Source: a virus. Taken from it: a stretch of DNA of 16,028 bases. The stretch lies in the UHGV virus genome UHGV-1911926; one strand, 5' to 3'. The position numbers and the translations under genes were made by a program. Positions 1-16,028 of this stretch are shown here, one piece after another (positions within the stretch are counted from its first letter, which is position 1; every line of letters begins with the position of its first letter). The notes under the pieces are model-generated. The model ran no database searches, had not been told where the DNA came from, and saw nothing but the letters and a program-made list of their open reading frames with translations.

Positions 1-512
1 CGACACCGGAAGCCGATTCAGCGTATGCGCTGAAAGCCGATTCGGGCGCTGTGCAGCAGGTGATGACCGCAAGGCCGGAGCAATCACACCAACTGCAGCA
101 GCCCGAAGCCGATTCCGCCATTCAGCGGGAAGCCGATCGGGTAGTCCCGGAAAACACCGGGCAGTCTGTGGGACGAGTGGATTATCCGGATGTGTTCGAA
201 CAGGTCTGGCGGGAGTACCCGTTGCGTGCTGGGGCAAACCCGAAGAAATCCGCTTTCAGTGCCTGGAAGGCCAGATTACGCGAGGGGGTGCCACCAGAGG
301 CCATGCTGGATGGCGTGAGGCGTTACGCAAGATACTTGGCGGCTACCGGGAAAACGGGAACGGAATTTGTTCAGCGAGCGACGACGTTTTTTGGACCGGA
401 CCGGAATTTTGAGAACCCCTGGTTGCTCCCGGTAAGCGGCACGAACAACCAGCGTTGTGTGAATCATATTTCTGAACCGGATAACGAAATTCCGCCGGGC
501 TTCAGGGGGTAA
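1..512 (+). CDS. Hypothetical phage early protein, 5'-partial (frame is open to window start); possibly a replication initiator C-terminal region given in-frame iteron-like repeats
   Basis: Reading frame of the 51..512 ORF has no stop back to position 3; stop at 510-512. Contains four GAAGCCGAT(T)C repeats. Family not recognised with certainty. Confidence 0.6.
   Translation, partial: TPEADSAYALKADSGAVQQVMTARPEQSHQLQQPEADSAIQREADRVVPENTGQSVGRVDYPDVFEQVWREYPLRAGANPKKSAFSAWKARLREGVPPEAMLDGVRRYARYLAATGKTGTEFVQRATTFFGPDRNFENPWLLPVSGTNNQRCVNHISEPDNEIPPGFRG
9..138. repeat. Four direct copies of GAAGCCGAT(T)C at 9-19, 33-43, 105-115, 129-138 (spacing 24/72/24 bp); iteron-like
   Basis: Seen directly in sequence; the 24-bp periodicity and position inside an early-region ORF resemble origin iterons embedded in lambdoid O-type genes, but could be a protein-level EADS/KADS repeat only. 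Confidence 0.4.
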
Positions 513-552
513 GTGTTAATTTCTGGTCATGAGGTAATTTTCAGGAGGGCTT

Positions 553-975
553 GTGGCAAAAGTTTTTACACAAGAAGAGCGGGAAAAAATTAAAGGACAG
601 GTTGTTGAACTCGTACGCCAGAGTGGGCGTGAGACGTTACGGCAACTGGAAGTCAAGACAGGTGCGACAAGATATCTGATGAGCGTTCTCGCAAGAGAGC
701 TGGTTGCCAGCGGCGATGTATGCAACTCTGGTTACGGGTTATTCCCGTCTGAACAGGCGCGTAAGGACTGGCAAAATGCCCGTAAAAAGCTCTCAAGGGC
801 AAAGCTGAAGAAACCATCTGCGGTTGATCCGGACCTTATCTGGTCATTACCTGACGGAGAAATACGTCGCTACGACAGGCGTCAGAACATAATCTGTCGC
901 GAGTGCCGGAAGAGTGAAGTTATGCAGCGCATATTGTCGTTTTATCAGGGTGATGTTCGGTATTTATTGAAGTGA
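553..975 (+). CDS. Hypothetical protein (140 aa), GTG start
   Basis: ORF with AGGAGGG at 543-549 just upstream of GTG 553; stop TGA 973-975. No family recognised. Confidence 0.6.
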   Translation: MAKVFTQEEREKIKGQVVELVRQSGRETLRQLEVKTGATRYLMSVLARELVASGDVCNSGYGLFPSEQARKDWQNARKKLSRAKLKKPSAVDPDLIWSLPDGEIRRYDRRQNIICRECRKSEVMQRILSFYQGDVRYLLK

Positions 976-1106
976 CGAGATTAAAGTGCATTAGTTCAGA
1001 TGCAAATTGACATTTTGTGGCACAGGGTAGAGCTAGCGTGGTTGTCCGCTTTGTGCCAATAGCGGACATTGCTGGCTCATGGTATGTTAGTTTAAGGAGG
1101 CAGGTT

Positions 1107-2129
1107 ATGCCCTGTATTTCGCTGTGGTATAATAGTTGCGCAATTGATACAAGGGAGCGTTACATCGTGAAAATTGTTTTCGAGGTTAATGGAAAGAAAG
1201 TTCCACTAAAATCTTTAAAATACATAAGCAAAAAAGATCAACTCGAAGTAATGAAAAACTGGTTCTTTGAAAACTTTGAAGATCCGGCAAATGCTTGTCC
1301 GTATGAAAGTAGAGAAGGTGGCTATGCTTACATATATGGCGGGCCGTATGATGCGAGCGAAGAACTACAATCCATCTTCGGTCAATATGTTAAATCTGAG
1401 TATATTGAGGAATTAGTAGATGAATTACAAACACAATGTTTTGACTGGTCTGGAAACTCAAATAATATAGATGATTGGTACGATGATGATATCTACGACG
1501 CTGTAACGTCTTCCGGTAATCCGTATTTAAAATTCATTGATAATATCGATAAAATAAAAAAACTTGCAAAAGATAAAACTGAACAACAGCAAAAAAACCA
1601 CTTGCTTAGTTTGCTCTACACGAATGTTATTACAGCTTTGGAAACGCTTTATGTTGAGCTATTCATTAATTCTATAGAGAAAGATGATGTCTACATAGCC
1701 AATTGTATAGAAAAAGGTAAGACTGAATTTAAAGTAAGCAAAGATATTGCTGCGTTGCCTTTCAAGGGTGAACCCATCGAGAAAATTAGGGGAGAGCTAA
1801 TCAGGTCAATCAAGGAACACTTGATCAGTGCAAGCTGGCATAGCACTAAAAAGGTAATCGACCGCTATGAAGCTACATTCGATATAAAAGTACAAAAAGA
1901 CTGTCCGATAGAAGCTATTGAATTGGCAACCCTCAATCGAAATCACTTAGTGCATCGTGGTGGAAAGGATAAAGAAGGGAACCTCGTAGTGATTACAGAC
2001 CAGGATCTTGAAACGCTGATTGAAAATGCATCGAACCTGGCAATTATGCTCTACAACAGTTTAAATGTAGCAACGAATAAAACCACCATTTTGCAACCAG
2101 ATGACAAACCGTTCATTCATGAATTTTAA
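1107..2129 (+). CDS. Cassette gene A: hypothetical protein with HEPN-like R-x4-H motif (NRNHLVHRGG) in the C-terminal region; putative RNase-type effector
   Basis: Long ORF (track 1017..2129). Preferred start ATG 1107 with AGGAGG at 1095-1100 (6-nt spacing); alternative GTG 1167 with GGGAG at 1153-1157. Strongly AT-rich compared with flanks. The R-x4-H motif matches the HEPN signature described by Anantharaman et al.; the assignment is inference, not a database hit. Confidence 0.6.
   Translation: MPCISLWYNSCAIDTRERYIVKIVFEVNGKKVPLKSLKYISKKDQLEVMKNWFFENFEDPANACPYESREGGYAYIYGGPYDASEELQSIFGQYVKSEYIEELVDELQTQCFDWSGNSNNIDDWYDDDIYDAVTSSGNPYLKFIDNIDKIKKLAKDKTEQQQKNHLLSLLYTNVITALETLYVELFINSIEKDDVYIANCIEKGKTEFKVSKDIAALPFKGEPIEKIRGELIRSIKEHLISASWHSTKKVIDRYEATFDIKVQKDCPIEAIELATLNRNHLVHRGGKDKEGNLVVITDQDLETLIENASNLAIMLYNSLNVATNKTTILQPDDKPFIHEF
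1125..1133 (+). promoter_or_regulatory. Extended -10-like element TGgTATAAT
   Basis: Exact TGnTATAAT match at 1125-1133, just upstream of the alternative GTG start (1167) of the AT-rich cassette; no good -35. Speculative. Confidence 0.25.
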
Positions 2130-2144
2130 TAGCGCAGGTCATAC

Positions 2145-3146
2145 ATGGATATTCGCACACGAAAGACAAAATTTTTAGAGTCGTTAGATTCAACTGAAGT
2201 GATACGCAAAGCAGTAAGTCTCGCTATAGATTGCATTATTGATAATCATAATAGTAATGAAGATACCCCCTTAGTTATTACCAGCTATGATGATCTCTGT
2301 AGAATCCAGGTGCTAAATTATGTACAGGAGTTTTGCGAAGCTGCATTCCCTGATATGGATGAATATTACTTTAGTCCTAACATACTTCGCATCAACGGCA
2401 AGACTAGTGAAGAAGCTTGTATTAACTTAATTAAACTCTTAAGAAGTACAAAAGGCATGCTATTCTGGTCCGATGCCCCATCGTGGTTCGCTAGCCTCCC
2501 CGACGGATTATTCCATGTTGTTAACATTGATCAAAAAATCGTTACTCGCGGCCTTAATAAGAAAAACTCTAAGCCGACAATAATCAATAAAGATTACAGT
2601 GTAGATACACTACTATCAGAGCTATTTTTGAATGGCGCACACATGGAGCAACCCAACGTACACAACGTTTCTGAGGGAAACATGAAGTTCTATGATGAAT
2701 GCCATGCTGGATTAATCAGACCAATACCCGCTCCAATAGGCGCGTCATACGATGAAGAGATCACAATTAATTCTCCAGATTGGCAAAAGCTCGCGTGTGT
2801 AGCTTTACGCCGCTATCAGTCGAAGGAATGTCATGACGGAATGCAATGGGATACAACCGATCATGGTTGGACTGATGTAATCGCGTATCCATTCGTCGAA
2901 GAAATACAATCAATGGATAATAGTGGTTATCGACAATGTTTAGTTGGGCTGGTCACAATAAACAATTCAAATGCAAATTCTCCGTACCTATCTACCGTTT
3001 GGATACATCCATTTTATCGCAGGAGAGGGTTATTAAGTAAGTTATGGCCAAAATTACAAGAGTTATATGGAAGTAACTTCGAAATTGAGCGACCTAATGA
3101 AAATATGAAAGCATTTCTGAAAAGTGCGAAACACGCAGATTACTAA
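2145..3146 (+). CDS. Cassette gene B: hypothetical protein (333 aa), co-oriented 15 bp downstream of gene A; weak GNAT-like segment (WIHPFYRRRGLL) near C-terminus
   Basis: ORF 2145..3146, same AT-rich composition as gene A, operon-like spacing. No confident family assignment; the GNAT resemblance is weak. Confidence 0.6.
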   Translation: MDIRTRKTKFLESLDSTEVIRKAVSLAIDCIIDNHNSNEDTPLVITSYDDLCRIQVLNYVQEFCEAAFPDMDEYYFSPNILRINGKTSEEACINLIKLLRSTKGMLFWSDAPSWFASLPDGLFHVVNIDQKIVTRGLNKKNSKPTIINKDYSVDTLLSELFLNGAHMEQPNVHNVSEGNMKFYDECHAGLIRPIPAPIGASYDEEITINSPDWQKLACVALRRYQSKECHDGMQWDTTDHGWTDVIAYPFVEEIQSMDNSGYRQCLVGLVTINNSNANSPYLSTVWIHPFYRRRGLLSKLWPKLQELYGSNFEIERPNENMKAFLKSAKHADY

Positions 3147-3257
3147 TTTATGAATCAGTCTGTGGAGTTAGGGTTGGTGTCAACAAGTAGGGTAAGAGCC
3201 TCAACGTGATGCTATGCCGACCTGCTCCCTGAGAATTCACACAGAAGGCTGCTAGCA

Positions 3258-3548
3258 ATGTCTGCAGATCGCTCAAAGCGGACTAGAAGGTTAGCTTGCG
3301 TCGGACTTGGCGTATTTAAAGAAGTGCTGGTGGTGACTGGTTGTTGTGTTCCATTTCTACAGAACAAAATCACAGAAACTATACCCAATAGTTATATTGA
3401 ATCAATGATGAGACAGCCTCATATTTATCAGAACTGGTGTACGTCCAATACAGGAGGTTGTCGTGCTGGTTCTCAAATGTGCGCTAGCTATTGCGGCTGT
3501 AATGGCAATTTATTGTCTTGCTGTTGTTCTTATGGATCGCCTTTCTGA
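3258..3548 (+). CDS. Hypothetical small cysteine-rich protein (96 aa; C-terminal ~45 aa carry 11 Cys)
   Basis: ORF with GAAGG at 3244-3249 and ATG 3258. Could be spurious; no family recognised. Confidence 0.3.
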   Translation: MSADRSKRTRRLACVGLGVFKEVLVVTGCCVPFLQNKITETIPNSYIESMMRQPHIYQNWCTSNTGGCRAGSQMCASYCGCNGNLLSCCCSYGSPF

Positions 3549-3606
3549 TTGATTTTATATTGGCGAGGTGACGGGAGTTAAGTAGAATTGCTGCGGGTGC
3601 TTGAGG

Positions 3607-3642
3607 CTATCTGCCTCAGGCATGAACACCAAAGGCAGATAG
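3607..3642 (+). other. Perfect 10-bp inverted repeat (CTATCTGCCT / AGGCAGATAG) with 16-nt loop, upstream of hok
   Basis: Seen directly; no U-tract follows, so a regulatory or mRNA-folding element rather than a terminator. Confidence 0.4.
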
Positions 3643-3763
3643 AGAAAAGCCCCAGTTAATATTACGCGTCCTGCAAGACGCTTAACATTAATCTGAGGCT
3701 CAATCTATGAACGGCAAATCTAGGTTAGCCTCTTACGTGCCGAAAGGCAAGGAGAAGCAGGCT

Positions 3764-3919
3764 ATGAAGCAGCAAAAGGCGATGTTAATCGCCCTGATCG
3801 TCATCTGTTTAACCGTCATAGTGACGGCACTGGTAACGAGGAAAGACCTCTGCGAGGTACGAATCCGAACCGGCCAGACGGAGGTCGCTGTCTTCACAGT
3901 TTACGAACCTGAGGAGTAA
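3764..3919 (+). CDS. hokD: Hok/Gef-family type I toxin (51 aa; MKQQKAMLIALIVICLTVIVTALVTRKDLCEVRIRTGQTEVAVFTVYEPEE), HokD/RelF-like
   Basis: Protein is near-identical to my recollection of E. coli HokD/RelF (single transmembrane helix, conserved C-E-V/R-T-G-Q-T-E-V-A motif). The ORF track shows an in-frame upstream extension from 3707; ATG 3764 is preceded by AAGGAG at 3745-3750. Confidence 0.85.
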   Translation: MKQQKAMLIALIVICLTVIVTALVTRKDLCEVRIRTGQTEVAVFTVYEPEE

Positions 3920-3926
3920 GAGACCC

Positions 3927-3948
3927 GGCGAGGGAGAAATCCCTCGCC
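3927..3948 (+). other. 9-bp stem hairpin with GAAA loop (GGCGAGGGA-GAAA-TCCCTCGCC) immediately 3' of hok
   Basis: Seen directly; hok mRNAs are known to carry extensive 3' structure (fold-back elements). Confidence 0.4.
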
Positions 3949-3987
3949 ACCTCTGATGTGTCAGGCATCCTCAACGCACCCGCACGT

Positions 3988-4016
3988 AACCCGCTTCGGC
4001 GGGTTTTGTTTTTTCC
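3988..4016 (+). terminator. Intrinsic terminator (CCCGC-TTCG-GCGGG followed by TTTTGTTTTTTCC)
   Basis: GC stem with tetraloop and U-tract downstream of hok. Confidence 0.65.
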
Positions 4017-4086
4017 TGGCATTCTGGTTTACAATTCGCACGCCAGCCTGAACAACTGGCACCTGCTGCGCCAGCAGAGACAACCG

Positions 4087-4365
4087 ATGGCGCACGATAC
4101 CAAATTACACAATTCTGATGATTCTGCCGTCTTTGCCAGCAGGCACGGGCGGCGTTCCCGCACTTTCAAATCTGACTGGTTCCAGCATCCCCCATGCACT
4201 GAAGAACAGGCCGAGTGGCTAATTCAGTGCTACCGCAGACACGGATACGAGATTAAGAAAGCCCTCAGCCTCGATTATCGTCACTGGATAATCTCCGTCA
4301 GGCTTCCTTACTCCGAACGATCACCGCGTCCGTCCCGCACATTCCAGCAACGCATCTGGAGGTAA
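4087..4365 (+). CDS. Hypothetical phage protein (92 aa); positionally equivalent to rem in the Qin hokD-rem-ydfU-quuQ block
   Basis: Track ORF 3958..4365 begins inside the hok terminator; the first in-frame ATG after the terminator is 4087. The stop at 4363-4365 abuts the next gene's RBS. Start is uncertain. Confidence 0.4.
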   Translation: MAHDTKLHNSDDSAVFASRHGRRSRTFKSDWFQHPPCTEEQAEWLIQCYRRHGYEIKKALSLDYRHWIISVRLPYSERSPRPSRTFQQRIWR

Positions 4366-4366
4366 C

Positions 4367-5496
4367 GTGCGAGTATTACTTCGACCTGTTCTGGTACCGG
4401 AACTCGGGCTGGTGATCGTTAAGCCGGGCCGTGAATCCATGCCGGTATTCCACAATACCCGGGTACTGGTGGAGCCGGAACCGAAAAGCATGCGTAATCT
4501 GCCGTCCGGGGTTGTTCCTGCCGTTCGCCAGCCGCTAGTGGAAGACAAAACATTGCTGCCGTTTTTCAGTAACGCACGGGTGATTCGTGCTGCTGGTGGT
4601 GCTGGTGCATTGTCTGACTGGCTGTTGCGCCATATTAAATCCTGCCAGTGGCCACACGGCGATTATCATCACAGCGAAACCGTCATTCACCGTTATGGTA
4701 CCGGCGCAATGGTGTTGTGCTGGCACTGCGACAACCAGCTGCGTGACCAGACATCCGAATCACTCGAGCAACTTGCTCATCAAAACCTGTCAGCATGGAT
4801 GATTGACGTCATACTCCATGCAATGAATGGCTCGCAGGAACGGGAATTATCGCTGGCTGAATTATCCTGGTGTGCGGTCCGCAATCAGGTGGCGGACGCG
4901 CTACCGGAAGCGGTATTACGTCGTTCGCTGGGGTTGCGTGCGGAAAAAATCCGCTCAATGTACCGTGAAAGCGACATCGTACCGGGAGAGCAGACCGCCA
5001 CCAGCATACTGAAGCAGCGCACAAAAAATCTTGCGCCGCTGCCTCACGCCCACCAGCAAAACCCGCCACAGGAAGAGNNNNNNNNNNNNNNNNNNNNNNN
5101 NNNNNNNNNNNNNNNNNNNNNNNNNNNNNNNNNNNNNNNNNNNNNNNNNNNNNNNNNNNNNNNGTCAGCATTGCCGTTGATCCTGAGTCTCCGGAATCTT
5201 TCATGAAACGACCTAAACGTCGCCGCTGGGTTAACGAGAAATACACACGCTGGGTGAAGACACAGCCGTGTGCGTGTTGTGGTAAGCCAGCCGACGATCC
5301 CCATCACCTGATTGGTCATGGTCAGGGCGGAATGGGGACAAAATCTCACGATATTTTCACGCTACCGCTGTGTCGGGAGCATCACAACGAGCTTCATGCG
5401 GATCCTCTGGCGTTCGAAGAAAAGCATGGTTCTCAGGTTGATTTAATTTTTCGTTTTCTTGATCACGCCTTTGCAACTGGCGTGCTTGGGTAAAAG
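4367..5496 (+). CDS. DUF968-like (YdfU-like) prophage protein with C-terminal Cys/His cluster (CACCGK...HHLIGH...CREHHNELH); interrupted by an assembly gap
   Basis: GTG 4367 preceded by GGAGG at 4356-4360. Open frame to the N-run; a second open frame resumes right after the gap and runs to 5496. The frame differs across the gap (gap length presumably arbitrary). Family call from memory of Qin ydfU context. Confidence 0.65.
5078..5163. other. Assembly gap (86 N)
   Basis: Run of N in the sequence. Confidence 1.
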
Positions 5497-5505
5497 AGGT
5501 GACTG

Positions 5506-5880
5506 ATGCTCATAGATTTGGTTTTACCTTACCCGCCGACGGTGAACACTTACTGGCGACGCCGTGGCAGCACATATTTTATCTCGGAGGAGGGAAAGCG
5601 TTATCGCCGGGCTGTGGCGCTTATTGTTCGCCAGCAGCGGCTGAAATTAAGCCTGTCCGGAAGGCTGGCGATAAAGGTGATTGCAGAGCCACCGGATAAG
5701 CGTCGTCGCGACCTGGACAATATCCTGAAAGCACCGCTGGATGCGCTGACGCATGCGGGAGTGTTAATGGACGATGAGCAGTTTGATGAAATCAATATCG
5801 TTCGTGGTCAGCCAGTATCTGGTGGACGTATGGGGGTGAAGATTTACCCCATAATGCATGAAGAGCAGGTCAAAAAATGA
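5506..5880 (+). CDS. rusA: RusA-family Holliday junction resolvase
   Basis: 124-aa product with the PDKRRRDLDNILKAPLDALTHAG motif resembling E. coli RusA ([23 protein letters not shown]); AGAGG RBS at 5494-5498. Confidence 0.85.
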   Translation: MLIDLVLPYPPTVNTYWRRRGSTYFISEEGKRYRRAVALIVRQQRLKLSLSGRLAIKVIAEPPDKRRRDLDNILKAPLDALTHAGVLMDDEQFDEINIVRGQPVSGGRMGVKIYPIMHEEQVKK

Positions 5881-6698
5881 AACTGGAAGATTTACCGAAA
5901 TACTACTCCCCAAAATCCCCTGGCCTGACCGATGCATCGGCCTCAACGTCAAAAGATGCGCTGAGTATCACTGATGTGATGGCCGCGCAGGGCATGACAC
6001 AGAATCGGGCTGAGATGGGGTTTTCTGCGTTCCTGGGGAAAATGGGCATCAGTATGAATGACAGGGCGCGGGCAACAGAATTACTGGCAGATTATGCACT
6101 CAGTCGGTGCGATCGTGTGGCGGCGTTGAGAAAACTTCCGGCAGAAATAAAACCGGTAGTGATGCGCATTATGGCTTCGTATGCGTTTGAAGATTATGCC
6201 CGTAGCGCGGCGAGCAAAAAACAGTGCCCTTGCTGTCACGGAAAAAAATTTATTGAAAGCGAGGTTTTTACAAACAAGATCCAGTATCCGGATGGTAAGC
6301 CACCAGTGTGGGCAAAGTGCACAAAAGGCGTGTATCCGTCTTACTGGGAAGAATGGAAAAAAGTCAGGGAGGTGGTAAAAGTTGCCTGTCCGGAGTGTGG
6401 CGGAAAGGGTGAGGTTTCCACCGCCTGTAAGGATTGCCGTGGGCGTGGTGTCGCCATTCATCGTGAAGAGTCGGTAAAACGTGGTATGCCTGTTATCAGA
6501 GATTGCCAGCGTTGTGGTGGTCGTGGCTGTGAAAGGCTGCCATCAACGGAGGCATTTAATGCCATATGCAAAGTGACGAGTGCTATCACGCTTGATACGT
6601 GGAAAAAATCAGTGAAACGCTTTTACGATACGTTGGTGGTTCGGTTTGACATTGAAGAGGCATGGGCGGAGCGGCAGTTAAAGAGGGTAACGCGATAG
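5877..6698 (+). CDS. Putative late-gene antiterminator Q (QuuQ/phage-82-like), with four CxxC-x-G-type zinc-finger motifs
   Basis: Start overlaps the rusA stop (ATGA). Position between rusA and a promoter/terminator pair is the canonical Q location. Motifs CPCCHGKKF, CPECGGKGE, CKDCRGRGV, CQRCGGRGC. Family assignment is inference. Confidence 0.5.
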   Translation: MKLEDLPKYYSPKSPGLTDASASTSKDALSITDVMAAQGMTQNRAEMGFSAFLGKMGISMNDRARATELLADYALSRCDRVAALRKLPAEIKPVVMRIMASYAFEDYARSAASKKQCPCCHGKKFIESEVFTNKIQYPDGKPPVWAKCTKGVYPSYWEEWKKVREVVKVACPECGGKGEVSTACKDCRGRGVAIHREESVKRGMPVIRDCQRCGGRGCERLPSTEAFNAICKVTSAITLDTWKKSVKRFYDTLVVRFDIEEAWAERQLKRVTR

Positions 6699-6703
6699 TG
6701 TTG

Positions 6704-6731
6704 TTGATTTTTCCCGAATCTGTGGTAAATT
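6704..6731 (+). promoter_or_regulatory. Candidate late promoter (pR'-like): TTGATT, 16-nt spacer, TGgTAAATT
   Basis: Sigma70-like hexamers with extended -10 TG, immediately downstream of the Q-like gene. Confidence 0.3.
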
Positions 6732-6780
6732 TGCTCTAACGATGGGCGTTTTATGCCTGACGTTAGAAGATTTTTTACAC

Positions 6781-6803
6781 CCCGCCGCCTGGCGGGTTTT
6801 TTA
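6781..6803 (+). terminator. Intrinsic terminator (CCCGCC-GCCT-GGCGGG + TTTTTT), tR'-like
   Basis: Perfect 6-bp GC stem with U-tract about 50 nt downstream of the candidate late promoter; homologous copy at 11298..11319. Confidence 0.6.
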
Positions 6804-6922
6804 TGACTGAAATCGCGTCAGTACAGTAAACGCGCTGGTGGCGGTGAATACCTGTCTTTCAGCTTGCTGGCTTTTTCGACAAGAGTTATTGGTGTGTCAC
6901 GTTAACCGGAAAAGGAAAAGAC

Positions 6923-7120
6923 ATGCTAAAACAGCAGGATATGACAGAAACCGCCAGAGTGGTGTTTAATGAATTAAGCGTTACCGACCCGGCGACAGTC
7001 GGGGAGATAGCGCAGAATACTTACCTTTCACGCGAACGCTGCCAGTTAATACTGACTCAGCTGGTTATGGCGGGTCTGGCAGACTATCAGTTCGGTTGTT
7101 ACAGACGCCTTCCGCAGTGA
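6923..7120 (+). CDS. Small hypothetical protein (65 aa), possible winged-helix/HTH; paralog of 11442..11645
   Basis: AAGGAAAAG RBS upstream of ATG 6923. Shares MLKQQDMTETA...RCQLILTQLV.AGLA with the second copy. Stop codon lies in the loop of a terminator hairpin. Confidence 0.5.
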   Translation: MLKQQDMTETARVVFNELSVTDPATVGEIAQNTYLSRERCQLILTQLVMAGLADYQFGCYRRLPQ

Positions 7121-7131
7121 AGGCTTTTTTA
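7107..7131 (+). terminator. Hairpin GCCTTC-CGCAGT-GAAGGC + TTTTTT overlapping the stop of the small ORF
   Basis: Seen directly; weaker equivalent at 11636..11656 in the second copy. Confidence 0.45.
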
Positions 7132-7147
7132 TTTGTGGTAAATGGGC

Positions 7148-7178
7148 GGCTGGTGGGTGTTAGGGGCACCCACCAGCC
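7148..7178 (+). other. Perfect 12-bp GC-rich inverted repeat (GGCTGGTGGGTG / CACCCACCAGCC) with 7-nt loop in the methyltransferase leader
   Basis: Seen directly; a diverged copy (two mismatches in the 3' arm) at 11673..11703. Confidence 0.5.
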
Positions 7179-7270
7179 ATCTGCTCATGCGTCCGGATCA
7201 CAAGCAAACCTCAGGCCCACTGCTTTGCGCAAAAGCAGAATGAGCCTATCAGAGACAGGCTTAATGATCC

Positions 7271-8320
7271 ATGCTTAATACTGTAAAAATATCCAGTTGT
7301 GAGTTAATCAACGCCGACTGCCTGGAATTTATCCGGTCGTTACCCGAAAATTCTGTTGACCTGATAGTCACGGACCCGCCGTACTTTAAAGTGAAGCCTG
7401 AGGGCTGGGATAACCAGTGGAAGGGCGACGATGATTACCTGAAGTGGCTGGACCAGTGTCTGGCGCAGTTCTGGCGGGTGCTGAAACCTGCCGGAAGTCT
7501 TTACCTGTTCTGTGGTCATCGCCTGGCATCTGATATCGAAATCATGATGCGTGAACGCTTCAGTGTGCTGAACCATATTATCTGGGCGAAGCCGTCCGGA
7601 CGCTGGAACGGATGCAACAAGGAAAGCCTGCGGGCGTATTTCCCCGCCACAGAGCGCATTCTGTTCGCGGAACATTATCAGGGGCCGTATCGTCCGAAAG
7701 ATGCCGGGTATGCGGCGAAGGGCAGTGCACTGAAACAGCATGTGATGGCCCCGCTGATTTCTTACTTTCGTGATGCGCGCGCGGCCCTGGGGATAACGGC
7801 AAAACAGATTGCAGATGCCACAGGAAAGAAAAACATGGTGTCGCACTGGTTCAGTGCCAGTCAGTGGCAGCTACCGAATGAAAGCGATTATCTGAAATTA
7901 CAGGCGCTGTTTGCCCGGGTGGCAGAAGAGAAGCATCGGCGTGGTGAACTGGAAAAGCTCCACCACCAGCTGGTGGATACGTATACCTCACTGAACCGGC
8001 AGTATGCGGAGCTGCTGAGTGAATATAAACATCTGCGGCGGTATTTTGGCGTGACGGTGCAGGTGCCGTATACCGATGTGTGGACGCATAAACCGGTGCA
8101 GTTCTATCCCGGGAAACATCCGTGCGAAAAACCGGCAGAAATGCTGCAGCAGATAATCAGCGCAAGTAGCCGTCCTGGTGATCTGGTTGCGGATTTTTTC
8201 ATGGGGTCGGGTTCAACGGTAAAAGCGGCGATGGCACTGGGGCGTCGTGCGATTGGTGTTGAGCTGGAGACCGGACGTTTTGAGCAGACAGTCAGGGAAG
8301 TTCAGGATTTAATCGTTTGA
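7271..8320 (+). CDS. DNA methyltransferase, beta-class amino-MTase (DPPY motif IV near the N-terminus, FFMGSGST motif I near the C-terminus); likely N6-adenine (or N4-cytosine)
   Basis: 349-aa ORF with [10 protein letters not shown] and [10 protein letters not shown] motifs; motif order IV then I defines the beta class. Confidence 0.85.
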   Translation: MLNTVKISSCELINADCLEFIRSLPENSVDLIVTDPPYFKVKPEGWDNQWKGDDDYLKWLDQCLAQFWRVLKPAGSLYLFCGHRLASDIEIMMRERFSVLNHIIWAKPSGRWNGCNKESLRAYFPATERILFAEHYQGPYRPKDAGYAAKGSALKQHVMAPLISYFRDARAALGITAKQIADATGKKNMVSHWFSASQWQLPNESDYLKLQALFARVAEEKHRRGELEKLHHQLVDTYTSLNRQYAELLSEYKHLRRYFGVTVQVPYTDVWTHKPVQFYPGKHPCEKPAEMLQQIISASSRPGDLVADFFMGSGSTVKAAMALGRRAIGVELETGRFEQTVREVQDLIV

Positions 8321-8369
8321 AACGGATGAGATTGCAGAATTAATTACGCACCATTATTATTCTGCTCCC

Positions 8370-8445
8370 GGCCCTTTAGCTCAGTGGTGAGAGCGAGCGA
8401 CTCATAATCGCCAGGTCGCTGGTTCAAATCCAGCAAGGGCCACCA
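8370..8445 (+). tRNA. tRNA with CAU anticodon (Ile2-lysidine or Met), ileZ-like
   Basis: Manual fold: acceptor GGCCCTT/AAGGGCC, D-arm GCTC..GAGC, anticodon loop CTCATAA, T-arm GCTGG-TTCAAAT-CCAGC, discriminator A, encoded CCA. Confidence 0.8.
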
Positions 8446-8452
8446 TCACATA

Positions 8453-8529
8453 CCGCCATTAGCTCATCAGGAAAGAGCGCCAGCCTTCGAAGCTGGTTGC
8501 GCGGAGTTCGGGTCCCCGAAGGCGGTCCA
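8453..8529 (+). tRNA. tRNA-Arg (UCG anticodon), atypical
   Basis: Manual fold: anticodon stem CCAGC/GCTGG with loop CTTCGAA, D-arm GCTC..GAGC. Acceptor has one A-A mismatch, T-stem one A-C mismatch, T-loop TTCGGGT lacks the usual A58. Encoded CCA. Confidence 0.55.
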
Positions 8530-8542
8530 TTATCTGTATCCT

Positions 8543-8619
8543 GCGTTGTTAGCTCAGCCGGACAGAGCAATTGCCTTCTAAGCAATCGGTCACTGGTTCG
8601 AATCCAGTACAACGCGCCA
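8543..8619 (+). tRNA. tRNA-Arg (UCU anticodon), argO-like
   Basis: Manual fold: acceptor GCGTTGT/ACAACGC, anticodon stem ATTGC/GCAAT with loop CTTCTAA, T-arm ACTGG-TTCGAAT-CCAGT, discriminator G, encoded CCA. Confidence 0.85.
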
Positions 8620-8664
8620 CACTTATTTTCCCTGGCTCGCTTTTGCGGGCTTTTTTTTAAATGT

Positions 8665-8879
8665 CTCACAATTCAGGCGGTTGACTGTTGTCTGGTTTGC
8701 GGGGAGTTTGTTAAAAGAAACTGGCATGGTGAATCCCCCTGTGCGGAGGGGCAATCAGCGAGTAGGTATATGGGATAATCGCGGATTCAGGTGCTGGTAC
8801 TGAATTCACCGGGAGGCACCCGGCACCATGCAATGGCACATAGCGCCACTCTCCAGCCCCTCTCCGGAGGGGCTTTTCT
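8665..8879 (+). repeat. Non-coding module A (CTCACAATTCAG..TTGAC..GCATGGTGAATCCCCCTG.GCGGAGGGGC..-10-like..CACCGGGAGGCACCCGGCACCATG..terminator CCCCTC-TCCG-GAGGGG+CTTTTCT at 8857-8879)
   Basis: Homologous to module B at 9133..9366; conserved hairpins and terminator, no conserved ORF. Confidence 0.5.
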
Positions 8880-9068
8880 GTGCCGGATACATCACAGTTT
8901 CTGGAACCTTAGGTACTACAGTATCAGTCAGGGTGCTATATTTTCAGATGTGATGAAAGCCTGTCAGCAGGCAGGGCGTATCGGAAATGACCCAGTAGAG
9001 AAAACGTTGACTCAGATACCGGTGCTGAGTTACCGGGAAACCGGCATCACATGACCGCTATCCTTCCA

Positions 9069-9096
9069 GGCCCATCCGCTCCGGTGGGCCTTTTTA
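9069..9096 (+). terminator. Intrinsic terminator (GGCCCA-loop-TGGGCC + TTTTTA)
   Basis: Seen directly between the two non-coding modules. Confidence 0.5.
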
Positions 9097-9132
9097 CTGC
9101 AGAAAACAGGTTCCCCGTTAAATGCTATGTTG

Positions 9133-9366
9133 CTCACAATTCAGTAAGTTGACAGTTGCCTGTCAGACTGGGCATTTGTTAAAAAAATTTCGCATGGTGA
9201 ATCCCCCTGAGCGGAGGGGCGACTGGTGACGGTATAATCTCTGATTATCAAAACGAGAATGACGCGGGTTTAGTGGCACCGGGCTGAACTCACCGGGAGG
9301 CACCCGGCACCATGTGCATGATGATACAGATACGCGGCTTTAGCCCCTCTCCGGAGGGGTTTTCTT
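9133..9366 (+). repeat. Non-coding module B, paralog of module A; contains TTGACA (9149-9154), consensus TATAAT (9233-9238) and terminator CCCCTC-TCCG-GAGGGG+TTTTCTT (9344-9366)
   Basis: Alignable by eye to 8665..8879. Confidence 0.5.
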
Positions 9367-9372
9367 GTGGGC

Positions 9373-9401
9373 AAAAAAAGCCCGCGCTGGGAGACGCGGG
9401 C
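9373..9401 (-). terminator. Minus-strand intrinsic terminator (A-run on the plus strand followed by GCCCGCG-loop-CGCGGGC)
   Basis: Read on the minus strand this is a GC hairpin followed by a T-tract; sits back-to-back with the plus-strand terminator at 9344-9366. Confidence 0.45.
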
Positions 9402-9594
9402 GGCAAGGAATAAACAATAAAACGTGAAGTAATATTTCAGCTGGCGAATAATACCCCATAGTAATCACTCTGCGCAACTGCGCGGTCTTTTTCGAATTGC
9501 GGGCTGTCGTCTCTCTTCTGCCATTGTCCTGTAACTTCCGGACTTCAGCCCGCTCCTTATTTTACTCACAATATTATCCCGGCCGGGAGGATTC

Positions 9595-9822
9595 ATGGCA
9601 TTTAAACACTATGACGTGGTCAGGGCGGTATCGCCGTCAGACCTTGCGAAACGACTGACACAAAAACTGAAGGAGGGCTGGCAGCCGTTTGGTAGTCCGG
9701 TGGCCATAACCCCTTATACCCTGATGCAGGCGATTGCAGCAGAAGGTGATGTGGTGGTCAGTGGTGCAACTGAGCCGGATTGGTACTACGTCATCGTACT
9801 GGCCCGGCATTCCAGGCCATAA
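9595..9822 (+). CDS. Small hypothetical phage protein (75 aa)
   Basis: GGGAGG at 9582-9587 with ATG 9595; no family recognised. Confidence 0.5.
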   Translation: MAFKHYDVVRAVSPSDLAKRLTQKLKEGWQPFGSPVAITPYTLMQAIAAEGDVVVSGATEPDWYYVIVLARHSRP

Positions 9823-10090
9823 AAGACAGTCTGGCAGTGGGACTAAATGCACTGACGCTGATGGATATTACCAAAAATGTAACGTATGGCGTTGAGATAG
9901 AAAGTCTGGCGCTGGAGATAAATGCACCGGCATCATCATAAAAAGTGAGCCAGTCAAATGGAAGGTATCGTTAAACTCACCGGTAGTGTCAGTGGGTCGT
10001 CTGAGACGCTTGCATGAGTTATCAGAGCCATCAGTAGTTAACTGGTGGCTTTTTTATTGTTTTCAGCTTCCGGATAACGGGAGACGGGGT

Positions 10091-10290
10091 ATGGACCAGA
10101 TGGAAAAAATCACAACAGGTGTGTCATACACCACGTCAGCGGTGGGAACGGGCTACTGGTTCCTGCAGTTGCTGGACAGGGTTTCCCCGTCTCAGTGGGC
10201 GGCAATAGGCGTGCTGGGGAGTCTGCTGTTTGGGCTGCTGACATATCTGACTAACCTGTATTTCAAAATCAGAGAGGACCGTCGTAAGGC
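10091..10290 (+). CDS. Class II (S21-like) pinholin, 3'-truncated by the assembly gap
   Basis: [66 protein letters not shown] is paralogous to the holin at 12916..13131; ATG 10091 preceded by GGGAGACGGGG. The reading frame runs into the N-run. Confidence 0.6.
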
Positions 10291-10300
10291 NNNNNNNNNN
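10291..10300. other. Assembly gap (10 N), likely a scaffold join of unknown true length
   Basis: Run of N; the flanking genes are both truncated and not in a biologically expected order. Confidence 1.
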
Positions 10301-10640
10301 ACGTTGGGGGGCATGGGTGGCAAATAATCACGAGGATGTCACCTGGTCGTCTATTGCTGCAGGATTTAAAGGACTAATCCCTTCAAAAGTAAAATCCCGC
10401 CCGCAATGTTGTGACGATGATGCGATGATCATTTGTGGGTGCATGGCTCGCCTGAAAAAGAACAACAGCGATTTGCACGATTTATTAGTGGATTATTATG
10501 TAGGTGGTATGACGTTTATGGCGCTTGCCCGTAAACATGGGCGTTCTGATTGCTGGGTTGGGCGTTTATTGCAAAAGGCTGAAGGTGTAGTTGATGGCAT
10601 GTTAATGATGTTAGAAATTGAGCTAGAGATGGATCGTTAG
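10301..10640 (+). CDS. Antiterminator Q, QuuD-like, 5'-truncated by the gap
   Basis: Frame is open from the first base after the N-run ([53 protein letters not shown]...); matches my recollection of DLP12 QuuD. The track start at 10317 (GTG) is internal. Confidence 0.65.
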
Positions 10641-10682
10641 AAGACCTCTTATTGAGGGGGTAATTGAATCAGTTTAATGTGT

Positions 10683-10712
10683 GGGGAGTCGATTTATTCT
10701 CCCCATTTTATT
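10683..10712 (+). terminator. Hairpin GGGGAG-loop-CTCCCC followed by ATTTTATTT
   Basis: Seen directly between the Q fragment and the convergent lipoprotein gene. Confidence 0.4.
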
Positions 10713-10724
10713 TAATTAATTTAC

Positions 10725-11171
10725 TTAAGGTTTTAATTCATCAAGACGTTGTTGGATAGTGTTTTTGCTTGCGTTGTCTGTTATAGCCATTTGTTGTACT
10801 TGCCCCATTGCCATTTGAGTTTCCATCCACATATCGGCCCACACTTTTGTATCGTTATTAACTTGAGCGATAGTAAATCTGACTTTTGATACCGGGGTTG
10901 TTGAATAGGCATTGCCGATTAACATTTGTCCAAAAACAGCAGACCCGCCTTCCAGTTCTTTACCACATATAACACTGCTGTTATCAGCGTTGTAAATTAT
11001 CAACCCTCTACTATTGCAGTAATTCACAAGGGCATCTTTGACTTTATCTTTTGTCGTATTTTGATAAACCCCCTCAGGTTTTCCTGATTGAGTTTTTTTT
11101 ATCAATGGTACGGAAGAAGTACAACCTGAAATGATAGTTGCGCTAAGTAATAGTACAGTCATTTTATTCAT
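10725..11171 (-). CDS. Putative lipoprotein (148 aa; signal peptide with lipobox IISGC), AT-rich moron
   Basis: Minus-strand ORF with N-terminal MNKMTVLLLSATIISGC; lower GC than surrounding phage genes. Confidence 0.65.
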   Translation of the reverse strand: MNKMTVLLLSATIISGCTSSVPLIKKTQSGKPEGVYQNTTKDKVKDALVNYCNSRGLIIYNADNSSVICGKELEGGSAVFGQMLIGNAYSTTPVSKVRFTIAQVNNDTKVWADMWMETQMAMGQVQQMAITDNASKNTIQQRLDELKP

Positions 11172-11297
11172 GTTTCTTATCCATTGTTAAGGGCATACCT
11201 ACACAATTATTTTTATTGGAGATGAATAATCAACCGTTTACAATCGTAAAAAATCAAATATGCTGTTAAGAGTGGTTACTTCGCCACACAACTTAAA

Positions 11298-11319
11298 CCC
11301 GCCGCTGAGCGGTTTTTTT
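11298..11319 (+). terminator. Intrinsic terminator (GCCGC-TGA-GCGGT + TTTTTTT), homolog of 6781..6803
   Basis: Seen directly; the downstream ~120 bp is alignable to 6800..6922. Confidence 0.5.
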
Positions 11320-11441
11320 GTACCTGTAAACTTGGTGCAGTACAGTAAACACGCTGGTGGTCGTGAATACTGACCTTTTATCTTGCTGGCTTTTTAGACA
11401 AGAGTTATTGGTATGTCATGTTAACCAGAAGGGAAAAAGAC

Positions 11442-11645
11442 ATGCTAAAACAGCAAGATATGACAGAAACCGCCGCCGCAGTCCTTCATTTCTTACCTGC
11501 TGACAAGTGGGTAACGCCACGCATGATGACGAGAACTACCGGAGTAAGCGAAGCCCGGTGCCAGTTAATACTGACTCAGTTAGTTCTGGCGGGTCTGGCG
11601 AAGGATAACGGCGGATACGGGAATAAATTCAGACGCTGCCAGTAA
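11442..11645 (+). CDS. Small hypothetical protein, paralog of 6923..7120
   Basis: Start chosen at the second ATG (MLKQQDMTETA) by analogy with copy 1; RBS AGAAGGGAAAAAG. Stop lies in a hairpin loop as in copy 1. Confidence 0.5.
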   Translation: MLKQQDMTETAAAVLHFLPADKWVTPRMMTRTTGVSEARCQLILTQLVLAGLAKDNGGYGNKFRRCQ

Positions 11646-11795
11646 TGGCGGTTTCCTGCTGTGAAAATGGGCGGCTGGTGGGTGTTGGTAGCACCTGCCA
11701 GCCATTCGCTCATGCTTACTGGTCACAAGCGAACCACGGCCCACTGCTTTAGCGCAAAAGCAGAGTGAGCCTACCAGAGTTACGCTTACTGATCC

Positions 11796-12848
11796 ATGAA
11801 AAATACTGTAAAAATAAACAGTGTTGATTTAATCAACGCTGATTGCCTGCATTTTATTCAGTCCCTGCCTGATGATTCCATTGACCTGATTGTTACCGAT
11901 CCGCCGTACTTCAAGGTGAAACCCAACGGCTGGGACAATCAGTGGAAAGGGGACGAAGATTACCTTAAGTGGCTGGACCACTGTCTGGCCCAGTTCTGGC
12001 GGGTGTTAAAACCTGCCGGAAGCCTTTACCTGTTCTGTGGGCATCGCCTGGCATCTGATATTGAGATCATGATGCGTGAACGTTTCAACGTGCTTAACCA
12101 TATCATCTGGGCGAAGCCGTCCGGACGTTGGAATGGGTGTAATAAAGAAAGTCTGCGCGCATATTTTCCTGCCACAGAGCGCGTTCTGTTTGCTGAACAT
12201 TACCAGGGGCCATATCGCGGCAAAAGTGACGGCTATGCGGCAAAAGAAAGGGAACTCAAACAGCACATAATGGCACCGCTGATATCGTATTTCAGGGATG
12301 CTCGTGCCGAACTGGGTATAACGGCAAAACAAATTGCCGAAGCCACAGGTAAGAAAAATATGGTTTCCCACTGGTTTGGTGCCAGTCAGTGGCAGTTGCC
12401 GAATGAGGCTGACTATCGGAAGTTACAGGCACTGTTTTCCCGTATAGCGGCAGAGAAGTTTCAGGAACAACAACTGGAACAACCACACCACCAGCTGGTG
12501 GCATCTTATGATTCACTGAATCGCAAATATTCTGAATTGCTGGATGAGTTTAAATCTCTCCGGCGCTATTTCTCCGTATCAGTCTCCGTGCCTTATACCG
12601 ATGTCTGGATGCATAAACCCGTTCAGTTCTACCCGGGTAAACATCCGTGTGAGAAACCGGCGGATATGCTCAGGCAAATAATCAATGCCAGTAGTCGACC
12701 TGGTGATCTGGTTGCTGATTTTTTTATGGGATCCGGTTCCACAATAAAAGCAGCAATGGCGCTGGGGCGTCGGGCCTTAGGTGTTGAGCTTGAGTCAGAG
12801 CGGTTTAACCAGACAGTGAAAGAGATAAACGAGCTGGTGGGGAAATAA
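11796..12848 (+). CDS. DNA methyltransferase, beta-class amino-MTase, paralog of 7271..8320
   Basis: DPPYF and FFMGSGST motifs; high identity to copy 1 with a divergent central segment (roughly residues 215-260). Confidence 0.85.
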
Positions 12849-12915
12849 TCTGGTGGCCACGTCAGGTGGCCTTTTTATTTCCATTACACAGCACCCGCAT
12901 CTGCGAGGTGGGGTT

Positions 12916-13131
12916 ATGAAATCCATGGATAAGTTAACAACGGGTGTCGCCTATGGCACCTCCGCAGGCAGTGCTGGCTACTGGTTTTTACAGTGGCTTG
13001 ATCAGGTCAGTCCGTCACAGTGGGCTGCGATTGGTGTACTGGGGAGTCTGGTTCTGGGCTTCCTGACTTATCTGACAAATCTGTACTTCAAAATCAGAGA
13101 AGACAAGCGTAAGGCTGCACGGGGAGAGTAA
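12916..13131 (+). CDS. S: Class II holin (phage 21 S21-type pinholin) with dual-start motif MKSMDK
   Basis: [71 protein letters not shown] matches my recollection of S21; RBS GAGGTGGGG. The track start 12853 is an upstream extension. Confidence 0.85.
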
Positions 13132-13135
13132 TTCA

Positions 13136-13480
13136 ATGACTCAAAACTATGAACTGATTGTGAAAGGGATCCGCAATTTTGAGAATAAAGTTACGGTAAC
13201 TTTAGCGTTACGGGACAAAAAACGCTTTGACGGTGAAATTTTTGACCTGGACATCTCGCTGGACCGTGTTGAAGGTGCTGCGCTGGAGTTTTATGAGGCA
13301 GCGGCCAGAAGGAGCATCAGACAGGTCTTCCTGGATGTCGCTGCCGGGTTATGTGAAGGGGATGAGCAGTCGCCGGAAAAGCGCCCCGTAATTTTAGAGG
13401 CGCAGAATGTATGGATAACCTACAAAGGAAAGCTACCGGGAAGGATTACTGGTTCCCTGAAGACTCCGCCGAAATGGTAG
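13136..13480 (+). CDS. Hypothetical protein (114 aa) between holin and endolysin
   Basis: GGGGAGAG RBS with ATG 13136; no family recognised. Confidence 0.5.
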   Translation: MTQNYELIVKGIRNFENKVTVTLALRDKKRFDGEIFDLDISLDRVEGAALEFYEAAARRSIRQVFLDVAAGLCEGDEQSPEKRPVILEAQNVWITYKGKLPGRITGSLKTPPKW

Positions 13481-13718
13481 TTTTGCCAGCATAATTTTCT
13501 TCCAGCAATGCCGCCAGCCACTTGAAAGAATTTTGTTGTTCCTGGGACCATTTGGGGTTGCGTGATTCAAAATGAATGGATGCCAGCGTTGGCAGCATTT
13601 GCTCCCTGGGAATTGATAAGGCCAGATGTGAAAATGCAACAGTGAGGGCATTTACATCATCCCGAAGCCTGGAAATGCAGTCGAGCAACTCCTGTAGAGA
13701 AATGGTGCTATTGTCCAT
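13446..13718 (-). CDS. Hypothetical protein (90 aa), convergent with 13136..13480
   Basis: Minus-strand ORF with AAGAGGA RBS 7 nt upstream of its ATG (plus-strand 13716-13718); 3' ends of the two genes overlap by 35 bp. Confidence 0.5.
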   Translation of the reverse strand: MDNSTISLQELLDCISRLRDDVNALTVAFSHLALSIPREQMLPTLASIHFESRNPKWSQEQQNSFKWLAALLEENYAGKTTISAESSGNQ

Positions 13719-13823
13719 AAATAATCCTCTTGATTGTCTTTACCTTTTCCCCGCCTGATTCAACAGGCCGGGACAGATAAACATATCCAGGGTTCAGAAA
13801 CCGATAAATCCTGATAAATATCC

Positions 13824-14357
13824 ATGAACGCAAAAATCAAATACGGCCTGTCAGCTGCAGTTCTGGCGCTGATTGGAGCAGGCGCATCAGCTCCTCAGAT
13901 ACTTGACCAGTTTCTGGATGAAAAAGAGGGTAACCACACTACGGCATACCGCGATGGTTCCGGCAACTGGACCATCTGTCGGGGGGCCACGATGGTGGAT
14001 GGAAAACCCGTTTTTCCCGGTATGAAACTGTCGAAGGAAAAATGCGACCAGGTCAACGCCATTGAGCGTGATAAGGCGCTGGCATGGGTGGAGAAAAACA
14101 TCAAAGTGCCATTGAGCGAACCCCAGAAAGCGGGGATCGCGTCATTCTGTCCGTACAACATTGGTCCCGGTAAGTGTTTCCCGTCGACGTTTTATAAACG
14201 AATTAATGCAGGTGATCGCAGGGGAGCGTGTGAGGCGATTCGCTGGTGGATTAAGGACGGTGGCAGAGACTGCCGTATTCGTTCAAACAACTGCTACGGT
14301 CAGGTATCCCGTCGTGACCAGGAGAGCGCGCTGGCGTGCTGGGGTATCGACAGATAA
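13824..14357 (+). CDS. R: Phage lysozyme R (T4-lysozyme-like GH24 muramidase) with N-terminal SAR (signal-anchor-release) domain
   Basis: Catalytic E-x8-D-x5-T triad (EGNHTTAYRDGSGNWT); weakly hydrophobic Gly/Ala-rich N-terminal segment YGLSAAVLALIGAGASA. Confidence 0.85.
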   Translation: MNAKIKYGLSAAVLALIGAGASAPQILDQFLDEKEGNHTTAYRDGSGNWTICRGATMVDGKPVFPGMKLSKEKCDQVNAIERDKALAWVEKNIKVPLSEPQKAGIASFCPYNIGPGKCFPSTFYKRINAGDRRGACEAIRWWIKDGGRDCRIRSNNCYGQVSRRDQESALACWGIDR

Positions 14358-14448
14358 GCAGAATATTTTGCTGAAAAATAAGGCATGGCCACGCGGGCGG
14401 ATAACATGAAATCCTGCGAAGTGGCGAAACGTAAGTGAATAAAAGTAA

Positions 14449-14486
14449 AAACCCCGTTTGTTGGCACCAAGCGGGGTTTTGTGTTT
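14449..14486 (+). terminator. Terminator-like hairpin (AAACCCCG-15 nt loop-CGGGGTTT, then TGTGTTTCC)
   Basis: Seen directly between R and Rz; the long loop lowers confidence. Confidence 0.35.
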
Positions 14487-14555
14487 CCTGACTCCGGAAA
14501 AGTCAAAGGAGAAAGTGTGTTTGATTTTAGCAAACTGATTCGGGAGATTCGAGTG

Positions 14556-14654
14556 ATGGCTGAAAAATTATCCACCTGGAAGTTCATTCTTATCTGGCTG
14601 GTGTTTGTGATTATGGCCTCTGGTTATTTCATCGGTCAGATACGCTGGTGGTGA
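14556..14654 (+). CDS. Possible small hydrophobic protein (32 aa; [32 protein letters not shown])
   Basis: Not in the ORF track (under 60 aa). GGGAG at 14542-14546, ATG 14556, stop TGA 14652-14654 immediately before the Rz start. Confidence 0.3.
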
Positions 14655-14655
14655 A

Positions 14656-15120
14656 ATGAACCGCGTACTGTGCGTGGTCATCATTGCCCTGCTGGTGGCC
14701 TGTGGTGCGCTTAGTCTGGGGCTGAATCATTACCGTGATAACGCCATTACCTACAAAGCCCAGCGCGACAAAAATGTCAGAGAACTGAAGCTGGCGAACG
14801 CGGCAATTACTGACATGCAGATGCGTCAGCGTGATGTTGCTGCGCTCGATGCAAAATACACGAAGGAGTTAGCTGATGCGAAAGCTGAAAATGATGCTCT
14901 GCGTGATGATGTTGCCGCTGGTCGTCGTCGGTTGCACATCAAAGCAGTCTGTCAGTCAGTGCGTGAAGCCACCACCGCCTCCGGCGTGGATAATGCAGCC
15001 TCCCCCCGACTGGCAGACACCGCTGAACGGGATTATTTCACCCTCAGAGCGCGACTGATAATAATGCAAAAACAACTTGAAGGGGCACAGCTATACATTC
15101 GAGAGCAATGCCTCAGATAA
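14656..15120 (+). CDS. Rz: Rz i-spanin (inner-membrane spanin subunit), lambda-Rz-like
   Basis: Near-identical to my recollection of lambda Rz over most of its length ([17 protein letters not shown]...[45 protein letters not shown]). Confidence 0.9.
14876..15058 (+). CDS. Rz1: Rz1 o-spanin lipoprotein, embedded in the +1 frame of Rz
   Basis: [23 protein letters not shown]... with lipobox VVGC and a Pro-rich segment; AGGAG RBS upstream; classic embedded architecture. Confidence 0.85.
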
Positions 15121-15427
15121 AAACCGGCCAAGGATAATCCGCTGAAGATTCGCCGGTGGCTAAAGTGTGCCAAGAGTTCAATTTACGCAATTACTCCTGT
15201 CGATGCTATGTACCGTCTTTGTGAAGTCAATGGATACCTGATTTATTTCTGTGCGCTGTATCGTCGCTGTACTCTTGCATTAATTATGACTGTAGCCTGA
15301 CGGGGAACTCCTTCTGCACAAGTGTGGGGGAATAATCAAAAACGATGCACACCGGGGTTACCGGGTACACATATTTCATCATGCCAGCGAGTCCGGTTCT
15401 GGCACGGAAGAAACCGGACGTTATGAT

Positions 15428-15838
15428 TTAGTGCGGAAATATTTGTGTAGTGTTCTGAATGTTCTCAGTAAAGAGTAATGAATTATCAAAGGTATAGTAA
15501 TACCTTTTGTTTTCGTGGATATTTGTAATCCATCTGAAAACCCCTGCTGTAGCAAGATTTTTCCTGTATTCGTAAAATGATAACTCTCCTGATTTGAATC
15601 CTTTTAAGGTGGCTTCTATAAGGCATTTATTTTTTGAAAATCTTACATTTACAACCTTACCCTGTCCTTTTATTAAAACCGTATTATCGTTTTCAAGAAC
15701 AAGATGAATATTCTCTGTGGCTAAATAGTAAATGTAATGTGAGACATTGTGACGTTTTAGTTCAGAATAAAACCAGTGATAGTTTAAATTATTTCGCACT
15801 TTATCGAATATTTGTTTAAAAATGGCAATCTGAGCCAT
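15428..15838 (-). CDS. Hypothetical protein (136 aa), AT-rich moron convergent with the lysis cassette
   Basis: Minus-strand ORF; start chosen at the second ATG (MAQIAIF...) because GGAAGG lies 7 nt upstream; the track start is 15853. No family recognised. Confidence 0.5.
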
Positions 15839-16028
15839 TGTAGTACCTTCCATGTGATATGAGGGGGGGTAGTCTGCACGATTATCTAAATTGCTTCAAT
15901 CTGGTCTGACCTGTTTTCTGAGCAATTCAGTAATGTCACTCTTTTCTTTGTTTGCTTCAGGCGAAACTCTTTTTTCTGAGCACAGTCTCCGGCGGCAGGC
16001 TTCAATGACCCAGGCTGAGAAATTCCCG

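Follow-up and report, generated by a model that had tools for sequence, protein, structure and literature searches.

aRES, which combines PF18870 with RES, is a stand-alone antiphage system that acts by growth arrest, and its N-terminal module precedes an NADase (RES) domain (Osterman et al., bioRxiv 2026, doi 10.64898/2026.01.28.702374). Anantharaman et al. (2013, PMC3710099) class the Ribo L-PSP-HEPN proteins with the catalytically active families and as distant relatives of AbiD/AbiF. DARNA (PD-T7-3) and Tha are single-protein HEPN abortive-infection systems, and DARNA cleaves the anticodon loops of tRNA (doi 10.64898/2026.02.22.705581; PMC11087260). In the window analysed here, the whole 16,028-nt stretch of DNA from the virus genome UHGV-1911926, we consider it rather probable that positions 1044-3283 form a mobile, self-promoted cassette in which gene A encodes a predicted autonomous HEPN RNase effector of the abortive-infection type and gene B a co-transcribed second protein. 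The best reading of the unit, judged from its sequence, would be that of a mobile defence cassette.

Gene A (320 aa, WP_014639476.1) occupies positions 1167-2129 of the plus strand and most likely starts at the GTG at 1167 rather than at the ATG at 1107, the start chosen in the sequence-only reading of this DNA. The PGAP start, the homologs, which all begin with MK/MN-IVF at this point, and the SD sequence and GTG, conserved in every copy when the upstream extension is not, point to the later start. The protein is made up of a probable HEPN/RES N-terminal domain 1 at about residues 1-112 and a helical HEPN domain at about residues 140-308, which has the four-helix up-down bundle fold and the conserved R-x4-6-H motif of the HEPN superfamily. 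Alignment of homologs places the predicted catalytic R-x4-H motif at codons R258-N-H-L-V-H263-R264 (positions 1938-1958, plus strand). R258, H263 and R264 (RNHLVH) are invariant among 48 homologs with 27-87% identity. The HEPN call of the sequence-only reading, which was to be given up if the fold was missing and the R and H residues varied among homologs, is upheld by these results, and the two stretches that it had quoted, ATLNRNHLVHRGG and WIHPFYRRRGLLSKL, are both found in the translations.

The suggestion that gene A belongs to an unrecognised family did not hold, as the family matches the Pfam domains HEPN_RES_NTD1 and RiboL-PSP-HEPN and its architecture parallels aRES. Against PF18870 (HEPN/RES N-terminal domain 1), the window protein scored 22.2 bits (E 1.9e-4; gathering score 27.4), and 47 of the 48 homologs matched with E < 0.01, several of them having precomputed PF18870 matches. 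With PF18735 (HEPN_RiboL-PSP), no match to the window protein was obtained at E <= 1, and 23 of the 48 aligned homologs matched with E < 0.01 (best 1e-9). The placement of gene A in PF18735 is therefore by transitivity, the window protein being unmatched and its relatives matched. Elsewhere the same N-terminal domain is joined to further modules of the toxin type, PIN_8 and hydrophobic tails among them. The profile search with the N-terminal domain retrieved no protein longer than 245 aa and thus no RES fusions itself. Foldseek with the whole model gave nothing significant, searches of PDB sequences with the profiles of the two families nothing meaningful, and the NCBIfam search of A and B nothing; PHROGs placed the two proteins only in the 'unknown function' families phrog_17908 and phrog_16994. 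In PADLOC-DB v2.0.0, the best E-value for gene A was 0.01, to spurious PglX or PDC-M13A fragments, and gene B had no match. Literature searches by the protein accessions and by the PHROG identifiers found no papers.

The cassette is marked by its base composition. The GC fraction, taken over 400 nt at a time, is 0.33-0.41 between about 1200 and 3400, compared with 0.49-0.60 upstream and 0.52-0.55 downstream. The low stretch covers about 1100-3500, in agreement with the AT-rich dip first noticed between backbone of higher GC. Nucleotide similarity among copies sets in at 1043/1044 and ends at 3220-3284. These limits enclose a 2.24-kb unit (1044-3283, plus strand) that travels as one piece and consists of the L-repeat, the promoter, gene A, gene B, a 3' untranslated region and the R-repeat. 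Copies with 83-98% nucleotide identity stand between unrelated flanks in Serratia and in many metagenome and viral contigs. Among complete E. coli genomes the cassette is present in about 4%, a frequency at which it could affect phage-therapy host ranges; the carriers include the ExPEC/APEC reference strains S88, APEC O1 and IHE3034 as well as the type strain.

The left boundary is the L-type 24-bp inverted repeat GTCCGCTTTGTGCCAATAGCGGAC (1044-1067, plus strand), which as folded single-stranded DNA gives a hairpin (z = -4.8) and whose degenerate pattern has more than 120 exact matches in IMG/VR. The right boundary is the R-type 24-bp inverted repeat GTCTGCAGATCGCTCAAAGCGGAC (3260-3283, plus strand), whose left arm is degenerate. 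More than 120 exact matches in IMG/VR were also found for the R-repeat consensus GTCCGnTnnTCGCTCAnAGCGGAC, and three different cargos have their junctions to one common backbone inside the R-repeat. A predicted extended -10 element, TGgTATAAT, at 1125-1133 of the plus strand was detected by alignment of copies only; a generic scan of this stretch for sigma-70 promoters and terminators did not rise above shuffled expectation and missed it. The pattern TGnTAyAAT is kept in all copies of the unit, including Aeromonas-type copies without the L repeat and a variant with gene A deleted, and we infer that the element is the cassette's own promoter. A 96-aa Cys-rich ORF at 3258-3548 was dismissed, as it has no PGAP annotation and spans the cassette-backbone junction. 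We also rejected the junction repeats as intrinsic terminators or boxB-like sites: they have no T-run, their loops are 10 nt long, and they flank cargo of either orientation on both sides.

In viral contigs, the same two repeats delimit at least 131 further cassettes. The defence cargo between them includes DarTG, ThsA/ThsB (Thoeris), PycC (Pycsar), DRT reverse transcriptases, PD-T7-1/5, LmuA (Lamassu), Tmn and PDC candidates. The cargo exchange proposed from the sequence can now be described as the insertion of a discrete mobile cassette of a class rich in known defence systems. The same repeats also enclose LysR regulators, NUDIX proteins, transporters, MFS, APH and adenosine deaminase, for which reason guilt by association is suggestive here and not conclusive. 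By inspection, the cassette junctions consist of an R-repeat, 16-18 nt and an L-repeat, with arms GTCCGCT/AGCGGAC, and show neither attC sites with RYYYAAC...GTTRRRY boxes nor an IntI integrase. A WP_023147793-like tyrosine recombinase of 200 aa was found in 11 of 394 loci. Literature searches turned up no match for prophage-borne defence cassettes of a repeat-bounded or integron-like kind. We put forward, tentatively, that the A-B unit may be a member of a cassette system that resembles integrons, has not been described before and is spread over prophages and genomic islands of enterobacteria, an antiphage shuffling platform working by repeat exchange, with A and B as new immune components. 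Units of one or two genes would lie between 24-bp L-type and R-type repeats, stacked in the order R, 18 nt, L, and would be exchanged via recombination inside the repeats, possibly by the FimB/E-sized 200-aa tyrosine recombinase of some arrays. Gene A would then be a single-protein HEPN counterpart of aRES, and gene B an acyltransferase-type immune component.

Gene B (333 aa, WP_000354966.1) lies at 2145-3146 on the strand of gene A, which ends at 2129; the 15-nt gap and common orientation are those given in the sequence-only reading. A family-specific N-terminal alpha/beta domain (about residues 1-175) is followed by a C-terminal domain (about residues 180-333) with the GNAT fold of GNAT acyltransferases, which supports the weak GNAT-like stretch first noticed. 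Against Acetyltransf_1, gene B scored 19.9 bits, the cut-off being 20.7. Its C-terminal 150 residues contain a beta4-alpha3 'HPFYRRxG' segment where the acetyl-CoA-binding motif sits, and the cofactor motif Q/R-x-x-G-x-G/A is only partly kept: R292 is invariant, but G295 is variable and a Leu stands in place of the final G/A. Many polar, aromatic and Cys residues of the protein are invariant, and its conservation is strong. By sequence it comes closest to uncharacterised phage proteins of 160 aa, and its stand-alone GNAT relatives offered no Pfam or context clue except their location in phage replication modules.

The two genes are linked in one respect and separable in several others. In every A-B unit the 15-nt spacing and the gene order are kept amid unrelated flanks while B identity falls from 100% to 73%, so B may be functionally coupled to A here; this hint of coupling is left unexplained by the reading of A as autonomous. 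It would fit a two-component system in this lineage, in which B is a sensor or co-effector that acylates, for example, aminoacyl-tRNA or a phage or host protein, both proteins are needed for defence and the ancestors of each gene worked alone. The single promoter, the single pair of boundary repeats and the enzyme-like conservation of B would suit such a system as well. We regard it as rather unlikely, because gene A stands by itself in 77 of the 80 species representatives, with no B relative near it, and is monocistronic with an intrinsic terminator in Aeromonas and Yersinia relatives at 75-76% identity. Gene B relatives at 62% identity or less never have A upstream, and in one clade, with B at 86% identity, A has been cleanly deleted and the promoter and B retained. 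A conserved partner of A was sought among the immediate neighbours of 60 relatives and none was found; at most 4 of 103 share a Pfam family, that of phage integrase. A and B thus lack the obligate co-occurrence of type II/VII toxin-antitoxin pairs and do not make up an obligate module.

MntA AMPylates HepT in type VII systems, and by analogy A could be a HEPN toxin that B neutralises by acylation. Such a module would account for the tandem, predicted co-transcribed arrangement; B left alone after the loss of A resembles an orphan antitoxin, and relBE occupies the slot in Qin. In almost all genomes, however, gene A is found without B, also in the close relatives with their own terminator, from which it follows that A is no constitutive toxin that depends on B. 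Members of the B family also stand alone in ICEs and chromosomal islands, the GNAT motif is only partly kept with G295 not invariant, and aRES, with the same N-terminal domain, needs no antitoxin. These observations make a toxin-antitoxin-like module improbable.

The next annotated gene 3' of the cassette is hokD (window positions 3764-3919), and a sok RNA match lies at 3595-3769. It had been correctly placed downstream of gene B, but at about 620 nt it is not immediately adjacent. The genes after hokD encode a 92-aa hypothetical protein, a DUF968/ydfU-like protein, RusA and an antiterminator; the ydfU-like gene and the antiterminator had been predicted, and the gene expected to be rem-like is that of the 92-aa protein and not rem itself. 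Related prophages carry rem besides this gene. In K-12 Qin the equivalent order is relB-relE-hokD-rem-ydfU-ydfT, and the proposed equivalence in position to relBE is in accord with these gene orders. The slot is a variable one in an E. coli prophage of the Qin/Rac-like lambdoid type, with the replication genes on one side and hok/sok on the other. Other prophages carry different cargo in it, including QueH and an alpha/beta hydrolase, which is consistent with the suggested hotspot but not with its restriction to toxin-antitoxin or defence genes. Elsewhere, the genes directly beside A relatives include capP, RmrA, AbiEii, LmuA, PD-T7-5, SoFic, methyltransferases and integrases, and in Aeromonas the A-B pair adjoins SIR2 and cREC_REC genes and a relaxase. 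It is improbable that the cassette is a non-defence moron, with A a nuclease that processes RNA or regulates, B an acetyltransferase that serves metabolism or modifies antibiotics, and a benefit to the lysogen unrelated to phages: although QueH and the hydrolase share the slot and same-repeat cassettes carry NUDIX, LysR, MFS, APH and adenosine deaminase among others, HEPN/RES-NTD1 is known only preceding effectors of the toxin type and belongs, in aRES, to a protein with proven antiphage action, many A-family neighbours are defence genes, and cassettes of the class are rich in known defence systems.

HEPN domains usually work as dimers, and endoribonuclease activity independent of metal is a mark of the superfamily that would be expected of gene A. 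In the preferred reading, gene A would be a stand-alone, single-protein abortive-infection defence effector whose N-terminal HEPN/RES-NTD1 domain would hold the C-terminal HEPN ribonuclease inactive or link it to a signal of infection. On activation, this ribonuclease would cut cellular and/or phage RNA through R258/H263, and growth would be arrested ahead of the invading phage finishing its cycle. Gene B, whose product has two domains and the fold of GNAT acyltransferases, would be co-transcribed with A, having joined its cassette in one enterobacterial/Aeromonas lineage; it would be dispensable for A and may have an independent second function or act as a modulator. The defence reading is supported by the invariant Rx4H motif, the Pfam matches in homologs, the aRES parallel, the defence genes beside A relatives and the repeat boundaries in common with known defence cassettes. 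The sub-threshold Pfam scores, the null Foldseek and PADLOC results and the non-defence cargo in the prophage slot point against it.

If gene A defends against phages, HEPN/RES-NTD1 would be a portable switch for at least two unrelated suicide effectors, one depleting NAD+ (aRES) and one cleaving RNA (gene A). The N-terminal domain would itself become an object of interest: what does it sense? Predicted as a likely antiviral system, the cassette reveals a class of repeat-bounded defence cassettes. The two 24-bp repeat motifs provide a simple sequence handle to mine new defence genes in Enterobacterales, and the repeat-bounded organisation is a candidate mechanism for content exchange in prophage cargo slots.

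Among known systems, gene A parallels aRES in its architecture alone and does not belong to it. Gene A probably has the same PF18870-type N-terminal domain as aRES, in both followed by a toxin-type enzymatic domain, both are stand-alone genes of defence islands and mobile elements of Enterobacterales, and growth arrest on infection would be expected of both. The effector of gene A has a HEPN RNase fold, whereas that of aRES is a RES NADase. aRES detection requires a PF18870 N-terminal domain with a RES domain, and the C-terminal domain of A is HEPN with no RES match. The A family is stand-alone in that it has no conserved neighbour in 77 of 80 species genomes; in this window gene A precedes the GNAT-like gene B, with which it is predicted to be co-transcribed. 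With Ribo L-PSP-HEPN, gene A has in common the four-helix HEPN fold and the R-x4-H motif, predicted active in both, but the A family carries the HEPN/RES-NTD1 domain. DARNA and Tha, like the protein predicted for gene A, combine a HEPN RNase and a non-catalytic regulatory domain in one polypeptide and are borne by prophages or mobile elements and activated only by infection. They have no sequence relationship to gene A (no PADLOC matches), and the HEPN domain of DARNA is N-terminal with an unrelated partner domain, whereas that of gene A is C-terminal. In contrast to the type VII HEPN-MNT pair HepT/MntA, the partner B has a GNAT fold rather than being a nucleotidyltransferase and lies downstream rather than upstream, gene A has an extra N-terminal domain, and the A-B pair is not obligate. 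The C-terminal 150 residues of gene B share the GNAT fold with TacT/AtaT and Acetyltransf_1. Gene B departs from these in its N-domain of 175 residues, which was seen nowhere else, in its degenerate cofactor motif and in having no RHH/Xre antitoxin partner. As in integrons, including sedentary chromosomal integrons as defence biobanks, units of one or two genes (about 0.4-7 kb) lie between conserved imperfect palindromes in head-to-tail arrays, with diverse, antiphage-rich cargo and the same cargo in unrelated contexts. Unlike integron cassettes, those described here have no RYYYAAC/GTTRRRY boxes and no adjacent IntI integrase. They are bounded by L and R 24-bp inverted repeats 16-18 nt apart, hold cargo in either orientation, can have a promoter of their own, and reside in prophages of the lambdoid and e14-like kinds and in islands of enterobacteria.

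The cassette is a repeat-bounded unit of window 1044-3283 that holds gene A (1167-2129, plus strand) and gene B (2145-3146, plus strand). The surrounding stretch at 1000-3600 is 100% identical to ExPEC/APEC E. coli chromosomes, including S88, APEC O1, IHE3034 and ATCC 11775, and was found in full in 205 of 5,426 complete E. coli genomes. The S88 copy belongs to a lambdoid prophage integrated beside ompW, in which cI/cro, ydaT, replication and DUF977 genes are followed by the cassette region, hokD, a 92-aa gene, DUF968 (ydfU-like), RusA and the antiterminator. The sequence-only reading had described two AT-rich genes at the position of relBE in Qin. The compositional drop is real (GC 0.33-0.41 over ~1200-3400 versus ~0.5-0.6 on either side), the peptides it quoted are present in the ORF translations, and the genes are co-oriented on one strand, 15 nt apart (2129/2145). 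The positional match was likewise confirmed, as K-12 Qin has the same relative order, relB-relE-hokD-rem-ydfU-ydfT. The start of gene A at ATG 1107 was not upheld. PGAP starts the gene at GTG 1167, giving 320 aa; all homologs begin at this position, the AAGGGAG SD and the GTG are kept in every copy, and the 60-nt extension upstream from ATG 1107 is not conserved.

In alignments of the cassette with copies from Serratia and from many metagenome/viral contigs, nucleotide similarity sets in precisely at 1043/1044 and runs to 3220-3284; outside these limits the flanks are unrelated. An L-type 24-bp inverted repeat opens the cassette (1044-1067, GTCCGCTTTGTGCCAATAGCGGAC) and an R-type 24-bp inverted repeat closes it (3260-3283, GTCTGCAGATCGCTCAAAGCGGAC; consensus GTCCGnTnnTCGCTCAnAGCGGAC). 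The two repeat types, L = GTCCGCTntGTGCCAnnAGCGGAC and R = GTCCGCTnnTCGCTCAnAGCGGAC, bound cassettes of one or two genes. An extended -10 element, TGnTAyAAT, lies ahead of gene A at 1125-1133 and is conserved in all copies. At the right junction of the window, identical backbone meets three different cargos inside the R repeat. The repeats occur in the window, in the compared loci L088, L103, L105, L107, L110, L111, L166-L168 and L171, and in 222 viral loci (L173-L394). Search patterns with 20 specified bases each gave more than 120 exact matches in IMG/VR for L and for R, which is a lower bound. Among the matches listed, the 222 loci held 235 L and 221 R repeats, yielding 134 L-to-R cassettes whose inner length had a median of 1.66 kb; cassettes were stacked as R, 16-18 nt, L, the R-to-L spacing being mostly 18 or 16 nt. 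The 131 cassettes analysed among these matches contained 212 ORFs in 133 clusters, usually one or two genes in either orientation; this cargo is highly varied, with many known antiphage systems in it. PADLOC assigned cluster representatives to PD-T7-1 (3), PD-T7-5 (3), DarT/DarG (2), ThsA (2) and LmuA (2), and further to ThsB, PycC, DRT reverse transcriptases, Tmn, NsnA, SAVED-TIR and several PDC candidates. Pfam also identified HEPN_LA2681, SIR2_2, TIR_2, RelA_SpoT and Macro, together with non-defence families such as NUDIX, LysR and transporters.

The interval between the DUF977 gene and hok/sok (window 976-3580) differs in cargo among E. coli prophages (L163, L164, L165, L166 and L168). It holds relBE in K-12, an alpha/beta hydrolase in O157:H7, QueH (epoxyqueuosine reductase) in ST131, small hypothetical genes, a 595-aa DUF4209 protein within an L/R cassette, arrays of hypothetical genes, or a three-cassette array that includes a 200-aa recombinase. 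It is therefore a general cargo slot, in part served by repeat-bounded cassettes. This tyrosine recombinase, FimB/FimE-sized and with a catalytic domain only, lies within some cassette arrays (L168:7091-7693, L171:7001-7603, L172:7001-7603 and L088:6295-6780), always co-oriented with the repeats. A copy in an E. coli prophage slot shares 84% identity with one in an Enterobacter island, and the gene is present in 848 of the 5,426 E. coli genomes. The enzyme is a candidate cassette recombinase, a role that stays conjecture because only 11 of the 394 loci examined carry it and most arrays are without it.

Directly right of the cassette lies a hok/sok type I toxin-antitoxin locus (3595-3919; sok by Rfam at 113 bits, hokD at 3764-3919), and the hokD-DUF968 block is found in 4,813 of the 5,426 genomes. 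The DUF968 (ydfU-like) gene contains masked or ambiguous bases at ~5035-5125, giving X in every frame. The intervals 8370-8616, 8695-8885 and 9163-9372 take in three tRNA genes (Ile, Arg and Arg in the S88 annotation), which a DNA methyltransferase gene precedes, and after them two STnc100 sRNA copies (Rfam, 136 and 161 bits). The late region has two more low-GC stretches (0.33-0.40) at 10400-11400 and 15200-16028, which may be additional morons.

Gene B accompanies relatives of gene A in only 2 of 80 species-representative genomes, both near-identical copies, and the other neighbours of these relatives are unrelated to one another. The relatives in Aeromonas taiwanensis and Yersinia alsatica (75-76% identity) are monocistronic, and an intrinsic terminator follows each of them. 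Copies of gene B at ≥73% identity have gene A upstream, with the 15-nt spacer unchanged and many unrelated flanks; one A-B copy lies in an Aeromonas element adjoining relaxase and SIR2/cREC genes. The exception is a clade at 86% B identity (L088, L108, L155 and L156), in which gene A is cleanly deleted (compare window 1144-2065), from just past the promoter to its last ~20 codons. Here the leader (1043-1143) is fused straight to 2066-3220, and the promoter and gene B are intact. Relatives of gene B at ≤62% identity always lack gene A; their settings are an ICE, a site next to Abi_2, or islands. Because of the solitary A relatives, the A-deleted clade and the B relatives without A, each gene is autonomous; the linkage suggested earlier is real yet lineage-restricted, and the two do not form one fixed unit. 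This autonomy disfavours an obligate toxin-antitoxin pair, in particular one in which gene A needs gene B for neutralisation.

Taken alone, the gene A protein gave only a sub-threshold match to PF18870 (HEPN/RES N-terminal domain 1) and no match in PADLOC or NCBIfam. A homolog search returned 122 clusters, and individual scans of 48 family members found PF18870 in 47 and PF18735 (RiboL-PSP-HEPN) in 23, with a best E of 1e-9. Residues invariant in 48 homologs, down to 27% identity, include R258, H263 and R264 of the RNHLVHR motif, W224-H225 and E159. The AF2 model had a pLDDT of 89, and Foldseek with the whole chain returned nothing significant. By this homolog, domain and model evidence, the HEPN call on gene A survives on both fold and R/H conservation. 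RiboL-PSP-HEPN is catalogued as catalytically active and as distant kin of AbiD/AbiF (Anantharaman et al., PMC3710099).

The N-terminal HEPN/RES-NTD1 domain is also fused to PIN_8 nucleases, with PIN_8 preceding it (protein P0117). In Alphaproteobacteria (L064-L081; Mesorhizobium, Bradyrhizobium, Xanthobacter, Methylocystis and others) it is joined to a GIGHNNPP motif and a hydrophobic C-terminal tail rich in Gly/Ala, a possible membrane effector. From these fusions we infer a portable regulatory/sensing domain ahead of interchangeable toxic effectors. Many A-family proteins end in Phe (window 2112-2126; family alignment A1), and alphaproteobacterial proteins sharing only the N-terminal domain (L064-L080) also end in F, EF or PF, although the effector regions differ.

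Gene B has 66 homolog clusters and is strongly conserved, with 38 invariant columns; its AF2 model had a pLDDT of 90. Its match to Pfam Acetyltransf_1 was just under threshold, and the cofactor-loop motif is kept only in part. When 1.8 billion representatives were searched exhaustively by profile, outside relatives covered only residues ~180-333 and were uncharacterised ~160-aa proteins; the N-domain was unique to the gene B family. A stand-alone 160-aa relative of the GNAT domain lies in the replication module of a phage contig (L169:3001-3483), overlapping the end of a DUF3987 replication gene, with terminase downstream. An origin of the GNAT module in the phage early-gene repertoire is suggested.

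The HEPN, GNAT and hotspot readings were thus largely borne out, and the original observation was correct. We consider it moderately probable that the locus is a mobile defence cassette in which gene A, autonomous and aRES-like, encodes an abortive-infection RNase in a single protein, and gene B is a later-acquired acyltransferase-fold gene. Gene A would act through predicted sensing and predicted RNase activity in a predicted defence function, and any interplay with gene B is likewise putative.

By definition, aRES combines PF18870 with a RES domain; these proteins stand alone in defence islands and guard E. coli against diverse phages with growth arrest and NAD+ depletion (Osterman et al. 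2026, doi 10.64898/2026.01.28.702374). Gene A shares the N-terminal module of aRES, with HEPN as the effector in place of RES. Of the undescribed defence module proposed earlier, the predicted defence function is retained; gene A itself appears to follow the known aRES architecture with a HEPN effector swapped in. A description of the L/R repeat-bounded cassettes was not found in the searchable literature, the coverage of which is incomplete. Unlike integrons, their junctions have no attC-type boxes, and IntegronFinder, applied to 10,705 phage genomes in a published study, was reported to give only 17 CALINs. The L/R cassettes look like an integron-like cassette platform of enterobacterial prophages and islands, and are a more novel lead than gene A, which is best filed as a variation on a known kind of system, the aRES architecture carrying a HEPN effector.

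Follow-up and report, generated by a model that had tools for sequence, protein, structure and literature searches.

The window analysed here, a stretch of 16,028 nt from the virus genome UHGV-1911926, contains two homologous copies of a four-part arrangement, at 6781-8320 and at 11298-12848, each made up of a terminator, a small ORF, a structured leader and a gene for a beta-class DNA methyltransferase. This arrangement, and the homology between the copies, had been pointed out in the original prediction and are real, all four parts having been found in both copies. Nucleotide homology between the copies begins at the terminator, and there is none 5' of it. The features of the two regions are as follows (window coordinates; the promoters and terminators are predictions).

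5877..6698, + strand: antiterminator Q of copy 1, lambda type, 273 aa (PF03589, E = 2e-49)
6704..6743, + strand: putative pR'-like late promoter region of copy 1 (similarity to lambda pR')
6781..6803, + strand: tR'-like intrinsic terminator of copy 1, the first element common to both copies (CCCGCCGCCTGGCGGG followed by TTTTTTA)
6863..6895, + strand: conserved box of copy 1, 5' of the small ORF (CTTGCTG-N10-CAAGAGTTATTGGTGTG)
6923..7120, + strand: small winged-helix protein of copy 1, 65 aa (PHROG 331, function unannotated; NCBI name 'TrmB family transcriptional regulator')
7107..7134, + strand: second intrinsic terminator of copy 1, over the stop codon of the small ORF (GCCTTCCGCAGTGAAGGC followed by TTTTTTATTT)
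7136..7276, + strand: 141-nt structured leader of copy 1 (covariance model R1, 130 bits, E = 5e-29)
7271..8320, + strand: methyltransferase of copy 1, 349 aa, predicted to be a non-specific N6-adenine DNA methyltransferase of the M.EcoGII type (PF01555, E = 4e-43)
10291..10300, no strand: scaffold gap of 10 N, dividing two prophage segments
10301..10640, + strand: antiterminator Q of copy 2, QuuD/933W type, 5' end lost at the gap (PF06530, model positions 16-118 of 118)
11237..11264, + strand: putative pR'-like promoter of copy 2 (TTTACA, 16 nt, TATGCT), then GTTAAGAGTGGT (promoter scan)
11298..11320, + strand: tR'-like terminator of copy 2 (GCCGCTGAGCGGT followed by TTTTTTT)
11382..11414, + strand: conserved box of copy 2, by sequence conservation (CTTGCTG ... 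CAAGAGTTATTGGTATG)
11442..11645, + strand: small winged-helix protein of copy 2, 67 aa (PHROG 331, E = 5e-26)
11661..11801, + strand: 141-nt structured leader of copy 2 (R1, 152 bits, E = 2e-34)
11796..12848, + strand: methyltransferase of copy 2, M.EcoGII family, 350 aa (PF01555, E = 2e-42)
12855..12881, + strand: terminator 3' of the second methyltransferase gene, before the holin gene (GGCCACGTCAGGTGGCC followed by TTTTTATTT)

Both methyltransferases match PF01555, with DPPY at residues 35-38 in the N-terminal part and FFMGSGST (FxGxG) at residues 309-316 in the C-terminal part, which confirms their assignment to the beta class. The enzyme of copy 1 is identical to M.EcoGII at 331 of 348 residues (about 95%) and that of copy 2 at 281 of 348 (about 81%), the M.EcoGII reference having been machine-read, with a few errors, from the supplement of PMC11551740. 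The copy 2 enzyme, an identical form of which is very widespread, also matches the reconstructed ancestor Anc291 at 310 of 346 residues (about 90%). This close, full-length identity places both enzymes within the M.EcoGII clade. M.EcoGI and M.EcoGII originate from E. coli O104:H4 C227-11 (Murray et al., 2018, PMC5778455; Ochiai et al., 2024, PMC11551740), and both, together with reconstructed ancestors down to 70% identity, are reported to be non-site-specific (PMC5778455, PMC11551740). M.EcoGII is also reported to be silent in the lysogen and toxic if expressed constitutively (PMC5778455). The two enzymes of the window are predicted to be non-specific N6-adenine methylases, as is known for M.EcoGII.

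It had been proposed that the two methyltransferases diverge in a central segment and may have different specificities. A gapless comparison by five structural segments gave 89.6, 72, 78, 73 and 80% identity; the linker and recognition segments (72-78%) are thus less alike than the N-terminal catalytic part (89.6%), but the central divergence is mild, as the C-terminal catalytic part is also just 80% identical. Different specificities are improbable, because the proteins are 82% identical overall and show neither indels nor an exchanged recognition domain. Moreover, the differences are spread along the protein, and a lack of site specificity is reported for the clade, ancestors of about 70% identity among them (PMC5778455), so that a recognition of different sequences owing to the central differences is hard to credit; the idea of two specificities should be kept out of the annotation. 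Evidence also speaks against a duplication within one late region. The gap at 10291-10300 truncates the 3' end of a holin ORF before it and the 5' end of the Q ORF after it, and the reading frame of the copy 2 Q continues into the N-run, the full 121-aa gene being present in PhiR40_1 and in other contigs. Positions 1-10290 of the window are 99.96-100% identical to a UTI89 prophage, and 10301-13475, which hold copy 2, are 98.3% identical to phage PhiR40_1. Further on, 12976-16028 show 37 mismatches to UTI89, all within 12987-13220, and 13221-16028 are again 100% identical. Among 5,426 complete E. coli genomes, not one matches 80% or more of either 5800-13200 or 10301-16028 at a single place, and not one has both copies together. 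The exact copy 2 methyltransferase was found in 8 long contigs, in the order DUF968, Q, (inserted gene), small ORF, methyltransferase, holin. A second N-run, of 86 N at 5078-5163, replaces just 6 nt of UTI89, and an N-run of such a wrong length implies that the record is a scaffolded draft. Most likely, therefore, the apparent duplication represents two prophages joined over the scaffold gap, copy 1 probably belonging to a UTI89-like prophage with a lambda-type Q and copy 2 to a PhiR40_1-like prophage with a QuuD-type Q, with the scaffold join leaving 4.5 kb between them. A true tandem, with two Q-methyltransferase modules one after the other in a single recombinant prophage, would accommodate the return to UTI89 after about 13221, because of which the PhiR40_1-like piece resembles an insertion into a UTI89-type prophage, and also a right junction inside a stretch common to both holin-YdfR regions. 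However, its left junction, hidden by the 10 N, would require that holin codon ~66 be joined to Q codon ~13 without homology, and the absence of the arrangement from the complete genomes, the usual position of the copy 2 Q and methyltransferase genes behind DUF968 and the scaffolded nature of the record all make a tandem very unlikely. Like the two specificities, the duplication should be kept out of the annotation.

The two Q genes upstream are of different types, as originally suggested: that of copy 1, annotated as an antitermination protein in UTI89, belongs to PF03589, the Pfam family matched by lambda Q itself, and that of copy 2 to PF06530. Just downstream of the copy 1 Q gene lie a -35 element TTGATT (6704-6709), a -10 element TAAATT (6726-6731) and a sigma-70 pause-type element AACGAT (6738-6743), and a direct comparison sets GGTAAATTTGCTCTAACGATGGG in copy 1 against GGTAAATTTGACTCAACGATGGG in lambda pR', the functions of whose elements are established. 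By similarity only, 6704-6743 can be taken for a pR'-like late promoter. The candidate promoter of copy 2, at 11237-11264, is assigned only by its position and by the recurrence of its motif ahead of the module at further loci whose Q is of the PF06530 type (phiP27 and loci L012, L032 and L072-L077). A terminator, in the form of a G+C-rich hairpin followed by a T-run, had been noted at the head of both copies and is present in both (at 6781-6803 and, for the hairpin and T-run of copy 2, at 11301-11320); most of the related loci listed also have a hairpin and T-run in the tR'-like position, although their stems differ in sequence, and the element is annotated as a terminator in phage SfV. Copy 1 accordingly has both the Q family and the succession of pR' and terminator of a lambda-type Q unit, the Q of copy 2 being PF06530. 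A second hairpin spans the stop codon of the small ORF. In copy 1 it forms a canonical terminator (hairpin 7107-7124 plus T6), whereas in copy 2 it is weaker and failed the terminator scan, and the statement that each small ORF ends in a terminator hairpin thus holds in full only for the former. This hairpin recurs with compensated stems (GCCTTC/GAAGGC, CTGCCA/TGGCGG, CCTCCA/TGGGGG, TTGCCC/GGGCAA) and is missing from Proteus-type loci. At the place equivalent to 12855-12881, SfV also has an annotated terminator. An RfaH ops-like GGCGGT in copy 1 was considered and rejected, since neither copy 2 nor the other loci keep it. Across loci, at least four different promoter/Q types are found upstream of the module, and one identical methyltransferase occurs behind either Q type. 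The gene order of the copies is also that of SfV, phiP27, Morganella phages and Providencia phages.

Between the first terminator and the small ORF lies a conserved box, the blocks of which, CTTGCTG and CAGAGTTA, are near-invariant from Escherichia to Xenorhabdus and Plesiomonas. RNA.alifold gave no consensus RNA fold upstream of the small ORF, and the box was therefore treated as a DNA or sequence signal; it is possibly a promoter (TTGCTG, 17 nt, TAYNTG). By eye, no palindrome is evident in it, and comparison with the consensus sequences, also by eye, led us to reject a sigma-54, -32, -24 or -28 site. The small proteins of the two copies are 53% identical, and those of the Shigella phage SfV and of phiP27 are 92-98% identical to that of copy 1; in all, homologues form 333 clusters. 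In copy 2 a Shine-Dalgarno sequence precedes the ATG at 11442, and the annotated start in PhiR40_1 corresponds to this codon. Translation probably does not begin at 11418, the ATG given in the mechanical ORF list. An AlphaFold model of the copy 1 protein (pLDDT 92) has three helices and a beta-hairpin wing (H-H-H + wing), and its best structural matches in Foldseek are MarR/IclR-type winged helices. A MarR/IclR/TrmB-type winged helix is thus predicted, at high confidence. Relative to a Salmonella copy, the copy 1 ORF shows 20 synonymous and 5 non-synonymous codon changes. The expectation that the small ORF encodes a helix-turn-helix-like DNA-binding protein was right as to a DNA-binding type of fold, but the fold is not the Xre-type, all-helical one of controller proteins. 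Conservation of the ORF in related prophages, and its linkage to the methyltransferase, were also borne out, as it lies directly upstream of an M.EcoGII-type gene in about 66 of 72 Enterobacterales loci. In Pfam, the small protein has no HTH_3 match, only sub-threshold winged-helix families.

The spacer of 150 nt between the small ORF and the methyltransferase gene is conserved and folds better than shuffled sequences (z = -4.0 for copy 1 and -2.8 for copy 2), in line with the structured leader proposed at the outset. Model R1 has two matches in the window. In copy 1 helix P1 pairs 7142-7147 with 7183-7188 and P2 pairs 7148-7159 with 7167-7178; the alternative helix P3 would pair about 7180-7189 with 7199-7208; P4 occupies 7214-7246; and P5, adjoining the AUG, pairs 7195-7200 with 7265-7270. 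The leader was found in 52 of 67 independent loci, some of which lack the small ORF, and always ends at the methyltransferase ATG; Xenorhabdus and Photorhabdus have a shorter leader, weakly matched by the model. In the covariation analysis 87.9% of the cells were paired, against 34-45% with partners slid. In an independent set the figures were 81% and 28-38%, with two-sided changes in 28 of 41 pairs, and in 11 of 12 in P2. The covariation alignment A7 was fitted to the leader model and is biased towards its structure. P5 was 87.7% paired, against 26-42%, with compensatory changes, and was weak in the independent set (58.8%). No two-sided changes were seen in P1, because its 5' strand is invariant. 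The column-wise test of P3 on A7 was dropped, because of register shifts, in favour of folding each sequence; P3 has two-sided changes in 5 of its 10 pairs and is, in most sequences, the local fold of minimum energy. Scanning IMG/VR with a methyltransferase alignment brought up only loci of 94% identity or more and no new diversity, whereas a scan seeded with the Kpn74 enzyme did add diversity. A hidden leader ORF (MGGWW...) was rejected, its frame not being conserved and meeting a stop after 18 codons in Proteus. At gathering thresholds Rfam 15 gave no match to the leader, and at E up to 10 on 6690-7300 it gave nothing credible for the leader or for the pR'-tR' transcript; the best sub-threshold match to the leader (21 bits against a threshold of 36) was on the opposite strand. 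The leader has the compensated, conserved structure and the fixed position relative to one gene family that define a cis-regulatory RNA. It is the one new item of the locus, a conserved folded RNA element outside the Rfam families and, judged from its sequences, a candidate for a new one. Our tentative reading, which we hold with somewhat less than even confidence, is that this undescribed cis-regulatory family is dedicated to M.EcoGII-type genes and is bistable (P1 or P3, plus P5 in many loci), and that it gates translation of a toxic, non-specific DNA/RNA adenine methyltransferase, either alone, or through a ligand, the enzyme acting on its own mRNA, or the winged-helix protein in a Com/Mom-like manner.

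Several accounts of what the small protein and the leader do can be set against each other. The small protein is probably a regulator of the methyltransferase unit, by prediction. Were it a controller-like transcription factor that binds the conserved box and sets the level or timing of its own transcription and that of the methyltransferase, its winged-helix fold, its place directly upstream of the enzyme gene and the near-invariance and promoter-like spacing of the box, which is present with the ORF and missing without it (Kpn74 has neither), would be explained. The box, however, has no identified conserved palindrome and its -10-like hexamer is poor, with G as the last base; in several lineages a terminator lies between the small ORF and the methyltransferase gene, and methyltransferase and leader also exist without the small ORF. 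The likeness to controller proteins put forward originally does not hold, since the fold is not of the Xre/HTH_3 family and there is no nuclease to control: no restriction endonuclease gene was found in the window or in the related loci inspected, where the neighbours are Q, tRNA and lysis genes. A transcription factor of this kind is possible but doubtful. Less probable still is an action on RNA, in which the small protein, once accumulated, would bind the leader and open the helix over the methyltransferase start, allowing translation. The layout is like that of com-mom in Mu, where a small ORF precedes the gene of a toxic DNA-modification enzyme and the start region is folded; P5 pairs bases adjoining the AUG in loci that have the ORF, with compensatory changes; and the methyltransferase has no clear Shine-Dalgarno sequence. 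Predicted pairing of the start region is 0.65-0.85 in loci with the winged-helix gene against 0.13-0.37 in Kpn74-like loci, which lack the ORF and have an open start region. Yet it is also high in some other loci without the small ORF, so that occlusion of the start site is not general, and the correlation of ORF presence with occlusion is suggestive, not clean. Moreover, winged helices mostly bind DNA, and a binding site for the protein was not identified.

The presence of the leader independently of the small ORF fits with a riboswitch (for a ligand such as SAM or SAH) or a self-contained switch, in which refolding of the nascent transcript from P3 to P1 would decide translation. Its fixed length (141 +/- 3 nt), the invariant blocks AAUGGGC, GGCCCA and AGCCUA, unpaired or paired, and the mutual exclusion of P1 and P3, both compatible with the substitutions seen, agree with this. 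But the leader matches no known riboswitch class in Rfam, and P1 is without two-sided changes; we consider such a switch unlikely. As for the conserved hairpin being a DNA element, a Chi site in a palindrome, rather than an RNA structure, its 5' arm GGCTGGTGGGTG does include Chi and stays unchanged across most loci of Enterobacteriaceae, whereas the 3' arm varies. In Proteus, in Kpn74-like loci and in others, however, the arms are wholly different, fully compensated and without Chi, and the G.U pairs place the structure on the + strand and suit an RNA of that strand only, which leaves very little room for a DNA element. The window as a whole contains 17 Chi sites.

The reading that we favour, with good though not full confidence, is that each copy is the ordinary start of a lambda-like late operon, from two prophages, in which a Q read-through unit with a leader keeps a toxic methyltransferase silent in lysogens and lets it be expressed late; the promoters, terminator function and Q dependence are predicted from sequence. 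The unit would run from the Q gene through a late promoter that is particular to each type of Q, a short transcript to the tR'-like terminator, the conserved box, the 65-67-aa winged-helix protein, the hairpin or terminator on its stop codon and the 141-nt leader to the methyltransferase, followed in copy 2 by a terminator and the holin gene. In a lysogen, transcription from pR' would halt at tR' and any that leaks through would halt at the second terminator, and the leader would additionally limit translation of the methyltransferase; we propose that these limits together keep the toxic enzyme silent. Upon induction, Q-modified RNA polymerase would pass both terminators, and the methyltransferase would be made late and methylate adenines, whatever their context, in replicated phage DNA that is yet to be packaged, protecting it from many restriction systems. 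The leader, which on this model gates methyltransferase translation, would adopt two exclusive folds, P1 or P3, with P5 pairing bases just 5' of the AUG in loci with the winged-helix gene. M.EcoGII is in wide use as a reagent and serves phages in counter-defence, but the silencing of its gene in lysogens and its lytic timing are so far undescribed: the searched text of PMC5778455 and PMC11551740 makes no mention of the upstream small ORF, the terminators or the leader, and we found nothing specific in the literature on regulation of M.EcoGII or of the small ORF. The anatomy of the module offers a testable control scheme, with a Q-dependent promoter, two terminators, a winged-helix partner and a folded leader with alternative pairings.

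With late control in lambda (Q, pR', 6S RNA and tR'), copy 1 shares the Q family, nearly the same -10 and pause elements and a terminator that follows at a short distance; its predicted terminated transcript, however, is about 65 nt, against 194 nt in lambda, and two extra genes and a second terminator precede the holin gene. The closest parallels in gene order are orf47-orf48 of SfV and L23-L24 of the Stx2e phage phiP27, in a series of Q, terminator, small ORF, methyltransferase, terminator or tRNAs, and holin or stx, although in those records the genes are annotated only as hypothetical protein or 'TrmB family', and function and leader are undescribed. M.EcoGII itself has the length of the copy 1 enzyme (349 aa), the beta-class motif order and a prophage location; its non-specific activity is published, whereas that of the two alleles described here is predicted. 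In com-mom of Mu, the small ORF lies immediately upstream, the mRNA structure includes the start region and the late, toxic product protects phage DNA from restriction. The toxicity of mom and its multilayer control are described in PMC3378877. The module resembles com-mom in its upstream small ORF, structured start region and late, toxic DNA-modification enzyme, but Com belongs to the zinc-finger RNA-binding proteins, Mom does not methylate, and the two systems are unrelated in sequence and fold; an RNA-binding role for the small protein would be by analogy. Controller (C) proteins are all-helical, Xre-type helix-turn-helix proteins some 80 aa long; they work through C-boxes, and their main target is a nuclease gene. 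The small protein differs from them in being a winged helix, with no HTH_3 match and no nuclease partner, and by eye no palindromic C-box is evident in the conserved box. Like them, it is a small protein of DNA-binding type encoded just upstream, on the same strand, of a DNA-modification gene, and control over the timing of a dangerous enzyme is a plausible common logic.

The window covers the replication-to-lysis part of E. coli lambdoid prophages, as shown by its ORFs, Rfam matches, tRNA scan results and similarity to annotated genomes; it carries hok/sok, DUF968, RusA, Q, the small ORF, a DNA methyltransferase, three tRNAs, two STnc100 RNAs, holin, lysozyme and Rz. The four-part arrangement that the original prediction placed at 6781-8320 (copy 1) and 11298-12848 (copy 2) is found in both stretches, with all parts located in each copy, and the antiterminator (Q) genes upstream are indeed of different types, PF03589 for copy 1 and PF06530 for copy 2. 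Homology between the copies starts at the terminator; the sequences from Q to the terminator are unrelated. Both copies have a conserved 150-nt spacer with a fold better than that of shuffled sequence, and a PF01555 enzyme (349/350 aa) whose DPPY motif is close to the N-terminus and whose FxGxG motif is close to the C-terminus. The features are:

6781-6803 and 11301-11320, hairpin with T-run
6923-7120 and 11442-11645, small ORF
7136-7276 and 11661-11801, leader RNA, the only two matches of its covariance model in the window
3595-3769, hok/sok-type toxin-antitoxin locus (Rfam sok, 113 bits), annotated hokD in UTI89, an E. coli genome whose prophage matches the window flanks
8370-8445, tRNA gene, tRNA-Met (anticodon CAT) by ARAGORN, tRNA-Ile in RefSeq for the same UTI89 gene
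8695-8885 and 9163-9372, two copies of the STnc100 sRNA family (Rfam, 136 and 161 bits), corresponding to the direct repeat D5/D6, 3' of three phage tRNA genes and 5' of a DUF1737 remnant and the holin gene
10725-11171, minus strand, gene for a 148-aa lipoprotein (PHROG 3152, function unknown), between the QuuD-type Q and its late promoter

Read as tRNA-Ile, the gene at 8370-8445 is the ileZ-like gene of Stx phages, which would require lysidine modification. In other genomes the insert spot after Q holds a GIY-YIG nuclease gene (phiP27) or ORFs of 141 or 176 aa.

The duplication of the late-region module, as originally proposed, is probably not real and is most likely an assembly artefact. Ten Ns at 10291-10300 lie between the copies; the holin ORF before this gap is without its last codons, and the Q ORF after it is without its first ~13 codons, its frame entering the Ns. 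Positions 1-10290 are 99.96-100% identical to the UTI89 prophage and 10301-13475 are 98.3% identical to phage PhiR40_1; within 12976-16028, all 37 differences from UTI89 are confined to 12987-13220 and identity is complete again over 13221-16028, so that a PhiR40_1-like piece is flanked by two UTI89-identical pieces. The right border of this piece lies inside a stretch common to two holin-YdfR regions. A run of 86 Ns inside the DUF968 gene (5078-5163) stands for only 6 nt of otherwise identical UTI89 sequence; thus, the record is a scaffold with estimated gap sizes. A true tandem arrangement, with both modules in one place as the record has them, is improbable: neither that pairing nor the whole of 10301-16028 occurs in any of 5,426 complete E. 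coli genomes. Eight long contigs encode a protein identical to the copy-2 methyltransferase, behind either Q family, and show the usual gene order: DUF968, Q, an inserted gene in some cases, small ORF, methyltransferase and holin. We conclude that the late regions of two repeat-sharing prophages were joined by the scaffolder.

Upstream of copy 1, the sequence GGTAAATTTGCTCTAACGATGGG resembles the late promoter pR' of lambda (GGTAAATTTGACTCAACGATGGG), and the Q proteins of lambda and of copy 1 share a Pfam family; on these grounds a pR' is predicted at ~6704-6743, with the hairpin at 6781-6803 as the putative equivalent of the tR' terminator. A different promoter-like motif is common to copy 2 and other loci whose Q is of the PF06530 family, and at least two further types exist. 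In most loci printed, a G+C-rich hairpin and a T-run come next, although the stems differ. A nearly invariant box, CTTGCTG-N10/11-CAGAGTTAYNTGTRTG, follows the hairpin ~45 nt 5' of the small ORF; it has promoter-like spacing and a poor -10. No consensus RNA fold was found for the box region, and the box is not present in the Klebsiella phage Kpn74, which is without the small ORF.

The small ORF is a real gene. Its homologues, named 'TrmB family transcriptional regulator' by NCBI, form 333 clusters in Escherichia, Shigella, Salmonella, Klebsiella, Citrobacter and others; the gene product is assigned to PHROG 331 (function unknown). Against a Salmonella copy, 20 of the 25 altered codons carry synonymous changes. 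Its conservation in related prophages, which the original prediction required, is borne out: when one genome was scanned per species, 72 loci with the gene turned up, ranging from Escherichia to Proteus, Providencia, Morganella, Xenorhabdus, Photorhabdus, Mixta and Plesiomonas, and in ~66 of these an M.EcoGII-like gene begins 85-150 nt past the stop codon, the exceptions being mostly contig ends. Pfam gives winged-helix matches, all sub-threshold; the AlphaFold model (pLDDT 92) has three helices and a beta-hairpin wing, and Foldseek relates it to MarR/IclR-type winged helices. The fold thus favours the small DNA-binding protein that had been envisaged, but membership of the controller-protein family is ruled out by the wrong fold, the missing HTH_3 match and the missing nuclease. 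Linkage to the small ORF is not obligatory for the enzyme, because the enzyme occurs without it in Kpn74 and in many IMG/VR loci; in a P2-like Aeromonas phage the enzyme sits between holin and lysin. In Kpn74 (L003, 2840-3003) and loci L162-L192, a tR'-like terminator leads directly into the 141-nt leader and the methyltransferase; small ORF and box are both absent, and so behave as a single optional cassette.

The interval between small ORF and methyltransferase is conserved across genera with compensatory changes, which upholds the predicted structured leader. Its helices are P1 (AUGGGC with GCUCAU), P2 (a 12-bp hairpin), P3 (an alternative hairpin of the P1 3' strand and the next CACAAGCGAA), P4 (GGCCCAC...GUGAGCC) and P5 (GGAUCA with UGAUCC, immediately 5' of the AUG). 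In the first alignment 87.9% of cells are paired, against 34-45% for slid partners (P5, 87.7% against 26-42%), and P3 has changes on both sides in 5 of 10 pairs; one P3 position shows three different Watson-Crick pairs among close relatives. Of 67 independent IMG/VR loci, gathered with the Kpn74 enzyme as seed, 52 have a full-length match to the covariance model (141 positions), and the match stops at the ATG of the methyltransferase. In this set, with the alignment fitted to the model, 81% of cells are paired against 28-38% in slid controls and both sides change in 28 of 41 pairs (11/12 in P2); P5 is weak here (58.8% paired). In both sets P3, with differing sequences, is the fold of lowest local energy for most members, and the many G.U pairs are compatible with the plus strand only. 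An Rfam search of the leader matched no family. In Xenorhabdus and Photorhabdus (L031-L079, about 3200-3310) the leader is shorter (85-110 nt) and matches the model weakly; a hairpin after GGUGAAAUG and then a T-run form a canonical terminator between small ORF and methyltransferase. Loci that carry the small ORF have a start region with high predicted pairing, and in Kpn74-like loci this pairing is low, but it is also high in some other ORF-less loci, so that start-codon occlusion is a lineage feature rather than a rule. One Enterobacteriaceae genome (L023, 3172-3315) has a full-length leader match (93 bits) and a partial small ORF, and tblastn found no methyltransferase downstream of the leader; this may be a decayed module.

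Against the M.EcoGII sequence given in the PMC11551740 supplement, which is machine-read and contains a few errors, copy 1 matches at 331/348 residues and copy 2 at 281/348; copy 2 matches the reconstructed ancestor Anc291 at 310/346. M.EcoGI and M.EcoGII (333/349 identical) are reported to methylate adenine in any context, and to be prophage-borne, unexpressed in the lysogen and harmful under constitutive expression (Murray et al., PMC5778455). Ancestors down to ~70% identity are reported to be still largely non-site-specific, and the enzyme is modelled as a Rossmann domain (residues 1-134, 260-349) with a four-helix recognition domain (160-237) (Ochiai et al., PMC11551740). The two copies are 82% identical and gap-free (89.6, 72, 78, 73 and 80% by segment), a pattern of ordinary divergence with no swapped recognition domain; different specificities through a diverged central segment, as once suggested, are unlikely. 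In 933W-type Stx2 phages (933W, NC_000924 20966-21064; similar Stx2a phages, H81-H95) only the last 33 methyltransferase codons are kept, upstream of the tRNA/stx region, as a remnant of a deleted module.

The window also holds 17 Chi sites (GCTGGTGG) between 3326 and 14698, 12 on the plus and 5 on the minus strand, against ~0.5 expected and a maximum of 4 over 200 shuffles (for example 6834, 7149, 7170, 7963/7969, 11353, 11674, 12488/12494 and 12833). Each module has Chi in the small-ORF 5' region and in the 5' arm of P2, and each methyltransferase ORF contains a palindromic double Chi (codons HHQLV). Chi clusters near the lambdoid right end, oriented to be active for RecBCD entry at cos, have been described (PMC12315714).

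Which parts make up the module, how they are ordered and conserved, which enzyme it encodes and that the RNA covaries are matters of observation; how the unit works can be proposed. Q-dependent read-through of the two terminators would give late expression, the leader may restrain or time translation of the methyltransferase, and the enzyme would methylate phage DNA ahead of packaging to counter restriction, a role likewise suggested by Murray et al. (PMC5778455). More speculatively, the small protein might regulate the unit, by acting at the box on the DNA or, like Mu Com, on the RNA of the leader. In the sources searched, we found no description of the conserved leader or of its association with a winged-helix protein, and the pair merits a small experimental follow-up. 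Neither the genes nor their order is new, and both are ordinary in lambdoid phages: the layout matches that of Shigella phage SfV, annotated as orf47-orf48 with both terminators, and of phiP27 (L23-L24), and Morganella and Providencia phages are annotated likewise.

Follow-up and report, generated by a model that had tools for sequence, protein, structure and literature searches.

What are the two repeated modules that follow the tRNA cluster in the virus genome UHGV-1911926, of which a single stretch of 16,028 nt (the window) was analysed here? The first-pass annotation, made from the letters alone, took them for two homologous, non-coding, structured units with terminators of their own, and called them candidate small RNA (sRNA) genes. 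Based on a pairwise alignment, the two units (A and B) are indeed homologous, with 80% mean column identity over 280 aligned columns. The Rfam/Infernal scan suggested there as a check returned full-length matches (model positions 1-206) to RF02076, STnc100, at 8695-8885 for unit A (136.3 bits, E 2e-30) and 9163-9372 for unit B (161 bits, E 8e-37), both above the curated gathering score of 47 bits. The two modules are copies of a catalogued prophage sRNA family, STnc100, which is related to PasD of pathogenic E. coli; as had been proposed, they are non-coding RNA genes, structurally conserved and each with its terminator, and the word "candidate" can be dropped, because the family is already in Rfam and in publications. 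The observation is thus real, but not new. Two is, however, an undercount, since a third, diverged copy (M, 8948-9097) sits in the spacer. Unit M reaches 30.1 bits, below the gathering score, and R1, our own covariance model of the core, recognised 104 copies, all three window units among them, in 88 sources that comprise the window, loci of phages and E. coli, and loci from genomes of Enterobacterales. The best explanation of the locus as a whole, which we regard as probable, is that three tandem genes of the STnc100/PasD family lie here, A and B canonical and M strongly diverged.

In EHEC EDL933, 11 copies of STnc100 have RNA-seq reads and one is confirmed by Northern blot (PMC5331693); PasD1 and PasD2 of EPEC were validated by Northern blot and Hfq RIL-seq (PMC8550237); and PasD and STnc100 have already been called structurally homologous (preprint 10.64898/2026.05.13.724894, Zhu, Shabalina and Storz 2026). 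RF02076 is entitled "Gammaproteobacterial sRNA STnc100" and was first listed in Salmonella. No Rfam match overlapping with AsxR or AgvB was found in the window or beside stx2B, and a literature search for EcOnc13 returned nothing under that name. The features of the three genes, with the terminator that adjoins them, are as follows.

8652-8673 (+; element 8652-8676): unit A putative CRP-like 22-mer, perfect right half TCACA, centre -61.5 from the presumed +1
8665-8676 (+): unit A upstream box CTCACAATTCAG, conserved in all units, diverged homologues included
8681-8685 (+): unit A TTGAC box, not conserved in diverged homologues
8688-8717 (+): unit A predicted promoter; -35 TTGTCT 8688-8693, 17-nt spacer, -10 TTAAAA/TAAAAG 8711-8717, TG 8709-8710
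8724-8880 (+): STnc100 RNA A, predicted length ~157 nt; Rfam 136.3 bits; R1 92.8 bits at 8724-8831
8724-8731/8824-8831 (+): RNA A helix P1
8736-8740/8747-8751 (+): RNA A hairpin Pa, CCCCU/AGGGG
8754-8760 with 8792-8798 (+): RNA A pseudoknot strands a and a'
8783-8790/8800-8807 (+): RNA A helix b
8809-8813/8819-8823 (+): RNA A hairpin Pc, CCGGG-AGGCA-CCCGG
8832-8854 (+): RNA A tail, AAUGGCACAUAGCGCCACUCUCCAG
8855-8874 plus U-tract (+): RNA A terminator, from the terminator scan
8934-8942 (+): unit M predicted promoter; extended -10, TG-C-TATATT
8948-9097 (+): STnc100-like RNA M, predicted length ~149 nt; Rfam 30.1 bits, E 4e-5; R1 33.3 bits, E 6e-5
within 8948-9097 (+): RNA M helix P1, (A)UGUGAUG/CAUCACA(U), and hairpin Pa, GCCUG-UCAG-CAGGC
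within 8948-9097 (+): RNA M pseudoknot GUAUCGG/CCGGUGC, helix b GACUCAG/CUGAGUU and hairpin Pc CCGG-GAAA-CCGG
RNA M tail (+): GACCGCUAUCCUUCCA
9068-9091 plus U5 (+): RNA M terminator, from the terminator scan
9120-9141 (+): unit B putative CRP-like 22-mer AAATGCTATGTTGCTCACAATT, consensus match 16/22, centre -61.5
9133-9144 (+; element 9120-9144): unit B upstream box CTCACAATTCAG, conserved in all units
9149-9153 (+): unit B TTGAC box, not conserved in diverged homologues
9156-9185 (+): unit B predicted promoter; -35 TTGCCT 9156-9161, 17-nt spacer, -10 TTAAAA/TAAAAA 9179-9185, TG 9177-9178
9192-9366 (+): STnc100 RNA B, predicted length ~175 nt, core 9192-9315; Rfam 161 bits; R1 72.4 bits
9192-9199/9308-9315 (+): RNA B helix P1
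9204-9219 (+): RNA B hairpin Pa, CCCCU/AGGGG
in core 9192-9315 (+): RNA B pseudoknot CUGGUG/CACCGG and helix b GGGUUUAG/CUGAACUC
9293-9307 (+): RNA B hairpin Pc, CCGGG-AGGCA-CCCGG
9316-9341 (+): RNA B tail, GCAUGAUGAUACAGAUACGCGGCUUUAG
9342-9361 plus U-tract (+): RNA B terminator, from the terminator scan
9373-9401 (-; scan 9401-9380): intrinsic terminator that ends a convergent transcript

The core of the family is a covarying four-way junction (P1, Pa, b and Pc) with a loop-strand pseudoknot; it occurs across Enterobacterales and is often clustered. The Rfam structure lines, the folds of A and M, a constrained fold of B and the terminator scan all have P1 enclosing Pa, b and Pc, with the terminator after it. 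The minimum free energy (MFE) fold of RNA A reproduces P1, Pa, b, Pc and the terminator (z = -2.4), that of RNA M has the family architecture (z = -2.2), and the family fold of RNA B, as constrained and with the pseudoknot not counted, is at most 0.3 kcal/mol from its MFE. The two hairpins reported in each unit at first reading (8736-8751/9204-9219 and 8809-8823/9293-9307) are conserved, and the covariation analysis recommended at that stage bears out the structure among 104 homologues: 87.5% of the cells in the R1 matches are paired, versus 75.1% in shuffles and 43-46% when the partners are slid, the covariation score is 0.342 versus 0.146, and double-sided changes occur in 24 of 27 pairs. 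For the pseudoknot, which is not in the RF02076 model, the mean best-helix score is 14.87 versus 10.93 +/- 0.27 when strands are permuted among sequences, a value reached in none of 200 permutations. About 60 different strand pairs exist among the homologues, and five of the six pairs show double-sided changes even on a plain MAFFT alignment.

The start of the RNAs can be placed by comparison with PasD. The 5' end of PasD1 has been mapped to the first G of GCAUGGUG, which is the first base of the closing helix P1, and PasD1 is 173 nt long (Northern and RIL-seq), with its 3' end in the terminator U-tract. A conserved -35/-10 pair, aligned across units, lies immediately 5' of the PasD-type start. 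In A and B the predicted promoter reads TTGYCT, 17 nt, TG-extended TAAAAR; that of unit A aligns column for column with the PasD1 promoter (TTGACT-17-TTAAAA) and with diverged phage copies, and that of unit B likewise with PasD1 and phage homologues. An enrichment of promoter-like matches is also seen in other genera, 3-8 nt ahead of the core. With the +1 of RNA A presumably at the position given by the PasD1 5' end, this geometry gives predicted lengths of about 157, 149 and 175 nt, with the first hairpin inside the RNA, and not the 95-120 nt of the first-pass annotation. The RF02076 model begins about 29 nt upstream of the PasD-type 5' end and so covers the DNA that we read as promoter. GATAAT (8774-8779) and TATAAT (9233-9238), to which the shorter estimate had assigned a promoter role, are present, but they occupy non-homologous positions in a variable internal region, and the PasD1 5' end lies at P1. 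The TTGAC box, likewise, is found at both sites, but diverged homologues carry TTGATG or GGCGAT in its stead, and its distance to the -10 is 24-25 nt; the conserved element is TTGYCT, at 17 nt. Both the internal hexamers and the TTGAC box were rejected as promoter elements.

The upstream box recognised as common to both units does exist at 8665-8676 and 9133-9144. Judged by the CRP consensus, AAATGTGA-N6-TCACATTT, and by class I spacing, the CTCACAATT box may be a CRP half-site centred at -61.5. The putative site agrees with the consensus at 16 of 22 positions in B and the Stx2a copy and at 11 of 22 in A (weighted match 18/28), and its right half, TCACA, is invariant. No consistent CRP-like site was found in other genera, so that the feature is specific to the E. 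coli lineage.

The terminator scan found 22 terminators in comparison with 6.1 +/- 2.4 expected in shuffles, and it returned the strong intrinsic terminator that had been claimed for each unit (8855-8874 and 9342-9361). The U-tracts are UUUUCU in A, UUUUCUU in B and UUUUU in M; the short ones of A and B are poor for Hfq binding, and an Hfq-dependent sRNA would be expected to have about six or more U. Between core and terminator lies the tail, which is largely unpaired in the folds of A and M. In PasD1, the seed UGUGAG is located in the 3' tail, and PasD forms Hfq chimeras through that tail (PMC8550237). UGUGAG is absent from all three tails of the window, which have no seed in common with PasD or with one another and have no known targets. 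Targets inside the window were no better than those of shuffled tails (14, 31 and 18 of 60 shuffles were as good for A, M and B, respectively); one example is tail B against the Rz start region (-27.7 kcal/mol). When hfq is deleted, the log2 fold changes of PasD1 and PasD2 are -0.18 and +0.55, not significant (table S2 of PMC8550237), and this constancy suggests that the Hfq dependence of the family is weak.

Under the three-gene explanation, each gene would be separately transcribed from a weak sigma-70 promoter (M from an extended -10 only), with transcription starting at the first base of P1. The first 105-125 nt fold into the four-way junction, which is locked where the loop of helix b pairs with the strand 3' of Pa as a pseudoknot, and are followed by a variable, mostly unpaired tail of 16-28 nt and the intrinsic terminator. 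By homology with PasD, the tail may act in seed pairing with target mRNAs on Hfq, while the structured 5' domain would stabilise the RNA and may bind a further factor. In lysogens, expression would come from the genes' own promoters, possibly aided by cAMP-CRP; after induction, Q-modified polymerase from pR' (6704-6731) would read through all three terminators. The three genes are cargo of the prophage, placed after its tRNA genes and ahead of the lysis cassette.

Several features count against this explanation. Besides the short U-tracts of A and B, the unchanged PasD levels and the unrelated tails, some homologues in other genera have no terminator nearby and an ORF directly after them, and the stems and loops of Pa and Pc hardly vary between genera, which is left unexplained if the domain is a stabilising scaffold and no more. 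Alternatively, the conserved 5' core could be the functional part, an autonomous pseudoknotted module of 105-125 nt that binds a specific host or phage factor, protein or small ligand, as decoy, sponge or sensor, with multivalency from the tandem copies and with seed pairing only part of the function, secondary or absent. Invariant Pa and Pc beside freely covarying P1, b and pseudoknot are the pattern expected of a specific recognition surface. Copy number points the same way, with clusters of 3-7 copies in other genera and core modules that stand back to back on a Pantoea plasmid with no terminators between them (R1 finds five, and one weaker match). Some Rfam matches extend over the core alone (model positions 30-148), and PasD abundance is independent of Hfq. 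However, the core has no known partner or ligand, the neighbourhood shows no conserved protein gene (a KdgM-type porin, a holin, Ivy and a lipoprotein are encoded downstream in different cases), PasD does make its Hfq chimeras via the tail, and PasD is still abundant after loss of half of Pc. On balance we consider this alternative unlikely. If it were true, prophages would carry multivalent decoys or sensors in the stx slot in the form of tandem copies, of which there are three here and five or more in one Pantoea transcript.

Repeated structured modules, such as those of the Pantoea arrays, are also known from CsrB/RsmZ sponges and ToxI arrays, and type III antitoxins are pseudoknotted as well. 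This situation is different in STnc100, in which the modules are of 105-135 nt, as opposed to 20-40 nt, and each has its own terminator in the window. The GGA-in-loop pattern of CsrA motifs is absent from the STnc100 modules. A type III toxin-antitoxin system was rejected for the Pantoea arrays: the larger ORFs scanned nearby encode a C5 methylase, a DUF1133 protein and a resolvase, and include no toxin gene.

Returning to the explanation by three sRNA genes, the closest relatives are those of its own family. RF02076 members have P1, Pa, b, Pc, terminator and prophage context in common with units A and B. PasD1 and PasD2 of EPEC E2348/69 (EcOnc13 homologue in EHEC; Pearl Mizrahi et al. 2021, PMC8550237) have the same promoter geometry and the first bases GCAUGGUGAAUCC, and are like the units of the window in P1, Pa, pseudoknot, helix b, 3' tail, terminator and a place between Q and holin. 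In PasD, however, the 3' half of Pc is lost and the loop of Pa is shorter, and it scores only 37.7 bits with Rfam and 24 bits with R1; its copies are reported as distant from one another, whereas the STnc100 units here are in tandem. The homology is at the family level only, not near-identity. OmrA/OmrB, PrrF1/PrrF2 and Qrr are, like our units, adjacent homologous sRNA genes, each with promoter and terminator, in which one part is shared and another differs. In STnc100 the pseudoknotted 5' domain is conserved and the presumed seed variable, in contrast to OmrA/B, in which the seed is conserved.

The locus belongs to a lambdoid prophage of extraintestinal pathogenic (ExPEC) E. coli and is 100% identical to those of UTI89 and S88. 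With the phage tRNA cluster on one side and the lysis genes on the other, it fills the slot of stx in Shiga-toxin phages; unit B is the same copy that is found about 75 nt after stx2B in Stx2a phages. STnc100 occupies the exact Shiga-toxin cargo slot and is abundant in pathogens. At least a partial match to the region exists in 2869 of 5426 complete E. coli genomes, and in this sense the identification is an ordinary annotation result, a curated sRNA family in more than half of them. In RefSeq the region is unannotated or marked as a pseudogene fragment. The corrected gene model (5' end at P1, core plus variable tail, promoter, possible CRP site) and the pseudoknot provide testable handles on function.

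A lambda-like pR' (6704-6731; -10 TAAATT, AACGAT pause element) and tR' are present at 6704-6802, directly after Q (5877-6698), and the STnc100 units are therefore inside the late operon and are not its leader. Short pR'-tR' transcripts (lambda 6S RNA, and StxS of Stx phages) are late-region RNAs with an intrinsic terminator that is overridden by Q-modified polymerase, and in these respects the STnc100 units are like them. An identity of STnc100 with the pR'-tR' leader was rejected, because that element is the one at 6704-6802; the units are located 2 kb beyond it, past the methylase and tRNA genes, each with its own predicted promoter.

The same position could suggest that the units act in cis on the late operon and, instead of being independent genes, shape its transcript from the tRNAs to the lysis genes, be it as attenuators, as riboswitch-like terminators or as sites of processing (tRNA-like, RNase P/E). 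They follow directly on the tRNA cluster within the Q-dependent operon, in an order shared with Salmonella diarizonae and Pantoea, and their topology is cloverleaf-like, with Pc stacked directly on P1. In A and B, moreover, Pa and the terminator have identical 3' strands, and the alternative pairing that this allows is the one in the MFE fold of B. However, the Pa/terminator pairing is confined to the E. coli lineage, the terminators of other genera being unrelated to Pa, and in B the family fold and the MFE are equal in energy even before the pseudoknot is counted. ARAGORN and Rfam recognise only three true tRNAs (8370-8619), and the STnc100 units are neither tRNA nor tmRNA; a conserved promoter of its own precedes each unit, and the start of PasD1 is where the promoter predicts it. 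A riboswitch-like Pa/terminator switch in particular was rejected, as it would exist in E. coli-type copies only, with no conserved expression platform and with varying downstream genes. We therefore regard a cis-acting role as very improbable and retain the three separate sRNA genes.

The middle gene is the most diverged of these. Its predicted extended -10 aligns with TGTTAAAA of units A and B in the Rfam alignment and is invariant between the window and three phages, despite heavy divergence just upstream. Copy M is kept in the phages PhiR5_2, 813R8 and 640R1, in which the triple arrangement exists at 77-83% identity, and its Pa hairpin and terminator show compensatory changes between the window and those phages. 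Based on this retention and these changes, copy M is read as an RNA, not a protein, and the "third terminator" seen at first reading, placed at 9068-9091 by the scan, belongs to it. That the region partly codes for a small protein, the 55-aa hypothetical phrog_23557 annotated over unit M in some phages, is hardly credible: although ORF 8791-9054 matches phrog_23557 (E 7e-30) and the records of PhiR5_2 and vB_EcoS-640R1 have a 168-nt CDS at the corresponding position, the ATG of the phages is ATA in the window, the N-terminal half has many non-synonymous changes, four of the six changes in the codons over Pa are non-synonymous and yet preserve the RNA hairpin, the -10, core and terminator of M are conserved, and RefSeq annotates no intact CDS here. 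The 55-aa protein of some phage records over the middle copy is probably spurious.

The back-to-back minus-strand terminator of the first-pass annotation was also found by the scan, and it marks a separate small-RNA candidate (~9373-9450, minus strand) outside the STnc100 genes. The 3' 54 nt of this candidate match an EPEC RIL-seq sRNA candidate, E2348C_1409.E2348C_1408.IGR, with three substitutions and two single-base indels over the 52-nt EPEC sequence.

Three tandem genes of the STnc100 small RNA family, each with a structured core, a tail (from the closing helix P1 to the terminator) and a terminator, lie inside the Q-dependent late operon of the window. Pfam scans and ARAGORN identify this as the late region of a lambdoid prophage, with the following gene order:

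5506-5880, RusA
5877-6698, antiterminator Q (PF03589)
6923-7120, 65-aa ORF
7271-8320, DNA methylase
8370-8619, tRNA-Met(CAT), tRNA-Arg and tRNA-Arg
8650-9401, region under study (STnc100 units)
9595-9822, DUF1737
downstream of DUF1737, holin and lysis genes

The first-pass annotation had described two homologous structured modules in this region. These two (units A and B) are 80% identical on alignment, and each matches Rfam RF02076 (STnc100) over its full length, with 136.3 and 161 bits, respectively, against a gathering score of 47 bits. The boxes, hairpins and four terminators were all found where they had been placed, and the observation is genuine and well beyond chance. However, the supposed spacer holds a third STnc100 match (unit M; 8924-9097, 30.1 bits, E 4e-5, from a permissive Rfam scan), which terminates at what had been listed as a separate third terminator. 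The interpretation as structured sRNA genes was broadly correct, although the element had already been described as STnc100/PasD. The curated sRNA family STnc100 has 11 copies in EDL933 with RNA-seq reads, one of them Northern-confirmed (PMC5331693); it was found in the outer-membrane vesicles of STEC and lies about 75 nt 3' of stx2B (PMC12370729). The EPEC sRNAs PasD1 and PasD2, discovered by Hfq RIL-seq and Northern-confirmed (PMC8550237), are structural homologues of STnc100 (2026 preprint, 10.64898/2026.05.13.724894). Added here are a corrected gene model and the third, diverged copy, together with a covariation-supported pseudoknot, evidence that members of the family often cluster, and a candidate CRP site. 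An AsxR or AgvB identity was rejected by Rfam scans of the window and the stx2B-adjacent region, and a tRNA-like element by ARAGORN.

The GATAAT and TATAAT hexamers, proposed earlier as a shared -10, occupy non-homologous positions in the variable internal part of the RNA, and internal promoters were therefore rejected; the TTGAC box is 24-25 nt from the predicted -10 and is not kept in diverged copies. An alignment of the sequences 5' of all three window units, PasD1, the phage and Stx2a copies and a further locus (L095) recovered in the genome scan shows a conserved TTGYCT, aligned with TTGACT of PasD1, that stands 17 nt 5' of TTAAAA, or 18 nt 5' of TAAAAR with TG before it; the first P1 base is 7-8 nt downstream of this putative -10. 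Unit M has only an extended -10 (TGCTATATT, 8934-8942); the canonical -35/-10 pairs of homologues in other genera stop 3-8 nt short of the core. According to its RNA-seq-derived start, PasD1 (NC_011601 1060260-1060432) begins with the G of GCAUGGUGAAUCC, where the closing helix also begins; its 3' end is within the terminator U-tract, and its predicted seed, UGUGAG, is in the tail that separates this helix from the terminator. Based on the position of the -10 and the first P1 base, the following RNAs are predicted:

8724-8880, RNA A, about 157 nt
8948/8950-9097, RNA M, about 149 nt
9192-9366, RNA B, about 175 nt

Positions 1-29 of the Rfam model align to DNA read here as promoter. The CTCACAATT box is kept in all E. 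coli-type units, including M, and not in PasD1. If the box forms the right half of a CRP site, that candidate site would be centred at -61.5 relative to the inferred +1, where class I CRP sites classically lie, and it agrees with the consensus at 16/22 positions in B and the Stx2a copy and at 11/22 in A; from known CRP biology, we hypothesize that the box is a CRP half-site.

Unit M is a real diverged STnc100 copy, and not a protein gene, as judged from sequence comparison. The phages PhiR5_2, vB_EcoS-813R8 and vB_EcoS-640R1 keep the order of full, diverged and full copies, with only 77-83% identity to the window over the whole region, and in some of their records a 55-aa CDS (phrog_23557) is annotated over the middle unit. 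Protein coding was rejected because the window has ATA where this CDS has ATG, its N-terminal half is poorly conserved, and the hairpins and terminator are kept at the RNA level. In M, seven substitutions change the Pa hairpin from GCCUG-UCAG-CAGGC to UCUGCC-GGAA-GGCGGA with the hairpin retained, compensatory changes distinguish P1 (UGUGAUG/CAUCACA) from its counterpart in A and B (GCAUGGUG/CACCAUGC), the sole change in the pseudoknot replaces a G.U pair with A-U, and the terminator is retained through an indel and a substitution.

Homologues were gathered by one genome scan for the invariant hairpin, and a core model (R1) was then built. In a search set of 88 sources (the window, phage and E. 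coli loci, and Enterobacterales genome loci), R1 gave 104 matches, spanning Kosakonia, Enterobacter, Salmonella, Pantoea, Erwinia, Klebsiella, Raoultella, Cedecea and other genera and including A, B and M (92.8, 72.4 and 33.3 bits). In the alignment of these matches 87.5% of cells were paired, against 75.1% in shuffles and 43-46% with partners slid, the covariation score was 0.342 against 0.146, and 24 of the 27 pairs showed double-sided changes, in an alignment that was fitted to R1 and is thus biased toward structure; the outcome was the same with the slid controls and with an ordinary MAFFT alignment. Covariation is strong in P1 and helix b, whereas Pa (CCCCU.GUGCGG.AGGGG) and Pc (CCGGG.AGGCA.CCCGG) are almost invariant. 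A pseudoknot forms between the loop of helix b and the strand directly 3' of Pa, with these pairings:

unit A, AUCAGCG/UGCUGGU
unit B, CUGGUG/CACCGG
unit M, GUAUCGG/CCGGUGC
PasD1, AAUGAUC/GAUCAUU

Across 97 distinct homologues, with about 60 different strand pairs, the best-helix score averaged 14.87, against 10.93 +/- 0.27 when the 5' strands were permuted among sequences (observed value reached in 0/200), and on the MAFFT alignment five of the six pairs showed double-sided changes. The pseudoknot is absent from the RF02076 model, and the words "pseudoknot" and "junction" occur nowhere in the text of the preprint. Folding supports the family architecture, which the MFE folds of A and M give (z = -2.4 and -2.2) and which in B is at most 0.3 kcal/mol from the MFE, the pseudoknot not yet counted.

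The 801 bp at 8620-9420 are 100% identical to ExPEC chromosomes including UTI89, S88 and IHE3034; of 5426 complete E. coli genomes, 2869 match at least part of this stretch and 352 carry the entire arrangement. Stx2a phages have the order Q, 65-aa ORF, methylase, three tRNAs, stx2AB, one STnc100 copy (unit B), nanS-p and holin, and from this common backbone the STnc100 region therefore sits in the stx cargo slot. The order of tRNA gene(s) and then STnc100 recurs in Salmonella enterica subsp. diarizonae (L010 5491-5933) and Pantoea (L062 4378-4648), suggesting a conserved linkage. The tRNA at 8370-8445, tRNA-Met (CAU) by ARAGORN and tRNA-Ile in RefSeq for the identical UTI89 gene, is the ileZ-like phage tRNA; lysidine modification presumably leads to its being decoded as Ile.

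Homology with PasD suggests that in the lysogen each gene is transcribed independently, that its variable tail pairs with mRNAs on Hfq and that its 5' domain gives stability; after induction, Q-modified polymerase would pass all three terminators, as in established lambdoid biology. A rival kept alive is that the STnc100 core itself binds a factor, because several points weaken a straightforward Hfq-sRNA model: U-tracts are short, deletion of hfq leaves PasD levels unchanged (table S2), Pa and Pc are invariant, a Pantoea plasmid carries core modules back to back with no terminators, clusters of 3-7 copies exist in other sources, and some homologues are directly followed by an ORF, such as a lipoprotein or KdgM-type porin. 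Riboswitch-like switching with the terminator was rejected since the pairing is not conserved, and tail targets inside the window since pairing is at chance level. A late-operon leader was rejected because pR' and tR' lie at 6704-6802: directly after Q, the lambda-like late promoter pR' reads TTGATT, 16 nt, TAAATT and then TGCTCT-AACGAT, and tR' is the terminator CCCGCCGCCTGGCGGG-T6 (6781-6802). We take AACGAT to be the pause motif known from lambda pR'; the arrangement predicts a short pR'-tR' transcript, about 60-65 nt long, of the same kind as StxS and lambda 6S.

STnc100 core modules also form arrays in L082 (Pantoea sp. App145 plasmid pAPP145_2, minus strand 950-2010) and L062 (3116-4485); preceded by a DUF1133 gene and a C5 methylase, three and then two modules stand back to back, about 14-35 nt apart with no terminator between, and L062 has up to seven copies. 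In Kosakonia and relatives (L020, L050, L064, L067, L083, L094 and L111), a KdgM-family porin gene follows 80-200 nt downstream of a core subgroup with P1 GUGUGGUG/CACCACAC; a simple scan detected no terminator, and these cores may represent either a 5' leader or a neighbouring sRNA. In another genus, an Rfam match to the Hfq-binding RNA isrI lies between two STnc100 copies (L116 4609-4706); several families of prophage sRNA therefore share such islands. On the minus strand of the window lies a convergent small-RNA candidate (9373-9450) with its 3' end at the minus-strand terminator. The 54 nt at that end match the 52-nt EPEC Hfq RIL-seq candidate E2348C_1409.E2348C_1408.IGR with three substitutions and two single-base indels, the sequence also follows the STnc100 copy in Stx2a phage LC567838 (L002 4250-4330), and Rfam gave only a weak OmrA-B-like match (25 bits).

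Elsewhere in the window, a hok/sok type I toxin-antitoxin locus was found at 3595-3919, where the Rfam sok match (113 bits, 3595-3769) overlaps the hok ORF, named hokD in UTI89. DUF968 (4367-5493) is in two overlapping ORFs (279 and 96 aa), both matching PF06147, and is one 348-aa CDS in UTI89; the split may be a frameshift or a variant. At 9986-13131 lies a mosaic junction: a P21-type holin ORF (9986-10327) adjoins a Q fragment of another family (PF06530, 10317-10640) without its N-terminus, and beyond it lie a second methylase for DNA (11796-12848) and another holin (12853-13131). This insert, absent from UTI89, looks like a recombination of two lambdoid late regions.

Follow-up and report, generated by a model that had tools for sequence, protein, structure and literature searches.

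The junction between a holin gene and an antiterminator Q gene in UHGV-1911926 is, at a probability that we put at about 0.92 from sequence comparison, a product of short-read assembly and scaffolding and not of the genome. The window, that is, the whole stretch of 16,028 nucleotides that was analysed, consists largely of a UTI89-type lambdoid prophage (hereafter prophage A, or A), which lies at ~1.40 Mb in the ST95 strains UTI89, S88, IHE3034, NU14 and ATCC 11775. Its holin gene is interrupted by a short run of Ns followed by 2,816 nt of a second lambdoid prophage (prophage B, or B), which in closed genomes adjoins yfdP/yfdQ, and after this block the sequence of prophage A resumes. The genes concerned, one class II holin, one Q of the QuuD type and one of the QuuQ type, fall into known families as ordinary representatives, and the junction is almost certainly not a real biological feature. 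The features on which the argument turns are listed in the table.

Table. Features of the window that bear on the holin-to-Q junction, with their positions, strand and supporting evidence.
Feature	Position	Strand	Evidence
Prophage A DUF968 gene: second scaffold gap, 86 N	5078..5163	.	inside prophage A DUF968 gene
Q antiterminator of prophage A itself (273 aa; QuuQ/YdfT type)	5877..6698	+	PF03589, E=2e-49
holin_A, class II holin gene (P21 S-type) of prophage A, nt 1-200 of 216	10091..10290	+	PF04971; 100% identity to UTI89
10-N scaffold gap, unsequenced	10291..10300	.	N run between holin_A nt 1-200 and Q_B nt 27-366
Prophage B QuuD-type antiterminator Q gene (Q_B; role predicted), nt 27-366 of 366	10301..10640	+	PF06530; KGu016 identity
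Prophage B block: truncated Q, 148-aa reverse-strand ORF, small ORF, N6/N4 DNA methyltransferase, holin_B nt 1-201	10301..13116	+	100% to closed genomes
holin_B, complete 71-codon gene	12916..13131	+	PF04971, E=3.1e-35; aligned with holin_A
A/B identical or near-identical zone: 90-nt exact repeat, 3 SNPs, 58-nt exact repeat	13117..13278	+	mismatch maps; FDAARGOS_1300 repeats
Return to prophage A ('A_right'): 3' part of ydfR, lysozyme, Rz-type lysis gene, DUF1398 gene	13221..16028	+	UTI89, 100%

The sequence-only reading had placed a holin lacking its C-terminal residues against a Q fragment across a 10-N gap, and both the gap and the truncated holin were confirmed. The 66 residues translated from holin_A (66 of 71 codons) match positions 1-62 of the 64-position Pfam profile for phage P21 holin S (PF04971; E=3e-32), score 110.9 bits against a curated cut-off of 26 for class II holins, and share 77% identity with K-12 EssQ (71 residues) over its residues 1-66. 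The intact gene measures 216 nt in closed genomes, and the window copy, of 200 nt, is without the last 16; it is 100% identical to positions 11892-12091 of the UTI89 locus (L003), where the gene extends to 12107. Position 10290, its last base, is also the end of the contig that we call A_left. On the other side of the gap, Q_B is in frame with a Q protein; its PF06530 match (E=1.8e-45, 154.1 bits against a cut-off of 26) begins at position 10 of the profile and runs to its end at 118, and it shares 84% identity with residues 10-120 of K-12 QuuD. By family it is therefore a QuuD-type Q, for which a role in antitermination is predicted. The stretch is 100% identical to positions 8001-8340 of prophage B in KGu016 (L002; CDS 7975-8340). 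Its earlier identification as a QuuD-like Q without a 5' end thus holds, but the description of the frame as resuming mid-protein does not: the gene has 366 nt in closed genomes, the window copy starts at nt 27, and just 26 nt are absent.

Runs of N occur exactly twice in the window, one of 86 and one of 10. The longer of the two takes the place of 6 nt (ACGGTG; positions 6459-6464 of the prophage A locus L138) in UTI89, in FDAARGOS_1300 and in L006 and L011, which are two independent ENA metagenome scaffolds with prophage A. Its length is 80 nt off, and as a consequence the DUF968 gene in which it sits (4367-5493) looks split and frameshifted. Because 86 Ns stand for 6 nt in all of these relatives, the lengths of N runs in this scaffold are estimates of the scaffolder and not measured gaps. 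No A/B repeat of at least 25 nt was found at the 86-N break. Several assemblers (Velvet manual) and GenBank submissions customarily use ten Ns as the shortest gap.

Comparison with the UTI89 prophage gave an identity of 99.96% for window positions 1-5077, 100% for 5164-10290 and 100% once more for 13221-16028, and identity with L006 and L011 is regained already from 13117. The sequence-only reading did not include this return to prophage A 2.8 kb on (at 13117 or 13221, depending on the reference), which makes the B piece an insert in a colinear A. In L003, L006, L011 and L138 holin_A is intact and directly followed by ydfR. When the insert is excised and a single G is supplied (window 5164-10290, G, window 13117-16028), the resulting 8,040 nt are an exact substring of both L006 and L011. 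The insert, composed of the 10 Ns and the 2,816 nt of B, enters at a G/T SNP located 15 nt upstream of the stop codon of the holin; the final 15 nt of a holin gene are present in a single copy in the window, attached to holin_B, and holin_A needs the same 15 nt. Against UTI89 the B block replaces 105 nt of prophage A, which differ from B at four sites only, and against L006 and L011 it replaces a single base; the statement that 105 nt of prophage A are missing, which we had considered, accordingly holds against the closed genomes (four differences), whereas one base differs against the two metagenome scaffolds. The repaired junction (query 9700-10290, G, 13117-13700) is covered over at least 80% of its length in 1,199 of 5,426 closed E. 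coli genomes, and in 128 of these the identity is at least 99%.

The B block, for its part, is 100% identical in 12 closed genomes, and this identity extends over window positions 10301-13278 in the prophage B of KGu016 and 11 other closed genomes; the phages PhiR40_1 and PhiR55_1 share its Q region at 100% identity. In L001, L002, L014 and L139 a DUF968 gene immediately precedes the complete Q of prophage B. In the closed genome FDAARGOS_1300 prophage A lies at 5.03-5.05 Mb and prophage B at 1.82-1.84 Mb, and this genome matches the A portion of the window at 99.98% and the B block at 100%. The earlier proposal, that through a scaffold gap the window joins late regions of two related prophages, or a repeat that was collapsed, is supported: each flank is 100% identical to a different prophage, and in FDAARGOS_1300 the two lie ~2 Mb apart. 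Moreover, an independent NCBI draft (GCA_014420405.1; L020) holds the B block as a stand-alone contig of 2,895 nt, which equals window 10312-13206 at 100% and stops exactly at the end of a 90-nt repeat shared by the two prophages. This contig came to light through proteins that would be expected only from a broken assembly, namely a Q of 107 aa read from an internal start and a 96-aa ORF for the C-terminal end of DUF968; the scaffold of the window itself was not among the matches. Between Q_B and the late genes the block carries an ORF of 148 aa on the reverse strand (10725-11171) that is annotated as hypothetical in all closed genomes and gave no Pfam match; it may be a moron-like insert in the interval between Q and the late operon.

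Prophage A has a Q gene of its own, and the assignment of a QuuQ-like Q to 5877-6698 is borne out by its PF03589 match and by 40% identity over its full length to the YdfT/QuuQ of the K-12 Qin prophage; the protein is unrelated to Q_B. The late regions at 6781-8292 and 11298-12817 are 77% identical and the two holins 73%, so that the earlier claim of a duplicated late region after the gap is right as paralogy and wrong as copies. Three other observations concern the part of prophage A upstream of holin_A. A cluster of three tRNA genes lies between the methylase and the holin (8370-8619), with the anticodons CAT (Met), TCG (Arg) and TCT (Arg) according to ARAGORN; the RefSeq label for the CAT tRNA is tRNA-Ile. 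An internal direct repeat (8665-8879 and 9133-9365) is 70% identical, and a DUF1737 pseudogene remnant is found at 9595-9822, where related phages have an esterase of ~650 aa with the arrangement DUF1737-SASA-DUF6645.

The position of the break, which the sequence-only reading likewise did not relate to repeats, coincides with the edge of the sequence that A and B have in common. Between the two prophage loci fetched from FDAARGOS_1300, exact A/B repeats of at least 25 nt are found only from directly after the G/T SNP onward: the first four (90 nt at A 11593-11682, then 58, 27 and 104 nt) span the last 15 nt of the holin into ydfR, and four shorter repeats (25-33 nt) follow downstream of these. 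A_left ends at L138 position 11591, 1 nt before the SNP, and the 90-nt repeat begins at 11593, which puts the contig break 1-2 nt ahead of the first exact repeat; simple de Bruijn-graph models would have the A contig end at or after the SNP base, and the end seen is 1 nt before it. The joint is thus unsequenced, its flanks come from different loci, the break falls at a repeat boundary and excision restores a colinear sequence, a combination that points to an assembly artefact at a repeat.

The course of events that we consider most plausible begins with an ST95/UTI89-like source strain that would have carried two lambdoid prophages at different chromosomal sites, with the order Q (QuuQ-type), methylase, three tRNAs, holin_A, ydfR and lysozyme in A, and DUF968, Q (QuuD-type), methylase, holin_B and ydfR in B. 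The A and B paths would merge in the assembly graph over the stretch that begins at the 3' end of the holin and reaches into ydfR. What follows the gap is a contig that starts in B, crosses the common stretch and passes into the downstream sequence of prophage A, and a scaffolder guided by read pairs or by a reference would have set A_left before that contig and written the minimum gap of 10 N; A_left would have been placed in series with it because the contig holds A_right, the true neighbour of A_left. The outcome would be that a 2.8-kb arm of B separates holin_A from its own 3' end. Most likely both genes are whole in the cell, holin_A with ydfR after it and Q_B with DUF968 before it: nucleotide 200 of holin_A would continue into GGCACGGGGAGAGTAA-ydfR, and prophage B would read DUF968_B-ATGCGTGATATTCAAATGGTTCTTGA, leading into ACGTTGGGG of Q_B.

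There are two ways in which the contig after the gap could have come to pass from B to A, and under both of them the holin-to-Q joint is artefactual. The switch takes place inside the 58-nt repeat (13221-13278), the last B-only SNP being at 13220 and the first A-only SNP at 13279, within ydfR (13117-13480), and the haplotype of this gene is either that of a chimeric contig or that of a rare natural recombinant. The YdfR protein was tried as a marker of the B/A hybrid and rejected as not diagnostic, since the SNPs are silent and the protein is present in 665 blocks; the hybrid was tracked by a degenerate DNA pattern in its place. At 100% identity the 301-nt hybrid haplotype (13100-13400) is absent from the 5,426 closed E. 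coli genomes (best match 99.3%), and over 12600-13900 no closed genome has the B-to-A hybrid (best match 95.5%). Among the 162 closed genomes with the B block none continues into A_right, and all holin_B loci continue as B. Because no B-block genome enters A_right and no hybrid haplotype is found at 100%, we lean towards the view that prophage B has a different right-hand side in the cell and that the contig is a chimera formed at the 58-nt repeat.

The other possibility is that the second prophage is a natural recombinant, in which the early and Q region of B is joined within ydfR to a lysis and structural region of A type, so that the sequence from 13117 or 13221 onward existed in two copies and was collapsed by the assembler. 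In its favour, the contig continues unbroken across 13279, the point of divergence between A and B, and natural recombination around the ydfR stretch is common (38 holin_A loci, for example, have non-A sequence downstream). Against it stand the same counts, namely the 162 B-block genomes, the missing hybrid haplotype and the uniform continuation of holin_B loci as B, and we regard a collapse of this kind as the less likely of the two. The exact position of the switch is somewhat blurred, as the three SNPs of B type at 13207, 13212 and 13220 (G, G and A) are also present in the prophage A of L006 (10060-10155) and L011 (10060-10155), a combination that no closed genome shows in an A context. 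Genuine gene conversion may have produced them, or else bubble popping where a sample contained both prophages.

A quite different explanation of the joint, that contigs without any linkage were merely concatenated by N spacers and that their adjacency carries no information, is suggested by the practice of some pipelines and databases of joining contigs by short fixed runs of N. The two runs in the window are unequal (86 and 10), though, all three pieces stand in the true order and orientation of prophage A, and the contig after the 10-N gap includes the genuine neighbour of A_left, which would rarely be so at random; arbitrary concatenation is therefore improbable.

With its query (9000-11700, coverage of at least 80%) the scaffolded junction occurs in none of the 5,426 closed E. 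coli genomes and in none of 50,697 phage records, and a junction pattern with a spacer of 0-30 nt gave no match among GTDB species representatives or metagenome contigs. The comparison with closed genomes of the lineage that had been proposed as a check consequently returned the junction in none of them, each flank being part of a different prophage. A genuine rearrangement would be expected as a continuous novel joint that recurs in independent assemblies, and what is seen here is Ns at the joint and zero occurrences. If illegitimate recombination between two resident prophages had nonetheless fused holin_A at nt ~200 to Q_B at nt ~27, giving two Q and late modules in tandem, a pinholin-type holin with an altered C-terminus would be fused to, or abut, a 5'-truncated Q gene; a run of 10 Ns could nominally mean a gap of less than 10 nt, sequence alone forbids nothing, and lambdoid lysis modules are so strongly mosaic in nature that rarity alone is no ground to dismiss recombinants around ydfR, but no gap would be expected in the assembly of a novel and unique junction, the break is at the edge of the A/B repeats, the B insert replaces one base of an otherwise perfectly colinear prophage A, and the joint is absent from all four collections, so that we hold this reading to be very unlikely. 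NCBIfam offered no informative names for the Q, holin and YdfR proteins, and a scan for promoters and terminators around the gap found nothing bearing on the junction.

Read literally, the scaffold has holin and Q genes that are both truncated, a DUF968 gene that is split and two late regions in one prophage. Artefact is the most likely origin of all four, and gene calls made on the scaffold, counts of pseudogenes, prophage limits and inferences of module shuffling would hence be wrong. The value of the present case lies mainly in data hygiene, and it offers a quick test for a suspect joint: excise the suspect contig and check whether the flanks then match closed relatives exactly. Among public drafts, L130 (at 9994), L131 (at 9937) and L132 (at 9956) have 1-N gaps directly before a 3' fragment of DUF968, and in L130 the series RusA, Q and 71-aa ORF is repeated on both sides of the 1-N gap; all three look like prophage scaffolding artefacts of the kind described here.

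Compared with known systems, the window is like the UTI89-type prophage in that positions 1-10290 and 13221-16028 are colinear with it at 99.96-100%, and unlike it in having two N gaps and a foreign B block. It resembles prophage B of KGu016 and FDAARGOS_1300 in its 100% identity over 10301-13278, but in those genomes Q is complete after DUF968 and the sequence past ydfR is B-specific, whereas in the window it is of A type. The genes have kin in the cryptic prophages of K-12 (quuD of DLP12 at 84%, ydfT/quuQ at 40% and essQ of Qin at 77%); the order there is Q and then holin, in agreement with the earlier remark that Q normally precedes the holin and that the reverse is unexpected, and the holin-then-Q order of the window is without counterpart. 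In the draft genome of E. coli NA114, apparent 'rearrangements' of prophages and islands proved to be misassemblies (PMC4134206). As in that case, contigs end at prophage repeats, different prophages are placed in series and the arrangement is absent from closed relatives; unlike the genome-scale misplacement of islands in NA114, the error in the window is local and consists of one 2.8-kb arm inserted at a single base.
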